Positions 1 to 51,854 of a stretch of DNA of 51,854 nt are shown in pieces. This DNA is from Shigella phage JK16. How positions within the stretch are numbered: position 1 is the stretch's first letter; the number at the start of each line of letters is the position of its first letter. The notes under the pieces are model-generated. The model saw only the letters and a list, made by a program, of their open reading frames with translations, made no database searches and was not told the origin of the DNA. The stretch lies in sequence record MK962751. One strand, 5' to 3'. Made by a program: the position numbers and the translations under genes.

Positions 1-930
1 TTATAGCAGTGATTCGGGCTTGTAGAGTTTTCTTTCTACTCCCTGTTTAAAATTATCGTTAACAGGCATCATTATGTCAAGTCCTCTTTCCTCTGCCGCG
101 ATTATCACATCACGATCATCTTTCCGGCAGACTACGCGCATTCTTCTTTCTCCTTTATATCTATGCGCAACCATTTCAAGATTTGAAGGAGTAAAACAGG
201 CCCACACCTCTTGACCAGTTGATAAATGAACATGCTGAGAATCAACCCAATCAAGGCACAAATAGATCGTCTTATCTGTACTACCTGTTTTAACAACAGA
301 TCCGCGCGTGTAGTCGCGAGCTAAAAACCAATCCTTTCCATCCTCATCAATGAAAAGCACGTTACACATTTCATCATCCAGCCCGTCATCATGCACCAGG
401 TGACAAGGTAGCGCGTGAATGTATCGACCATCCTTGACGCCGCAATCATAATGACAATCTTCCGGCGGATATATCCCCTCATAAACGCTTAAAGGTGTGC
501 GATCGAATTTTAATGTTTTTGCCATCACTTTTTCGCAACATTCATGACTTGCCTGTTTCCCGAACGAGTAACCAGAAGAACGCGAAGCGCGTTTGTTTGC
601 TCTGATCCTGTAATCTTGTGGCACTTTTCCGAGGAAGCGGCCCAAAATGTTGATGGCCTCGCTGTAAGGTTCGCCAGTTAATTTCATTAACCAACCGATC
701 CCCGTGTCGTTGCCGCACACGTTGCAGATCGCGCCGCCGTCGCCCTCTTCATTTAGCTTATCAGTCCATCTAAAACGATCCTTACCGCCGCAGTGTGGGC
801 AAGGTTGATGCTTTTTGTTGAAAACATCGCTATGCAGTCCGCAAATGCTTTGTAGTGCTTCACGCCATAACCCCTTCATATATGGCAAAACATCTTCTTT
901 CTGATAGGTCATAAAGTTTTCAGTATTCAT
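1..930 (-). CDS. DNA primase (zinc-ribbon plus Toprim-like region)
   Basis: CPHCGG...CNVCG zinc-binding motif followed by acidic Toprim-like segment (VVCRKDDRDVIIAAEERGLD); start chosen at MNTENF with GAGG RBS; longer ORF to 1008 would overlap upstream gene. Confidence 0.65.
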   Translation of the reverse strand: MNTENFMTYQKEDVLPYMKGLWREALQSICGLHSDVFNKKHQPCPHCGGKDRFRWTDKLNEEGDGGAICNVCGNDTGIGWLMKLTGEPYSEAINILGRFLGKVPQDYRIRANKRASRSSGYSFGKQASHECCEKVMAKTLKFDRTPLSVYEGIYPPEDCHYDCGVKDGRYIHALPCHLVHDDGLDDEMCNVLFIDEDGKDWFLARDYTRGSVVKTGSTDKTIYLCLDWVDSQHVHLSTGQEVWACFTPSNLEMVAHRYKGERRMRVVCRKDDRDVIIAAEERGLDIMMPVNDNFKQGVERKLYKPESLL

Positions 931-940
931 GGCAAACCTC

Positions 941-978
941 AATAAAAAAGCCCAGCAAATATTATCATTTCGCTGGGC
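941..978 (-). terminator. rho-independent terminator or attenuator between HTH gene and primase
   Basis: Minus-strand stem GCCCAGC/GCTGGGC with 15 nt loop followed by T-run. Confidence 0.5.
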
Positions 979-985
979 CTTATCA

Positions 986-1462
986 TTAGCTATTCGTGCT
1001 GTTATCACCTTTGTAGAATCGTCCGCCTGGTTCGTAGTCTGAATTTTTGACTACGCGCAACATATCGTATTTGTCGCAACGGGTAGTAAGAGGCTTACCG
1101 TTAGAATCAAACCGCAGATCTGGACGACAAAATGATGCGCGGTATCCTTTGCATCCATTATATTTGTAGTCGTTATGCACCTTTTGTGCTCCAGCGGCTG
1201 AAATCATACCACGCTTTCGCCACTGGTTAACGACTTGCTGAGATACGCGCAGACGTCGAGCCATAGCAGGAACGCCGCCGTAATACTCGATCAGAATGTC
1301 AAGGCGAGATTTCAGGCTTGCTTTTACCTCATCTCGCAGGATAAGAAATCCGGTTCGGTGTTTTCGTGGTTTTTTGTCTTTACCTCGTCGCGTTCCGTTG
1401 TTACCGTTAATAGTGCGCTTGTCGATCTCACCCGTAGATACTGCAATTCGTGCATCTTTCAT
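986..1462 (-). CDS. putative DNA-binding protein with Cro/YdaS-like helix-turn-helix
   Basis: Segment GGVPAMARRLRVSQQVVNQWRKRG resembles Cro/YdaS HTH; GAGGTGA RBS before start. Confidence 0.45.
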   Translation of the reverse strand: MKDARIAVSTGEIDKRTINGNNGTRRGKDKKPRKHRTGFLILRDEVKASLKSRLDILIEYYGGVPAMARRLRVSQQVVNQWRKRGMISAAGAQKVHNDYKYNGCKGYRASFCRPDLRFDSNGKPLTTRCDKYDMLRVVKNSDYEPGGRFYKGDNSTNS

Positions 1463-1474
1463 CTAGTCACCTCA

Positions 1475-1517
1475 TAGCATTTTTTGTTAAAACAGTTTAT
1501 TGTAATGAGTCTATTAT
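1475..1517 (+). promoter_or_regulatory. motif-class promoter upstream of helicase (TAGCATTTTTTGTTAAAAC, then 18 nt, then TATTAT)
   Basis: Conserved motif copy plus -10-like hexamer at fixed spacing, 33 nt before helicase start. Confidence 0.45.
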
Positions 1518-1549
1518 ATACTCCAAATGGCATTTTTTAAAGGTTTAAG

Positions 1550-3547
1550 ATGATTCCAAATATCGAAAAACAAATATCAGCATTAGGCGAGGCAGTAATA
1601 AAAAGCATCCAAGAGCGATTCACGGTTGGCAATATAGTGCCTTATCCTTATCAGTGCGTTGCGTATGCAGAGATCGCAAAGCGCATGAAAAACTATGAGC
1701 ATCCTTTCTTTGTTAAGGCTTCTGTATCGGCTGGCAAAACATTGATGTTTGCGATGGTTGCGGCGCAATGCCGCAAAATGGGATTGAAAATGATGGTCCT
1801 TGCTCGCCAGGCTGAAATTGTTGATCAGGATTCGGAAGAGATCAGCAATCTTGGCGTGCCAAACTCAATCTATTGCGCCGGACTGAAAACAAAAAGCGCA
1901 TACTTTCCGATCGTAGTCGGTTCTGAGGGCACTGTAGTAAACGGATTGTTTAAGTCGTTAGGTGATTATGTTCCGCACGTTATCGGTATTGATGAATGTC
2001 ACCAGGTGGATTGGGAGGATCTCGCGGACGCGATAGAAAATAATGAATCTTACCAGCAGATGACCACTAAGAAGGATTTGCCAGTACTGATTGGAGAAGA
2101 ACAGCAATTTGATTCCAATGGCGATCCAATGTTCGGAACAGGGCGCACACAGTACACCGTAATAATCATGGAAATGATGCGCAGGTGTCGCGAGGCATAC
2201 GGGCACGAATTGCGAATATTCGGCATGACTGGATCTGAGTTTCGCGGCGTGGTTCCAATACTGGTTGAAGATAAGAACAAAAAGGGATTCTGGCGTGAGC
2301 AAGTAACTAACATAGACACAAACTACTTAATCAAATTCGGTTCGGTAGTGCCAACAAATTTCGGCGACGTCGGCGACCTGGGGTATGACCTTTCAGAGTT
2401 CGAGGCCAGTAGCGAGGACGGCGTTTCAGACTTTGACGCTAAAACATTGCGCAAGATGGAAGAAAAGATCCATCAAGACGCAACAATGACACAGAAAATC
2501 ATGGCTAAAGTCCATGAGATATGCAAAGACAGGAACGGAGTTTTAGTTACATGCGCAGGGGAAAGGCACTGCAAGGAGGCCGCCGCCGCACTGCCGCCAG
2601 GCGTTGAATACAGGATCATAACTGGCAAGACTGGAGATAATCAGCGTAAAGAGTGGCTGAGGGAGGCATACGAGGGAAAAGTAAAATACATCTTCCAGGT
2701 ACAGGCGCTTACCACTGGCGTTAACGTTCCGTTTTGGGATACTTCGGTAATACTGAGAAAGATAGGATCTCTAACATTGCTTATCCAGCTTTTGGGGCGC
2801 GGCATGCGACTGCTTAAGCAATGGCACATTGAACAGGGATTCAAGAAAAAAGATCATCTTGTATTGGATTTTGCAGGTACTATGGATGAGTTAGGTGATT
2901 TGTATTTCGATCCAATCCTTGAGCAAGCGCAATTCCAAAAGAGATTTACAAACGGGAAAGAGCCTAAGACTTGTCCGATATGTGGAACGCTAAACAGCTT
3001 TTACGCTCGCCGATGTATGCACGTAGACGATAACGGGAAGCGATGTGAGCATTTTTGGACTTACAGAATTTGCGAGGACCAGGTAGATCCGAGAACGAAA
3101 AAGATAATCAAGCGCGGTTGTGGAACAAAAAACGACGTAGTGGCGAGAGTATGCCGTTGTTGCGATATTTCTCTTGTCGATCCTAACGAGAAGTTAAGCG
3201 GTAAGCACTACACCAAAAACGATTGGTGCAACGTTAAATCTTTCCGCGTTGATATGACGAAAAACCAGAAAGGAATTATTTTTTGCTATGAGCTTGAGGC
3301 CAACGGCGATACGTTCAAGGCATACGAAAGATTTTTCCCTGAGTCAGAAAGCAACATTTGCCGGACGATATGGAGAAAAATAGCATTGCAGCACATACCG
3401 GATCGCAAGATTGCTGGTATGGTGGCGAGCTATAGAAATGCTCGTAAAATAATGTCATACGCTCATCACATCATGCCGCCTGTACGCGTAACGCATCGCA
3501 AAAACGGCAAAGGTGAGGATAACATTGCAAAACGGGAGTTTGTTTAA
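1550..3547 (+). CDS. ATP-dependent DNA helicase (superfamily 2) with C-terminal Cys-rich zinc-ribbon region
   Basis: Walker A SAGKT, DExH-like IDECHQ, C-terminal CPICG...C...C clusters. Confidence 0.7.
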   Translation: MIPNIEKQISALGEAVIKSIQERFTVGNIVPYPYQCVAYAEIAKRMKNYEHPFFVKASVSAGKTLMFAMVAAQCRKMGLKMMVLARQAEIVDQDSEEISNLGVPNSIYCAGLKTKSAYFPIVVGSEGTVVNGLFKSLGDYVPHVIGIDECHQVDWEDLADAIENNESYQQMTTKKDLPVLIGEEQQFDSNGDPMFGTGRTQYTVIIMEMMRRCREAYGHELRIFGMTGSEFRGVVPILVEDKNKKGFWREQVTNIDTNYLIKFGSVVPTNFGDVGDLGYDLSEFEASSEDGVSDFDAKTLRKMEEKIHQDATMTQKIMAKVHEICKDRNGVLVTCAGERHCKEAAAALPPGVEYRIITGKTGDNQRKEWLREAYEGKVKYIFQVQALTTGVNVPFWDTSVILRKIGSLTLLIQLLGRGMRLLKQWHIEQGFKKKDHLVLDFAGTMDELGDLYFDPILEQAQFQKRFTNGKEPKTCPICGTLNSFYARRCMHVDDNGKRCEHFWTYRICEDQVDPRTKKIIKRGCGTKNDVVARVCRCCDISLVDPNEKLSGKHYTKNDWCNVKSFRVDMTKNQKGIIFCYELEANGDTFKAYERFFPESESNICRTIWRKIALQHIPDRKIAGMVASYRNARKIMSYAHHIMPPVRVTHRKNGKGEDNIAKREFV

Positions 3548-3966
3548 TGGCTATAACTGATAAAGGAGATTATCTTGAGTTTTACGAAAGAGATCCAACC
3601 GACACGAGAAAGGAAGTTAATCACCAGATAGATAGCTTTCAGTGGTTGACTTATGCTCATCCTTATTTGCTAGCTTGGCATACGGTAAACGAGAATGAGA
3701 AGTCGAAAGTAACGGCGATGATTGATCAGCAGTCCGGCTTGGTTAAGGGGGTAAGCGATTTCATCATCCTGATTGGTTCAAACGGAAAATACCCCTTTGC
3801 AGCGATTGAGATCAAACGAGTGAATAAATCAGGCAAGGGGAAAGCATCACCAGTCAGCGATGAACAAAAGGCTTTTTTGCGTCGCGTTCGCAGCTTAGGA
3901 GGATTCGCTGCGGTCGCCTACGGATTTAATCAGTTTAAGTTAGCTATTGAATACATGCTTAAATAG
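3547..3966 (+). CDS. VRR-NUC domain nuclease
   Basis: GVSDFIIL...AAIEIKR...Q pattern typical of VRR-NUC (PD-(D/E)XK) fold; start overlaps helicase stop. Confidence 0.6.
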   Translation: MAITDKGDYLEFYERDPTDTRKEVNHQIDSFQWLTYAHPYLLAWHTVNENEKSKVTAMIDQQSGLVKGVSDFIILIGSNGKYPFAAIEIKRVNKSGKGKASPVSDEQKAFLRRVRSLGGFAAVAYGFNQFKLAIEYMLK

Positions 3967-4006
3967 CACTTTTTGTTAAAACTGGCGCGATGGATTGCGC
4001 CATAAT
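3964..4006 (+). promoter_or_regulatory. motif-class promoter (motif, hairpin GGCGC..GCGCC, CATAAT)
   Basis: Motif provides TAG stop of upstream gene; -10-like hexamer 18 nt downstream. Confidence 0.45.
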
Positions 4007-4046
4007 TCAATAACACGAGATGGCTTTTAATAGCGGAGAAATGAAA

Positions 4047-4772
4047 ATGGCTAAAGATATTTTAGATAAAGACACCCATGACGCATTTGTTAGCTTTGAG
4101 CAGTTGGAGAGAGAAACGTTTATAGGAAATGCTCTTGCAACTGGAGGCCATTACCAGGCAGTAAAGCCAAATCAATATTATAAGGTAAGCGGCAACCGAT
4201 ACGCTGGAAGCACTACGCCGGACGTTGTGCGCGATATGTGGAGCACACCTCAAGAGATCGTGGAGTGGATGGAATCAGAATTTGGCGAATACGATCTCGA
4301 CGCGGCAGCAAGCCAGGAAAACGCAGTTTGCGAGAAGTTCTATAGCAAGGAAACAAACTGCTTAAAGCGTTGGTGGGGTAGCAACAAGCACGTATGGCTT
4401 AACCCGCCGTACAGCAACCCAACTCCATTTATCAAGAAAGCAATTGAGCAAATGGAGCACAACAACCAAATTGATGTTTTGTTGCCATCCGACAACTCTA
4501 CAGCATGGTTTTATGAGGCGCAGAAAAACGCGGCTGAAATCATCTGGATCACTGGCGAGGTTTACGAAGAGGGGGGAGTGGAATATTCCCGCACCGGAAG
4601 AATCGCCTTTGTGTCTGGATTGACTGGCGAGCCTGTACAGGGCAACAATAAGGGAAGCGTGATTTTTGTCATGCGCAAACTTAAAGAAGGCGAGGAGCAG
4701 AAAACGCGATACGTTAAGATCAGCGATATTTGCCCCTCTGTAACCGAACGCCGCGCGCGCAAACGGAGCTAA
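4047..4772 (+). CDS. dam: DNA N6-adenine methyltransferase (phage Dam family)
   Basis: DLDAAAS ... WLNPPYS catalytic motif (NPPY); start chosen 8 nt after GGAG. Confidence 0.8.
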   Translation: MAKDILDKDTHDAFVSFEQLERETFIGNALATGGHYQAVKPNQYYKVSGNRYAGSTTPDVVRDMWSTPQEIVEWMESEFGEYDLDAAASQENAVCEKFYSKETNCLKRWWGSNKHVWLNPPYSNPTPFIKKAIEQMEHNNQIDVLLPSDNSTAWFYEAQKNAAEIIWITGEVYEEGGVEYSRTGRIAFVSGLTGEPVQGNNKGSVIFVMRKLKEGEEQKTRYVKISDICPSVTERRARKRS

Positions 4773-4776
4773 CACG

Positions 4777-5034
4777 ATGAAAAAAGAGAGAAGCGTTTAT
4801 TTAAATGAAACTGGCGAGTGGTTGTTATTTCGCGCTATGGTGTGCGATGCACTTGATAAAAACCCTAACGTGAAAAAGATGATTGATTGCGATCCGTGGG
4901 AATTTTCAAGCGCATTAGATATGAGCTTTGATGAGACAAGAAAACTCCCTCTTGAAAAATGGCACGAACAAATCAGAAATGATATGCAAGAGTTTGTAGA
5001 TTCGTGGAATTTTCAGAACGGAATGATCCACTAA
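4777..5034 (+). CDS. hypothetical protein
   Basis: ORF directly after dam, ends in conserved motif (TAA TAG). Confidence 0.45.
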   Translation: MKKERSVYLNETGEWLLFRAMVCDALDKNPNVKKMIDCDPWEFSSALDMSFDETRKLPLEKWHEQIRNDMQEFVDSWNFQNGMIH

Positions 5035-5077
5035 TAGCACTTTTTGTTAAAACGCCCGGCATTTTGTCGGGCATAAT
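5035..5077 (+). promoter_or_regulatory. motif-class promoter (motif, hairpin GCCCG..CGGGC, CATAAT)
   Basis: Same architecture as other copies. Confidence 0.45.
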
Positions 5078-5103
5078 TATTTCATCGAAACGAACGTGAG
5101 GAA

Positions 5104-5289
5104 ATGAAAATGGTAGTATATAGCAAGAAAGCATTTGACAAGGCGCAACAAGCCGCACGCGAGGCGGTAAAAGGTGGAACGAAAAACAATATGCAGCTTG
5201 ATTGGGGCGCTGCAATGATTCTACTTCGCGTTGCATATGGTCACTACCCATTAGAATTTGCGGAGGCATATTATAAGCATGAAGATTGA
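5104..5289 (+). CDS. hypothetical protein
   Basis: ORF with GAGGAA RBS. Confidence 0.4.
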   Translation: MKMVVYSKKAFDKAQQAAREAVKGGTKNNMQLDWGAAMILLRVAYGHYPLEFAEAYYKHED

Positions 5290-5521
5290 ACAAGGTAGAG
5301 AGGCGGTATGGAATCACGCTAAAGAATGCGGAATAGCCGACGATATAAAGAAGATCGCGCAATACTTTGATATTGCAGATGTGAGCATAATTAGCGGCGA
5401 TAAGATGACTTTCCTCAAGGAAAGGCCGCGAAAAATGGTAAGAGTTCCAGCAGTTCCAACAAAAATTGATTTCAAAGAGGCAATGGCTAAAATCCGAGAG
5501 CCTCGCAAATATTATAAATGA
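5279..5521 (+). CDS. hypothetical protein
   Basis: ORF overlapping upstream stop; start MKIEQG. Confidence 0.4.
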   Translation: MKIEQGREAVWNHAKECGIADDIKKIAQYFDIADVSIISGDKMTFLKERPRKMVRVPAVPTKIDFKEAMAKIREPRKYYK

Positions 5522-5615
5522 GGATAGTTATCATGTGGCGCTTGTTTGTTCTACCGTTACCCGTTATCATCGCTGTTACAGTTATGTACCATATAGTGAT
5601 GAGATAGGTGGCAGA

Positions 5616-6731
5616 ATGAAAAATGTAAAAATTACAGATGAGCAATTCAAGATCGAACGGGCGGCGGGTAAGACATATAAACAGATCGCTCAAGAGTACG
5701 GAATGAATGTGAGAAGCGTCGAGCGTCGCGCGGCGCGACTTGCAAAGCAAGGCCAGGTATCCACCATTGGAGCGCCTTGTTTTGGCGTTCATGGTGAGTC
5801 AGTAATGACTGACAAAGAAGGCAACATAATCCTAAAGTGGACTAAAACCAGCAAGGATAAAGAGCAATTAGAAGCATTAATGCGCGCAGCAATGGAGGCA
5901 TTTAGCGAGGAAGTGCCGCGATTAGATCCGGTTCCATTACAGGAGCGTGACTATAACGAAACGCTTTCCTTGTATCCGATCTTTGACATGCACTTAGGAG
6001 CTATGGCCCATAAGCACGAATGCGGCGAAAATTGGGATACTGCCACGGCAGAGCGCGTTATGAATAACTTTATCGACTATGCTTTAATGTGCGCACCGGA
6101 TAGCGAAAAGGCTGTCATCCTGATTGGTGGCGATATGCTGCATAGCGACGGCCTGGAGGCGGTTACACCTGCAAGCGGTCACGTACTGGATCAAGATAGT
6201 CGATATGCAAAATTGGTTTACGTTGCCATCCGTGCAATGCGACGCGCAATCAATAAAATGTTGTTAAAGCATAAACATGTTGAAGTCCAGATCGTAGAGG
6301 GCAATCATGACCAATCAGGAATGATTTGGCTACGCGCAGCAATGGCGGCAGCATATGAAAACGAGCCGCGCGTTTACGTTGATGTTTCCCCTCGCGTTGT
6401 GCACCACACGCAATACGGAAAAACTTTCCTTGCGTACCATCACGGGCACACAGTGCGTAAACCGGAGGCTTTGCTAATGATGTGCGCGTCAGATTGGCGG
6501 GAGGACTTCGGAAACTCAAAAACGATGTATGCGCACGTAGGGCACTGGCATCACCAGACCGTGACAGAAACGTCGCTTGGCATCGTTGAGGTGCATAGCA
6601 CCCTGGCGGCAAAAGACGCATACGCCGCGCGAGGTGGCTGGAGATCTCGACGCCGTGCGGCGGTTATCATTTACGACAAAGAGCATGGAGAGGTGGGGCG
6701 ATTTGTTCACTATCCAGAAATGATGAATTGA
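5616..6731 (+). CDS. calcineurin-like metallophosphoesterase with N-terminal HTH-like segment
   Basis: Motifs DMHLG, GGDMLHSDG, EGNHD, HHGH, GHWHH; AGGTGG RBS; N-terminal ...NVRSVERRAARL... Confidence 0.6.
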   Translation: MKNVKITDEQFKIERAAGKTYKQIAQEYGMNVRSVERRAARLAKQGQVSTIGAPCFGVHGESVMTDKEGNIILKWTKTSKDKEQLEALMRAAMEAFSEEVPRLDPVPLQERDYNETLSLYPIFDMHLGAMAHKHECGENWDTATAERVMNNFIDYALMCAPDSEKAVILIGGDMLHSDGLEAVTPASGHVLDQDSRYAKLVYVAIRAMRRAINKMLLKHKHVEVQIVEGNHDQSGMIWLRAAMAAAYENEPRVYVDVSPRVVHHTQYGKTFLAYHHGHTVRKPEALLMMCASDWREDFGNSKTMYAHVGHWHHQTVTETSLGIVEVHSTLAAKDAYAARGGWRSRRRAAVIIYDKEHGEVGRFVHYPEMMN

Positions 6732-6775
6732 TGAATTTTTATTTAAATCAATGACAAATTAAATCAAAAACTTGC

Positions 6776-6808
6776 AAGGGGGCGGCGTTTGTCGCCTCTT
6801 TTTTTTGT
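6776..6808 (+). terminator. rho-independent terminator after phosphoesterase gene
   Basis: GC-rich stem with G-U pairs followed by T8. Confidence 0.5.
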
Positions 6809-6876
6809 TTAATTTTTTACCATGTACGTTTATCATGCGGTCAATATATTGACTTTAATTAATATGGAGAATAAAA

Positions 6877-7092
6877 ATGAAAGATTTTATTAACGCAGCT
6901 ACCGCCGGATCTGGCGGTTCATCTATCGCAAGCGCCGCTACAGGGCAGTTAACCATTGCTATTGCCAGCTTTGTTTTAATGGCTGCATTCGGTGCATGGG
7001 GCGCTTACCTTCGCTGGCGTGATAGTAAAAAATTCCACGAGGCGATCGAAAAAGGTGATATTCAAAAAGCTATTGAAATCAGGGGCAAGTAA
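6877..7092 (+). CDS. holin
   Basis: 71 aa, single hydrophobic helix with charged C-terminus, immediately upstream of endolysin. Confidence 0.55.
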
Positions 7093-7583
7093 TGAGCATA
7101 AAGAACAAGGTAGCGGCTGCGGCCTTTGGCGTTGCGGTTGCCTTGACTTCTCCACTTCTTGAAGAGATCGAAGGGGTAAGATACAAGCCATACAAAGATA
7201 TTGCTGGAGTATGGACGGTTTGCGCAGGAATCACCGGACCAGATGTTATCCTGGGGAAAACGTACACTAAAAAAGAGTGTGATGCTTTGTTGGCTAAGCA
7301 TATCCAGGTTGCTAAAAAGGAAGTTGACAAGCAAGTTAAGGTTGACATTCCTGATAGTATGCGTGCAGCAATGTACTCATTCACTTACAATGCAGGTGTG
7401 GGAGCTTTCAGAAATTCAACAATGCTGAAACTCATAAACCAGGGGAAATTAAACGAGGCTTGCGATCAGCTTTATCGTTGGACTTATTACCATAACCAAA
7501 AAACAGGAAAGCGCGAGAAGTCTAAAGGCTTACTTAACAGGCGCAAGGTCGAATACAAATATTGCACAATGGATCTGAAATGA
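7092..7583 (+). CDS. SAR endolysin, GH24 lysozyme
   Basis: N-terminal Ala/Gly-rich weakly hydrophobic signal-anchor-release segment then E..D..T catalytic triad pattern ([26 protein letters not shown]). Confidence 0.8.
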
Positions 7584-7975
7584 TGAAGAATTTTTTACTT
7601 ACACCAATCGCAATGGCGGTGATCTTGTCTGGATGTTCAAGCGTTACGCCACTGACCGGATTAATCGGCAGTAAGCCGGAAATCACAGCACAGGCTGGAG
7701 CGGAGAACGTGAAGCAGACAGTTGGCATTACAGCAAAGCAGGACGCCAGCACAAAACAGGAAACCACAATAAAGGAATCTGCGGTTGACAAGGTGGACAC
7801 GTCCAGCAAGAAGGATTTCACAACATCAACCATTCAGGCCAATACCATCAAGGCAGACAAAATTCAGGTCGTGCAGGGTAATAACGGCAGATGGTACGAT
7901 CCGGTAATCATATGCGTGGTTGTGTTAATTGTGCTGATTTGTCTTTACTGGAGAGAAAAGAAAAAGGAGGCTTAA
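7580..7975 (+). CDS. unimolecular spanin (T1 gp11-like)
   Basis: N-terminal lipoprotein signal with lipobox LSGC and C-terminal transmembrane helix ([16 protein letters not shown]); start overlaps endolysin stop. Confidence 0.7.
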
Positions 7976-7992
7976 TGCCTCCTTTATTTTTA
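7963..7992 (+). terminator. rho-independent terminator after lysis cassette
   Basis: Stem AAGGAGGC/GCCTCCTT followed by TATTTTTAT; stem overlaps spanin stop. Confidence 0.6.
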
Positions 7993-8214
7993 TGCGTCGG
8001 GCCACATATGAGTTTCGTTTGTTGGCTTGTTCGATTCGTCGTACTGCCTTACTTCAATGCTGCAAGTGTCGCCGTACATTTCTGCAATCTTGCGCTCATT
8101 TTCAAACGCCGATTGCTCACTCCAGCCTGAATCCTTATCGTAAACTGTCGGGATTTCAGAAGAAGATCCATTTGCATGATTGTATACGCGAACTACTAAA
8201 AACTTGCTGGACAT
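7990..8214 (-). CDS. hypothetical protein
   Basis: Minus ORF with AAGGA RBS. Confidence 0.4.
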   Translation of the reverse strand: MSSKFLVVRVYNHANGSSSEIPTVYDKDSGWSEQSAFENERKIAEMYGDTCSIEVRQYDESNKPTNETHMWPDA

Positions 8215-8251
8215 GATTTTTCCTTTTTGGTTGGTTCGTTTCGATGAAACA

Positions 8252-8294
8252 AATATACCCGACACAATGTCGGGAGTTTTAACAAAAAATGCTA
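8252..8294 (-). promoter_or_regulatory. motif-class promoter, minus strand (TAGCATTTTTTGTTAAAAC, hairpin, TATATT)
   Basis: Motif variant plus -10-like hexamer 18 nt downstream on minus strand. Confidence 0.4.
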
Positions 8295-8486
8295 TTCCAT
8301 ACGCTTTACTGTAACCAATAACACACCATCATCATTGCATAAAACGTGTTCATTGGTGCTAAAAGCGCGCATATCTGAATAAAGCAGCGTAAGTAACGCA
8401 TGAATAAGATCCTCATGTGATATTGAATTTACGGCGCAGTGCTTCAAGATCTTGTCTATTAGCTTTTGCCTGGAACAATTCATCAT
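8292..8486 (-). CDS. hypothetical protein
   Basis: ORF whose stop lies in motif copy; overlaps neighbour, start uncertain. Confidence 0.3.
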   Translation of the reverse strand: MMNCSRQKLIDKILKHCAVNSISHEDLIHALLTLLYSDMRAFSTNEHVLCNDDGVLLVTVKRME

Positions 8487-8808
8487 CGCCCATCTCCCCT
8501 ATTCTAGCCATATCCCTGATCCAGTCGTTGCGCATACCATCCAGGCTATACAATTCGAATCCGAAAGGCCGCTTTGACGATCCTTTGGACCAGTATTTTC
8601 CGCAGACTCCATCTATATAACCAGCCGTCATCATTCTTGCGCAAAATTCCTTAGATGCAAGGCTGGCGAACATTCGCGGCGTAAGTCCGGCGGCCCGTGC
8701 GAGCCGCTCACATTCTCTATGCTGATAGATAAATTTGGCTATGTGCTGCCTGTTAAACCAATCGTATGACTCACACCATTTATACAGATCAAGCAAAAAC
8801 ATAATCAT
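8413..8808 (-). CDS. hypothetical protein
   Basis: 131 aa ORF, start overlaps stop of upstream gene. Confidence 0.45.
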   Translation of the reverse strand: MIMFLLDLYKWCESYDWFNRQHIAKFIYQHRECERLARAAGLTPRMFASLASKEFCARMMTAGYIDGVCGKYWSKGSSKRPFGFELYSLDGMRNDWIRDMARIGEMGDDELFQAKANRQDLEALRRKFNIT

Positions 8809-10385
8809 CCCAGCAGTATTGGATTGACAAAAATAACACCATTAATCACACAAACATAATTTCTTTCTTCCAGCATTGGCAGTAAGTGCCCTTCTATCCT
8901 TTTCATTACGCCAGCCTGACCAACGAAAGGTTTTACCTTTCTCGCTGATTCGTACAGGGCGCGGATATTCAGAATACCTTTATTAGCCTTGCCGTGCCTC
9001 GTGATCAATTCAATCAATTTACCCATTTCAGCATCATCACCAGCATAACCAGAAGCATTGGCGGCGCTAATGTATGTTTTGCTCAATTCCTGAAACATGA
9101 TCAACGCCTCTTGCATTGTTTCCACGTCGATCTCTTTCGACTTCTGCGGGTATCCGGCAGGATTAAACCAGTTACGGATAACATGCAGGACGGAAGCAAG
9201 CCTGATCACCTGTTTATCCATTTTACCCAGCGCACCGCGTAACATTGTATGAGAATACTTTCCTCCGTCTGCAAGATGCGGTTCCATATCCTGGCGAGCA
9301 ATGTTGAGCACTCGCATAGCTGAACGGCTTATTTTCAGCGATATATTTGATTCGCTCATGATGTTATGCACCAATTGATAATATTGGGCTTTCAATTCAG
9401 AATCCACCGCCTCATAGGTAGAATCACCATTTTCATCAATGAATGAGCGACGGCCTAAGAATGATTCCTCTCGGACCAACAAAAAACGCTCACTAACACC
9501 GATGCCTCGCGATCCAGCGTCCATGATTCCGCTTATCGTTTCATCCTGGGCTATGACGCTCATACATCCAAGCGCGCGAAAACTCATATTATTGTCAGCA
9601 TTAGCACGGGCAATTGATACGTGACCATTATCCCACGCCTTAAGCACTAACTCACTGTTAGTCTTCCTTTCGCTATTTGCATAGGTCAAGCCTAACAGAC
9701 TGTTAATACTTGTTGCTTCATCAGATATTACGGCAAAGTTACCTTGCTTGTTGTTGATTTTCGCCAAGCCTTCTGGAGTTGTATCTGAAACAGGAAAAGT
9801 TATATCACACATTTTTTCCAGCTTTTCCTCCAGATCCTCTTTTTCCTGGTATAGAGATTCCATATCAGCGCCGGATCTTTCGCTTTTCATCTCCTTTGCA
9901 AGACCTGCCAGCTTTGCCTGTATTTTCTTTCTTTCCTTGCGGCGTTGCTCGTTGATCTTCTCAACTTCCGCAATCATCGGAGCAATAGCCATGCTGTTGA
10001 TCGCAGATTTACCAGTTGACGGCGGCTGGCTTGTAACGACGTAAAGCGCAGTCGGCTGATCGGTTCCGTGATAGTCAACCGTAAAGCGTCCAAGCATAGC
10101 GGCAGAAATGCAGCCGATAAAGTGCATGTAAGCCGATGATTCAGGGAATTGAACGGATCGCGCAATGCTGCGTGATAACTTGCCGACAACATCAATATCA
10201 TTACCAAGAGAAATAACGGGGTAGCGATCGTGACCGCTATTCACATCCTTTACGTCGCCCCAAAAGCTGGACGACTGGCGATAGCCGTTAGCCTGAATTG
10301 ATACGCGAACTGGCGAAAGGTTCTGGCTTTCAGCCATAGCGATTATTTGTTGTGGAGTTAATTTGTTCGTTTCTAATGAAAACAT
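8805..10385 (-). CDS. DUF3987-like P-loop protein
   Basis: PPSTGKS P-loop-like segment and overall similarity to YfjI/DUF3987-type proteins; AAGGAG RBS. Confidence 0.5.
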   Translation of the reverse strand: MFSLETNKLTPQQIIAMAESQNLSPVRVSIQANGYRQSSSFWGDVKDVNSGHDRYPVISLGNDIDVVGKLSRSIARSVQFPESSAYMHFIGCISAAMLGRFTVDYHGTDQPTALYVVTSQPPSTGKSAINSMAIAPMIAEVEKINEQRRKERKKIQAKLAGLAKEMKSERSGADMESLYQEKEDLEEKLEKMCDITFPVSDTTPEGLAKINNKQGNFAVISDEATSINSLLGLTYANSERKTNSELVLKAWDNGHVSIARANADNNMSFRALGCMSVIAQDETISGIMDAGSRGIGVSERFLLVREESFLGRRSFIDENGDSTYEAVDSELKAQYYQLVHNIMSESNISLKISRSAMRVLNIARQDMEPHLADGGKYSHTMLRGALGKMDKQVIRLASVLHVIRNWFNPAGYPQKSKEIDVETMQEALIMFQELSKTYISAANASGYAGDDAEMGKLIELITRHGKANKGILNIRALYESARKVKPFVGQAGVMKRIEGHLLPMLEERNYVCVINGVIFVNPILLG

Positions 10386-10437
10386 TCGTTAGCTTCTCCT
10401 TTGTGGGCCGTAAATTTTAACGGCCCAATACTACCCC

Positions 10438-10456
10438 GTTTTGTCAAAAAGTGCTA
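10438..10456 (-). promoter_or_regulatory. motif copy (TTGACA variant) followed by hairpin GGGCCGT..ACGGCCC, upstream of DUF3987 gene
   Basis: Motif variant TAGCACTTTTTGACAAAAC; no clear -10 at standard spacing. Confidence 0.35.
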
Positions 10457-10729
10457 TTTGATCCGCTCTATTGCAACCAGAAGTCGATCAGGCTGGCGGT
10501 CGCTGTAGCATTCTCCTGTAATCCCATCCTTAAACGTAAAGTAAAGCGCCTTATGATATGAAAAACCAATCAGCCAACCTACCGCCGTTTTTTTGATGGG
10601 CCTGACTATATCGCCAGGCTTGAAGGTTTTTGTTGCTGAATGAGTCACCTTATAGCGATATTCAGCCTTGATCATAAGGCTTCTCGCTTCCGTGGTTTTT
10701 GTGGAATCCGTACTTTTTCCAAATGGCAT
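10454..10729 (-). CDS. hypothetical protein
   Basis: ORF ending in motif TAG; may start at internal Met. Confidence 0.35.
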   Translation of the reverse strand: MPFGKSTDSTKTTEARSLMIKAEYRYKVTHSATKTFKPGDIVRPIKKTAVGWLIGFSYHKALYFTFKDGITGECYSDRQPDRLLVAIERIK

Positions 10730-11183
10730 CTCTTGATGCTACAGCGCTATCAATTGATGCATGATAACCACCAGAAATACACCTGCCATCAACAGTTACT
10801 TGTACGCACCATTTAGACACCCTCTTATTCCACATCACGCCAGTATAACCAGATTTATTTGTCGATCTCCTTGTGTGGTTTTGTGAGTTTTGTTTTCTTG
10901 TGACAAGCCGGAGGTTTTCGATTCTATTGTCATCTCTTATGTGATTCACGTGATCTATCTCCATTCCTTTTGGTATTGTTTTTCCATGCATCCACCAAAC
11001 AATCCAATGCGCCGGATACTCTCTGCCACCAATACCTATACGTCTATATCCGTTTTTAGTTATATAACCTGCCTCATCGCCAATTTTTGCCCGTCTTCCT
11101 GATGGGCTTTTCCATAATAGACGACCATTTTCATATATAAATAAATTTAGAAGTACTTGCCTTGAAATTCCGCTATTGCACAT
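10662..11183 (-). CDS. HNH homing endonuclease with AP2 DNA-binding domain
   Basis: HNH motif IDHVNHIRDDNRIENLRLVTRKQN; AP2-like SGYTGVMWNKRVSKWCVQV...; N-terminal NUMOD-like YENGRLLW. Confidence 0.75.
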   Translation of the reverse strand: MCNSGISRQVLLNLFIYENGRLLWKSPSGRRAKIGDEAGYITKNGYRRIGIGGREYPAHWIVWWMHGKTIPKGMEIDHVNHIRDDNRIENLRLVTRKQNSQNHTRRSTNKSGYTGVMWNKRVSKWCVQVTVDGRCISGGYHASIDSAVASRDAIWKKYGFHKNHGSEKPYDQG

Positions 11184-11374
11184 TTAAATCCCACCTCGCA
11201 TCTTTCAAGAGTCCATTGCTCACCTTGAGCATCAACAACGTAACCAGCTACAGCGCCTAAAACCCTTCCCATAATTATCTCATAGCGTTTCCCTTCCTTA
11301 AAATGCTGACCTGGCTTTACGCTGTTCATGTGGTGGTAAACTTTTGAGCATTTTATTGTTCTCTTCTTTGCCAT
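11147..11374 (-). CDS. hypothetical protein
   Basis: 75 aa ORF. Confidence 0.4.
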   Translation of the reverse strand: MAKKRTIKCSKVYHHMNSVKPGQHFKEGKRYEIIMGRVLGAVAGYVVDAQGEQWTLERCEVGFKCAIAEFQGKYF

Positions 11375-11404
11375 CGTTTATTTCTCCTTTCGTTTCGGTG
11401 AAGT

Positions 11405-11448
11405 GATTATGCCAGGTTTTTACACCTGGCTTTTAACAAAAAGTGCTA
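11405..11448 (-). promoter_or_regulatory. motif-class promoter, minus strand (motif, hairpin CCAGGTG..ACCTGG, ATAATC)
   Basis: -10-like hexamer 19 nt downstream of motif. Confidence 0.45.
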
Positions 11449-12156
11449 TTTTGAGTTTGACTCAAATACGGCGCGAGCAAATCCGCGCGGAGTGAGGGAG
11501 CGGATCATCTTTGTGCGTGATGAATTGCCGCCAGTTTTGGCCCAGCCTGGATTATCTTTGTCTTTCTCTTTCGGCAGGATTAAAGCGCGTGGAGGAATAA
11601 CAAAGCCGTTGCCAGTCCAGAGGCATGTTTTCTTAAAGTAGCGATCCCGCGCCGGAATAATATCAGGGAAGTCGGGATGTTTATCATCTTCCGGCAGATA
11701 GCCAGCGTAATCGCACGGATGGAACGTATAATCAGGCTTACGCCATAACGTTGACAACTTGCCAACCGGATTTTCGATCATGTAAGGAACACCGAAATAA
11801 TCAGCTATATCAGCCGCGATTCTGCAAGTGTCGGCGGCCTCATCCTGGAACGATGGATTCTCAAGGCGTTTTTTGGCCCAATGGCGAGATCCGCTATTTG
11901 CAAGGTCGGTGCAAGGAGGGAACGCCATAATAAAATCAGGATTGCCCCACTCATTATTGATTGCCTTAACATAAAAAGCATCATCAATCCAGACGTTAAC
12001 GTATTCGATATTCTCATGCTGTATGCGCACTGACTGGTAATCACCGTGATCGCCGCCGTCAGCATTAAAGCAAATGCACTTATATCCATTATCAGCCCAA
12101 TCTTTAACGGCTTTACCAGATCCATCAAATAGGGAGAATATTAAACCTTTATACAT
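11446..12156 (-). CDS. DNA cytosine-5 methyltransferase-like protein (short, no obvious target-recognition domain)
   Basis: Motif I-like FSLFDGSGK, motif IV-like FPPCTDLANSG (PCT rather than PCQ), motif VI-like MIENPVG, C-terminal RSLTPRGFARAVF. Confidence 0.5.
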   Translation of the reverse strand: MYKGLIFSLFDGSGKAVKDWADNGYKCICFNADGGDHGDYQSVRIQHENIEYVNVWIDDAFYVKAINNEWGNPDFIMAFPPCTDLANSGSRHWAKKRLENPSFQDEAADTCRIAADIADYFGVPYMIENPVGKLSTLWRKPDYTFHPCDYAGYLPEDDKHPDFPDIIPARDRYFKKTCLWTGNGFVIPPRALILPKEKDKDNPGWAKTGGNSSRTKMIRSLTPRGFARAVFESNSK

Positions 12157-12166
12157 CGTCATTACC

Positions 12167-12391
12167 TCAAAACGGAAAACAGCGCGGACAACCAGGATCG
12201 AAATCGCATCCACAATCATTAACAATCATAGTGGGATCTGCAAATATTGCGCTTGATTCAAGATCCATATCCATATCACCTAAAGCCTCATCAAGACTCT
12301 TAATTTTATATGCCACTTCAAGCGCCGCCTCTTTATTTAGTCCGGCATCTTCTGCCATTTGAAGGCGCTCAAAAAATCCTTCTTGACTCAT
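12167..12391 (-). CDS. hypothetical acidic protein
   Basis: 74 aa ORF. Confidence 0.4.
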   Translation of the reverse strand: MSQEGFFERLQMAEDAGLNKEAALEVAYKIKSLDEALGDMDMDLESSAIFADPTMIVNDCGCDFDPGCPRCFPF

Positions 12392-12504
12392 CGCATAATC
12401 CCCTTAATAACAGCCAAGATAATAGCCAGGCCAGCAGCAGTAACCAAAAAGCCAACCGCGCCAATAATCGAATAAAAAAAGAAATCAATAGCCTTATCTA
12501 TCAT
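12388..12504 (-). CDS. putative 38 aa membrane peptide
   Basis: Found by manual translation; GAGGTGG RBS; hydrophobic; stop overlaps next start (ATGA). Confidence 0.25.
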   Translation of the reverse strand: MIDKAIDFFFYSIIGAVGFLVTAAGLAIILAVIKGIMR

Positions 12505-12545
12505 TTCCACCTCATTTAAAAGGCGGCAAAACGCCGCCATATTAA

Positions 12546-12773
12546 TTAAAGAGCACGCCAGCTTTGAATATAGAAAGCGTTTTCTTCCAGTAATTCTTTT
12601 ACCTGATCTTTATTGTATTTGCGCACCTTACCGCCTGGATGGATACCAATAAGATAGCCGCCTTTGCCCTCGGTGATAGTGATTTGGCTAATTCCGCAAG
12701 ACTTATCAAGTTTTACAGCCACGCGGTGATGAGCGTCAATAGTTGCCATAATGTTTAAAACTTTTACTTTCAT
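12546..12773 (-). CDS. hypothetical protein
   Basis: 75 aa ORF. Confidence 0.4.
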   Translation of the reverse strand: MKVKVLNIMATIDAHHRVAVKLDKSCGISQITITEGKGGYLIGIHPGGKVRKYNKDQVKELLEENAFYIQSWRAL

Positions 12774-12881
12774 TTAAATATCCTCAATTGAAATATGAAT
12801 GGCGTCGTGCTCTTTTTCCGTCGCCGCCGTAATGGTCATTTGCAGCCGATACCATCCAGGCATTTTTGAAAATAAATAGCC

Positions 12882-13094
12882 TCATTTCTTATTTTTCATC
12901 TTAAATTTATGGCCCGGAACACCAGCGCCAATATAGCCATCGCTGTATTCCATTAAATAAAGGTGAAGACCATTATCTGAAATTACATGAGGATCTTCTT
13001 TGAGATTTCCCATTAGTGGATATTCTTTTTCGCGCGTGAATTTCCAAATTGAGTTATAAGTTTCTACGCATTTAAGTTTTAATTGCTTTGCCAT
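12882..13094 (-). CDS. hypothetical protein
   Basis: 70 aa ORF. Confidence 0.4.
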   Translation of the reverse strand: MAKQLKLKCVETYNSIWKFTREKEYPLMGNLKEDPHVISDNGLHLYLMEYSDGYIGAGVPGHKFKMKNKK

Positions 13095-13291
13095 TAGATG
13101 ATCTCCATGTATGTTTCAAAGCCATTTAACTTGAACAGGCCGTTTTCACATTTGCGAACGTTCCAAGTTAGCCCTGAGTGGTACGCCTCCATATCATCAA
13201 GGTCAATGGTGATTTCAGCACCTTTCTTAAACAAACATTTTTCGTGAGACTTGTCGCGCTTAACAACTTTAACATCAACCTGATTTTCCAT
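13094..13291 (-). CDS. hypothetical protein
   Basis: 65 aa ORF contiguous with neighbour. Confidence 0.4.
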   Translation of the reverse strand: MENQVDVKVVKRDKSHEKCLFKKGAEITIDLDDMEAYHSGLTWNVRKCENGLFKLNGFETYMEII

Positions 13292-13322
13292 CTTTAAATC
13301 CTCGTTTGTTGTCGATGCGCTT

Positions 13323-13365
13323 ACTATACCAATCAGCAGCGCATCGTTTTTAACAAAAAGTGCTA
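13323..13365 (-). promoter_or_regulatory. motif-class promoter, minus strand (motif, hairpin GATGCGCT..AGCGCATC containing TATAGT)
   Basis: Leader CAACAAACGAGGATTTAAAG ATG shared with the plus-strand copy at 19829. Confidence 0.45.
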
Positions 13366-13366
13366 T

Positions 13367-13630
13367 TTAGTCCAGAAATTCGATTTCACGCTCTCCAGTT
13401 AACGGATCTACAAGCCAGAATCCGAGCGGTTCGCCGTGAGCACCGCCATAGAATCCAAGCGCCGTCAGATCTTCACCTTTAACGAATACAAGGTTTCCGC
13501 TAAGGCTTACGTGAGACACGTTAACGATAACCGGAAATGTGCGATCCTTAAATGCAGGCCGCAGGGCGTAACATCCGTTATTGAGCAATCGTGCTTTGCG
13601 CTTAACTGGAATAGGTGCATTAATTTTCAT
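13367..13630 (-). CDS. hypothetical protein
   Basis: 87 aa ORF with AAGGAG RBS. Confidence 0.45.
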   Translation of the reverse strand: MKINAPIPVKRKARLLNNGCYALRPAFKDRTFPVIVNVSHVSLSGNLVFVKGEDLTALGFYGGAHGEPLGFWLVDPLTGEREIEFLD

Positions 13631-13856
13631 GGTTATTACTCCTTATCGTAAAGATTTAAAGACGTATAGTTTATTGCGGTAACTATATATCCGCATTGTT
13701 ATTTCTCGCAACGCAATATATTCCTTCCTGTTTTCCGGAATCCTGGCGAGCAATAACAGGCAGTATTTATAAGCGCGGTCAAGATTCCTTTCCGTGCCCC
13801 TGCAATATCCCTTGTTGCGCCTGGAGCGGCACAGCCATAACAATTTCTTGAACATT

Positions 13857-14090
13857 TCAGATACGCCCATACAGATCGCAAACTTCATTGATAAAACAGC
13901 GTTGAGACTCTTTATCCTGCTTCTCAAACATCGCACGGCACTCATAGCGGTGATTATGCACGATGACAACAACCATATTTTCAGGTGCTGACGGGTGACG
14001 CGCTGACGCGTCGCAGATTGAAACATCCATACCCATCTCATGTGCTTTCTTGATCACATCCAACATTTTTTCTTCTCCTGCAATAAGCAA
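13857..14090 (-). CDS. hypothetical protein
   Basis: 77 aa ORF. Confidence 0.35.
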   Translation of the reverse strand: MLIAGEEKMLDVIKKAHEMGMDVSICDASARHPSAPENMVVVIVHNHRYECRAMFEKQDKESQRCFINEVCDLYGRI

Positions 14091-14320
14091 ACATCATTGA
14101 TAAAATCAGCACGGCCCTTAATGTTGCTGATGTGGAACGTCTTTTCAGCGTACAGGCCATCACCTTCAATCACGATCATTACGCGAGTCGGTTTATTCAC
14201 GGGCGCACACGAAAAGAGTGGTCGCGCCGGAAGAAATTTAGTAGCCACATCCAGGTTAGCCCTGGCGGCCCTGCAAAACGCCTCCGCCAGATCCAAATCA
14301 TTTTCGGTAATCACCGCCAT
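14054..14320 (-). CDS. hypothetical protein
   Basis: 88 aa ORF. Confidence 0.4.
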   Translation of the reverse strand: MAVITENDLDLAEAFCRAARANLDVATKFLPARPLFSCAPVNKPTRVMIVIEGDGLYAEKTFHISNIKGRADFINDVCLLQEKKKCWM

Positions 14321-14592
14321 TACTTCTTGATCTCCTTACTGATAAATTTCAGCACCTGGCGCAAGAAAACTTCGTTGTTGATAGTCGCTGGCAATTCTTC
14401 TTTCACTTCTTGCGGCAGATAGATATTGCCGTGCCAGGTCAAGCAATCGTAGTTGATACGATAAGAGCAAAGCCACTCGCAATCGTTATCTGCTTCCCAA
14501 ATGCAGAGTTGCAGAACATCGCCAAAATCTTCAACAGTCAGATCCAGACCGTGACGCTTAGCGAAATTGAAAGTGGTTTTGCTGATGTTCAT
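14320..14592 (-). CDS. hypothetical protein (first gene of minus-strand cluster)
   Basis: 90 aa ORF downstream of motif promoter. Confidence 0.45.
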   Translation of the reverse strand: MNISKTTFNFAKRHGLDLTVEDFGDVLQLCIWEADNDCEWLCSYRINYDCLTWHGNIYLPQEVKEELPATINNEVFLRQVLKFISKEIKK

Positions 14593-14627
14593 TTACTATC
14601 TCCTGAGCGGTTCGTTTCGATGTGTGT

Positions 14628-14670
14628 AATGTACCCGATCAGGCGGCCTGAGTTTTAACAAAAAGTGCTA
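14628..14670 (-). promoter_or_regulatory. motif-class promoter driving the minus-strand cluster (motif, 18 nt, TACATT)
   Basis: No gene upstream on minus strand, so this copy cannot be a terminator. Confidence 0.45.
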
Positions 14671-14694
14671 TTTGACGGTTAGCACCAGGATTGT

Positions 14695-14795
14695 GATCGA
14701 AATAATCAAAAGTAATCATTCGTAATCAAATCACGTCAAAATGATGATTGCATTTGCAAATTTGATGAGAAAAGTAATCACGTTTAATCATTGGT
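14695..14795. repeat. iteron-like cluster of (G)TAATCA repeats
   Basis: Five direct TAATCA copies plus inverted TGATGATT and TTTGCAAA palindrome in the divergent control region. Confidence 0.4.
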
Positions 14796-15210
14796 TGCAG
14801 GGGAGATAGTGAAACCTTCCCCTCTTGCCTCACTTTCCCGCCTGGCTGTCAGTGGTTGTTATGTTCCGTTCCCGCCTGTTCTTTTGTTGACCTTCCGCAA
14901 AATACGATAACAAAAAATAACAAACAATACCTATATAATACATTGAAAAATAAGGATTATTTATTTATATGTATCTATATATTATCTTTTGTTATCTTGG
15001 TTATTGTGGTATTTGGTGGGGGTATATAGTTTTTGTGTATCTATATGTGTGTATGGGTATGTAGGGGCATATATATCTATATGGCACTTTCCGCGAGAAA
15101 ACTTCGATAACAGCCAATGATAACATTGATTTATAAGGAAAAATAACGCCAATATTGTTATTGTGCCACCATATAAAATTGATAAAACACGCGGGAACAA
15201 GAAAAAACAG

Positions 15211-15239
15211 TTGACACATTAAATAGCATTATTGATAAT
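15211..15239 (+). promoter_or_regulatory. sigma70-type promoter, copy 1 (TTGACA, 17 nt, GATAAT)
   Basis: Consensus -35, 17 nt spacer, near-consensus -10, 30 nt upstream of ATG. Confidence 0.6.
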
Positions 15240-15268
15240 GCCGACACCTAACAACCAGGAGGTAGAAA

Positions 15269-15475
15269 ATGAGCGAGCAATCATTAACTGACACGCTGCG
15301 CCGTGCAGCTATTATGCTGGCTAATGGCGAGGAAGAGGCGATCAAGATTCCTGACGCGTATTTGCAGGTCCACATGTTCGGCAAGAAGTCGGCAAGCAAT
15401 CCGGCGGCCTACATTCGCCAGATCATGAGTCGAGTTCCAGAAGTCGCCGAGCGTTCCCGCCTGTTCTTTTGTTGA
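15269..15475 (+). pseudogene. truncated duplicate of the 5-prime part of the first early gene
   Basis: First 61 codons identical to the 15854 gene, then runs out of the repeat unit into a short unrelated tail. Confidence 0.6.
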
Positions 15476-15795
15476 CCTTCCGCAAAATACGATAACAAAA
15501 AATAACAAACAATACCTATATAATACATTGAAAAATAAGGATTATTTATTTATATGTATCTATATATTATCTTTTGTTATCTTGGTTATTGTGGTATTTG
15601 GTGGGGGTATATAGTTTTTGTGTATCTATATGTGTGTATGGGTATGTAGGGGCATATATATCTATATGGCACTTTCCGCGAGAAAACTTCGATAACAGCC
15701 AATGATAACATTGATTTATAAGGAAAAATAACGCCAATATTGTTATTGTGCCACCATATAAAATTGATAAAACACGCGGGAACAAGAAAAAACAG

Positions 15796-15824
15796 TTGAC
15801 ACATTAAATAGCATTATTGATAAT
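15796..15824 (+). promoter_or_regulatory. sigma70-type promoter, copy 2 (TTGACA, 17 nt, GATAAT)
   Basis: Identical to copy 1, upstream of intact gene. Confidence 0.6.
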
Positions 15825-15853
15825 GCCGACACCTAACAACCAGGAGGTAGAAA

Positions 15854-16318
15854 ATGAGCGAGCAATCATTAACTGACACGCTGCGCCGTGCAGCTATTAT
15901 GCTGGCTAATGGCGAGGAAGAGGCGATCAAGATTCCTGACGCGTATTTGCAGGTCCACATGTTCGGCAAGAAGTCGGCAAGCAATCCGGCGGCCTACATT
16001 CGCCAGATCATGAGTCGAGTTCCAGAAGTCGCCGAGCGGGGGCGCGTATCCGTTACCCGTGGAGTTTACGGGCCGGAAGATGAAAACTTCGGTAGCACTT
16101 TCTACGAGGTGCGCATTGTTGAAGGACGTCGCAAGGTTTACAACAAAGAGGCACTGGAAAGGGCAGTACGCCAGGCTAAGCGCAAGGTTGCAGAGGCGAT
16201 CATTGATATGTCACCAAACCTAGCAAACTATGCGCCGGAAGAGTATGAAACATTATCAAAGGCCGTCGCTGACTTTCACGCGATGATCAAAAAAACTTTC
16301 CTGGAGGATGAGCAATGA
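15854..16318 (+). CDS. hypothetical early protein
   Basis: 154 aa; AGGAGG RBS; first gene after strong promoter. Confidence 0.55.
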   Translation: MSEQSLTDTLRRAAIMLANGEEEAIKIPDAYLQVHMFGKKSASNPAAYIRQIMSRVPEVAERGRVSVTRGVYGPEDENFGSTFYEVRIVEGRRKVYNKEALERAVRQAKRKVAEAIIDMSPNLANYAPEEYETLSKAVADFHAMIKKTFLEDEQ

Positions 16319-16587
16319 AAAAGGCGTTAATCGGTGTTTTGGTGGCAATGGCATTCCTGACCGGATGTAAAGAAGATGGCGCGCATGTTGGCAATGTGCA
16401 GATGGCTAACCCTGGCGATGACTACAACGTAAGGGAGCTATTCACCGCTGACGGATGCACTGTTTACCGATTCTATGACGATCGCACTGTTTACTTCACC
16501 AACTGCAAGGGAACTACTAGCTGGGAAGTGTCGAAAAGCAATGGCAAAGGCACGAAGACAGAACATATGACCGTCGAGACAAAATAG
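16315..16587 (+). CDS. lipoprotein, possible superinfection-exclusion (Cor/Llp-like)
   Basis: Signal peptide with lipobox LTGC; 90 aa with three Cys. Confidence 0.5.
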   Translation: MKKALIGVLVAMAFLTGCKEDGAHVGNVQMANPGDDYNVRELFTADGCTVYRFYDDRTVYFTNCKGTTSWEVSKSNGKGTKTEHMTVETK

Positions 16588-16627
16588 CACTTTTTGTTAA
16601 AACTCAAAAACGATAACCAGGCATAAT
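16585..16627 (+). promoter_or_regulatory. motif-class promoter (motif, 18 nt, CATAAT)
   Basis: Motif supplies TAG stop of lipoprotein gene. Confidence 0.45.
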
Positions 16628-16832
16628 ACACACATAGACGGGCGGCAAGGATTGCTGCGGGAGAGGAGCGACGCAGGGGCTTGATCGAAGTGTCAGGATT
16701 CCCAACCGTGAGGCCAGAACTATCACACTCGCCACCAGGCAGAACGCTAGATAGGTCACTGAACTGAGGCTACCGACGAAGTGAAGCCCGTCACCAAAGA
16801 TTAAACGGTTATTTATGTGAAAGGGGTTAATG

Positions 16833-17012
16833 ATGGATAAGATCATCAAAATGAGCGAAGTCAAGCCGGGAATGATGGTTAAATTTGCTGGCAAATATCG
16901 CCTAGTGCTGGATAACTGCCGCAAAGAGAACATTCTTACAATTCGTGTAAATGGCAAGGCGCAGCTATTCGCCCCTAACGCAGATATTGACGTTGAAGTT
17001 AGAATTAAGTAA
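16833..17012 (+). CDS. hypothetical protein
   Basis: 59 aa; AAAGGGG RBS. Confidence 0.4.
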   Translation: MDKIIKMSEVKPGMMVKFAGKYRLVLDNCRKENILTIRVNGKAQLFAPNADIDVEVRIK

Positions 17013-17027
17013 TTAGGAGAAATCACC

Positions 17028-18152
17028 ATGTTAAAACTTGCTGACATTAAATTCCCGATCACCTTCGAATCTCGCGGCATTGGTCATTACATTTTTACTG
17101 ATGAAAAAACATGCCATAAGGTTAATATGAATAGCGACAAACTAAGCCCATCAACAATGGAGATTGAACACTTTATTGATGCGCACAATACGCAGTACAA
17201 CGCACTTAAAGACTATGGCTATGCAATGCCAGGCTACACATGTTTGCACTACAAGCCATATAAAGGCCAGGTGTTGCCAGTAAAAGAGAACAAGCAATTC
17301 CTGCTGGATAGCGAGGAGATTGTATACCCGATCACCTTTGAAACGGCAGGAAATAGCGTTGTGACTTTCACATCTCGCGACAACGGCACATATGGAAACG
17401 GCTTGAGAACAAGTTATAATGTTGATTACTTCGTCGCCTGTCATAACATGGCTAATCCTAACAACGATAAGAACAAGGTGTACTACGTGCGCGATATTGA
17501 AAGGCAGTGGCCTAAGAAAGACTCCCAGGCAGAGATTCCGATGGTTCATATGAAAACCTGCGACTACAAAAAGCTGTGGTGCTTAAGTCTGGACAATATC
17601 AAGTATCCGATCACGTTCCGCACGACTGGTAAGTCAACGATTCGCTACACATCGCGCGAAAATGGCGTTTATAGCGATGGTACGAAATCAGGGTTGAAAG
17701 TTGATTTCTTTGTCAACGGTCACAATAGATACAATCCGCACAACGAAGAGGATAAAGTGTACTACGTGGAAGACATTACAAAACACTTATTTGGAGAAAC
17801 TCCATTCGGCGGCGGTAAGACGTCAATTCAAAAAATCATTGGCGATGAGATCCACAAAGCGGCTGCCGAAATGAAAGCTCCTGGAGGCTGGCGTATTGAC
17901 AAGAGCGCATTTGCAAATCAAGAAATCGTAACGCAGGGCGCAATTGAAGATATGCCAGTTGCAGCCACTCTAAAAGGAGTCCGGCTTGATGACGGCACCT
18001 GGTATGAAGTAACGGCTACACCAAAGACGATCGAGATTCATGATGACGTTGTTATCCTTCTGCTTCACTACGGCGGCTATAAAAACCGGACGATTGCAGG
18101 TGAGATCAGCATTAAGCGCGGAACGATGATTAAGTGGAAGGTGAAGATTTGA
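17028..18152 (+). CDS. protein with three tandem repeats of a ~60-residue unknown domain
   Basis: Repeats start KFPITFESRG / VYPITFETAG / KYPITFRTTG and end HN..NP.N.(D/E)..KVYYV.DI; AGGAG RBS. Confidence 0.6.
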   Translation: MLKLADIKFPITFESRGIGHYIFTDEKTCHKVNMNSDKLSPSTMEIEHFIDAHNTQYNALKDYGYAMPGYTCLHYKPYKGQVLPVKENKQFLLDSEEIVYPITFETAGNSVVTFTSRDNGTYGNGLRTSYNVDYFVACHNMANPNNDKNKVYYVRDIERQWPKKDSQAEIPMVHMKTCDYKKLWCLSLDNIKYPITFRTTGKSTIRYTSRENGVYSDGTKSGLKVDFFVNGHNRYNPHNEEDKVYYVEDITKHLFGETPFGGGKTSIQKIIGDEIHKAAAEMKAPGGWRIDKSAFANQEIVTQGAIEDMPVAATLKGVRLDDGTWYEVTATPKTIEIHDDVVILLLHYGGYKNRTIAGEISIKRGTMIKWKVKI

Positions 18153-18228
18153 GTTTGCTCACTGCGGCGCACGTCGCCGCATGGATCGGATTGTTTTCCT
18201 ACCTGTTTAGCTTTTATTGAGGTGAGAG

Positions 18229-18381
18229 ATGGCTACCTGGATTTTGCTGATTCTTATGATTGATGGCGGCGTTGACCATATCGAAATGAATAGCCAGCAA
18301 TCTTGCATTGAGGCACGAGAGCAGATCAAGAACAACAACAGTTTTTATGCGTACACTCACACGCTATGTATTAAGAAATAG
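18229..18381 (+). CDS. small membrane protein (50 aa), paralog of 19670 gene
   Basis: Found by manual translation; GAGGTGAGAG RBS; N-terminal hydrophobic helix, conserved C..EAR.Q and C; stop inside motif. Confidence 0.35.
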   Translation: MATWILLILMIDGGVDHIEMNSQQSCIEAREQIKNNNSFYAYTHTLCIKK

Positions 18382-18420
18382 CACTTTTTGTTAAAACTCA
18401 AATGTGGGGCCAGGTATAAT
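18379..18420 (+). promoter_or_regulatory. motif-class promoter (motif, hairpin GGCCA..TGGCC containing TATAAT)
   Basis: -10 hexamer 17 nt after motif. Confidence 0.45.
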
Positions 18421-18450
18421 GGCCTCACTTTCAACGAAGGAGATAAAACG

Positions 18451-18672
18451 ATGTACATTAAAAATAAGATGAAATGCGTTTCCGTTAACTATGCTTGCTC
18501 TGGCATGTTCAAGCCTGGCGAAATCTATACGGCGCAAAAACTGAAAACATCAACCGGATCTTTTTACGTGAGCAATAGTAAGGGGTATCGCATGTTCCTG
18601 AACGGCGGCGAAGGCACTAAGGTTATGGCACACGCTATGGTAATGGCTGAATTTGAGGAAGTGAAACAATGA
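18451..18672 (+). CDS. hypothetical protein, tandem paralog A
   Basis: AAGGAG RBS; shares motifs with next gene. Confidence 0.45.
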   Translation: MYIKNKMKCVSVNYACSGMFKPGEIYTAQKLKTSTGSFYVSNSKGYRMFLNGGEGTKVMAHAMVMAEFEEVKQ

Positions 18673-18914
18673 TCATTGAAAACAATTTTCTTTGCGTTAA
18701 GAGCAATAGACCATTCTTCACACCTGGCAAGGTGTACCAGGGCAAGAAGGACACAAGAGATGGTCACTCTTATCATGTTCACTGCAACAACGGATACAAG
18801 TTTTACCTTAACGGCGAGAATGGAACTGAGATTGTTGCGTTTGAAAACGTAGTTGCCGAGTTCGAGCAGATTACAGACGCGGAATTTGAGGAAGTGAAAG
18901 ATGAAAACAAATAA
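18669..18914 (+). CDS. hypothetical protein, tandem paralog B
   Basis: Overlapping start; shares motifs with previous gene. Confidence 0.45.
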   Translation: MIIENNFLCVKSNRPFFTPGKVYQGKKDTRDGHSYHVHCNNGYKFYLNGENGTEIVAFENVVAEFEQITDAEFEEVKDENK

Positions 18915-19122
18915 GCGCGTCAAGCACAGGTTTACTGATAACCACGGCGACGCGATTGATGTATACAAGTTCGGCGATCGCGTGTTTATTGATGGCACGT
19001 TTGAAGGTGGTCGTAGGCCGGATTTTAGGTCGATACTTACCGTTGACCAAGTGCGCAAGCTGGCAGATAAGTTAAATGATCTGGCAGATGAAATAGAATA
19101 CAAGCAAATCCATTTTAATTGA
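18901..19122 (+). CDS. hypothetical protein
   Basis: 73 aa ORF. Confidence 0.4.
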   Translation: MKTNKRVKHRFTDNHGDAIDVYKFGDRVFIDGTFEGGRRPDFRSILTVDQVRKLADKLNDLADEIEYKQIHFN

Positions 19123-19133
19123 TAGGTTTTATA

Positions 19134-19673
19134 ATGAAAAAATACACTTTCGAACTATGGGGCAAGAAGTACGAATTAATCACCAGCAAGCCGATTGTTA
19201 TCGTTGACCTGGACGGCACACTATCGGACGGATCGCATCGTTTGCATTTGCTGCCAACTGAAAGCTTGCACCTTACGGAATCGTGGCGCGAGTTTAACAG
19301 GGCCGCAGCAGGAGATTCACCGATTAAAAGCACGATCGCGATTGTTAACGGTTTGTGGGTGTCGGGATTTGCCATCGTCATCTTGACCGGACGCAGCGAC
19401 GAGGTGCGCTATGAAACCTGCAAATGGTTGAATGAGAGCGGCGTGAAGTTTGACGAAATCATCATGCGCCGCCAGGAGGACAACCGAAAGGATACGGTTA
19501 TTAAAGAAGAAGCCTTGCGCGCTATTGGCCTGGACAATATTGTTTGCGCCTTTGACGATTCGCCGAACGTTGTTAAGCACTTCCGCAGCCTGGGAATCAC
19601 AACCTATCAGGTCACGGAATACGACAAGCCACACGCTCACCTGCAATCTCACGGCGTGGAGTGTTTAAAATGA
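19134..19673 (+). CDS. HAD-superfamily phosphatase (nucleotidase-like)
   Basis: HAD motif I IVIVDLDGTLSDG; later TGRSD and acidic motif CAFDDSPN. Confidence 0.55.
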   Translation: MKKYTFELWGKKYELITSKPIVIVDLDGTLSDGSHRLHLLPTESLHLTESWREFNRAAAGDSPIKSTIAIVNGLWVSGFAIVILTGRSDEVRYETCKWLNESGVKFDEIIMRRQEDNRKDTVIKEEALRAIGLDNIVCAFDDSPNVVKHFRSLGITTYQVTEYDKPHAHLQSHGVECLK

Positions 19674-19831
19674 CTTGGTTGCTTTTAATCTTTGTCACAA
19701 GTTACAACTCCGCAGCTATTGAGTCGCAGGAGTTCCACGGCGAATCAAGATGCCAGGAAGCGCGAAAGCAAGTTATTCTCCACATGTCAGATAGTGGGAA
19801 GGATGTAACAGCGTTATGCGTTCGTAAATAG
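19670..19831 (+). CDS. small membrane protein (53 aa), paralog of 18229 gene
   Basis: Found by manual translation; start overlaps HAD stop (ATGA); hydrophobic N-terminus; stop inside motif. Confidence 0.35.
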   Translation: MTWLLLIFVTSYNSAAIESQEFHGESRCQEARKQVILHMSDSGKDVTALCVRK

Positions 19832-19872
19832 CACTTTTTGCAAAAAACAGATCATCGGGCTTGCTGTATAGT
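19829..19872 (+). promoter_or_regulatory. motif-class promoter (motif variant TTGCAAAAAAC, hairpin GGGCTT..AAGCCC containing TATAGT)
   Basis: 19 nt gap to TATAGT; leader CAACAACAAACGAGGATTAAATC ATG. Confidence 0.45.
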
Positions 19873-19903
19873 AAGCCCATCAACAACAAACGAGGATTAA
19901 ATC

Positions 19904-20167
19904 ATGGCTAACAAGATCGAGTTTTTTAAAGCTGTAGACATTATCGACGGCGCGCCTAGCTTCTTTGCTATCCATTCTATTGACGGCAAGGATATTGGGT
20001 ACAACGTTATCCGTCGAGATGGAATCTCAAAAATTAGTGACCTGGTAGGCCATATTGTGTCAAACGGGAAATGCGCATGGCCCGATTCGCCACGAGAGCC
20101 ACGCCGCCGCGACATGGTAGAGCCTGTTCTGCTTTACACTCTGGTAGTAGAGGGAGAAAATAAATGA
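19904..20167 (+). CDS. hypothetical protein
   Basis: 87 aa; GAGGA RBS. Confidence 0.45.
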   Translation: MANKIEFFKAVDIIDGAPSFFAIHSIDGKDIGYNVIRRDGISKISDLVGHIVSNGKCAWPDSPREPRRRDMVEPVLLYTLVVEGENK

Positions 20168-20349
20168 TTTGGTTACTTGCTTTTTTGGTTGCTTTTCTCT
20201 ACATTTCAGGCTTATTTACGTTCCGCGCTTTTGTGAAATATTCTGGCACGACAGACAAGGACGATAAAATCGTTCTCGCTTTCTGGTTTGTTTGGGTGTG
20301 GTTAGCAATTTACGAGATCATTAGAGACAAACAGAAATTTGAGTGGTGA
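20164..20349 (+). CDS. small membrane protein
   Basis: 61 aa, two hydrophobic helices. Confidence 0.4.
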   Translation: MIWLLAFLVAFLYISGLFTFRAFVKYSGTTDKDDKIVLAFWFVWVWLAIYEIIRDKQKFEW

Positions 20350-20408
20350 TTCTTGCTATGGCGCATTCATGCAGTGCGCCATGTTGAGAAAACCTAAAGG
20401 GGGAGACG

Positions 20409-20558
20409 ATGCGTAACTTTGAAAAAATCATTACCAAAAAGAAGCGTCGCGGGTACGATGAGCATGTGGAGCTTGTGAAAAAGCAACGCAAGAAGCGCAA
20501 CGAAGACAAGAAGCGCGGGAAAAAAATTAATGCGATTTTTCGCTATGGAGATCATTAA
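20409..20558 (+). CDS. small highly basic protein (49 aa)
   Basis: Found by manual translation; GGGGGAG RBS; Lys/Arg-rich. Confidence 0.3.
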   Translation: MRNFEKIITKKKRRGYDEHVELVKKQRKKRNEDKKRGKKINAIFRYGDH

Positions 20559-20560
20559 TC

Positions 20561-21151
20561 ATGAAACGAGACATTATCATCCTTAATGGGCCGCCAGGTT
20601 GCGGGAAGGACACTATTGCAGCTTACCTAACGGGCCATCGTTACCCAGCGGTTAATGCGTCATTCAAACAGCCGATGTTCGATATTGCGTTTTCCATGCT
20701 TGGCACGACTCGATATGATGAGTTTATTGACCTGTACAACGACCGAGAGCAAAAAGAAAAGCCTCAAGTTATCTTAGGCGGCAAGTCACCTCGACAATTC
20801 ATGATCTGGATTAGCGAGGATGTAATGAAGCCAGTCTTTGGGGAGCAGTATTTCGGGCGTCGAATGGTTGAAGAGATTAACGAGATGTACCGAGATTTGG
20901 CGGTTGTGATCAGTGATGGCGGATTCCACGAAGAAATCAAGCCGCTTGTTAAGGCAGGGCATGAAGTGCATATTTGCCGATTGCATCGCGACGGCTTCAC
21001 GTTTGCTGGCGATTCGAGAGACTACATTGACCTGAGCGGTTATCACTATCGAATCCATCACTATGACTTCCACTTGCAGGACGGCAAGCCGGAACTGGCT
21101 GTAAACGAGATCGTCAATGCTGTCAAATGGAAGCACACACAGATTAAATAG
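20561..21151 (+). CDS. deoxynucleoside monophosphate kinase (T4 gp1-like)
   Basis: Walker A LNGPPGCGKDT and downstream GGKSP motif resembling T4 gp1 dNMP kinase. Confidence 0.55.
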   Translation: MKRDIIILNGPPGCGKDTIAAYLTGHRYPAVNASFKQPMFDIAFSMLGTTRYDEFIDLYNDREQKEKPQVILGGKSPRQFMIWISEDVMKPVFGEQYFGRRMVEEINEMYRDLAVVISDGGFHEEIKPLVKAGHEVHICRLHRDGFTFAGDSRDYIDLSGYHYRIHHYDFHLQDGKPELAVNEIVNAVKWKHTQIK

Positions 21152-21191
21152 CACGAATTGCTAAACGCGGGGCGCAATGCCTCGCTATAAT
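21149..21191 (+). promoter_or_regulatory. motif-class promoter variant (TAGCACGAATTGCTAAACG, 18 nt, TATAAT)
   Basis: Variant motif supplies TAG stop; consensus -10. Confidence 0.45.
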
Positions 21192-21221
21192 GCAAACACC
21201 AATCAACGAGAGGAAACAATC

Positions 21222-21623
21222 ATGGTGGAGTTAAACGACATTCGCGTTGGAACAAAATTTCGCGTAACCTGGGCAGATAAATATTGTGGCGTTAGCAAGG
21301 GCCAGGTTGTTGCGGTGGATAGTATTTATCGTGGTGTTAGTGGTGACTTTCGCCGTCCGCGCATCAATAATGGCTATATCATTACTCGCCGTATTGGCTT
21401 TGATAATTATTGCGTAGTGGCGACTCAAGGAGTTTTGATTGAGCTTAAGAGAATCAGCGATCATCGCGGTCGTCATGTTAAGGCAATGAAAACACCATTT
21501 CAGCGAGCGAGATACGATGCGCGACGTATGCGCCGACTTGCGCGAAATGCGATCAAGTTCAAAAAGCCTGGCGATGATTTTTACGGCATGTATAAGGGGA
21601 TTGCGCGCAATGCTGGGAAATAA
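21222..21623 (+). CDS. hypothetical protein
   Basis: 133 aa; GAGAGGAAA RBS. Confidence 0.45.
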   Translation: MVELNDIRVGTKFRVTWADKYCGVSKGQVVAVDSIYRGVSGDFRRPRINNGYIITRRIGFDNYCVVATQGVLIELKRISDHRGRHVKAMKTPFQRARYDARRMRRLARNAIKFKKPGDDFYGMYKGIARNAGK

Positions 21624-21722
21624 CAATAACGCAACGAATCCTAAGACACCTTTTGATTTTCATTCCGCAATGATTGCGGTATTATCAATGCTACTTTTTC
21701 TTTATAGCATGAGGGCGCTACT

Positions 21723-21971
21723 ATGGTTTTTAACGCATTGAAACGACTGTTTAAGCCGGAATACCGGATCGTATTTTGCCGCGACTGTTCTACTTATCAT
21801 GTGCAGCGACGCAGCTTAGGCGGCAATTGGCACTATGTTACAGACGACTTTTTCGGCATCATTGCCACTGAATTTAAGTATTACAGCGATGCTTATATGT
21901 ACGTCAAGAAGCGCCACCGCTTACGCAAGTGTCGTTTTTCCGTGCTGATTCACGTTAATGATTGTTACTGA
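21723..21971 (+). CDS. hypothetical Cys-containing protein
   Basis: 82 aa ORF. Confidence 0.4.
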   Translation: MVFNALKRLFKPEYRIVFCRDCSTYHVQRRSLGGNWHYVTDDFFGIIATEFKYYSDAYMYVKKRHRLRKCRFSVLIHVNDCY

Positions 21972-21978
21972 GGTGAAA

Positions 21979-22161
21979 ATGAAAACTGGTATTATTATTC
22001 TTTTCCTGATTCTTTTCGGCAGTCATTTAACCATTAACTATGAGGGCATTATGGCCTTTTGGGGCAACTTGATGATGTTTGCCGCTGGTTCAATTGCTGG
22101 CTACTCTGACGGGAAAAAGGATGGTGTGCGCAAGATGCTGATGGGGCTTAAACAAAAATAA
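21979..22161 (+). CDS. small membrane protein
   Basis: GAGGTGAAA RBS; two hydrophobic helices. Confidence 0.4.
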   Translation: MKTGIIILFLILFGSHLTINYEGIMAFWGNLMMFAAGSIAGYSDGKKDGVRKMLMGLKQK

Positions 22162-22172
22162 GGGGATATGAA

Positions 22173-22463
22173 ATGGCAAACAAAACTTACCGCAAACTAC
22201 TGGTTAACGCTTTTGAAAACATCGCGCAGTGTAACAAGTGGAACGACTCTAAACACTCGCCAATCACAATGAAGCGCGCCGGATTCAAAAATACTCGTTC
22301 ATGGGCGCGAGCTTTCGCAGCTTGCTATATGCCGGATGGCGGACTAGGGGTGATGAACGATTTTTTGATCAACATGATAGAGGAAGCGGCGCGAGAGGAT
22401 CGACCGCTGACACAGCGAGATTTTGACGGCTTCGCGCGCGATGAGCTTTACTATCTGAGTTAA
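22173..22463 (+). CDS. hypothetical protein
   Basis: 96 aa; AAGGGGA RBS; followed by motif. Confidence 0.45.
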   Translation: MANKTYRKLLVNAFENIAQCNKWNDSKHSPITMKRAGFKNTRSWARAFAACYMPDGGLGVMNDFLINMIEEAAREDRPLTQRDFDGFARDELYYLS

Positions 22464-22506
22464 TAGCACTTTTTGTTAAAACTTCCGCAAGGGCATTTGG
22501 TAAAGT
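22464..22506 (+). promoter_or_regulatory. motif-class promoter (motif, hairpin AAGGGCA..TGCCCTT, weak -10 TAAAGT)
   Basis: Motif after TAA stop; weak -10-like hexamer at 18 nt. Confidence 0.4.
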
Positions 22507-22538
22507 GCCCTTATTGAAGCGAAACAGAGGAAAGCGCA

Positions 22539-22751
22539 ATGAAAATCAAAATCACCAAAATCGACACTATCAACGGCGACGGATCAATCACTCTTGAGCA
22601 ATGTGGCTTGGTTGTTGGTGATGTGCTGGAAGTTGACGGACATTTCAGCGACGGATCTTATTGTGTTATTGCGCCGCGCAACAGCGAGTTTATCAAGGCT
22701 GGCGACAATATTAGTGTTAACCATGACGAATGCGAGGTAGTAGAAGAATGA
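22539..22751 (+). CDS. hypothetical protein
   Basis: 70 aa; AGAGGAAA RBS. Confidence 0.45.
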   Translation: MKIKITKIDTINGDGSITLEQCGLVVGDVLEVDGHFSDGSYCVIAPRNSEFIKAGDNISVNHDECEVVEE

Positions 22752-22981
22752 TCACGATTAACCTTTCAGAGAAGCAAGCATATCAAGTGATGCGCTACAT
22801 TTCTGGCTTTGGTATGGAAGGCGCTATGGGTGAAGTTGCGGATCAGATTTGCCGTCAACTTACACCAGCACCAACGCGAGCGGCAGAAACTGCCGCATGG
22901 CGCAACGAGGCTGGATACATCCAGAAAGCTATTGAAGACTGGAAGCGCATAAACGAGACTATGGAGGAATCAGGTTTATGA
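22748..22981 (+). CDS. hypothetical protein
   Basis: 77 aa, overlapping start. Confidence 0.4.
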   Translation: MITINLSEKQAYQVMRYISGFGMEGAMGEVADQICRQLTPAPTRAAETAAWRNEAGYIQKAIEDWKRINETMEESGL

Positions 22982-23292
22982 TTTATATTCACTACTACCA
23001 AATCGGAACTAACGAGAACAAGAAAGAGCATCGTTTCATCCATGATGATTTGGACAAGGCAAAGGCACAGCAACAGGTTTTAGGCGGTGTCATTCAGGCT
23101 TTTGAGCCTGTAGAAGATATTGAGTACCGCGAGCATTTAAAAGATGTTGTTATTGATGAGATCTCTTGCTTGATTGATGATATGACAAATCACGGCCCTG
23201 GTTCACCGTGGGAAGATGCAGGATCTGTAACGTGGGATAAGGCCAAAGTTAAGACGCTAAACAACTTTCGAGAGATTCTCGACGGTTTTTAA
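22978..23292 (+). CDS. hypothetical protein
   Basis: 104 aa, overlapping start. Confidence 0.45.
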   Translation: MIYIHYYQIGTNENKKEHRFIHDDLDKAKAQQQVLGGVIQAFEPVEDIEYREHLKDVVIDEISCLIDDMTNHGPGSPWEDAGSVTWDKAKVKTLNNFREILDGF

Positions 23293-23362
23293 TTAAAAAC
23301 GCATAGCCGTTAGAGCGCCTAAATCGCATTCTAACGAGCTATTTTTCTGGTAAGGTGATTTA

Positions 23363-23491
23363 ATGGATGAGTACAAACAACCCTCGCAATGGTGCAAAGA
23401 GAAGCAGGAGGAAGCACTTGAGCGCGGAGATGTAGAAGAAGCTATGAACTATTTCAAACTTGCGGAAGAATGGAAGGGGAGAGGATACTGA
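23363..23491 (+). CDS. small hypothetical protein (42 aa)
   Basis: Found by manual translation; AAGGTGA RBS; stop overlaps next start. Confidence 0.3.
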   Translation: MDEYKQPSQWCKEKQEEALERGDVEEAMNYFKLAEEWKGRGY

Positions 23492-23721
23492 TGTTCGGCA
23501 TGAACGAGGCGCAATTCAACGCAGCTAAACGCCAGGCTAAAAAGTGCGGCGAGGCAATGAAAGCGGATGTGGAAAAGCGCGGGAAGTATGTTGATGAAGT
23601 AATGAAGGGAATCATTGCAGAACACTACCAGCCAATCGCGCCAATGTTGACGATCACTCAATTCATTTGGCTATGTGGTTACTTGCGCGGACGTTGGGGG
23701 AACGCTTTCGACAGGGAATGA
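23491..23721 (+). CDS. hypothetical protein
   Basis: 76 aa; GGGAGAGGA RBS. Confidence 0.4.
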   Translation: MFGMNEAQFNAAKRQAKKCGEAMKADVEKRGKYVDEVMKGIIAEHYQPIAPMLTITQFIWLCGYLRGRWGNAFDRE

Positions 23722-23883
23722 TTGACAACTCTTTCCTGATTGGTTAGCATGGCGTCGTTTACATAAGAGCGGCTTTGTCCGAACGCGTGACGCGATAGTC
23801 ACACAACAACGGCGATATGCAGGAGGTTTTTGCAATGCAAAATAATCCGTAAGACGTATCGCCTTTTTTAATGGAGATCCAAA

Positions 23884-24117
23884 ATGATTAAATACAAATT
23901 AACCGTTTCTTTCCGTGATACCGTTATTCATCCTTTCTACAATAGCTTTGTTAACAGCTTTACAGTAGAAGCGACAAGTGATCAGCTTGACGGTGACGAA
24001 ACTTGCATTTCTATCGGCAATGTTGCTTATCCGATTCACAACATTACCAGCATTAAGCGTGAGGTTGTCGCTGATGAATTACAAAGTGAAGATGACGATC
24101 CGGCGAATGGGGCGTAA
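23884..24117 (+). CDS. hypothetical protein
   Basis: 77 aa; GGAG RBS. Confidence 0.4.
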   Translation: MIKYKLTVSFRDTVIHPFYNSFVNSFTVEATSDQLDGDETCISIGNVAYPIHNITSIKREVVADELQSEDDDPANGA

Positions 24118-24259
24118 CTGCCAATCATGCAAACAGGAATATGAATGCGTAGTCGATGCTCTTGATGAACTGGAAGCAGTAGCAAAAGCAAAAGAGCAAT
24201 CGGGCGCTAATCCTGAAACACATCAATTTTCAATTAATCTTGTGAGGGCTTTACAATGA
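24074..24259 (+). CDS. hypothetical Cys-containing protein
   Basis: ORF overlapping previous; start uncertain. Confidence 0.3.
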   Translation: MNYKVKMTIRRMGRNCQSCKQEYECVVDALDELEAVAKAKEQSGANPETHQFSINLVRALQ

Positions 24260-24480
24260 TCGCATTATCTTTCTGCATTGGTTTTATCATGGCTATCATT
24301 ATCTTTTCCGTTGTCATGCGCTTTGCTTATAAGTTCGTGATTAATAAAGGTTGGTACGCTTCTGCCATCTGGAGCGAAAAACAAAAGAAATGGCTTGTAC
24401 GTGGTCAATACCTGATGATCGGCAGCAAGATCCTAAATTCCATTCGAGCCAAAGATGGAAAAGTAAAATATACAGCTTAA
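24256..24480 (+). CDS. small membrane protein
   Basis: 74 aa, N-terminal transmembrane helix. Confidence 0.4.
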   Translation: MIALSFCIGFIMAIIIFSVVMRFAYKFVINKGWYASAIWSEKQKKWLVRGQYLMIGSKILNSIRAKDGKVKYTA

Positions 24481-24485
24481 AAATT

Positions 24486-24509
24486 ACCCGCCGCACGGCG
24501 GGTTTTTTA
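24486..24509 (+). terminator. rho-independent terminator ending the early/accessory operon
   Basis: Stem CCCGCCG/CGGCGGG followed by T6. Confidence 0.7.
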
Positions 24510-24521
24510 TTGCCAGTTGTT

Positions 24522-24530
24522 TGGTATAAT
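24522..24530 (+). promoter_or_regulatory. extended -10 promoter (TGgTATAAT) for the structural operon
   Basis: TGnTATAAT directly after terminator, 28 nt upstream of terS start; no good -35. Confidence 0.45.
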
Positions 24531-24558
24531 CAGGCATCTAACCAAAGGAGGATTAACA

Positions 24559-25086
24559 ATGGCTAAAAACGTTGAGCCTGCTGTAAAGGCATTAAATTTC
24601 AAAGAGTTATATAATAAAACTTATGGCGATATTGTCACGCTAAACAACCGCCACAAGTACACGCCGGAACAGGTTTTTGATATGGCGATCCGCTATTTCA
24701 CTTGGGCAGAAGAGAATCACATCCAGGCGGCTGAAACTGCTTCCTTTCAGGGTGACGTGTACGAGAGCAGAGTTTACAAGCCTCGCGTTTTCACGGTTAA
24801 CGGATTCAGCTTGTATCTCGGCGTGACTGAGGCTGCCGTAAGCAAATGGCGTAAAGAGCCTGGATTCTGCGATGTGATGGAGTTTGTTGATAAAGTAATT
24901 TACGAGCAAAAATTCCAGCTTGCGGCAAATAACATGATTAATGCTGGATTTATCGGTAAAGAGATCGGCGTAGAGAAGCCAGCAACAGTGAGCGTTGAAG
25001 CTAGCGCGGCAGCTAATGCAAGCATTGACGCAGTAACTGCCGATGAGGTGAAAGAGGCTGTTATTGATATTCTGGAGCAACTTTAA
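24559..25086 (+). CDS. terminase small subunit
   Basis: Position immediately upstream of terminase large subunit; AAAGGAGG RBS; size and charge profile. Confidence 0.55.
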   Translation: MAKNVEPAVKALNFKELYNKTYGDIVTLNNRHKYTPEQVFDMAIRYFTWAEENHIQAAETASFQGDVYESRVYKPRVFTVNGFSLYLGVTEAAVSKWRKEPGFCDVMEFVDKVIYEQKFQLAANNMINAGFIGKEIGVEKPATVSVEASAAANASIDAVTADEVKEAVIDILEQL

Positions 25087-26654
25087 TGATCATATGGGAA
25101 GATTTGACGGCGGCGCAAAAGCGAGCCATTAAAGAAATCAGTGAGCATTCATTCGAAAAGATGATCAGAATCTGGTTTCAGTTATTGCAGGGGCAAAAAT
25201 TCCAGAGCAACTGGCATTTTAGCTTATTGTGCAGTGAGGTAGAGAAGATCATCAATGGAGAGTCGCAGAATGTGATTTTCAACATTACGCCAGGTAGCGG
25301 TAAGACTGAGATTTTCTCGATCCACATGTCACCCTACGCGTCATTGAAAAGTCGGAAGGTGAGAAACCTTAACCTTTCGTTTAGTGATGGACTTGTCCAG
25401 CAAAACAGCAACAGGATAAAGGAGATTATCGGTTCTCCTGAGTGGCAAGAGCTATGGCCAGGAAAACTGGCAAAGGCGAGCGCAAAAGATCTCATAGTTA
25501 CGGATGGCGGCAAGGTTAAATTGCAAGTTAACTCACGTTCTATTGGCGGACAGGTAACAGGTTTGCGTGGCGGCTATATGGACGATGGTTTTACTGGTAT
25601 GCTGGTTCTGGACGATCCAGACAAGCCGGATGATATGCTTTCTAAGGTCAAGCGTGAGGCGATCCACATGCGGTTAAAAAACACAGTGCGATCGCGTCGA
25701 ATGAAAGACACTACGCCGATTGTTATGGTGCAACAGCGACTACACGTTAATGATTCCACCTGGTTCATGCTTAATGGCGGTATGGGCGGTATTGAGTTTA
25801 AAGTTGTGAGCATTCCTGCGCTGGTTACGAAAGAATACCGCGAAACGCTTCCTGATTGGTTGAAGCCTGAATTTGATCGTGATGTGTTGTCAAGTAAGCC
25901 AGTGATGATAGATGGCGTTGCTCATTATTCATTTTGGCCTGCGAAGGAAAGCGCGGAGGAATTGCTTGCATTGCGCAATGCAGATCCTTATACGTTCGCC
26001 AGTCAGTACCAACAGCAACCCATCGCGCTTGGCGGCAACGTGTTTAAAACAGAGTGGTTCCAGTATTACGGCAGCGGCGAAAAATGCGCACTTCCTAAAC
26101 CGGATCGCTTTGAATACACATTTATTACTGGTGATACCGCGCAGAAGGCCGGAGAGCTTAACGACTATTCAGTTTTTTGTTATTGGGGGATGTATAAGAA
26201 TCGCGTTTACTTCATTGATGGCATTCGCGGAAAGTGGGAAGCGCCGGATCTTGAATTAAATTTTATTGCCTTCGTTAATCAGTGCTGGAAGCGCAATAAG
26301 GAGTGTGGCAGCTTGCGACGTATCCACATTGAGGATAAGGCCAGCGGCACGGGTTTGATTCAGGGGGCCAAAAAGAAGATCCCGATTGATATAAATCCCG
26401 TTCAGCGAAGCAATGACAAGGTAACGCGAGCAATGGACGCCGCGCCAGTAATGAGGGCCGGACGTGTGGCACTGCCAGAAAGTCATCCCATGTTACCTGA
26501 GATACTGGCAGAGGTTGCAGCGTTCACTTTTGACGATTCTCATCCCCATGATGATATTGTCGATAATATAGTTGATGCTGTTAACGTCGAAATGAACTTG
26601 GCTGATGATCCGGTAGCAAGGATGAAAAAGCTGGCTGGTCTACGCAATAAATAG
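25086..26654 (+). CDS. terminase large subunit
   Basis: ATPase P-loop-like ITPGSGKTE, acidic Walker B-like MLVLDDPD, C-terminal nuclease-like acidic residues; 522 aa. Confidence 0.8.
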   Translation: MIIWEDLTAAQKRAIKEISEHSFEKMIRIWFQLLQGQKFQSNWHFSLLCSEVEKIINGESQNVIFNITPGSGKTEIFSIHMSPYASLKSRKVRNLNLSFSDGLVQQNSNRIKEIIGSPEWQELWPGKLAKASAKDLIVTDGGKVKLQVNSRSIGGQVTGLRGGYMDDGFTGMLVLDDPDKPDDMLSKVKREAIHMRLKNTVRSRRMKDTTPIVMVQQRLHVNDSTWFMLNGGMGGIEFKVVSIPALVTKEYRETLPDWLKPEFDRDVLSSKPVMIDGVAHYSFWPAKESAEELLALRNADPYTFASQYQQQPIALGGNVFKTEWFQYYGSGEKCALPKPDRFEYTFITGDTAQKAGELNDYSVFCYWGMYKNRVYFIDGIRGKWEAPDLELNFIAFVNQCWKRNKECGSLRRIHIEDKASGTGLIQGAKKKIPIDINPVQRSNDKVTRAMDAAPVMRAGRVALPESHPMLPEILAEVAAFTFDDSHPHDDIVDNIVDAVNVEMNLADDPVARMKKLAGLRNK

Positions 26655-26680
26655 CACTAATTGCTAAAAAGTTATATAAT
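26652..26680 (+). promoter_or_regulatory. motif variant (TAGCACTAATTGCTAAAAA) with TATAAT only 4 nt downstream
   Basis: Variant copy supplying TAG stop of terL; spacing atypical. Confidence 0.3.
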
Positions 26681-26683
26681 CAA

Positions 26684-26708
26684 GGCTGGATTTTTCCAGC
26701 CTTTTTTA
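26684..26708 (+). terminator. rho-independent terminator or attenuator between terL and portal
   Basis: Stem GGCTGGA/TCCAGCC followed by T6. Confidence 0.55.
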
Positions 26709-26724
26709 TTATGGAGATTTGACG

Positions 26725-28017
26725 ATGAGCGAAAAAACAAGGCTAGTTAAGGCCGATGGATACAACGAGATTTTCAAGGGTAGTAAGGGCAATGGGCGTG
26801 TAGAGTTGCCTTTCTTTATGCAGGGGTTCGAATACACCACGCACGATGATTTTTACATTCGTGACGGCCTAGCAAAACGAATCATCGACGTTGTTCCAGA
26901 AGAAATGGTGACGCCTGGATTTAATATTGATGGCGTGGAAGATGAGGAAAGTTTTAGATCTTTGTGGGATGAGAAGCGACTAAACGATAAAATCATTGAT
27001 GCGCTTTGCTGGTCGCGTCTTTTTGGTGGCGCTGCAATCGTGGCAATCGTCCAGGATGGCAGGGCTTTAAAGTCACCTGTAGCGCCTGGTGCAATCCTTG
27101 AAGATGTTCGCGTTTACGATCGCTTTCAGGTTCGCGTAGAAAAGCGCGAAACTAATCCACGCAAGGTAAGATATGGTGAGCCATTAATTTACACCATTTC
27201 ACCTGGTGCCGACTTGCCAGAATACCAGGTTCACTATTCGCGAGTCTGTATTATCGACGGTGAGCGGCTACCAAATCAGCGGCGTCAATCAAATGATGGG
27301 TGGGGTGAGTCGATCCTGAATAAGAGACTTGTTGAGGCTATTTGTGATTATAACTACTGCGAAAACTTAGCAACTCAATTGTTGCGACGTAAGCAACAGG
27401 CGGTATGGAAAGTTAAAGGTCTTGCTGATCTTTGTGATGATGATGATGGTGTTAGTGCCGCACGTTTGCGACTTGCTCAAGTTGATGATGAGGGTGGCGT
27501 AGGCCGTGCGATCGGCATTGATGCGGAAGATGAGGAATATGATGTTTTAAATTCTGATATTTCTGCCGTCGATTCATTCCTGGAAAAGAAGATGGATCGC
27601 ATTGTATCTCTTTCCGGCATCCATGAAATCATCCTCAAAAACAAGAACGTTGGCGGTGTTAGCGCGAGCCAAAACACGGCGCTTGAAACCTTCTGCAAGC
27701 TGATCGACCGAAAGCGAAAGGAAGAATACAAACCAATCCTTGAATTTCTGATCCCGTTCCTTATTCAAGAGGAAGAATGGAGCATTCAGTTTGCGCCGTT
27801 AAGCGTTCCCAGCGAAAAGGACCAGGCCGAGATCTTGAACAAGAATATTGATTCTTTGAGCAAGGCTATTGACGGTCAATTCATGGATGCAGAAGAGGCG
27901 CGCGACACATTGCGAGCCATTGCGCCTAACGTTAAACTAAAAGACGGCAATGACATTAAATTACCTGAGCAAGACGTAGAGCCGGAGCCAGGAACAACAG
28001 AGGGTAGCAATCAATGA
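26725..28017 (+). CDS. portal protein
   Basis: Size and position after terL; GGAG RBS. Confidence 0.7.
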   Translation: MSEKTRLVKADGYNEIFKGSKGNGRVELPFFMQGFEYTTHDDFYIRDGLAKRIIDVVPEEMVTPGFNIDGVEDEESFRSLWDEKRLNDKIIDALCWSRLFGGAAIVAIVQDGRALKSPVAPGAILEDVRVYDRFQVRVEKRETNPRKVRYGEPLIYTISPGADLPEYQVHYSRVCIIDGERLPNQRRQSNDGWGESILNKRLVEAICDYNYCENLATQLLRRKQQAVWKVKGLADLCDDDDGVSAARLRLAQVDDEGGVGRAIGIDAEDEEYDVLNSDISAVDSFLEKKMDRIVSLSGIHEIILKNKNVGGVSASQNTALETFCKLIDRKRKEEYKPILEFLIPFLIQEEEWSIQFAPLSVPSEKDQAEILNKNIDSLSKAIDGQFMDAEEARDTLRAIAPNVKLKDGNDIKLPEQDVEPEPGTTEGSNQ

Positions 28018-28769
28018 TAGTGAAAGGCGTCGTTAAACAATGGCGCTTTCCTGAAGCAAGCGAGCGGCAATTGCGCCGCTCAATTCAGGAGGCGATAAGG
28101 GATCTTGTTGTGCTGATGCGCAGCAAAACAAAGGAAATGAAATTTGACGCGGACACCGAAGAAATCAACGCCGCAGAGGATGAGATTAGTAGCTTCGCGT
28201 TAAAGCTAATAGCTGGCATCGCCGCATCACTTCCGGCTATCGGTTTTGCTGTTTATAAATTCAACGCGAAGCAATTTATTAACGTAGCCAAATCAACTGG
28301 AGGCAAGTCAAATTCAGCCGTTATCATCCTTATGGCTATTGGGGCCAATGCGAATGAGAGTTGGTATAGGACGCTATACGGTCAATGGCATGACATGACG
28401 ATCGCATCTCTTCAAAAGCTATTTGGAAACATCGTGTCTGACTGGTCAACCAATATTAGATTGGCAAACTTTCGCGGAATGAGAGATAGCCAGGTTAATG
28501 AATTGGCTGGTAAGAGGTTCGCAGTGTATAGCTCTTGGGGTAAGACAAGGGCGGAAAACATCATAGGCGCTTGGAATAGTAGACTCATGCGCCAGCGTCT
28601 TTATGATTCAAAAGTAACTCATTATTTTTGGCATGGTATGCTTGATGACAGAGAGCGATTGCAGCATGTACAATGGGAAGGTAAGCGCATTGCGCTAGAT
28701 TCTGAACATGATTTTCCTGGTGAGCCTTTCGGTTGTCGTTGTTGGGCCATACCAGATTGGAACAGTTAA
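28014..28769 (+). CDS. head morphogenesis protein (Mu F / SPP1 gp7-like)
   Basis: C-terminal HYFWHG...GCRCWAI pattern typical of this family; position after portal. Confidence 0.6.
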   Translation: MIVKGVVKQWRFPEASERQLRRSIQEAIRDLVVLMRSKTKEMKFDADTEEINAAEDEISSFALKLIAGIAASLPAIGFAVYKFNAKQFINVAKSTGGKSNSAVIILMAIGANANESWYRTLYGQWHDMTIASLQKLFGNIVSDWSTNIRLANFRGMRDSQVNELAGKRFAVYSSWGKTRAENIIGAWNSRLMRQRLYDSKVTHYFWHGMLDDRERLQHVQWEGKRIALDSEHDFPGEPFGCRCWAIPDWNS

Positions 28770-28779
28770 GAGGTATTAA

Positions 28780-29895
28780 ATGAAGGCAAAACAAAGATTT
28801 GATAGCGCCAAAGTAAAGGCGCACTTTGATGATAACGGGTTTTTAGTTGATCGCCCTATCGTGGCGCGAATTGGTTTACAAGTCTATCAGACTCCTTTCG
28901 GTGAGCGCCGAGAATTTCGCCCTGCGTCAGAAGTATTCAAGGCCGACTCGCTCGCCACCTTTGCAGGGAAGCCGGTCACGGTTGGTCACGTCACGGTAAC
29001 GCCAGAAAACGCCGAAAAGGTTGTAGTTGGTTCTTGTGCTGGCGCTGGTGTGCCGAACGGGATCGGCGTAGAGGTTCCGTTAAGCATTTACTCAAAACGA
29101 GCAATCGAAAGCGCAAAGAAGCGAGACACGGCGGAAATTTCAGTTGGTTATACATCGGTTGATATTGATAAACCAGGCTGGGGCAATAATAAAACTGGTG
29201 AGTACGTTTTCGATGAGGACGTTAGCGAAGACTGGAAACCTGATTCTCCTGATTGGGTTAAGTTTGATGCAATCCAGACTGAAATCAAGGTAAACCACAT
29301 CGCGTTAGTTTTCCGAGGTCGAGCTGGCATTGCAAAATTAAACCTTGATAGCCAGCAAGATTTTCCGTATAGTGACGACGTTATTAACAACAAAGAGGAT
29401 CAAATCATGACTGTAAAAATTAAACTGGATGGCGCTGTAGAGTTTGACGTGCCGAAAGCGGTTGCGGATCACATTGAATCACTGAAAGCTGATACCAAAG
29501 CGCAGAAAGAAAAGGCTGACAGCCTGGAAGCTGAGCGAGACGCACTGCAAACCAAAGTAGATGGCATTCAGGATCAGATTGATGCCGCAGTCAAGAAGGC
29601 CAAAGAAGATGCCGAGCAATATGCTCAATTAGTGGCAGACGCTAAAGAGTTAGGCATCAAGTGCGACGGCCTGGATGCGAAAGCAATCAAGGTTGCATAC
29701 ATCAAGGAAGTTATGGGCAATGACGTTTCTGATAAAACTGATGCCTATATCGAAACAGCTTTCGACATCGCCAAAAACTCTGATAAAATGGCGGCGCAGC
29801 GTAAGAGCATTAAAGGTGACTCTTTCGCGAATGAAAAGCAGGATGACGCAGGTTCTAAGCTGAATCCTAACGCTCGTTTTGAGAAACTGAAATAA
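28780..29895 (+). CDS. scaffold protein (possible prohead protease-scaffold fusion)
   Basis: C-terminal half is charged coiled-coil (KADTKAQKEKADSLEAERDALQTKVDGIQDQID...); position before capsid genes. Confidence 0.45.
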   Translation: MKAKQRFDSAKVKAHFDDNGFLVDRPIVARIGLQVYQTPFGERREFRPASEVFKADSLATFAGKPVTVGHVTVTPENAEKVVVGSCAGAGVPNGIGVEVPLSIYSKRAIESAKKRDTAEISVGYTSVDIDKPGWGNNKTGEYVFDEDVSEDWKPDSPDWVKFDAIQTEIKVNHIALVFRGRAGIAKLNLDSQQDFPYSDDVINNKEDQIMTVKIKLDGAVEFDVPKAVADHIESLKADTKAQKEKADSLEAERDALQTKVDGIQDQIDAAVKKAKEDAEQYAQLVADAKELGIKCDGLDAKAIKVAYIKEVMGNDVSDKTDAYIETAFDIAKNSDKMAAQRKSIKGDSFANEKQDDAGSKLNPNARFEKLK

Positions 29896-29907
29896 GGAGT
29901 AATTAAA

Positions 29908-30417
29908 ATGGCTAAAATTGGAGCAAGTTATTTTGACACTATGGCGCGTGCGCTTCCTGGTCAGGTATCCGATACTTCGGCATATAACATCGACGGCGCT
30001 TGTGTTCTTGACAAGGAAGATGGCATCCCAATCCTGGTTGGCGTGGCTGTTAAGCTAAAAGGCGTTGACTCAATGGGTAATAAGCTGATCGACTCCATTT
30101 CCGCTGGCGGTGACGTTCCTTATGGCGTTGGCATCCGTTCTCACTTTCAAACAACGGCTGATAATGGTCGAATGGTTTATGAGGTTGGCGGCGGAATCAA
30201 CGTTATGACAGAGGGCCGCGTTTGGATGATTGGAGATGATTCAGATAAGGCCAAAAAGCCATCGTATCGTGAGCCTGTAAAAATTGATGAAAACACTGGC
30301 AAGGTAAAAAGTGGTGGCGCTATCAATACCAACTGGATTTACACGGGAGATAAAACCACATTTGGAACTGGCGAAGATGTGTTGACTTTGTTTGAAGTTC
30401 AGGTCTTCCCAAGCTAA
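29908..30417 (+). CDS. capsid-associated protein (decoration-like), paralog of next gene
   Basis: Shares YNIDG..C, INV.T.G.VW and WI.TGD motifs with 30468 gene. Confidence 0.45.
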   Translation: MAKIGASYFDTMARALPGQVSDTSAYNIDGACVLDKEDGIPILVGVAVKLKGVDSMGNKLIDSISAGGDVPYGVGIRSHFQTTADNGRMVYEVGGGINVMTEGRVWMIGDDSDKAKKPSYREPVKIDENTGKVKSGGAINTNWIYTGDKTTFGTGEDVLTLFEVQVFPS

Positions 30418-30421
30418 AATT

Positions 30422-30447
30422 AAGGCGCTCGCTTGAGCGCCTTTTTT
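30422..30447 (+). terminator. rho-independent terminator or attenuator
   Basis: Stem AAGGCGCTC/GAGCGCCTT followed by T-run. Confidence 0.55.
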
Positions 30448-30467
30448 ATTATGTAAGGAGAAATGAA

Positions 30468-31250
30468 ATGGCTAAAGATTATTCATCTGTTATGGGTCTT
30501 TCTTGCCCTGGTTGTTTGGTTGACTCTACTCGCTACAATATTGATGGAACTGGCGTTTGTGGTTCTGAGTCGATTATTGCTGGTAAGGTTGTTTTCTTCA
30601 AAGAGAGAGTAGAAGGTTATAGCATATTTGTTGATCATAAAGAGCATGATGCGGTTGTTGCTGGCGTCGCGCTAAGGAGCAACATAACAACGACAGTTAA
30701 CGAGGAAGACGGGTATTCAGACTACAAGGAAGGAGACGCCATCAACATTTTGACAAGAGGTGTTGTATGGTGTGTAACTCAAACAATTGAATCTCCTCCT
30801 GAACATGGCGATCTTGTTTATGTTAACAATGATGGCTTTGTAGCAAAGAGTGACGGGGATGAAATCGTCGATGGCTGGATTTTTACTGGTGACTTCTACA
30901 AGTTTGATGAAACAATAAACATAGTAGGAGTAAGGATAACGCCGCTTCATCATAGAAAATACCTTCTTACTGGTGCGATAATTGAGGCTGAAAATGGCTA
31001 CATAGAGGGAACAGAGACGATTAATAACGTTCAATTAAAGGTAACGGTTGTTCCTACTTGGGCTGATGACAAAACGGGTCAGTGGACAATTACAAACGAG
31101 CAAGATCCAAAGGTTGCCAGCGTTAGCCGTACAGGTCTTGTTGTTCCTACTGGTGTAGGAGGCAGAGTTAACGTCAACTGGACTGCTAATGATGGTTCTG
31201 GAGTTGCTGACCAGTTTGATATTGTATTTAAGAAAACCGCTGGCGAATAA
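30468..31250 (+). CDS. head decoration protein with C-terminal Ig-like domain
   Basis: N-terminal paralogy to 29908 gene; C-terminal Ig-like segment (VTVVPTWADDKTGQWTI...VNVNWTANDGSG). Confidence 0.5.
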   Translation: MAKDYSSVMGLSCPGCLVDSTRYNIDGTGVCGSESIIAGKVVFFKERVEGYSIFVDHKEHDAVVAGVALRSNITTTVNEEDGYSDYKEGDAINILTRGVVWCVTQTIESPPEHGDLVYVNNDGFVAKSDGDEIVDGWIFTGDFYKFDETINIVGVRITPLHHRKYLLTGAIIEAENGYIEGTETINNVQLKVTVVPTWADDKTGQWTITNEQDPKVASVSRTGLVVPTGVGGRVNVNWTANDGSGVADQFDIVFKKTAGE

Positions 31251-31274
31251 CTGATAGCATAAAAAAACATTGCA

Positions 31275-31293
31275 CGTTTAACAAAAAGTGCTA
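31275..31293 (-). promoter_or_regulatory. motif copy in antisense orientation within the structural module
   Basis: Reverse-complement motif between decoration and capsid genes; no -10 at standard spacing. Confidence 0.3.
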
Positions 31294-31300
31294 TCATCTA

Positions 31301-31327
31301 GGCCGTTACATTTAACGGCCTTTTTTA
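31301..31327 (+). terminator. rho-independent terminator or attenuator immediately upstream of major capsid gene
   Basis: Stem GGCCGTTA/TAACGGCC followed by T6, then GGAGG RBS. Confidence 0.5.
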
Positions 31328-31340
31328 TGGAGGAAGCAAA

Positions 31341-32312
31341 ATGGCTAAAAAATACGATGAATTAGATGCTACCATTGTAGCAAATCATTTACAGGTTCAG
31401 GGCGTTAAGGGTGATGCTTCTGATATGGGTATTTGGACCGCTCAAGAGCTACACAAGATCCGTTCAACGGCATACGAGAAAGAGTATCCGGCAGGTTCCG
31501 CACTTCGCGTATTCCCTGTAACAAACGAGCTTTCTGATACTGATAAGACTTTTGAGTATCAGACTTTTGATAAGGTTGGCTACGCGAAAATTATCGCCGA
31601 CTACACCGACGATCTGCCGACCGTGGACGCGCTGATGACTTCTGAATTTGGCAAGGTGTTCCGCCTGGGTAACGCTTTTCTGATCTCCATTGATGAGATT
31701 AAAGCAGGTCAGCGAACTGGCAAGAGCCTGTCAACTCGCAAGGCTAACGCTGCGCAAAATGCGCATGATCAGTTGATTAACTTCCTGGTGTTCAAAGGTT
31801 CCAAGCCTCATAAGATCGTTTCCGTTTTCGATCACCCTAACCTTACGAAAATTGTTTCTAAAGGATGGATGAGCCAGGATGGAAACACCAAGTTCCCTGA
31901 TGTGGCAAGCGATGAACTGGAGGCTGCAATCGAGACTATCGAGGAAGTAACCAAAGGTCAGCACCGCGCGACTAACATCCTGATCCCGCCGTCCATGCGT
32001 AAAGTCTTGACGGTTCGAATGGAAAATACCACTGAAAGTTATCTTGAATACTTCCAGAAGCAAAACGGCGGCATCACTATCGACTCTATCGCAGAGCTTG
32101 AGGATATTGACGGCAAAGGTACGAAAGGTTGCTTGGTTTACGAAAAAGATCCAATGAACATGAGCATTGAGATTCCAGAAGCGTTTAACATGCTTCCGGC
32201 GCAGCCAAAAGACCTTCATTTCAAGGTTCCTTGCACTTCCAAGTGTACTGGCCTTACTATTTACCGTCCGTTTACGATGGTGCTTATTACTGGCTTGAAA
32301 AAGTCAGCTTAA
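31341..32312 (+). CDS. major capsid protein
   Basis: 323 aa, strong RBS, followed by strong terminator; position in head module. Confidence 0.7.
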   Translation: MAKKYDELDATIVANHLQVQGVKGDASDMGIWTAQELHKIRSTAYEKEYPAGSALRVFPVTNELSDTDKTFEYQTFDKVGYAKIIADYTDDLPTVDALMTSEFGKVFRLGNAFLISIDEIKAGQRTGKSLSTRKANAAQNAHDQLINFLVFKGSKPHKIVSVFDHPNLTKIVSKGWMSQDGNTKFPDVASDELEAAIETIEEVTKGQHRATNILIPPSMRKVLTVRMENTTESYLEYFQKQNGGITIDSIAELEDIDGKGTKGCLVYEKDPMNMSIEIPEAFNMLPAQPKDLHFKVPCTSKCTGLTIYRPFTMVLITGLKKSA

Positions 32313-32323
32313 TTAGATAACAT

Positions 32324-32351
32324 GGGGAGCCTTAAGGGTTCCCCTTTTTTT
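32324..32351 (+). terminator. rho-independent terminator after major capsid gene
   Basis: Stem GGGGAGCC/GGGTTCCCC followed by T7. Confidence 0.7.
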
Positions 32352-32370
32352 ATTTACGGAGTACACAAAA

Positions 32371-32637
32371 ATGAGCAAAACTTTAAAACTTAAAGTAACT
32401 GGCGTTTGCATGATTATTATGGACGGTAAGCGTTATCACCCTGGTGATGAGATTGAAATTGAATCTGATCGCATTAATGATTCCGCAATTGAATACCTGA
32501 TCGCTCGCGGCGATGTGGAAGTTAAAGACAATTCCGAAATTAACGAGCAAATCAAGGAGAAAGCGGAGAAGAAGCGCAAAAAAGATCCTACCGAGGGCAA
32601 GAGCCGCAAAGAGCTAGAGGATGGCGGCGAATATTAA
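32371..32637 (+). CDS. hypothetical structural protein
   Basis: 88 aa, Lys/Glu-rich C-terminus. Confidence 0.4.
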
Positions 32638-32683
32638 TAATTGGGGCGCTTATGCGCCCCTTGTCATATCTGGAGAAAGCAAA

Positions 32684-33103
32684 ATGGTAGATGAATTTTA
32701 CACAGACGCTGAAATCGTTCAGCAAATCGTAAAGTTGGCCCCACCAATGCAGCAGGTTGATCCCGATTTAATTGTGGCATGGATTGAGCTTGCTAAAGAA
32801 TTTGTTTGCAAAAAACGGTTTAAAAACTCATACCCGAAAGCGGTTGCGCTTTACACTCTTCACCTTATGACCTTAGACGGGGCAATGAAACAGGAAGGTG
32901 AAAGCGTAGAAAGCTATTCCCGCCGCGTTGCATCGTTCACTCTGACTGGTGAGTTTAGTCAGACGTTTGATCGAATTTCTTCCGATACAAGCGGAAAGCA
33001 GATCCGACAAACGCCGTGGGGCAAAATGTACGAAGTGTTAAACCGTAAGCACGGTGGCGGCTTTGGACTTGTAACTGGATTGCGCCGGAGATGTTGCCGA
33101 TGA
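32684..33103 (+). CDS. head-tail connector protein (putative)
   Basis: Position; GGAGAAAGC RBS. Confidence 0.4.
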
Positions 33104-33474
33104 ATTACAATGAGATTGCAAGAATGGCTACTGCTGGGATTAACTTTTTCAGCGACGCTAACGGTATGTTTAAGTGCATCACGCAGCAGGGAGGGGTTGA
33201 GATTATCGGCGGAGAGGAAGTTGCCAAGCCTGAGATTTCAGTGATGATAAAGGGGCTTGTTAGATCTCCGAGGACTAGAGAGGTTGACGGTGAAACGATC
33301 CGAGTAACCGACAAGTTGGGGGTATTCACCAATGAAACTGAGATCAAAAATGGTTATCAGATTGAAATTGATGGCGATCGTTATGTTGTCGTTGAAGCAA
33401 GACCAGTCAGACAGACTAACATCACGGCAGCTTATCGTCCGATATTAAGGAGGATTGCAGTGCATGGCGGATAA
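33091..33474 (+). CDS. head-tail joining protein (putative)
   Basis: Position; overlapping start. Confidence 0.4.
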
Positions 33475-33907
33475 TTATAAGATCAGGGAATTTCACGGTG
33501 ATATAAGCAGGTGGATTGATTCAGTAAGCAGCGGCCTTGTTGATTGCGTTGAAATGTTCGCGACAAACGTCCACGAGGATCTTGTAAAGCGTTCGCCAGT
33601 TGATACGGGCCGATATAAAGCTAACTGGCAGGTAACAGCAAACAAGCCGCCGCTATATGCTCTCAATCAATACGATCGCGATGGTAGTAAAACCATTGCA
33701 GAAGGCAAGCGAGCAATATATGCAATCATGCGGGGCGGTGGAGCGGTGCGGTCAATCTATTTTTCAAACATGCTTATTTACGCCAATGCGCTTGAATACG
33801 GGCATTCAAAACAAGCGCCGTCCGGCGTGCTGGGAATCGTGGCGGTAAAGCTGCGATCCTATATGACTAAGGCAATAAAGGATTCGAGGGCAAAAAATGC
33901 ACTATGA
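33464..33907 (+). CDS. neck / tail completion protein (putative)
   Basis: Position; AAGGAGG RBS. Confidence 0.4.
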   Translation: MADNYKIREFHGDISRWIDSVSSGLVDCVEMFATNVHEDLVKRSPVDTGRYKANWQVTANKPPLYALNQYDRDGSKTIAEGKRAIYAIMRGGGAVRSIYFSNMLIYANALEYGHSKQAPSGVLGIVAVKLRSYMTKAIKDSRAKNAL

Positions 33908-34298
33908 TTTAATGTTAGCGGCAAGAAAGGCGCTGGCGGAGGAATATGAATCACGATTCAAGATCGCCTATGAAAACGTTGATTTTGTTCCGCCTGGTGA
34001 TGGTTCGATGTGGTTAAAATTTGACTACATGGAAGCCGACACAGATCGCATATCTCTTGATAGAAAATGCGTTTCTTATATCGGATTGGTTCAGGTTGGA
34101 ATTGTTATGCCTCCTGGCGGCGGCACTGATAAAGCGCGTTTGCTGGCTAAAGAGATTGCGAGATTTTTCTATGATGGTAGAATGTTTGAAACTGGCTATA
34201 TTAGCGAGGGGGCAAACGTCCACGCATTACTAAAAAGTGAAACAGGTTGGTTCTTACCGATCCGTTTCAGTGTTAGGCTTGACACAAAGGAGGAATAA
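33897..34298 (+). CDS. tail terminator-like protein (putative)
   Basis: Position before major tail gene. Confidence 0.4.
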   Translation: MHYDLMLAARKALAEEYESRFKIAYENVDFVPPGDGSMWLKFDYMEADTDRISLDRKCVSYIGLVQVGIVMPPGGGTDKARLLAKEIARFFYDGRMFETGYISEGANVHALLKSETGWFLPIRFSVRLDTKEE

Positions 34299-34300
34299 TC

Positions 34301-34963
34301 ATGCACTTGCCTAATGGTTCTCAAATTTTCATCGGCGTTAATATGGGTGATCCGATTCAGGCTACGGCTATTTCAAATGCTAATGATCCTGTTTTTACGA
34401 CTGCAAACACTCAAAGCATCAAAAAAGGCGCTTATGTTCTTATTGAAACATCTTCTTGGGGCAAACTTGTTAGTCGAGTGCTTCGAGTTAAGGAAGTATC
34501 AGGTAATGTAAGTGTTACTCTTGAGGGCGTTAGCACCAAAGATACAAACGTATTTCCAGAAGGAAAGAACACAGCAACTTTCCGAGAAGTGAAATCTTGG
34601 GTAGAGGTTCCTTGCGTGCAGGATCTTGCGCAGGACGGCGGCGAGCAACAGTATTACACTTATCAGTGTTTGGCTGATGACCAGGAGCAGCAGTTACCGA
34701 CCTACAAGAGCGCGGTTTCTCTTACCTACACTTTCGCTCATGAATATGATAACCCGATTTATCCGATCTTGCGCGAGGCTGAGGAATCCGGCGACGTAAC
34801 CGCTTTGCGTATGTACGTGCCGAAAGCTAAAGAGATGCGTTGCTGGGCTGGCGTATTGTCTTTTAATGACATTCCGCAAACAACTATGAACGAAATGGAA
34901 ACTGTTTCCCTTTCTGTATCTCTGAAAGGCCGATTCACGTTCTTACCTTCCGACGTTAAGTAA
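34301..34963 (+). CDS. major tail protein
   Basis: 220 aa, followed by strong terminator, upstream of G/GT chaperone. Confidence 0.65.
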   Translation: MHLPNGSQIFIGVNMGDPIQATAISNANDPVFTTANTQSIKKGAYVLIETSSWGKLVSRVLRVKEVSGNVSVTLEGVSTKDTNVFPEGKNTATFREVKSWVEVPCVQDLAQDGGEQQYYTYQCLADDQEQQLPTYKSAVSLTYTFAHEYDNPIYPILREAEESGDVTALRMYVPKAKEMRCWAGVLSFNDIPQTTMNEMETVSLSVSLKGRFTFLPSDVK

Positions 34964-34967
34964 AACA

Positions 34968-34991
34968 AGGGGCGTTGCGCCCCTTTTTTCA
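34968..34991 (+). terminator. rho-independent terminator after major tail gene
   Basis: Stem AAGGGGCG/CGCCCCTT followed by T6. Confidence 0.7.
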
Positions 34992-35029
34992 TTCCTGTAA
35001 AATCAATCTATCAAATAAATTAATTCCAC

Positions 35030-35048
35030 TTTTAACAAAAAGTGCTAT
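35030..35048 (-). promoter_or_regulatory. motif copy in antisense orientation upstream of G chaperone gene
   Basis: Reverse-complement motif abutting the AAGGAG RBS. Confidence 0.3.
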
Positions 35049-35062
35049 AAGGAGATCTTAAG

Positions 35063-35380
35063 ATGGCAAAGATGAAACTAACGTTAGGCCCACTGCCTGA
35101 TTTTAAGCTGCCTGTTTCTTTCGTGCTTCCAAATGGTGATGAGCAAGTTATTATTTTTACCGTGCGCCACAAGAAGGCAAGCGAAATTCACGAACGATAC
35201 ACGGCAGAAAAGCCGATGAGCGACGTAGAAATGATCACCTTCCTTGCTTCCGGTTGGGATCTGGAAGATGAATTTAACGAGGAAAACGTTGCTAAATTGC
35301 TGGATTATTACCCGTCTGCGTCATTATCGCTGACTGGTCATTATATGAAAGCGCTTGCGGGGCAGCGGGTAAAAAACTAA
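35063..35380 (+). CDS. tail assembly chaperone G
   Basis: 105 aa, immediately upstream of tape measure; ends at slippery site. Confidence 0.65.
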   Translation: MAKMKLTLGPLPDFKLPVSFVLPNGDEQVIIFTVRHKKASEIHERYTAEKPMSDVEMITFLASGWDLEDEFNEENVAKLLDYYPSASLSLTGHYMKALAGQRVKN

Positions 35381-35697
35381 AGCGGGCGGTTTACCTGTTT
35401 TACCTCAAGCCGCCAACTGACGCACAATTAGAGGCCGTCGGCCTATCCCGTTCAGACTACGAAGGGGAGGAGCCGCCGGAGGTAATTTTTGATGAATCAA
35501 TGTTTCAATCTTGGGATCTGTTTTGCGCTATGCAGACGCAATGGAGATCGACTAGCGGCAGTGTGTATGGGTTCGACTATAACGTTTTGCCTATGCTTTT
35601 TGACATTTACAAGATTGAGGATCGGGAGATGGCGCTAAATGATTTGCGCATCATGGAACAAAAGGCGCTAGAAATGATTCATTCAAACAAAACATAA
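35063..35697 (+). CDS. tail assembly chaperone GT, made by -1 frameshift at 35371-35377
   Basis: Slippery heptamer A_AAA_AAC immediately before G stop; -1 frame open from 35296 through 35697. Confidence 0.55.
35371..35377 (+). other. programmed -1 ribosomal frameshift slippery site (AAAAAAC)
   Basis: X_XXY_YYZ heptamer in G frame just before TAA. Confidence 0.6.
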
Positions 35698-35718
35698 GCG
35701 CCGCGAGGCGCTTTTTTA
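35696..35718 (+). terminator. rho-independent terminator or attenuator after GT
   Basis: Stem AAGCGCC/GGCGCTT followed by T6. Confidence 0.55.
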
Positions 35719-35736
35719 ATATCTGGAGGTTTTAAA

Positions 35737-38418
35737 ATGGCTGAAAAATACGCTGGCCTAACGCTAGGCGTTGACGTGTCGCAGGTCAACAATGCTGTTA
35801 AATCATTGCAGCAATTCAAGAAGGCAAACGACGACGCAAAAAAAAGCGTTAATGAATTTGTTGATTCTGAGGTTGTGGCCCGACAGCAAGCAAAACAGCT
35901 TGCCGAAGAACTGGCGCGCCAGAAAGCAGAATTTAAGAAAATCCAGGAGTCAATTGATCCCACTGCATCAAAGATTGATAAGCTGCGAAAGGCAGCGACA
36001 CAGCTTGATGCGCTATGGAAAAAGGGCGTTGTTCCTGATCAGACTTTTTTTGAGCTTGGGGCAATTCTTGAGACGCAGCAAAACAAGCTGATCGCAACCA
36101 AAAAAGCGATGACAGAGGAAGGCCGCGCGGCGCTTGAGGAATCAAAGAACAAGGCGCGTGCAGCGGAAGAGGCTAAAAAATTCGTCCAGGCTTTGCGTGA
36201 GCAGGAAGAAGCAGCAGGAAAAAGCAAGTCTGAATTGCTGGAAATGAAAGCGGCACAGCTTGGAGTTAGCCAGGAGGCAGCACCTTACATCGCAAGGCTG
36301 AAAGAGCAGGAAAAGCAGATCCAGAAACTTGGGATTTCTACAGGCCAATACAAACAAGCAATGGCGCAATTGCCAATGCAGATCACAGACGTGGTGACTT
36401 CACTTGCTTCTGGTATGCCAGTTTGGTTGGTCGCAGTCCAGCAGGGTGGACAGATCAAGGATTCTTTTGGTGGTGCATCCAATGCTTTAAAAGCGTTGCT
36501 ATCTTTCCTGAATCCGGTAAACGTGGCGTTTGGCTTGCTTTCCGGCACGCTGGCAATTGCTGCATATAATGCCTACAAAGCACAGACAGAGCTTGAGGCA
36601 ATTAAAAAAACCGTTCAGGAAACAACTGGCTTGAGTGGTGAGTTTGCCGAAAAGATTGCTATAGGAATCAAGGAGCTTTCCGACAAGACAGGCGAAAGCG
36701 CCGAAGATCTGGCAAATGCTTACATCACCACGAAAGACGGCGCGAGCGAGGCGATTAAAAAACTGGTTGACGTTGGCATGACTTATGATGACGCAAAAAA
36801 GAAAGTCAACGAGTACAAGGGCGCGTCTAGCTTTGTCAGCTTGAATAACGAAATTGCAAACCACAAAAACAAAGTCCTTGAGTTGGGCGATTCGTGGTAT
36901 GAGGTTTTGAAAGCGAAGCGTGATTACGCTTCCCCGTCCGGCGGCCTGTTAGGTAAGGAGCTTGGCTATGTTAACCCTATGCTTAAGTTTGCACTTAACA
37001 CTTATGAAGACATTGGAAAGGTCGTAAAAGATGCGAATAAGGACATGGCGGAACGAGCGGAGCGAATCGACAAAGAAAACCTGGCCTTAAACAGAGTGCG
37101 CGCAGCACAGGAGGCTTTAAACAAAGCCATTGAGGATCAGAAAAATGTGGCGCGTTCGGCTGATGAAGAACTGAAAAAGCGCGCGGCTGAAAACGTGGAG
37201 TTTAGGCGCAAAGAGCTTGAGGAAATCAAGAAGCAGGAGCAGAAAAAGAAAGAGGCTAAAGGGGGAATAGTTCGCGGCCCTACTGAGCAGCTTGATAAAG
37301 AGTTGTACGTTTTAAAGGCGCAACTGGAAACTCTTAAAGAGCATCGCACTGTTAACGATGTTATTTCTCGCCAGCGTAAATCTTTATGGAGCATCGAAAA
37401 GCAGATCGAGATCCTGGAGAATGCGCAGAGCAAGCGTAAATTGACCGGAGCGGAACAGGCGCTACTAAACGAGCAAAAGGCCGTTCTTGAAATGGCAAGA
37501 CAAAAAGCTGAGCTAGGGGATCAGATTGTTTTGCAGGAGCGCAAAAACAAGCTGGAGCAAGATAGTCTTAAGTTTATCCGTGAAACTGAGGCTGCTATTG
37601 ATGCGATTGGCCTTAAGCAACTTGGCTACACTGAAAAGCAGATCGAGCGTGAGCTAGAGTTACGCAAGCTGCGCACCGACTACGAGGCGCAAGGCGGAAG
37701 CGTTAGCGACGAAGTTTTTCAGCAAATGGAGACGAAACTTAAGCTGTATTACCAGGCACAAGACGAGGCGCAAGGCAACTGGTTAGCCGGAGCAAAGAAC
37801 GCATGGGAGCTATTCGCGGAAGATGCAAACAATGCCTATGGCAATGTTCAGCAGATCGCAAGCGAGGCGTTAAACGGCCTTACAAACCAATTAGCGAATT
37901 TTATCGCTACTGGCAAGGCAAACTTTAAAGACTTCTCGACGGCTATCATCAAAATGATTATTCAGATGATCACGAAAATGGTCGTCTTTAATGCGTTATC
38001 TGGCCTGATGGGTGGTCAAACCTGGACGATGGGGAGCTTGCTTAAGAATATTGGCGGATTTGCTGGCGGTGGATACACTGGCGACGGCGGGAAGTATGAG
38101 CCAGCCGGAATTGTCCATAAAGGTGAATTTGTCATGACGAAGGAGGCGACGCAGCGTATTGGGGTAGGAAACTTGTACCGCATGATGCGAGGCTATGCTA
38201 ACGGCGGCGTTGTTGGTAGTTCCGGCTATACTGGCGGTGGCGCTGTAACTGGTGGAGCACCTCAATTTAACATCGGCGGGATTGATGTTAGCATCACTAA
38301 CGGAAACGATCCGAAGGGCATCGAAACTGGTGTTAAGATGATCTTTACTGATATGATTAAACGTTCCTGTATGCAGGGCGGCGAGGTTTACGAATTTGTT
38401 ATGAGCAAGCGAGGTTGA
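35737..38418 (+). CDS. tail tape measure protein
   Basis: 893 aa, long coiled-coil, Gly-rich C-terminal segment; position. Confidence 0.85.
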   Translation: MAEKYAGLTLGVDVSQVNNAVKSLQQFKKANDDAKKSVNEFVDSEVVARQQAKQLAEELARQKAEFKKIQESIDPTASKIDKLRKAATQLDALWKKGVVPDQTFFELGAILETQQNKLIATKKAMTEEGRAALEESKNKARAAEEAKKFVQALREQEEAAGKSKSELLEMKAAQLGVSQEAAPYIARLKEQEKQIQKLGISTGQYKQAMAQLPMQITDVVTSLASGMPVWLVAVQQGGQIKDSFGGASNALKALLSFLNPVNVAFGLLSGTLAIAAYNAYKAQTELEAIKKTVQETTGLSGEFAEKIAIGIKELSDKTGESAEDLANAYITTKDGASEAIKKLVDVGMTYDDAKKKVNEYKGASSFVSLNNEIANHKNKVLELGDSWYEVLKAKRDYASPSGGLLGKELGYVNPMLKFALNTYEDIGKVVKDANKDMAERAERIDKENLALNRVRAAQEALNKAIEDQKNVARSADEELKKRAAENVEFRRKELEEIKKQEQKKKEAKGGIVRGPTEQLDKELYVLKAQLETLKEHRTVNDVISRQRKSLWSIEKQIEILENAQSKRKLTGAEQALLNEQKAVLEMARQKAELGDQIVLQERKNKLEQDSLKFIRETEAAIDAIGLKQLGYTEKQIERELELRKLRTDYEAQGGSVSDEVFQQMETKLKLYYQAQDEAQGNWLAGAKNAWELFAEDANNAYGNVQQIASEALNGLTNQLANFIATGKANFKDFSTAIIKMIIQMITKMVVFNALSGLMGGQTWTMGSLLKNIGGFAGGGYTGDGGKYEPAGIVHKGEFVMTKEATQRIGVGNLYRMMRGYANGGVVGSSGYTGGGAVTGGAPQFNIGGIDVSITNGNDPKGIETGVKMIFTDMIKRSCMQGGEVYEFVMSKRG

Positions 38419-38420
38419 TA

Positions 38421-38771
38421 ATGAAGTTGGATCAGTTTAAGTGGTGTACGCAGGTTCAGAACGGCGGCGGGTCCATGACGTCATCAAATAACGATCGAGA
38501 GATTGCATTCGGTAACGGATACACTCAGGTAGCATCTGGAGGTTTTAACACAATCCGGCGAGAGTTTAGCATTGTTTACGCTGGGCTTGATTACAGAGAT
38601 GTTGTCAAGTTCCTGAATGAGCACAGGCTAAAACCTTTCTTGTGGATCATGCCAGATGGAAGCCCTGGATTGTTTAGGGTTAAAAGCGGTAGCGTCGGGC
38701 TTACCCCATTGTCGCCAACCGTTCAGGAAGTAAAAGCCACTTTTACGGAACAATTTACATCAATGCAGTAA
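38421..38771 (+). CDS. minor tail protein M (lambda gpM-like)
   Basis: Position after tape measure; size; GAGG RBS. Confidence 0.65.
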   Translation: MKLDQFKWCTQVQNGGGSMTSSNNDREIAFGNGYTQVASGGFNTIRREFSIVYAGLDYRDVVKFLNEHRLKPFLWIMPDGSPGLFRVKSGSVGLTPLSPTVQEVKATFTEQFTSMQ

Positions 38772-38776
38772 TTTTA

Positions 38777-38801
38777 AAGCCGCCTTTGTGCGGCTTTTTT
38801 C
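38777..38801 (+). terminator. rho-independent terminator or attenuator
   Basis: Stem AAGCCGC/GCGGCTT followed by T6. Confidence 0.55.
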
Positions 38802-38834
38802 TTGATGTTACAATGAGCAAAAAGGAGGTAGAAA

Positions 38835-39596
38835 ATGGCTAATAAAGAATCAGGTAGAGTTGAATTTGAGAACTGCCTACAAAGTTTGTACCCAGGCGAA
38901 ATTATAACGCTTGTAGAGATTGACGGGACGAAGTTCGGAGCAAATATTTACCGATTTCACAATGAGAACATCTCTTATACTGCCGAGGAATTAATGCAAG
39001 CGCAGCAAACCGGAATCTTGCCGCCGAAAGATATTATTTTTCAGGGTGATGTTTACGGAGCGCGGCCTTTCGGTGTGAGCGGGATTAACTTCACAAGTAA
39101 CGGCAGGGCAGATAAGCCTCAGCTTATAGTGTCAAACCTTGACAGCAGGGTGAGCGCCATGATCAGAAATTACAATGGCATGATGCAAGCAAAGGTGACT
39201 TTCTGGATAACGGCAAAGGAATTTATCGGAGAAGGCGGAGCAATCAAAGATGGCGCTTACAGAAAATTGGTTTATTACATTGAGCGCCCAAGCCAGTACA
39301 ATAGAGAGATAGCGAAATTTGATCTAACATCGCCTTACGATATGGATGGATTAATGATCCCGCCGCGCATCACTCAAAGCGTCTGCTATTGGGCGCAAAG
39401 GGGGTGGTACAGGAGCGGAAAGGGTTGCTCTTATAACGGATCGGCAATGTTCGATAAAGACAATAAGCCAGTAACAGATCCATCACAAGACTATTGCGCC
39501 GGAACTGTAACGGCTTGCAAATTGAGGTTCGGTCAGCAAAACGAGTTGGATTTCGGCGGTTGCGCGGTGGCGTCACTGCTACGGAGGAATCAATAA
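38835..39596 (+). CDS. minor tail protein L (lambda gpL-like)
   Basis: C-terminal Cys cluster (CYWAQ...GKGCSYNG...YCAGTVTACK); position. Confidence 0.7.
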   Translation: MANKESGRVEFENCLQSLYPGEIITLVEIDGTKFGANIYRFHNENISYTAEELMQAQQTGILPPKDIIFQGDVYGARPFGVSGINFTSNGRADKPQLIVSNLDSRVSAMIRNYNGMMQAKVTFWITAKEFIGEGGAIKDGAYRKLVYYIERPSQYNREIAKFDLTSPYDMDGLMIPPRITQSVCYWAQRGWYRSGKGCSYNGSAMFDKDNKPVTDPSQDYCAGTVTACKLRFGQQNELDFGGCAVASLLRRNQ

Positions 39597-40327
39597 TGAT
39601 TAGTGCAAAAATTAAACTTGAAATAATGCAGCACGTTAAAGAGGAATACCCTAAAGAGGCTTGCGGCGTCATAACTCAAAAGTCACGGGTACAGAAATAT
39701 CACCGCATAACCAACGTGCATGACGATCCAGAAAATCACTTTGAAATGGACGCCGTAGAATACGCTGAATCGCTCGACAAAGGCGAATTAATCGCGGTGG
39801 TGCATTCCCATTGCGGGGATGGTGCTAGCACGATACCGAGCGCGCACGACTCATGTATGTGCGATGAAATGGGTGTATCGTGGATTATAGTTTCATGGCC
39901 CGAAGGTGATATGAGAATTGTCGAGCCGCAGGAGAGGCCGCTTATCGGTCGCCCGTGGTCGCTGGGGTCGTTCGATTGCTGGGGTCTTATCATGGCATGG
40001 CATAAACAGCACGGAGTAGTATTGAATGACTTCCGAAAGCCTTACGAGTGGTGGAAGTCAGAATATGGTGAAAATCTTTACCAGGATAATTATTTGAAAG
40101 AGGGATTTGTTGAAACTAACGAGCCTCCAAAACCTGGTGATATGGTGATTATGCAACTATCATCACCAGTCTGGAATCATGCGGGAATTTATTTGGGTAA
40201 CAACCAGCTATTACATCATGCGTTTGGAAAGCTATCTCGCATCGACTTGTATTCTGGATGGTATCAGGAGCACACTGTAAAAATTTGCCGACATAAGGAT
40301 CTGAAATATGACATTGAAAGTAATTAA
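39596..40327 (+). CDS. tail assembly protein K (JAB/MPN plus NlpC/P60 domains)
   Basis: JAMM-like HSHCGDGASTIPSAHD and NlpC/P60 Cys-His pattern (FDCWGL...H...H). Confidence 0.75.
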   Translation: MISAKIKLEIMQHVKEEYPKEACGVITQKSRVQKYHRITNVHDDPENHFEMDAVEYAESLDKGELIAVVHSHCGDGASTIPSAHDSCMCDEMGVSWIIVSWPEGDMRIVEPQERPLIGRPWSLGSFDCWGLIMAWHKQHGVVLNDFRKPYEWWKSEYGENLYQDNYLKEGFVETNEPPKPGDMVIMQLSSPVWNHAGIYLGNNQLLHHAFGKLSRIDLYSGWYQEHTVKICRHKDLKYDIESN

Positions 40328-40904
40328 ACTATCCGGTTCCCTGGGGCGTAGATTTGGCGTCTTTCACAAAATGGCGGTTGACTCATACCCCGAAGCAATA
40401 CGCGCGTTATCTTCCCAGGTTGAAGGGTTCAAGGACTACATGCAAAGCGAAGTAGGATCGCGAATGAAGTATGCTGTATTCGTTGATGGAAAAAACGTTG
40501 GTCAGCATGATGAAAAATCATGGAAGTGCGCGCGAGAGGTTCGAATAGTTCCTGTTCCAACTGGTTCTAAGTCCGGCGGCCTGTTCAATGTTGTTTTTGG
40601 TGCTGTAATTATGGCTACTGCGTTCATTACTGGCGGTGCAAGCCTGGCGGCTATGGGCGCTTTTGCATCTTCCGCATTTATGATGGGTGGGGCTATCGCG
40701 TTGGGCGGTGTAATGCAAATGATCTCACCGCAGCAGGGAGGAATGAAACTGCAAAGCCAATCATCGGAAAACAAGCCTTCTTACGCTTTCGGCGGTGCTG
40801 TAAATACCACGGCGGCAGGTTATCCGGTTCCTTTGCCATATGGATATAGGACAGTAGGCGGCGCAATCTGGTCGGCTGGCAGCTACGCAGAAGATAAAGC
40901 ATAA
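40308..40904 (+). CDS. tail assembly protein I (lambda gpI-like)
   Basis: Gly/Ala-rich hydrophobic C-terminal half; position between K and J. Confidence 0.65.
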   Translation: MTLKVIKLSGSLGRRFGVFHKMAVDSYPEAIRALSSQVEGFKDYMQSEVGSRMKYAVFVDGKNVGQHDEKSWKCAREVRIVPVPTGSKSGGLFNVVFGAVIMATAFITGGASLAAMGAFASSAFMMGGAIALGGVMQMISPQQGGMKLQSQSSENKPSYAFGGAVNTTAAGYPVPLPYGYRTVGGAIWSAGSYAEDKA

Positions 40905-40908
40905 AAAA

Positions 40909-40934
40909 ATACCCGCCTTGCGCGGGTTTTTTTG
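40909..40934 (+). terminator. rho-independent terminator or attenuator before J
   Basis: Stem ACCCGC/GCGGGT followed by T7. Confidence 0.55.
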
Positions 40935-40982
40935 TGCATTTATAATGTGCAAACCAAGAAACAGCACAAAAGGTTAAAAGTC

Positions 40983-43900
40983 ATGGCTAAATATATGATA
41001 AGCGGCAGTAAGGGCGGAAGCAAAAAGCCATACGTGCCAAAAGAGATGGAAGATAACCTGATCTCGATAAACAAGATTAAAGTTTTGCTGGCTGTATCTG
41101 ATGGCGAGTGCGATCCAGATTTCACGTTGCGCGATCTTTATCTTGATGATGTTCCGGTTATTGCCAGCGATGGCACTGTTAACTACGAGGGAGTTACGGC
41201 TGAATATCGACCAGGTACGCAGACGCAAGATTACATCCAGGGTTTTACTGACACATCAAGTGAGGTGACAGTTGCAAGAGATATTACCGGAGACAATCCT
41301 TATGTTATTTCTGTTACAAATAAAAATCTATCTGCGGTAAGAATAAAGATCCTGATGCCAGTAGGCATTAAAACAGAGGATAACGGCGATCTTGTTGGCG
41401 TAAGGGTTGAGTATGCCGTAGATATGGCTGTTGATGGCGGTTCTTATAGCGAGGTTATGAGAGATGTAATTGACGGCAAGACAAGATCAGGATACGACCG
41501 CAGCAGAAGGATTGATCTTCCTAAGTTTGATGAGCGCGTTTTAATCCGAGTAAAGCGACTGACTCCAGACAGCACATCTTCAAAGGTGACTGATAAAATC
41601 AAGCTGCAAAGTTACGCTGAGGTTGTTGATGCAAAATTCCGCTATCCTCTGACTGGACTTGTATTCGTAGAATTTGACAGCGAATTGTTTCCTACGCAAA
41701 TCCCTAACATTTCTATAAAAAAGAAATGGAAGATTATTAATGTGCCAAGCAACTATGATCCAATATCAAGAGAATATCACGGGTCATGGGATGGGACTTT
41801 TAAAAAAGCGTGGTCAAATAATCCTGCTTGGGTTCTTTATGATCTGGTGACAAATCAGCGTTATGGACTTGATCAGCGAGAGTTAGGAATACAGATCGAC
41901 AAGTGGAGCTTATACGAAGCGGGCGTTTACTGCGATCAGAAAGTTCCAGACGGTAAAGGCGGCACTGAGCCTCGCTACCTATGCGATGTGGTGATTCAGA
42001 ATCAAGTTGAGGCTTATCAGCTAATCCGTGACATTTGCTCAATCTTTCGCGGAATGAGTTTTTGGAATGGTGAGAGCTTATCAATCGTGATTGATAAGCC
42101 GCGCGATCCATCATACGTGTTTACTAATGAAAACGTCATCAACGGTGATTTTCAGTACACAAACGCAAGCGAAAAAAGCATGTACACGCAGTGTAACGTG
42201 ACGTTTGACGACGAACAAAACATGTATCAGCAGGACGTAGAGGGGGTTTTTGATACTGAGGCTGCATTACGATTTGGATACAATCCAACAAGCATTACAG
42301 CGATCGGTTGTACACGCAGGAGCGAAGCGAATCGTCGCGGTCGGTGGGTTTTGAAAACAAACCTTAGAAGCACTACTGTAAACTTTGCTACCGGACTAGA
42401 GGGGATGATTCCATCAATAGGTGATGTGATTGCTATCGCTGATAATTTTCAGAGCAGCAACCTAACGTTAAACCTATCGGGCCGAGTGATGGAAGTTTCA
42501 GGATTGCAGGTTTTCGTTCCGTTTAAGGTTGATGCTCGTCCTGGTGATTTTATTATCATCAACAAGCCGGACGGAAAGCCAGTTAAGCGCACGATCTCAA
42601 AGGTTAGCGCAGACGGAAAAACCATTGAGTTAAATATTGGATTTGGTTTTGATGTTAAGCCTGATACTGTTTTTGCGATTGACCGTACTGACCTTGCGTT
42701 GCAGCAATACGTTGTGACAACTATCAGCAAGGGTGATGACGAAAACGAGTTTACCTATTCAATCACTGCTGTAGAGTACGATCCGAACAAATACGACGAG
42801 ATTGATTATGGAGTAAACATTGATGACAGACCGACTTCAATTGTTCAGCCTGACGTGATGGCAGCGCCTGAGAACGTTAAGATCTCATCTTATTCTCGCG
42901 TCGTGCAGGGTGTTAGCGTTGAGACTATGGTTGTTTCATGGGATAAGGTTCCTTACGCATCGCTTTATGAAATGCAGTGGCGAAAAGGTGATGGTAACTG
43001 GCTGAATACGCCGCAGACCGCTAACAAAGAGATAGAGGTAGAAGGGATTTACTCTGGCAACTACCAAGTAAGGGTGAGATCCGTTTCTGCAAGCGGTAAC
43101 GCTTCCCCGTGGTCAAAGATTGCAACCGCCACTCTGACAGGTAAAGTTGGAGAGCCAGGAGCGCCGATTAATCTTACGGCTTCTGATAATGAAGTTTTTG
43201 GCATTCGTGTCAAATGGGGTATGCCGGAAGGATCAGGCGATACGGCTTACATTGAGCTTCACCAATCGCCAGACGGAACGGTTGAAAACTCAAGTCTGCT
43301 TACGCTGATTCCATATCCTCAATATGAGTATTGGCATAGCACGTTACCAGCGGGGCAAGTTGTATGGTATAGAATCCGCAGCGTTGACAGAATAGGCAAC
43401 GTTTCAAGCTGGACTGACTTTGTTCGCGGCATGGCGTCAGATGACGTTGAATCTGTTTTGGGCGACATTCTGGACAAGATTTTTGATACAGAAGCTGGTC
43501 AAGAAATCAAAGAGAACGCCATAGACAGTGCCAATAAAATCAAAGACCAGGCGCAATCAATCATACAGAACGCGTTGGCAAATGATGCAGATGTGAAGTG
43601 GACGCGAGTGCAAAACGGAAAGCGCAAGGCTGAATATGGTCATGCTCTTGAGCTTATCGCCAATGAAACAGAAGCGCGCGTAACTCAAATCGAAGAATTA
43701 AGGGCATCAATTGATGGCGAGATAACATCAAGCATCAAGACAGTGCAGGAGGCAATTGCCACTGAATCAGAGACGCGAGCGACTCAAATTCAGCAGCTTG
43801 ATTCTAAATTCACAAAAGAAATCGACGGCGTGCGCAAGGATACTTCTGCAAGCATTAGCGATGTAAGGCAGACAATCACTAACGAGTCAGAAGCGCGCGC

Positions 43901-44561
43901 TCAGGCCGTTCAGCAGCTTGACGCTAAGTTCACGAAAGAGATAAACGACCTTGACGGAGTTATCAAAACAGAAGTCGAGGCTAACATCTCAGAAGTGAAA
44001 CAGGCGATCGCCAATGAGACAGAGGCAAGGGTTCAGGCTGACCAGGCATTAACAGCACGATTTGGCGACGTTGAATCTGCATTGGTTGAAAAGTTGGATT
44101 CTTGGGCGAGCGTTGATTCAGTTGGGGCTAAATACGCTATGAAACTTGGCCTTACTTACAAAGGCCAGCAATACAGCGCAGGAATGGTGATGCAGCTTTC
44201 GCAGGGTTCATCCGGCCTTATCTCGCAAATTTTGTTTGATGCTAACAGGTTCGCCATTATGACTAGCTCTACTGGAGGGACTTTTACTTTGCCTTTCGTG
44301 GTTGAGAATAATCAGGTTTTCATTAATAGTCTTTTGGTGAAGAACGGTTCAATCACTAATGCGATGATTGGTAATGTGATTCAGTCAAACAACTTTGTTC
44401 AAAACCAGCAAGGATGGAGGCTTGATAAAAACGGAATCTTTGAGAATTACGGATCAACGCCAGGAGAAGGAGCTACTAAATTCACCAATGAGGGATTGAA
44501 GGTAAAAGATGCAAACGGAGTATTGAGGGTTGAAGTCGGAAGGATTACCGGAAGCTGGTAA
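40983..44561 (+). CDS. central tail fibre / host specificity protein J
   Basis: 1192 aa; two fibronectin-III-like segments; C-terminal tandem repeats; position after I. Confidence 0.85.
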   Translation: MAKYMISGSKGGSKKPYVPKEMEDNLISINKIKVLLAVSDGECDPDFTLRDLYLDDVPVIASDGTVNYEGVTAEYRPGTQTQDYIQGFTDTSSEVTVARDITGDNPYVISVTNKNLSAVRIKILMPVGIKTEDNGDLVGVRVEYAVDMAVDGGSYSEVMRDVIDGKTRSGYDRSRRIDLPKFDERVLIRVKRLTPDSTSSKVTDKIKLQSYAEVVDAKFRYPLTGLVFVEFDSELFPTQIPNISIKKKWKIINVPSNYDPISREYHGSWDGTFKKAWSNNPAWVLYDLVTNQRYGLDQRELGIQIDKWSLYEAGVYCDQKVPDGKGGTEPRYLCDVVIQNQVEAYQLIRDICSIFRGMSFWNGESLSIVIDKPRDPSYVFTNENVINGDFQYTNASEKSMYTQCNVTFDDEQNMYQQDVEGVFDTEAALRFGYNPTSITAIGCTRRSEANRRGRWVLKTNLRSTTVNFATGLEGMIPSIGDVIAIADNFQSSNLTLNLSGRVMEVSGLQVFVPFKVDARPGDFIIINKPDGKPVKRTISKVSADGKTIELNIGFGFDVKPDTVFAIDRTDLALQQYVVTTISKGDDENEFTYSITAVEYDPNKYDEIDYGVNIDDRPTSIVQPDVMAAPENVKISSYSRVVQGVSVETMVVSWDKVPYASLYEMQWRKGDGNWLNTPQTANKEIEVEGIYSGNYQVRVRSVSASGNASPWSKIATATLTGKVGEPGAPINLTASDNEVFGIRVKWGMPEGSGDTAYIELHQSPDGTVENSSLLTLIPYPQYEYWHSTLPAGQVVWYRIRSVDRIGNVSSWTDFVRGMASDDVESVLGDILDKIFDTEAGQEIKENAIDSANKIKDQAQSIIQNALANDADVKWTRVQNGKRKAEYGHALELIANETEARVTQIEELRASIDGEITSSIKTVQEAIATESETRATQIQQLDSKFTKEIDGVRKDTSASISDVRQTITNESEARAQAVQQLDAKFTKEINDLDGVIKTEVEANISEVKQAIANETEARVQADQALTARFGDVESALVEKLDSWASVDSVGAKYAMKLGLTYKGQQYSAGMVMQLSQGSSGLISQILFDANRFAIMTSSTGGTFTLPFVVENNQVFINSLLVKNGSITNAMIGNVIQSNNFVQNQQGWRLDKNGIFENYGSTPGEGATKFTNEGLKVKDANGVLRVEVGRITGSW
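43650..44060 (+). repeat. in-frame tandem repeats within J C-terminal region
   Basis: Repeated peptide ...ESE(A/T)RA.Q.QQLD(A/S)KFTKEI... about 40 residues apart. Confidence 0.6.
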
Positions 44562-44562
44562 A

Positions 44563-44590
44563 AAAGGGGGCATAGCCCCCTTTAATTTTA
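44563..44590. terminator. bidirectional rho-independent terminator between J (plus) and minus-strand genes
   Basis: Stem AAGGGGG/CCCCCTT flanked by A-run and T-run. Confidence 0.7.
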
Positions 44591-45202
44591 ATCATAGTGT
44601 GATGCATTTATAACCAAAACAGATGAAGCGGTGTAAATACCAACAGGTCCAGGAGTTTGTGCAACCTGCCTAGAAAAAGAGTAGATCCCGTTACCATACG
44701 CGGCAGCTTGAGACTCAAAAATCATGAATCCACCTAAAGCCGGATTAGGAACAGAGTTTAATGCTGTCAGTGATGGCATTATGGCGCAAGGATAGCCCAT
44801 GTTAACATCAAATGCGATCCCGCTTACGCCTACTTGCTTTGCATCTAGCGGCCTCATTTTTCCATGATAAACCATTTCACCATGAGCATTATAAAACGCT
44901 ATGCCGTGACTACCTGGGGGAGTCACCATATTACTAAAAGCATAAACAATAACCTCACCCTGATTATCAGATCTATCAAGTCTTATTGCGTGCCTTCCAC
45001 CATTGTTAAATTGCGTGAATGATATGTATGATTTAGCGGTCAATCTAACAAAGAAAAAACATACCCTATCAACAGGAATTGACGAAGTAAAAACGGTTCC
45101 GGTATTAGCAGATATTACGGCCCGATCAATTAGATTAACTGGAGTGAAATCTGGACTTAACCATAACGATCCGTCTGATTTTTTTATACTCATCCCGTAC
45201 AT
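44588..45202 (-). CDS. hypothetical protein
   Basis: 204 aa; GGGGTG RBS. Confidence 0.4.
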   Translation of the reverse strand: MYGMSIKKSDGSLWLSPDFTPVNLIDRAVISANTGTVFTSSIPVDRVCFFFVRLTAKSYISFTQFNNGGRHAIRLDRSDNQGEVIVYAFSNMVTPPGSHGIAFYNAHGEMVYHGKMRPLDAKQVGVSGIAFDVNMGYPCAIMPSLTALNSVPNPALGGFMIFESQAAAYGNGIYSFSRQVAQTPGPVGIYTASSVLVINASHYD

Positions 45203-45204
45203 TA

Positions 45205-45483
45205 TCACCCCCAAAAAGTATATATATATCTTGAATCAGATCCAGAAAGCCCACTCCATGTAACGGTGTCGCCACTTACCCCTAAGTTTGGTGCGCCAGG
45301 GTCGCCACCACGCCAGGAATTCATGCCAACATATATTGCTTTCAATGATTTACCTGGCGGCCTGTTTTGGTAAGTCTTGCTACCTGATGGCTGAGTGAAT
45401 TTATCAAGGAAGAAAACAGGCGTTAAAAGACCTGTAACTTCCCTTCCTCGATCGTCATATATTGCATAACCATATTGCGCCAT
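45205..45483 (-). CDS. hypothetical protein
   Basis: 92 aa ORF. Confidence 0.4.
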   Translation of the reverse strand: MAQYGYAIYDDRGREVTGLLTPVFFLDKFTQPSGSKTYQNRPPGKSLKAIYVGMNSWRGGDPGAPNLGVSGDTVTWSGLSGSDSRYIYTFWG

Positions 45484-45758
45484 TAATTACACCTCAAATC
45501 AATAAATTTACTTTCATTTTGCCAACGGTTGATAAATTTAACTTCTTTATTGTCAACGCTCAACCTGTATTGCTTTTGGCTGAATCTGTTTTCTCGGACT
45601 GCATTAATTTTGACTTCATGTAATCCGTTAACAGGGAATGTTTTAACGTTAAATTTTGCCGTGCAATCGATCTCCTTGAAGTTGCCAGTAGGCGACGCTG
45701 CGCATCCTGTCAGAGCGGCTACAGTGGCGATAACTGCGATTAACTTTTTCATCTTCAA
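45483..45758 (-). CDS. lipoprotein, candidate superinfection-exclusion protein (Llp/Cor-like)
   Basis: Signal peptide with lipobox LTGC; about 90 aa with Cys near both ends; AAGGAG RBS; next to tail fibre gene J. Confidence 0.5.
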   Translation of the reverse strand: MKMKKLIAVIATVAALTGCAASPTGNFKEIDCTAKFNVKTFPVNGLHEVKINAVRENRFSQKQYRLSVDNKEVKFINRWQNESKFIDLRCN

Positions 45759-45783
45759 TACTCCTTAGTTGTTGTTGGCTGCA

Positions 45784-45825
45784 ACTATACACGATCTTGG
45801 GCATCGCGTTTAGCAAAAAGTGCTA
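45784..45825 (-). promoter_or_regulatory. motif-class promoter, minus strand (TAGCACTTTTTGCTAAACG, 17 nt, TATAGT)
   Basis: No minus-strand gene upstream; drives lipoprotein operon. Confidence 0.45.
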
Positions 45826-45889
45826 TTTGTTATTTTTTGTTTTCCGGTGTTATCGAATTTAAGACGGCGTAAATTTAGCGCAAAATTTA

Positions 45890-46190
45890 GACAACATAAG
45901 ATCAATAAACAATCAATAAAATAGATATATACATATAAAATCAATAGTTTATTTATTTATGTATGTATATTTGTTTTTTCTTGTTATCTGCGTTTCTTGT
46001 GGTTTTGGTTGTTTGTGGTGATTTTTCTTTCTGAGTATCTGTATGTGCCATCATTCATGTGTATGTATATAATCCGGCGTATCTGAGAGAACAGGGGAAC
46101 AAGAAAAATAACACACATTAATCATTAACTTATGAGTCAAATCTGTTTTCTTGCCATCTGAGAACGTTTAGAAAACAGAAAAAACAAAAC
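45890..46190. repeat. AT-rich non-coding region paralogous to 14925-15250
   Basis: Shared blocks TTATTTATTTATGTATGTAT, TTGTTATCT, TTGTGG repeats, GGGAACAAGAAAAA, ACACATTAA. Confidence 0.55.
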
Positions 46191-46195
46191 AGCTA

Positions 46196-46223
46196 TTGAC
46201 TAAATCAACCAAATGGCTACAAT
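46196..46223 (+). promoter_or_regulatory. sigma70-type promoter for recombination operon (TTGACT, 16 nt, TACAAT)
   Basis: Near-consensus hexamers 30 nt upstream of exonuclease start. Confidence 0.55.
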
Positions 46224-46253
46224 GCACGCATAAAGCAACAAGGAGCATTAAAG

Positions 46254-47309
46254 ATGAGTGATTTTAACGCCTACACTAGCGAAGAAATGAGCAACGAGCT
46301 TTATCATGATCCTAACGCGTGGACGGCTGAATATGTCAGCGGTTCCAGCCTAGCGGAGATTTACAGCACTTGCCCGGCGTACTGGAAGTACAAGCCGCGC
46401 CAGGAAACTAAAGCACTTGTTTTCGGTACGCAGTCGCATACCAACTTTGAAAGCAAGGAGCTATTCGAAAAAACATATCGCCGCGCACCGTCGCAGGATG
46501 ATTTTAAAGACCTGATCACTAGTCAAACGGCGTTAGCATCAAAGCTGAAATCTTTTGGCCTGAAAGGTACGACGGGTAAACAATACCCTGAATTACTGGA
46601 AATGCTGTACAAGTGCGGCGAGGATCTCAATGTGTGGTGGCTTATCGAAATGATGGCAGAATGCCAGGCCGCAGCGGACGGAGTGCAGTTAATAGACGCT
46701 AAAGATTATGATGCCTGTGTAGCGATGCGGCGCGTACTTGAGGCCATACCGGAGCATAACGCTTGCATGAACAGCCCAACCGCGCAGCGTGAAATGTCAA
46801 TATTTGGGATCATCAACGGCGTAAAAGTAAAAGTGCGTCTTGATCACGTTGACGTAAACAAGGATGTAAAGGCAACAATCATTAACGGTTACGACGAAAA
46901 AGGCAGGCCGATTTATGAAGAAGTCACCTATCCAGAAGCGGTGATTATCACTGACTACAAAACAACGGTTAGCGCAAATCCGGTTGACTTCCAGCGCCTG
47001 GCTTACAATCACGGCTATTATCTTAAAATGGCTTTGCAACATGACTTATTCAAAAAGGCTTATCCAGACGAGGAAAGGCCAGTAATTGTAAGATTGCTTG
47101 CGCAGGAGAAGAAAGAGCCTTACTTGCCGCTTGCTTTCCGCATGAATATTGAGCAATTGAAGATCGGGCGCATCCAGTACATGAGCGTGATCAACAAGTT
47201 CAACGTTTGCCAGCAGTTAGACGAATGGCCTTCGTATGCAAACGGGCAACCGGAAATTGATCTTGATACTCCTGATTGGGTTCGTGCTCAATTCAGGCAT
47301 TATCTTTGA
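46254..47309 (+). CDS. recombination exonuclease (PD-(D/E)XK family)
   Basis: IITDYKTT motif typical of RecB-like nuclease core; first gene of exonuclease-Erf-SSB operon. Confidence 0.6.
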   Translation: MSDFNAYTSEEMSNELYHDPNAWTAEYVSGSSLAEIYSTCPAYWKYKPRQETKALVFGTQSHTNFESKELFEKTYRRAPSQDDFKDLITSQTALASKLKSFGLKGTTGKQYPELLEMLYKCGEDLNVWWLIEMMAECQAAADGVQLIDAKDYDACVAMRRVLEAIPEHNACMNSPTAQREMSIFGIINGVKVKVRLDHVDVNKDVKATIINGYDEKGRPIYEEVTYPEAVIITDYKTTVSANPVDFQRLAYNHGYYLKMALQHDLFKKAYPDEERPVIVRLLAQEKKEPYLPLAFRMNIEQLKIGRIQYMSVINKFNVCQQLDEWPSYANGQPEIDLDTPDWVRAQFRHYL

Positions 47310-47384
47310 TAAACTAAACAAATAGCTAAACTTTTATAATGGTTGGTGATATAATTCGCCAACCAGATAACGGGAGAATGAGGA

Positions 47385-47642
47385 ATGACAGACAAAGACA
47401 ATGCCACATTATTGCATTTAGAACGATTCATTGATCGAGTAACCATTGCAATGAAAGAATTTATTAAGCCGATGAACATTAAAGAGTCGGAAGAAATGAA
47501 GACTTACATCAAGGACGTGGTTGCATCCATTGACAACGTTATCCTTGTTGCAACGATGAGCAAGGGAAACAAAGAGCGCGAGAGGTTGGTTGCTGAATCA
47601 ACAGAAGAATTTATTAAAATGCTTGAAAGCGAGAAGGAATAA
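47385..47642 (+). CDS. hypothetical protein
   Basis: 85 aa; GGGAGAATGAGG RBS. Confidence 0.4.
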   Translation: MTDKDNATLLHLERFIDRVTIAMKEFIKPMNIKESEEMKTYIKDVVASIDNVILVATMSKGNKERERLVAESTEEFIKMLESEKE

Positions 47643-48299
<657 letters not shown>

Positions 48300-48342
48300 T
48301 AAACGGGGCGCTTGCGCCCCTTTTGTCATAGGAGAAAACAAA

Positions 48343-48795
48343 ATGCACGTTATTACAGGTGAGATTCGAAAAGAGCCAAAAGTAAAGCAAATGCCTAACG
48401 GCAGCACGCTATATGTTATTGAGCTTTCCGAACGATACAAAGACCGAGAAGGAAATTGGCAGTATACAAACTATGTGTTTTTCTTTAACGCGAAAACAGA
48501 CGGCCTGAATGGTTGGTATGCTGAGGCGTTCCAGGTGGGCAAGGTTATTTCTGTTTCCTGCGATACCTTGCGAGTTGAAACGCGAGAATACAACGGAAAG
48601 ATTTACAGTACCGTGCAGCCTGGCGGATTTGCAAACTTGCTATTTAGCCAGAGAGGTGAAAGCCAGCAACAATATCAGCAGCGAACGCAAGGAGGATGGG
48701 GGCAACCACAACAGCAACAGCAACAAAATACTCAACAGCAGCCGCAGCAAAGCAATCAGCCTCCGATTGACTTTGACGACGATATACCATTCTGA
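48343..48795 (+). CDS. ssb: single-stranded DNA-binding protein
   Basis: OB-fold N-terminus, Gln/Gly-rich linker, acidic tail DFDDDIPF; AGGAGAAAAC RBS. Confidence 0.85.
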   Translation: MHVITGEIRKEPKVKQMPNGSTLYVIELSERYKDREGNWQYTNYVFFFNAKTDGLNGWYAEAFQVGKVISVSCDTLRVETREYNGKIYSTVQPGGFANLLFSQRGESQQQYQQRTQGGWGQPQQQQQQNTQQQPQQSNQPPIDFDDDIPF

Positions 48796-48799
48796 TAAC

Positions 48800-48830
48800 A
48801 AAAAGCCCCGCATATGCGGGGCATTTTTTA
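48800..48830. terminator. bidirectional rho-independent terminator between ssb (plus) and tail-fibre module (minus)
   Basis: Perfect palindrome GCCCCGCATATGCGGGGC flanked by A-run and T-run. Confidence 0.75.
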
Positions 48831-49502
48831 TTCTAACGTGGTTGGTTTGTTTACCAGTGCCGCTACAACCGCTTTTAGCTCGTCAATTTCTTTTCTCATC
48901 TCATCGTTTTCCGCTTTCAGTTTCTTAACGTGGTGAATCAGTGGAACAGTGAGGCGGTCATACATAACGCCTTTCGCCACCATGCCATTACTTGAAGCAA
49001 TGGCAGGATCTTCTCCTTCTTGCAGCGGTCGCCAGTGAACGTACTCCGGCGCAATTTCTCCAACCTCTTCCGCGATTAGCCCGTACCATCCCCAATCTTT
49101 ACGGTCGCTTTCACAAGTTGACCGATACCAAACAGGACGCATTTCAAGCATCAGATCCGCATATTCATCAATAACCGATTCTACGCTGCTCTTATAACGA
49201 GAAGAGGAAGTGGATCGTAAAACTTGCGACACTCCAGCATTTGGATCAAGCCATAAGTTTGCTGATTGAGCGGTTGTGTTAAGATTAAATAAATAAAATG
49301 CATCGTTACCAGTTAGGGGGTAAAAACTCCCACTATACCTTCCGCTATCCAACTCGGATGATAGATCAGTTTGTTTTAGATACAGCTTCAACTTATTGTC
49401 AACATCAGTAGTTGATGCTTTTCCTGCGACATCCTGTTTTAGTGTTGAAACTTCATTTTTCAGCTTCGTTATATCACTAGGTATAACAGTTACTGTAGCC
49501 AT
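48828..49502 (-). CDS. tail fibre-associated protein with C-terminal intramolecular-chaperone (peptidase S74-like) domain
   Basis: C-terminal GLIAEEVGEIAPEYVHW ... VMYDRLTVPLIHHVKKLKAENDEMRKEIDELK resembles endosialidase-chaperone domain. Confidence 0.5.
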   Translation of the reverse strand: MATVTVIPSDITKLKNEVSTLKQDVAGKASTTDVDNKLKLYLKQTDLSSELDSGRYSGSFYPLTGNDAFYLFNLNTTAQSANLWLDPNAGVSQVLRSTSSSRYKSSVESVIDEYADLMLEMRPVWYRSTCESDRKDWGWYGLIAEEVGEIAPEYVHWRPLQEGEDPAIASSNGMVAKGVMYDRLTVPLIHHVKKLKAENDEMRKEIDELKAVVAALVNKPTTLE

Positions 49503-49514
49503 TTTCCTAACTCC

Positions 49515-49793
49515 TTAAGCCCATTCTCTAATAGGCTGATCTAACTCAACCACGTATCCATTAAAAATTACGGCATCAAACTTATCATCAATGATTCGCA
49601 CATTGACGAAATAGCCGTCGTTCTTTCGCGCAATCTCATCGCCATCGTCAGATCGTGCAATTACTGTGTAAGTATTGCCGATCACATCGAGCAGGATTGT
49701 ATCCTGAATGGATTCGTTTTCGTTCCATTCAATTTCTTCCAGAAAGGCGGAAAACTCCGCCTTGTCTACAAATTTCAGTGTTAAATCACGCAT
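49515..49793 (-). CDS. hypothetical protein (possible fibre assembly factor)
   Basis: Start overlaps fibre stop (TAATG). Confidence 0.4.
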   Translation of the reverse strand: MRDLTLKFVDKAEFSAFLEEIEWNENESIQDTILLDVIGNTYTVIARSDDGDEIARKNDGYFVNVRIIDDKFDAVIFNGYVVELDQPIREWA

Positions 49794-51748
49794 TATACAA
49801 TTTCCCCCAATTGATGATCTGTTAGTGCCTTGTGCCATATACGGAAGTTTCTAACGTGCCCGAAAAGATGACGTTCGCCCGTAGTTGTTTGTCCGCCAAT
49901 CCTTATAGTAGCCGTTGATACTATATATCTCCATTCCGTTTTTGTTTCGCTTGATATTCTGGCATTACTTACACAACAAGTATTGTAATCACTCTTTACT
50001 CTCATTCCTATGATCATCTTTTTTAGTTTCGCATTCTCGTTAACCCTTCTGTTTGATTTACCTATATCGCAATAAGGGAATCCATCACTATCGCCCTTGG
50101 CAGATCCGAAAGCAAGAATAATTTCCGCACCAGATTGATGACCTCCAGAACCAAAAACACGAGGCGCAGCACTTGGCGTCATACTCCAGTTTTTATGAGC
50201 TTCCACAAGCACTGTAAACGGCAAATTGTAAAGGTTGTTTTTTATTGGCAATGTAACCATATCGCTTGCCCTTGTTGTCGGACTTTCATTAGTTATAATG
50301 AATGATGAAGCGCAAGATCCAACCTCTACTTGAGGAGTTGTTAAATCCATAAAGCTATTTTCATCAAAAACTTCTCCTTGTTTATTAACGACCTGTATTA
50401 CCCCCCTAATGGAAGTTGATTCATCAGTAACTTTGTAAACTATTTCTGCAAAAATCCATTCCCCGTCTATGGTAGCGTTCTTTAGCACTATGTTTTTTGC
50501 GTCAACTCCAGAAGTTGCCACCCCTAAGTTATCGCAATCAATAATAGCAGAAGCAACAGAAGATAAAGGATCTCCCTTGTCAAATCTTGCTGCAAATCTT
50601 ACATTTTTCCCCTTAGCCCTAAAAGATATTGTAACTCCATCACCCTTTACAACTGCAATATTATTTGTAGTAAGTCCAGCTATAATAGTGTAAGAGCCTA
50701 CGCCACCTAAATATTTCCCTGGTTTAAATGTTGCATACTTAAACCCCCTTTCATCAGTCTTAGTTTCACCTCTTTCTAATCCTGTATTTGGATTCCATGA
50801 TTCAGGCTTATTTGAATTTACAAAATAGTTTGTTCTCTGCCCTTCAATCAAAAGACCATCCTTTTCAAATCTAGGTTCATCAATAGCAGCATCAGTAAGC
50901 AACCCAGACTTATTAATGTAAGTAGCGGTTGATGCACGTTTAAACTTAACAATCTTGTCACCTGGCATCGTGATCTCATCATCACCTATGACAATCTTTT
51001 TGTATGACGGCGAGAATCCGGTGATCATATCCAGGGAATCATTAAATGGTATCCACACGTCAGGTAGAGGCTGCAATAAATCTTTGTAAGGTTCTGCGGC
51101 CTGTTTTGCGTATTCCTCCGCTTGATCTCGCGCACTTTCAGCGCCTGCCTTTGCGGTGTTCGCAGCATCACGCGCAGTTTCAGCGCCTTTTCTTGCAGTT
51201 TCAGCGCCAGTCTTTGCAGTGTTTGCAGCGTCGCGCGCGGATTCAGCGGCAGCCTTTGCAGTGTCAGCACCTTTCTTGCTATTCTCTGCATTTGTTGCGC
51301 TTGTCTTTGCGTTATTCTCGCTAGTTTTAGCTGCCTTCTGGCTTGCTGCGGCTGCGTCAGCATTTGTCTTTACGTCTTCCTGGATCTTCTGTAGCTTATC
51401 CCAATCAAAATCCTTGATGATCTCAATAAATCCAGCAAGCTCCGACTCCTTTCCCTGGTAATAACGCAACGTTTCCGCTACGTCTTGCGCAAGACCGTCA
51501 ACCGTTAACGAGTCATGAAGCAAGATCAGGTAATTTGTCTTCTGTACTACCGCGCCGCCAGTAGTAATTGCGCGAATGCTTGTATCGCTAATCACTTCTG
51601 TAATCACAGCAGCTTGCAAAGGTTGAGCAAGAAAGAAAATAGTTGCGCCTGGGCGAATCAAGGTTAATTGCTCACGCCATTTTGTACCGTAACCAGTTAC
51701 ATAACCTTGCGCGTCCATAGACGCTTGGCCTTGTCTGTAAATCGCCAT
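49793..51748 (-). CDS. tail fibre protein with Ala-rich repeat region and C-terminal lectin-like domain
   Basis: N-terminal fibre-anchor-like segment, 10-11 residue Ala-rich repeats (ARDAANTAK.GAE.AR), C-terminal GHVRNFRIWHKALTDHQLGEI resembling LamG/ConA-like lectin folds; AGGAGG RBS. Confidence 0.7.
   Translation of the reverse strand: MAIYRQGQASMDAQGYVTGYGTKWREQLTLIRPGATIFFLAQPLQAAVITEVISDTSIRAITTGGAVVQKTNYLILLHDSLTVDGLAQDVAETLRYYQGKESELAGFIEIIKDFDWDKLQKIQEDVKTNADAAAASQKAAKTSENNAKTSATNAENSKKGADTAKAAAESARDAANTAKTGAETARKGAETARDAANTAKAGAESARDQAEEYAKQAAEPYKDLLQPLPDVWIPFNDSLDMITGFSPSYKKIVIGDDEITMPGDKIVKFKRASTATYINKSGLLTDAAIDEPRFEKDGLLIEGQRTNYFVNSNKPESWNPNTGLERGETKTDERGFKYATFKPGKYLGGVGSYTIIAGLTTNNIAVVKGDGVTISFRAKGKNVRFAARFDKGDPLSSVASAIIDCDNLGVATSGVDAKNIVLKNATIDGEWIFAEIVYKVTDESTSIRGVIQVVNKQGEVFDENSFMDLTTPQVEVGSCASSFIITNESPTTRASDMVTLPIKNNLYNLPFTVLVEAHKNWSMTPSAAPRVFGSGGHQSGAEIILAFGSAKGDSDGFPYCDIGKSNRRVNENAKLKKMIIGMRVKSDYNTCCVSNARISSETKTEWRYIVSTATIRIGGQTTTGERHLFGHVRNFRIWHKALTDHQLGEIV
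51100..51350 (-). repeat. in-frame tandem DNA repeats (~33 bp units) inside tail fibre gene
   Basis: Repeated GCAGTTTCAGCGCC / CTTTGCAGTG units; all six frames open here in the ORF track. Confidence 0.7.
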
Positions 51749-51765
51749 TTGTAAAATCCTCCTAA

Positions 51766-51784
51766 ATAGCACTTTTTGCTAATG
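51766..51784 (+). promoter_or_regulatory. motif copy (TAGCACTTTTTGCTAATGA) at window end
   Basis: Plus-orientation copy with no plus-strand gene downstream in the window. Confidence 0.3.
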
Positions 51785-51812
51785 ACAATGCAGATAATAG
51801 CATTTTCAAGTG

Positions 51813-51839
51813 CAAAAAAAAACCCCGCATAAGCGGGGC
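51813..51839 (-). terminator. rho-independent terminator (minus strand) upstream of tail fibre gene
   Basis: Stem CCCCGC/GCGGGG followed by T9 on minus strand. Confidence 0.6.
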
Positions 51840-51854
51840 AATACTAGCGGAGTT

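Follow-up and report, generated by a model that had tools for sequence, protein, structure and literature searches.

The window, i.e., the whole stretch of 51,854 nucleotides that was analysed, comes from a T1-like coliphage (Drexlerviridae, Warwickvirus). An exact 18-nt sequence, TTTAACAAAAAGTGCTAT, lies on its plus strand at 31277-31294 (copy A), ahead of the major capsid gene, and at 35031-35048 (copy B), ahead of the tail assembly chaperone gene. Both copies are inverted relative to the capsid and tail genes, which lie on the plus strand; the initial annotation had recognized this orientation, with coordinates displaced by 1-2 nt.

The DR repeat and its inverted copies

The repeat motif (DR) in the window is a published 21-nt repeat, aaATAGCACnnnTTGnTAAAA, described for phage TLS by Kropinski et al. 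(2024, PMC11447400) and also noted in T1, Rtp and Rogue1. According to that report, the repeats point the way transcription runs and lie about 76 nt 5' of start codons, and their function was left open (stoperator, enhancer site or UP-like). It also places TLS DR7 on the negative strand (15044-15024), beside terminator T35 and just ahead of the capsid gene.

The window contains 18 copies of the DR, with the consensus ATAGCACnnnTTGnTAAA, and 17 matches with up to three mismatches, against 0.18 expected by chance. Fourteen of the 18 read ATAGCAC→ along their own genes and are followed, after N19-21, by a -10 hexamer; this ordinary design (DR, N19-21, -10, conserved leader) is found in the window, T1 and KLPN1. 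At these 14 promoters, which have no -35, the DR core is centred at about -42, a classic position for an activator. The core is quasi-palindromic (TAGCA-N5-TGYTA); the palindrome is imperfect, and its chance probability is ~0.1 by a rough estimate that allows for the choice of centre.

The position and orientation of copies A and B are kept from the Tempevirinae to phage T1. Both match at 18/18 positions and are conserved across subfamilies, and the suggestion that they might be decayed copies was therefore rejected. A third inverted DR (51766-51783), also conserved, lies ahead of the minus-strand tail-fibre gene. A degenerate DR occurs within the leader of the J gene.

All start sites given below were predicted from -10 geometry, sigma-70 promoters usually starting ~6-9 nt past the -10. 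A literature search found neither mapped 5' ends of transcripts nor any data on binding or expression for any T1-like phage.

The capsid junction

The features at site A are as follows.

31261-31267, plus strand: A-tract (7 A) just 5' of the -35, like a proximal UP element, read from the sequence
31270-31275, plus strand: -35 (TTGCAC) of the predicted forward capsid promoter, assigned from conservation in variants
31277-31294, minus strand: DR copy A, opposite in orientation to the capsid operon and reading ATAGCACTTTTTGTTAAA on the minus strand, an exact match
31289-31297, plus strand: extended -10 (TGcTATCAT) of the predicted forward capsid promoter, with TGCTAT coming from the inverted DR
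31300-31326, plus strand: intrinsic-terminator-like hairpin (9-bp stem, 4-nt loop) and T-run
31329-32312, plus strand: RBS GGAGG (31329-31333) and major capsid gene (31341-32312, ATG at 31341)

The order of elements on the plus strand (A-tract, TTGCAC, 16 nt, TGcTATCAT) is of the sigma-70 type. An inverted DR is present 59-80 nt 5' of the capsid gene in most of 79 related loci and in T1 and TLS, across a range of capsid protein identity from 54 to 98%. An A-run occurs at the matching place in all relatives, and in all 45 unique variants a TTGNNN hexamer lies 16 nt (17 in three of them) 5' of the -10. In T1 and the Webervirus-like group this hexamer is TTGACG or TTGACC. The TGn is likewise kept in 45/45 variants, and so is the final T of the -10 hexamer (TATCAT, TATATT, TATTCT or TATTAT); by our own count, the equivalent position is T in just 2/12 other DR copies in the window. 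Drift in the Webervirus-like group has brought two to three mismatches into the DR and left the promoter elements intact. The same design recurs at the portal junction. The TTGCAC of the window agrees with the -35 consensus at only three of six positions, and a promoter scan of the window did not list the forward promoter at site A. On the minus strand at copy A no -10 was found: the hexamer found at N20 reads TATCAG, and most relatives lack a T at its last position. Read forward, the inverted DR at site A makes up both the spacer and the extended -10 of a predicted host sigma-70 promoter for the capsid gene.

The terminator-like hairpin that had been noticed between copy A and the capsid RBS is real. 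Its stem (31300-31308/31313-31321) is followed by a T-run extending to 31326; its predicted stability is -13.5 kcal/mol (z = -5.1), and compensatory changes occur in three of six aligned pairs. Of the earlier label, an attenuator-like terminator, the terminator part holds and the attenuator part is less likely. In 23 of 25 hairpin-bearing variants it begins 0-3 nt past the forward -10 (5 nt in L018 and L038), so that the predicted start of the capsid promoter (~31303-31306) falls within its 5' arm; for RNAs starting 7-8 nt past the -10, the stability drops from between -11 and -15 kcal/mol to about -1.5 to -7. A hairpin so placed should stop upstream transcripts rather than attenuate the capsid promoter. 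In the Webervirus-like group, which is distant from T1, the terminator lies 5' of the capsid promoter, showing that the two elements are separable. The hairpin more likely terminates transcripts arriving from upstream, i.e., from the decoration/cement-protein gene (30468-31250), while those from the capsid promoter would begin in its 5' arm and escape termination.

The tail junction

At site B, the junction between the major tail gene and the tail assembly chaperone gene, the features are the following.

34958-34998, minus strand: predicted short antisense RNA (~40 nt), placed by promoter geometry and ending at the minus-strand terminator, with the tail UUGUUUUAC
34967-34989, both strands: bidirectional terminator hairpin 3' of the major tail gene, detected on both strands and conserved in relatives
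34975-35003, plus strand: predicted forward sigma-70-type promoter, TTGCGC (34975-34980), 17 nt, TAAAAT (34998-35003), predicted start ~35010
35005-35013, minus strand: extended -10 (TGaTAGATT) of the predicted antisense DR-type promoter, predicted start ~34998
35031-35048, minus strand: DR copy B, inverted, an exact match; upstream element of the predicted antisense promoter
35049-35380, plus strand: RBS AAGGAG (35049-35054) and tail assembly chaperone gene (35063-35380; Pfam Phage_TAC_4, E = 2.6e-31)

The loop and 3' arm of the terminator contain the -35 of the forward promoter, which serves the tail-assembly-chaperone and tape-measure genes; the same cassette recurs at 40918-40946. Copy B occupies about +21 to +38 of the predicted forward transcript, adjoining the RBS. 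Exactly 20 nt past copy B on the minus strand lies TAGATT (35010→35005), preceded by TGa. Among 18 unique variants this antisense -10 is always TAnnnT, in 11 different hexamers, with the TG present in 15. The forward promoter is conserved as well (TTGCnn in 17/18, TA[A/G/C]AAT in 18/18), and the gap between the opposing -10 hexamers is 1 nt in all 18. Copy B is conserved in the group with capsid identity of at least 77% and in T1, where the arrangement is that of the window. In KLPN1 (Webervirus), the forward tail promoter is present without a DR and the capsid promoter has a degenerate one; thus the DR is dispensable for the late promoters themselves.

These observations support a complete minus-strand DR-type promoter driven by copy B and conserved from Warwickvirus to T1. 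The initial annotation had found no -10 at the usual spacing from either copy and had offered antisense promoters as one explanation. The absence of a -10 holds for copy A, where all conserved signals face the capsid gene, and fails for copy B, where comparative evidence supports the antisense promoter. From this promoter, polymerase would run in reverse into the bidirectional terminator. The antisense and forward promoters would require the same DNA for their open complexes, and the DR would lie in the path of the forward transcript. The predicted antisense RNA folds with -15.6 kcal/mol (z = -3.3); its terminator has a poor U-tail in relatives, and read-through into antisense of the major tail gene is therefore possible. 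No target or coding capacity was evident for an antisense transcript at site B.

The architecture of these junctions and its conservation are direct observations.

A possible dual role for the DR, and its precedents

On balance we think it probable, although far from certain, that both copies are functional, conserved Drexlerviridae DRs, inverted within compact terminator-promoter junctions before heavily used late genes, and that they act as follows. Start sites, promoter activity, a DR-binding factor and the sign of its regulation are what we infer. At late and regulator-gene promoters the DR has its centre at about -28 at the portal promoter, -19 at the capsid promoter, +13 at the tail fibre, +24 at the regulator gene and +30 at the tail chaperone. 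A protein bound at these positions, or a polymerase facing backward, would hinder the promoter. A single DR-binding factor could therefore turn on early and middle genes and at the same time restrain late promoters or delay them. Action as activator sites at a distance, another of the roles first considered, is not what the positions indicate, since both copies lie within or beside core promoter elements. A candidate for the factor is the conserved Cro-like helix-turn-helix protein encoded at 986-1462 and found in 828 phage records, whose own leader would cross a DR; in the window a DR lies 12 nt from the start of this protein's gene, an arrangement shared by T1. A difficulty is that, with a repressor expressed from a consensus promoter, the late promoters would need some means of relief, for which titration by replicating DNA is our guess. 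If correct, the inverted DRs suggest a possible way for T1-like phages to time their late genes.

Host polymerase alone might instead read the DR, as an UP-like element or a substitute for the -35, with the inverted copies co-opted and no temporal switch, an account that we consider unlikely. At site A the reverse complement would happen to give a TGnTAT recruited as a -10, and at site B the antisense promoter would be a decoy or insulator, competing with the forward promoter or colliding with read-through. An UP-like enhancer was suggested by Kropinski et al. (PMC11447400), DR promoters front small early genes, some of which must fire before much phage protein exists, and at site A of the Webervirus-like group just the bases that matter to the promoter are kept. 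The DR is also invariant between genera with different hosts (E. coli and Klebsiella phages), as expected of a conserved host polymerase, although this fits a conserved phage protein as well. However, T1 and the Tempevirinae keep the whole 18-mer at both sites, including spacer bases that polymerase is not known to read. Moreover, DR-type promoters lack a -35 at 17 nt, the TTGnTA inside the DR, at 22 nt from the -10, is beyond the reach of sigma-70, and the A/T tracts lie ~8 nt nearer the start than in the UP-element consensus.

The remaining alternatives place the function in RNA. It is rather improbable that the antisense RNA at site B, small or longer, is itself functional and tunes tail-gene expression by pairing with the major tail mRNA at its 3' end or with the initial ~12 nt of the chaperone transcript. 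Its promoter is conserved, its predicted stem-loop is stable, and the weak terminator tails of relatives would permit read-through; but beyond the two promoters and the terminator the transcribed segment has no conservation of its own, the sole minus-strand ORF (34759-34992) loses its ATG in relatives, no Rfam family was found (best match STnc50, 33.8 bits against a threshold of 55, terminator-driven), and site A has no antisense promoter, so that this reading cannot account for both copies. We give equally little credence to an attenuator, in which the full 31300-31326 hairpin would be transcribed as a leader terminator, from the capsid promoter or one upstream, and a factor would set read-through into the capsid gene. 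A good, conserved terminator does stand directly before the capsid RBS, and since upstream-gene transcripts meet it, it must set the read-through that reaches the capsid gene; yet its distance from the -10 in 23/25 variants implies that at least 3 to 5 stem bases would be absent from capsid-promoter transcripts, the Webervirus-like arrangement separates the elements, and neither an alternative antiterminator pairing nor a leader peptide nor a riboswitch was found (Trp_leader scored 21.9 bits, the threshold being 41). Very improbable indeed is a role of the inverted DR, as UUUAACAAAAAGUGCUAU before the RBS, as a translational enhancer or protein-binding site on late mRNAs. The sequence is A/U-rich and ends 0-2 nt from the RBS at three genes of the window (tail chaperone, tail fibre and regulator), but the distance is 10-11 nt in some relatives and T1, the leader folds no better than shuffled sequence (z = -0.5), the DR at site A lies 5' of the predicted start, and the 14 ordinary copies yield the complementary RNA, making a shared RNA function unlikely.

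Among the closest known systems are the TLS repeats, which have the same sequence and intergenic location (21 copies in TLS against 18 in the window) and of which DR7 is the direct counterpart of site A; the discussion in that report does not extend to the inverted copies, the constant N19-21 interval before the -10, the inverted-copy capsid promoter or the two interlocked promoters of the tail junction (PMC11447400). The late region of T1 has been described in terms of "transcriptons" (Roberts et al., 2004, as cited in PMC11447400), and the window similarly has late-gene modules bounded by Rho-independent terminators and equipped with their own sigma-70 promoters. It goes beyond transcriptons, as summarized there, in the predicted start within the terminator 5' arm at the portal and capsid junctions, the -35 set within the loop of the terminator at the tail-chaperone and J-gene junctions, and the DRs in the junctions. 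Like the stoperators of mycobacteriophage L5, the DRs are many short asymmetric sites in short intergenic spaces, some in transcribed leaders. However, stoperators act in a single orientation, as targets of a temperate phage's prophage repressor, whereas most DRs lie at -42 of a promoter, outside transcribed DNA, and leaders hold both orientations.

Warman and colleagues reportedly described, in 2021, bidirectional promoters with -10 elements on opposite strands. The window likewise has opposite-strand -10s that overlap or abut, at site B, with divergent predicted starts 12 bp apart, and at the helicase/regulator junction (1512-1518), where these are 18 bp apart. Here, though, one partner is DR-type, at site B it faces only a terminator and no gene, and the arrangement is no by-product of A/T symmetry but a conserved one. 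At OR, lambda cI represses PR and activates PRM, the latter from about -42, and phi29 p4 is likewise a position-dependent dual regulator. The DR would resemble their sites in lying at about -42 of promoters without a -35 and elsewhere over or downstream of core elements, and the candidate Cro-like protein, with a site in its own leader, might similarly be autoregulated. Unlike lambda, the phage here is virulent, and the polarity would be early and middle genes on, late genes damped.

The DR repeat family and its inverted copies

Over the region 30400-35400, the window shares 99% identity with Escherichia phage JLBYU19 and 95-98% with phages tunus, tuinn, SLUR29 and FritzSarasin. These relatives are virulent T1-like siphoviruses (Drexlerviridae, Tempevirinae, Warwickvirus), and the window is also a Warwickvirus. 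Its terminase, portal, head and tail genes lie on the + strand at 24.5-44.6 kb. The features considered in most detail are as follows.

30468-31250, decoration/cement-protein gene, upstream of site A
31277-31294, site A, inverted copy of the repeat DR upstream of the major capsid gene
31300-31326, terminator-like stem-loop and T-run between site A and the capsid RBS
31341-32312, + strand, major capsid gene
35031-35048, site B, inverted copy of DR upstream of the tail assembly chaperone gene
35063-35380, + strand, tail assembly chaperone gene, just before the tape-measure gene

DR was described by Kropinski et al. 2024 (PMC11447400) as a 21-nt direct repeat, aaATAGCACnnnTTGnTAAAA, occurring at 21 places in phage TLS, with similar repeats noted in T1, Rtp and Rogue1. 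The repeats were said to follow the direction of transcription, about 76 nt before start codons, and their function was left open, i.e., stoperator-like, an enhancer-binding site or UP-like (PMC11447400). The consensus ATAGCACnnnTTGnTAAA has 18 copies in the window, where 17 matches to TTTAACAAAAAGTGCTAT with up to three mismatches were found versus 0.18 expected by chance; T1 and KLPN1 carry the same DR set. Fourteen copies, read from ATAGCAC onward, share the direction of the local genes. All 14 have a -10-like hexamer 19-21 nt past TAAA (CATAAT, TATATT, TAAAAT, TATAGT, TACATT, TATAAT, TAAAGT or TATTAT), after which come a leader often starting CATCGAAACGAAC, an RBS and ATG. Many DR promoters are followed by a conserved stretch covering the first ~13 transcribed nucleotides (CATCGAAACGAAC and variants), which T1 and KLPN1 share; examples are at 5080-5095 and on the minus strand near 8230, 11385 and 14600. 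It could be an initial sequence common to these transcripts, an RNA signal or a second operator.

Three copies are inverted relative to their genes, i.e., sites A and B and a third at 51766-51783. As the initial annotation had stated, both flagged copies oppose the capsid and tail genes: TTTAACAAAAAGTGCTAT is found exactly on the + strand at 31277-31294 and 35031-35048. Each site matches ATAGCACTTTTTGTTAAA at 18/18 positions, the two 21-mers being TGATAGCACTTTTTGTTAAAC and TTATAGCACTTTTTGTTAAAA. That they arose by chance, or are decayed copies as had been suggested, is excluded by these exact matches and by deep conservation. They depart from the published rule both in orientation and in their distance before ATG, which is 47 nt (A) and 15 nt (B). 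The orientation rule is not complete even for TLS, whose DR7 is inverted as well: its coordinates on the negative strand, 15044-15024, place it directly next to terminator T35 (15049-15069), shortly ahead of the capsid gene of TLS at 15087 (PMC11447400, Table S1). DR7 is the counterpart of site A, and PMC11447400 does not discuss it. Sites A and B belong to a known but unexplained repeat family, for which a literature search covering the DR sequence and T1-like transcriptomes or start-site maps found only the TLS paper. The inverted use of DR, its fixed geometry and the interlocked promoter pair at the tail junction are absent from the searched literature.

The capsid junction at site A

For site A, the comparison drew on 79 IMG/VR loci surrounding homologues of the capsid gene (54-98% protein identity), together with T1, TLS and KLPN1. 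An inverted DR lies 59-80 nt before the capsid start in most of these loci. Every conserved signal flanking it faces forward, in the order A-run, TTGNNN, 16 nt (17 in three variants), TGnTAT(C/A/T)(A/T/C)T. The window has TTGCAC, 16 nt and TGcTATCAT, a predicted sigma-70 extended -10 promoter in which the spacer bases of DR are AACAAAAA. This promoter was missed by the consensus promoter scan of the tool because TTGCAC scores only 3/6. The TTG, the TG, and the TA and final T of the -10 are kept in 45/45 unique variants, i.e., unique sequence versions of the junction among related phages; a T occupies the position equivalent to that final T in 2/12 ordinary DR copies in the window. The -35 is TTGCAC in the window, TTGAAC in TLS-like phages, TTGACG in T1, and TTGACC or TTGACG in a Webervirus-like group that includes KLPN1. 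Because DR has drifted in that group to ATATCACGAATCGTTAAG, with three mismatches, and the -35 and extended -10 are intact, the predicted forward promoter is the deepest conserved feature of the site.

On the minus strand of site A there is no TAnnnT hexamer 19-21 nt past the end of TAAA, the arrangement of a DR-type promoter. The hexamer at N20 is TATCAG, and its last position is G, C, A or T among relatives. The earlier statement that the inverted copies lack a -10 at the usual spacing holds at this site, and sequence comparison does not support the antisense promoter that had been offered as one reading. An antisense ORF at 31079-31297, within the decoration/cement-protein gene, was treated as spurious.

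The terminator-like hairpin that had been noted before the capsid gene is well founded, the stem-loop at 31300-31321 plus T-run having a folding energy of -13.5 kcal/mol (z = -5.1). With a 9-bp stem containing five G-C pairs, a 4-nt loop and TTTTTT, the element at 31300-31326 is a predicted intrinsic terminator; its U-tract is shorter in several relatives. Most variants have an energy between -11 and -15 kcal/mol, and the stem shows paired changes between lineages (GGCCGTTA/TAACGGCC, GGCTGTTA/TAACAGCC, GGGCTGT/ACAGCCC and GCCGTT/GACGGC), with double changes in 3/6 aligned pairs according to RNAalifold. In the Webervirus-like group, a terminator precedes the capsid promoter, which has no hairpin after it.

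The stem begins 0-3 nt past the -10 in 23/25 unique hairpin-bearing variants, so that, from geometry only, the predicted capsid start falls 3-8 nt inside it; in the other two variants (L018 and L038) the predicted stem begins 5 nt past the -10. The usual sigma-70 start is 7-8 nt past the -10. RNA starting there retains only about -1.5 to -7 kcal/mol of the hairpin, and the truncated capsid leader folds no better than shuffled sequence (z = -1.3). From this geometry we conclude that the hairpin probably ends transcripts arriving from the decoration/cement-protein gene (30468-31250); those from the capsid promoter would begin inside the 5' arm and so escape termination. An attenuator, as the hairpin had initially been described, would need a transcript starting upstream of 31300, and the position of the -10 relative to the hairpin disfavours such a start. 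When attenuator parts were sought at site A, nothing was found between the -10 and the hairpin and no Rfam family reached threshold; nor is there a competing antiterminator, leader peptide or ligand-binding domain.

Predicted interlocked promoters at the tail junction and related junctions

For site B, the comparison comprised 18 unique variants, i.e., the window, T1 and loci with capsid identity of at least 77%. The minus strand of the window reads DR, exactly 20 nt and then TAGATT (35010 to 35005) with TGa in front, the arrangement of a DR-type promoter. Since the hexamer at N20 is TAnnnT in 18/18 variants (11 different hexamers) and TG is present at -15/-14 in 15/18, with the sequence of the 20-nt spacer free to vary, the pattern is, at the level of sequence, that of a functional -10 whose distance is under selection. 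Thus, the claim of a missing -10 fails at site B, where an antisense promoter is indeed predicted.

The + strand carries TA(A/G/C)AAT (34998-35003), 1 bp from the minus-strand -10, in 18/18 variants, and TTGCnn exactly 17 nt upstream of this -10 in 17/18. The TTGCnn sits in the loop and 3' arm of the terminator ending the major tail gene, and KLPN1 keeps the forward tail promoter without any DR. The predicted starts, at ~35010 (+) and ~34998 (-), are divergent and ~12 bp apart, and the upstream element of each promoter is predicted to lie inside the DNA transcribed from the other. Open complexes of the two promoters would compete for the same ~13 bp. The predicted antisense RNA is ~40 nt long and ends in the minus-strand reading of the terminator, the tail of which is weak in relatives. 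Site B may possibly function through this RNA, but no target for it is visible.

Several other readings of this junction were rejected. A forward promoter using the TAT of DR would have a -35 that is not conserved and a hexamer whose last base is not T, and its start would fall past the conserved RBS. Copies resembling site B in Webervirus-like loci (~+3140 to +3800 from the capsid start) are false positives, having 2-3 mismatches and lying inside the major tail coding sequence. An RNA hairpin formed by DR in the tail-chaperone leader was no better than shuffled sequence, and its flanking CAC is not conserved. The start of an antisense ORF at 34759-34992 is not kept in relatives, and the ORF was treated as spurious. 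A match to Rfam STnc50 at 34956-35040 scored 33.8 bits against a threshold of 55, every Rfam match being below threshold; we took it to reflect only the A-rich leader and terminator, because STnc40 is described as a hypothetical chromosomal mutT attenuator.

The portal junction (26651-26716) repeats the capsid design, with a direct DR at 26651-26668 that overlaps the terL stop, 6 nt, TATAAT (26675-26680), 1 nt, a terminator at 26682-26703 and then the RBS; the predicted start is again within the 5' arm of the terminator. TAGCAC-17-TATAAT is conserved in relatives, and therefore the 5' part of DR may act as the portal -35. At the tail-fibre junction (51766-51838, minus strand), the third inverted DR (51766-51783) is flanked by an extended -10, TGcTATTAT (51799-51794), and the RBS of the tail-fibre gene (ATG at 51748), with a terminator upstream at 51838-51823. 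Relatives conserve this arrangement, as does T1 (at 34902). The terminator-promoter cassette of site B recurs before the J tail gene (region 40911-40985), where TTGCGC (40918-40923) is in the terminator loop and TATAAT is at 40941-40946. The J leader holds a degenerate direct DR-like sequence, ACAGCACAAAAGGTTAAAA, at 40961-40979, with equivalents at 25021 in T1 and in TLS DR8.

At the ordinary DR promoters 5052-5075, 8255-8277, 10400-10440 and 11410-11431, a G+C-rich hairpin holds the 20-nt spacer or the -10. The TAAAAT at 10440 is in a hairpin loop, and the -10 at T1 35978 is in the loop of an annotated terminator. Overlap of terminator and promoter seems to be a general habit of these genomes. 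Strong terminator-like hairpins also occur in the structural operon at 30422-30443, 32324-32344 and 35696-35713, with an RBS directly after each and no promoter-like sequence; these are possibly partial terminators setting head/tail protein ratios.

Elsewhere in the window there is a perfect 585-bp tandem duplication (14867-15451 and 15452-16036, region 14867-16038), which could be real or an assembly artefact of terminal redundancy. It holds a consensus early promoter (TTGACA 15796-15801, 17 nt, GATAAT 15819-15824; copy at 15211-15239) and the 5' part of gene 15854-16318. The gene after the DR at 45809 (45758-45700, minus strand) starts MKKLIAVIATVAALTGCA, a lipoprotein signal, and in T1 a Cor superinfection-exclusion gene is annotated nearby; together these suggest a Cor-like protein expressed from a DR promoter.

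A candidate regulator and the timing of transcription

Gene 986-1462 lies on the minus strand, divergently from the helicase gene, and its 158-aa product has a predicted Cro-like helix-turn-helix (Pfam YdaS/P22_Cro below the curated cut-off; PDB Cro chains, E = 6e-4; PHROG 2856). The protein occurs in 828 phage records, and it is annotated as a transcriptional regulator in TLS, T1 and KLPN1. The helicase promoter has the DR at 1474-1491 as its upstream element; this DR also lies in the leader of 986-1462, 12 nt before its ATG, and the two -10s overlap on opposite strands (regulator TATAAT 1518-1513, helicase TATTAT 1512-1517). VLCpiS13c, a distant non-Drexlerviridae phage, lacks DR and has only a short homologue of the regulator, so that a comparison of regulator with DR in it is uninformative. 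The phage of the window also encodes a 70-aa AbrB-like early protein.

The DR core is a near-palindrome, TAGCA-N5-TG(C/T)TA. At the 14 ordinary copies (N19-21), its centre is at ~-42 from the predicted start, and no TTGACA-like hexamer is found at 17 nt. Class II activator sites are centred near -41.5, with a good -10 and no -35, and the ordinary DR promoters, judged from predicted starts, have this geometry. At sigma-70-type promoters DR is placed differently.

Predicted position of the DR centre at sigma-70-type promoters
Portal: ~-28
Capsid: ~-19
Tail fibre: ~+13
J: ~+17 (degenerate copy)
Regulator gene: ~+24
Tail chaperone: ~+30

Because of the precedents of class II activators and of lambda cI at OR, we infer that these positions form the pattern expected of one dimeric protein that would activate from -42 and hinder elsewhere. 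It is conceivable, although we consider it rather unlikely, that DR is the operator of the Cro-like regulator (T1 gp23 family, 986-1462) and that this single protein runs the whole temporal programme. If so, the regulator would activate ~14 promoters without a -35 from position -42, and would regulate itself via the DR that its leader contains. It would hold back the late sigma-70-type promoters (portal, capsid, tail chaperone, J and tail fibre) from sites that overlap each promoter or lie just downstream. At the tail junction it would, in addition, switch on the backward promoter, a competitor for the shared -10 region. Titration of the regulator by replicating genomes would bring relief.

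T1 belongs to the seven classic T phages, and Drexlerviridae turn up very often in collections of coliphages and Klebsiella phages. They encode neither a polymerase nor a sigma factor, and the searched literature contains no mechanism separating their early and late transcription; DR, the sole candidate for a regulatory sequence, had no function assigned to it on publication (PMC11447400). Three results bear on it, i.e., the fixed DR geometry at ordinary promoters, the conservation of inverted copies in late promoters and the interlocked pair. The finding is real and more structured than the initial annotation saw, and the arrangement is built from ordinary promoter and terminator parts with predicted functional roles. 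A vague motif becomes a precise short list of three predicted starts, one candidate protein and defined point mutations, making the timing of late transcription in T1-like phages directly testable, and the published claim that all repeats follow the direction of transcription is corrected. The compact terminator-promoter overlaps could serve as insulating parts for phage engineering. Were the reading of DR as a regulator site wrong, the copies would still be promoter and terminator elements of the ordinary kind, in a phage family that is well known.

The host polymerase alone may instead read DR, as in the UP-like idea, site A then being a co-opted sequence and site B a competing decoy promoter. 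In favour of this, Klebsiella phages carry DR unchanged, and some of its promoters have to be active early. DR before RBSs might also act at the RNA level, but the case is weak, given that RBS distances vary and there is no structure signal.

A T7-like single-subunit polymerase promoter was considered, since TTTAAC...GCTATAAGGAGA resembles CTATAGGGAGA. It was ruled out because no polymerase gene is annotated in the relatives examined and because most copies would then point away from genes; the published TLS analysis reports neither a polymerase nor a sigma gene (PMC11447400). A sigma-54 promoter (TGGCAC-N5-TTGC) was rejected from the sequence, DR having AG rather than GG and N3 rather than N5 and being followed by a sigma-70-type -10. 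None of the host-factor sites considered (IHF, Fis, CRP and OmpR) was a convincing fit. L5-type stoperators have a single orientation, lie in transcribed intergenic DNA and are bound by the prophage repressor. Unlike these, DR has leader copies in both orientations (inverted at 35031 and 51766, direct DR-like at 40961), most of its copies lie upstream of promoters, and the phage that carries it is virulent and T1-like.

What the first reader, a model, noticed from the sequence alone, without database searches (positions are those of the whole stretch)
48828..51748. Minus-strand fibre module: repeat-rich fibre with lectin-like C-terminus plus a separate chaperone-domain protein
The 651 aa fibre carries an Ala-rich repeat array encoded by ~33 bp DNA tandem repeats (51100-51350), a likely site of length variation, and a C-terminal lectin-like domain, probably receptor binding. 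Two genes downstream is a 224 aa protein whose C-terminus matches the self-cleaving intramolecular chaperone of fibre and spike proteins, but here it is a separate polypeptide. This module is transcribed opposite to the J fibre and may be a second, exchangeable host-range determinant.
Basis: partly seen in the sequence, partly recalled or inferred. Interest (0 to 1): 0.5.

Follow-up and report, generated by a model that had tools for sequence, protein, structure and literature searches.

The report
Three-gene lateral tail fibre module
This is the already recognised side-fibre locus of a T1-like coliphage (Shigella phage JK16), and its small "chaperone" gene is more likely a miniature, self-cleaving second fibre piece that plugs onto the main fibre, a gene that many laboratory isolates have lost.

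Summary
The window is Shigella phage JK16, a Drexlerviridae phage of the genus Warwickvirus. The coordinates and gene order are right: a 651-aa fibre, a 92-aa ORF and a 224-aa ORF form a minus-strand operon.

- **Repeats.** The Ala-rich array is real, but its period is 21/63 bp (heptads), not 33 bp. Its length is the same in all 16 fibres compared.
- **Variable part of the fibre.** Variation lies in the C-terminal carbohydrate-binding-like jelly rolls, so "lectin-like" holds.
- **224-aa protein.** It carries a Peptidase_S74 domain with a conserved Ser99/Lys104 pair.
- **N-terminus.** Its first 15 residues (T-x-T-x-IP-x-DIT-x-LK) match the N-terminus of longer distal fibres, including IrisVonRoten Gp24.
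- **Context.** In 80 of 80 loci this motif starts an ORF placed 12–15 nt after a homologue of the 92-aa gene.
- **Best reading.** It is the smallest member of an exchangeable distal-fibre family, and its chaperone domain acts on its own chain rather than on the 651-aa fibre.
- **Selection.** Intact copies are under purifying selection (dN/dS 0.05–0.33). Yet about 11 of 34 Warwickvirus isolates carry independent knock-outs, while the fibre and 92-aa genes stay intact.
- **Caveat.** Published JK16 virion proteomics detected the fibre but not either small protein.

The locus type is known, so overall interest is modest.

The parts
49793..51748 (-). Lateral tail fibre gene (651 aa; JK16 ORF84)
   Evidence: ORF and Shine-Dalgarno site. 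100% identical to the 'tail protein' of Shigella phage JK16. phrog_1419 tail protein, E 1.9e-207. Detected in JK16 virions with 20 peptides (PMC6832132).
51374..51748 (-). Fibre N-terminal virion-anchor domain (aa 1-125)
   Evidence: Residues 1-175 align with the N-terminus of Klebsiella phage depolymerases 7vyv and 7lzj (E 4e-54). 97-99% column identity among 16 Drexlerviridae fibres.
51083..51373 (-). Ala-rich heptad coiled-coil shaft (aa 126-222); DNA tandem repeat at 51132-51268
   Evidence: TRF periods 21 and 63 bp. Protein autocorrelation peaks at 7, 14 and 21 residues. No length variation in 16 fibres.
50852..51082 (-). Conserved neck (aa 223-299, LQPLPDVWIPFNDSLDM...); the junction at which different N-terminal anchors are fused
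   Evidence: 94-99% conserved among isolates. Alignments to lambdoid and T5-like fibres begin here. Low pLDDT in the monomer model. A role as docking site is inference only.
50267..50851 (-). Jelly-roll domain 1 (aa 300-494), the hypervariable putative glycan-binding domain
49796..50266 (-). Jelly-roll domain 2 (aa 495-651), Laminin_G_3-like, with a conserved C-terminal tail
   Evidence: Weak Pfam Laminin_G_3 match at residues 607-654. Some homologues carry PF13385. Beta-rich model at pLDDT 45-70. The last ~30 residues are conserved across phage families.
49515..49793 (-). 92-aa gene translationally coupled to the fibre (TAATG overlap); function unknown
48828..49502 (-). 224-aa gene: miniature distal fibre subunit with a C-terminal S74 chaperone domain
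49452..49502 (-). N-terminal docking motif MATVTVIPSDITKLKNE (aa 1-17); the +21/+63 bp tandem copy-number site lies at about 49455
   Evidence: Motif shared with IrisVonRoten Gp24, the VogelGryff 388-aa protein, KarlBarth gp30 and lambdoid 234-aa proteins. In 80 of 80 IMG/VR loci it sits at the N-terminus of the ORF after the 92-aa gene. Copy-number variation.
49338..49451 (-). Short coiled-coil stalk (aa 18-55)
   Evidence: Coiled-coil Pfam matches and a GCN4-fusion PDB match. Relatives differ here by whole heptad multiples.
49209..49337 (-). Pre-cleavage tip segment (aa 56-98); a C5 tract at 49316-49320 is a frameshift hot spot
   Evidence: Aligns with the last ~40 residues before the chaperone domain in long fibres (phrog_3299, phrog_454, phrog_1699). 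The tract is C6 in orkinos, JLBYU19 and AV105.
48831..49208 (-). Peptidase_S74 intramolecular chaperone domain (aa 99-224); predicted self-cleavage between T98 and S99
   Evidence: Pfam match at residues 99-155. S99 is at least 90% conserved and K104 invariant in 28 relatives. 25 of 28 relatives hit PF13884.
48805..48822 (.). Bidirectional intrinsic terminator that closes the fibre operon and the convergent SSB gene
   Evidence: Conserved in relatives.

Best explanation
The region is a three-gene lateral (side) tail fibre operon of a T1-like phage.

Gene 1 is the proximal fibre and main receptor-binding protein. It has an N-terminal virion anchor, a fixed-length Ala-rich heptad coiled coil, a conserved neck, and two jelly-roll domains that resemble carbohydrate-binding modules. 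The first jelly roll is hypervariable and probably binds surface glycans.

Gene 2 (92 aa) is translationally coupled to gene 1 and always travels with the fibre's C-terminal cassette. It is probably an assembly or adaptor factor, but its role is unknown.

Gene 3 (224 aa) is not a detached chaperone for gene 1. It is the smallest member of a family of interchangeable distal fibre subunits that all begin with the same 15-residue docking peptide (T-x-T-x-IP-x-DIT-x-LK). After that peptide it has a short coiled coil of variable heptad number, a 43-residue tip, and a Peptidase_S74 intramolecular chaperone. That chaperone should trimerise its own chain and then cut itself off between T98 and S99, using Ser99 and Lys104. 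This would leave a trimeric stub of about 98 residues docked on the proximal fibre.

Shown: the gene order, the domain assignments, the conserved motif and its strict genomic context, the conserved catalytic pair, purifying selection, and the recurrent knock-outs.

Inferred: the docking itself, the self-cleavage, and the presence of the stub in virions.
For: (1) Docking motif. It is shared with bona fide long distal fibres that have unrelated bodies: IrisVonRoten Gp24 (574 aa, T-shaped), VogelGryff (388 aa), KarlBarth gp30 and the JenP1/2 proteins (348-351 aa). The second BASEL paper predicts that Gp24 attaches to the proximal fibre Gp22, which is homologous to this fibre's C-terminus.

(2) Genomic context. 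A DNA pattern for the motif found 88 IMG/VR stretches. In all 80 analysed the motif starts at residue 3 of an ORF. A 92-aa homologue ending 12-15 nt upstream was scored in 75 of them and the fibre cassette in 78. Reading one of the five unscored loci (L056) showed a diverged homologue there too. ORF length classes are 224-245, 330-340, 348-351 and 557-583 aa.

(3) Action in cis. The protein has its own pre-cleavage tip that aligns with the tips of long fibres. S99 and K104 are conserved in 28 relatives.

(4) The fibre does not need gene 3. Phage 21 and Lambda_4C10 have the same fibre cassette plus the 92-aa gene but no third gene.

(5) It is a functional gene. dN/dS is 0.05-0.33. The short form is conserved at about 55% identity, and the 93-aa plus 234-aa pair occurs in 1000 of 5426 complete E. 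coli genomes.

(6) Knock-outs are gene-specific. At least 8 distinct lesions hit gene 3 and none hit the fibre or the 92-aa gene in the same genomes. If lesions fell in proportion to gene length, that outcome has probability about 8e-6.

(7) Stalk length changes only in multiples of seven residues.
Against: JK16 virion ESI-MS/MS found the fibre (20 peptides) but neither the 224-aa nor the 92-aa product among 16 proteins, although proteins of 13-16 kDa were detected. The major tail protein was also missed, and only excised gel bands were analysed (PMC6832132).

The mature part is only about 98 residues with a 43-residue tip, so a receptor-binding role is doubtful.

The S74 match of the query itself is 0.1 bit below Pfam's cut-off. 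A family profile found no solved structure by sequence. The fold of this protein was not modelled here.

No multimer prediction could be run, so docking rests on comparative evidence only.

All frameshift lesions lie in short homopolymers and some could be sequencing errors. The three distinct nonsense codons cannot be explained that way.
Confidence: 0.55

Rival explanations
1. Trans-acting assembly chaperone, as annotated in GenBank for PeterMerian and KarlJaspers ('putative lateral tail fiber chaperone'). The 224-aa protein would dock transiently on the nascent 651-aa fibre and use its coiled coil and S74 domain to bring three fibre chains together. It would then be released and would not be part of the virion.
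For: The S74 domain is a known trimerisation chaperone. The gene sits where lambda carries tfa, downstream of the fibre. Neither small protein was detected in JK16 virions. The fibre lacks an S74 domain of its own, whereas other Drexlerviridae fibres (JakobBernoulli, haarsle, PGN590) end in one.
Against: The same fibre cassette exists without this gene in phage 21 and Lambda_4C10. Its N-terminus is that of genuine receptor-binding distal fibres. It keeps its own pre-cleavage tip and catalytic pair, as expected for action in cis. About one third of isolates have lost it while keeping an intact fibre gene. If its loss simply produced fibreless phage, lesions should also fall in the fibre gene, which is three times longer. 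There is no similarity to Tfa-type chaperones.
Confidence: 0.22
2. Vestigial remnant. The gene would be the decaying stump of a longer distal fibre that lost its receptor-binding body, and it would now be drifting towards pseudogenisation.
For: It is the shortest class of the family. About 11 of 34 Warwickvirus isolates carry frameshifts or nonsense codons. Truncated alleles appear as cluster representatives in the 1.8-billion-protein library.
Against: Intact copies have dN/dS of 0.05-0.33, as low as or lower than the fibre. The same short architecture is kept at about 55% identity in lambdoid prophages, where 64 of 65 complete IMG/VR copies are intact, and it is widespread in E. coli genomes. 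Indels are in-frame heptad multiples. The catalytic residues are conserved.
Confidence: 0.1
3. First reader's version. The Ala-rich repeat array of the fibre would be a length-variable (contingency-like) site that tunes fibre length and host range.
For: The array is encoded by imperfect tandem DNA repeats.
Against: There are no indels in the array among 16 fibres that are otherwise 58-97% identical. The repeats are only 78-84% identical at DNA level. Variation is concentrated in the jelly-roll domains.
Confidence: 0.03

Closest known systems
IrisVonRoten (Bas32, T5-like) lateral fibre Gp22-Gp23-Gp24 (BASEL collection, PMC11990801)
   Same: It has the same three-gene order. Gp22's C-terminal ~430 residues are homologous to this fibre's C-terminus. 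Gp23 is a 92-aa homologue. Gp24 begins MVTKTVIPTDITKLKNE and ends in an S74 chaperone domain. The authors predict that Gp24 attaches to the proximal fibre.
   Different: Gp24 is 574 aa with two receptor-binding domains (T-shaped). The JK16 protein is 224 aa, with only a coiled coil and a 43-residue tip ahead of the chaperone domain. The N-terminal anchor of the proximal fibre is T5 LtfA-type rather than T1-type.
Branched lateral tail fibres of T5-like phages DT57C and DT571/2 (LtfA/LtfB; PMC4728585, PMC10713586)
   Same: A proximal fibre carries a second fibre protein that docks through a conserved N-terminal segment, and the distal protein has a self-cleaving S74 domain.
   Different: Both LtfA and LtfB carry S74 domains and large receptor-binding regions, and no 92-aa gene is described. 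Here the proximal fibre ends in jelly rolls without an S74 domain. Whether LtfB shares the docking motif was not tested.
T5 pb1 L-shaped fibre and K1F endosialidase C-terminal intramolecular chaperone (Peptidase_S74, PF13884)
   Same: Both have the S-[D/S]-x-R-x-K motif at the start of the domain, a position at the C-terminus after a fibre tip, and predicted autoproteolytic release.
   Different: In those proteins the chaperone follows a large fibre or spike (about 1,000 residues or more). Here it makes up 56% of a 224-aa polypeptide.
Lambda Stf/Tfa side tail fibre
   Same: Both are side-fibre loci that are dispensable on K-12 and are classically inactivated by a frameshift in laboratory lambda (my own knowledge). 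In lambdoid phages the JK16-type cassette occupies the stf-tfa position after J and lom.
   Different: There is no Tfa-like protein. The N-terminal anchor is not PF08400 in JK16. In the isolates examined the lesions fall in the third gene, not in the fibre gene.
Anchor-branch dual receptor-binding protein systems of Klebsiella phages (PMC6872550, PMC13579863, seen in search listings only)
   Same: Both follow the principle that a second receptor-binding protein docks by a short conserved N-terminal peptide on a first, virion-anchored protein, which allows modular exchange.
   Different: The proteins and folds differ (depolymerase tailspikes). I did not read these papers in detail.

Membership tests
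Peptidase_S74 / intramolecular chaperone auto-processing domain (Pfam PF13884) | HMM match at or above Pfam's gathering score | tested here: inconclusive
   The query scores 21.9 bits against a cut-off of 22.0, E 2.2e-4, covering profile positions 1-57 of 58. 25 of 28 aligned relatives match at E<=1e-3, best 8e-9. Relatives at 55-60% identity carry precomputed PF13884 hits.
Peptidase_S74 / intramolecular chaperone auto-processing domain (Pfam PF13884) | Catalytic Ser-Lys pair in an S-D-x-R-x-K type motif at the start of the domain | tested here: met
   The motif is S99-S-S-R-Y-K104. K104 is invariant and S99 at least 90% conserved in 28 relatives. The one exception looks like a degraded sequence.
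Peptidase_S74 / intramolecular chaperone auto-processing domain (Pfam PF13884) | Located at the C-terminus of a fibre or spike polypeptide, directly after its distal tip | tested here: met
   Residues 57-214 align with the C-terminal ends of long fibre families: phrog_3299 at 1191-1384 of 1385, phrog_454 and phrog_1699.
Peptidase_S74 / intramolecular chaperone auto-processing domain (Pfam PF13884) | Chaperone-domain fold as in solved structures (endoNF, T5 pb1) | not tested
A sequence profile of the family found no PDB chain at E<=0.01.
Peptidase_S74 / intramolecular chaperone auto-processing domain (Pfam PF13884) | Trimerisation-dependent autoproteolytic release | not testable with these tools
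   This needs expression of wild type against S99A and K104A mutants.
Two-part (proximal plus distal) lateral tail fibres (DT57C LtfA/LtfB, IrisVonRoten Gp22/Gp24) | Distal-subunit gene downstream of the proximal fibre gene in one operon | tested here: met
   with the same order in five phage groups.
Two-part (proximal plus distal) lateral tail fibres (DT57C LtfA/LtfB, IrisVonRoten Gp22/Gp24) | Conserved N-terminal docking segment on distal subunits whose bodies differ | tested here: met
   The motif T-x-T-x-IP-x-DIT-x-LK starts at residue 3 in 80 of 80 loci, on at least four body classes.
Two-part (proximal plus distal) lateral tail fibres (DT57C LtfA/LtfB, IrisVonRoten Gp22/Gp24) | Distal subunit physically present on the virion via the proximal subunit | tested here: inconclusive
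   Published JK16 virion mass spectrometry lists ORF84 but not the 224-aa product. The method was gel-band based and also missed the major tail protein.
Two-part (proximal plus distal) lateral tail fibres (DT57C LtfA/LtfB, IrisVonRoten Gp22/Gp24) | Distal subunit carries a receptor-binding domain | tested here: inconclusive
   Only a 43-residue tip segment precedes the cleavage site. No binding domain was recognised.
Separate tail fibre assembly chaperones (lambda Tfa, Mu U, T4 gp38 types) | Sequence-family membership | tested here: not met
   [not shown]
Concanavalin-A-like / carbohydrate-binding-module jelly-roll receptor-binding domain (NCBIfam NF048003 GTA_spike_fiber; Pfam Laminin_G_3) | HMM match above the curated cut-off | tested here: met
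   NF048003 scores 54.2 bits against a cut-off of 36 at residues 300-494. Laminin_G_3 alone fails, at 15 bits against 27.6.
Concanavalin-A-like / carbohydrate-binding-module jelly-roll receptor-binding domain (NCBIfam NF048003 GTA_spike_fiber; Pfam Laminin_G_3) | Beta-sandwich jelly-roll fold | tested here: met
   [not shown]
Concanavalin-A-like / carbohydrate-binding-module jelly-roll receptor-binding domain (NCBIfam NF048003 GTA_spike_fiber; Pfam Laminin_G_3) | Carbohydrate binding | not testable with these tools
   This needs glycan-binding or adsorption assays.
Lambda Stf-type fibre (Pfam PF08400 prophage tail fibre N-terminal) | PF08400 N-terminal domain | tested here: not met
   JK16's fibre gives no PF08400 hit. 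Homologous C-terminal cassettes in lambdoid and Queuovirinae phages are fused to PF08400.

The most novel reading that the evidence does not exclude
The conserved C-terminal end of the fibre and the 92-aa protein together form a universal socket. Any distal protein that carries the 15-residue N-terminal peptide T-x-T-x-IP-x-DIT-x-LK can plug into it. This would be a natural plug-and-play host-range system shared by five coliphage lineages: T1-like, T5-like, lambdoid, Dhillonvirus and Queuovirinae. The JK16 224-aa protein would be its minimal plug. Its only mature product would be a self-processed coiled-coil cap of about 98 residues, which is selected for in nature but counter-selected during propagation on rough K-12 hosts, much as stf was lost in laboratory lambda.
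Probability: 0.35. Interest if true: 0.55.

Novelty: new variant of a known kind. Interest (0 to 1): 0.33.

Why it matters
The locus as a whole is ordinary. It is the published lateral tail fibre locus of Drexlerviridae, and JK16's fibre has already been found in virions.

Three points may be useful.

- **Annotation.** Database names for the small S74 proteins, such as 'chaperone of endosialidase' and 'putative lateral tail fiber chaperone', probably misdescribe them. They look like distal fibre subunits. They occur in about a fifth of complete E. coli genomes.
- **Engineering.** A strictly conserved docking peptide next to a conserved 92-aa gene would give phage engineers a defined junction for swapping distal receptor-binding modules between unrelated coliphages.
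- **Isolate quality.** The recurrent, gene-specific knock-outs in phages isolated on K-12 warn that 'wild' isolates may already be laboratory-adapted at this locus. That would bias host-range measurements.

Tried and rejected
- **33-bp periodicity.** Autocorrelation at 33 bp is at background, while 21, 42 and 63 bp stand out.
- **Copy-number variation in the fibre's Ala-rich array.** None was found in 16 fibres.
- **Protein-based locus search in IMG/VR with the 224-aa protein.** It returned only 2 loci. The degenerate DNA pattern for the docking motif worked far better.
- **Family profile against PDB sequences, to tie the S74 domain to a solved structure.** No hit. A single-sequence search gave only coiled-coil noise.
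- **Exhaustive HMMER search with the first 55 residues.** It mainly recovered truncated alleles of the same gene plus generic coiled-coil repeats.
- **Programmed frameshifting as the cause of split ORFs.** Rejected because the lesions lie at different sites and include nonsense codons.
- **One homologous-protein run** failed because of a frame error and was repeated.
- **Literature search for the PhiR49 phages.** Nothing was found.


Full report
**Identity of the window.** The C-terminal 416 residues of the fibre are 100% identical to the 'tail protein' of Shigella phage JK16, on a contig of 51,854 bp, the same length as the window. The closest GenBank relatives are Warwickvirus phages of the Drexlerviridae, subfamily Tempevirinae (T1-like): orkinos (97.8% nucleotide identity), JLBYU19, tunzivis and PeterMerian.

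**Gene layout.** On the minus strand, a terminator at 51839-51822 ends the primase gene. An AGGAGG site and the ATG at 51748 then open a 651-aa ORF. Its TAA stop overlaps the ATG of a 92-aa ORF as TAATG. Twelve bases after that ORF, an AAGGAG site and the ATG at 49502 open the 224-aa ORF. This ORF ends at a bidirectional terminator (48805-48822) shared with the convergent SSB gene. The J-like gene (40932-44561) is on the plus strand.

**The fibre: anchor and shaft.** Residues 1-175 match the N-termini of Klebsiella phage depolymerases 7vyv and 7lzj (E 4e-54). This is the conserved virion anchor of T1-like side fibres. Residues 126-222 are Ala-rich. TRF finds periods of 21 and 63 bp at 51132-51268. 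Autocorrelation peaks at 21, 42 and 63 bp and at 7, 14 and 21 residues, whereas 33 bp is at background. The array is thus a heptad coiled-coil shaft, not a 33-bp repeat.

**The fibre: where it varies.** In an alignment of 16 fibres that are 58-97% identical overall, this segment has no indel. The predicted length variation is therefore absent. Divergence is concentrated in residues about 300-480 and 600-630.

**Published data on JK16.** Electron microscopy shows at least three fibres with distal globules of about 11 x 7 nm. ORF84 (70.7 kDa) was detected in virions with 20 peptides (PMC6832132).

**Exchangeability.** The C-terminal cassette has 2,414 relatives. It is fused to T1-type anchors, to PF08400 lambda-Stf-type anchors (lambdoid prophages, Queuovirinae), and to T5 LtfA-type anchors. 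The junction lies near the motif LQPLPDVWIPFNDSL. The BASEL papers already describe this as the variable lateral tail fibre locus of Drexlerviridae (PMC8594841). The 'second, exchangeable host-range determinant' reading is therefore correct, but it is already known.

**The 224-aa gene: domain content.** Pfam Peptidase_S74 covers residues 99-155 over the full profile, at 21.9 bits against a cut-off of 22.0. 25 of 28 relatives match the family. In the alignment K104 is invariant and S99 at least 90% conserved, within the motif RSTSSxRYK. PHROG profiles align residues 57-214 with the extreme C-termini of fibres of 1,000-1,385 positions. The protein therefore carries its own pre-cleavage tip.

**The 224-aa gene: the decisive N-terminus.** MATVTVIPSDITKLKNE matches the following:
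- MVTKTVIPTDITKLKNE of IrisVonRoten Gp24, a 574-aa T-shaped distal fibre;
- the 388-aa S74 protein of VogelGryff;
- KarlBarth gp30;
- the 234-aa proteins of lambdoid phages.

Each of these follows a 92-aa homologue and a fibre with the same C-terminal cassette.

**Survey of the docking motif.** A degenerate DNA pattern for T-x-T-x-IP-x-DIT-x-LK hit 88 IMG/VR stretches. In all 80 analysed, the motif starts at residue 3 of an ORF. A 92-aa homologue ending 12-15 nt upstream was scored in 75 of them, and the fibre cassette in 78. Reading one of the five unscored loci (L056) showed a diverged 92-aa homologue there too. The ORFs fall into four length classes:
- 224-245 aa, with S74;
- 330-340 aa, with T4-gp37-like repeats and no S74;
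- 348-351 aa, with S74;
- 557-583 aa, T-shaped, with S74.

The second BASEL paper predicts that Gp24 attaches to the proximal fibre Gp22. Branched LtfA/LtfB fibres are established for DT57C. The JK16 protein is therefore best read as the minimal member of an interchangeable distal-subunit family, whose chaperone domain acts in cis.

**Selection on the 224-aa gene.** Intact copies have dN/dS of 0.05-0.33. The 93-aa plus 234-aa pair occurs in 1000 of 5426 complete E. coli genomes. Yet 10 of the 14 Warwickvirus loci I inspected are disrupted. I had chosen them partly because their annotations were split. The lesions are as follows:
- 1-nt deletion at gene nt 126 (brachmannus);
- C5 to C6 at nt 182 (orkinos, JLBYU19, AV105);
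- +CC at nt 229 (JLBYU10);
- 1-nt deletion at nt 374 (ityhuna);
- G138 to stop (Phunderstruck);
- E146 to stop (tuinn);
- Y154 to stop (JLBYU07, EC195).

SECphi27 also has a 3' frameshift.

**Frequency and specificity of the knock-outs.** Counting all records, about 11 of 34 isolates are disrupted. Only 1 of 65 complete prophage-type copies in IMG/VR is disrupted (Fisher p = 2e-5). The fibre and 92-aa genes are intact in every one of these genomes. If eight lesions fell in proportion to gene length, all landing in this gene would have probability about 8e-6. The frameshifts lie in short homopolymers and could partly be sequencing errors. The nonsense codons cannot.

**What the knock-out pattern means.** It argues against an essential trans-chaperone, because loss of fibre function would then also arise by hits in the larger fibre gene. 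It also argues against simple neutral decay. It resembles the classic loss of stf in laboratory lambda (my own knowledge).

**Counter-evidence and limits.** JK16 virion proteomics did not list the 224-aa or 92-aa products. This keeps the trans-chaperone reading alive at about 0.2. I could not run a multimer prediction, and I did not model the 224-aa protein. Docking, self-cleavage and presence in the virion are inferences.

**Verdict.** The locus type is known. The miniature docking subunit and its recurrent loss are a modest new variant.

Noticed in passing
window 49316-49320 (G5 on the plus strand, C5 in the gene): This short homopolymer in the 224-aa gene is C6 in orkinos, JLBYU19 and AV105, although AV105 carries a different fibre allele. 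That suggests recurrent slippage, recombination, or a sequencing artefact.
   Followed up: partly
window about 49455 (gene nt 48 of the 224-aa ORF): In-frame tandem duplications of 21 bp (DVSTIKQ) or 63 bp (21 aa) occur here in relatives. They give three length classes of 224, 231 and 245 aa. JK16 has the shortest form.
   Followed up: yes
L019:6959-8727 (T5-like phage KS_S14) and L023:3770-4649 (Dhillonvirus KarlBarth gp30/gp31): The third gene of the module is also split in these unrelated isolates. KS_S14 has 223-aa and 306-aa ORFs where IrisVonRoten has one 574-aa Gp24. KarlBarth has two overlapping ORFs in different frames. Loss of the distal subunit may therefore be general among laboratory isolates.
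   Followed up: partly
L016:5336-6037 (KarlJaspers 'putative sugar-binding protein') and L020:8652-9317 (VogelGryff 221 aa): These are homologous Gly-rich proteins (MSDMTLLPT...GGFGGEAGAAG...CCCETNLNIERQ) encoded directly after the fibre module in two unrelated phages. They are absent from JK16 and their function is unknown.
   Followed up: no
L017:5716-6003, L018:5716-6009, L022:4292-4585: Lambdoid versions of the module are followed by a conserved 95-97 aa predicted membrane protein. In phage 21 and Lambda_4C10 a sitABCD iron/manganese transporter operon comes next. These may be accessory cargo (moron) genes at the end of the late operon.
   Followed up: no
[not shown]
   Followed up: no
window 48709-48725: A CAACAG tandem repeat encodes the Gln-rich tail of the SSB protein (QQQQQQNTQQQPQQ), just upstream of the acidic C-terminal tip.
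   Followed up: no
(records named Listeria phage LM 4-14-1 and Campylobacter phages C2, C12, C14): Several GenBank records attributed to Listeria or Campylobacter phages carry coliphage-type (T5-like or rV5-like) fibre-module sequences. They are probably mislabelled or contaminated records.
   Followed up: no
(P0303-P0306, P0035): In the library clustered at 50% identity, several representatives that match the N-terminus are truncated ORFs of 62-136 aa. Broken alleles of this gene are therefore common in public assemblies too.
   Followed up: partly
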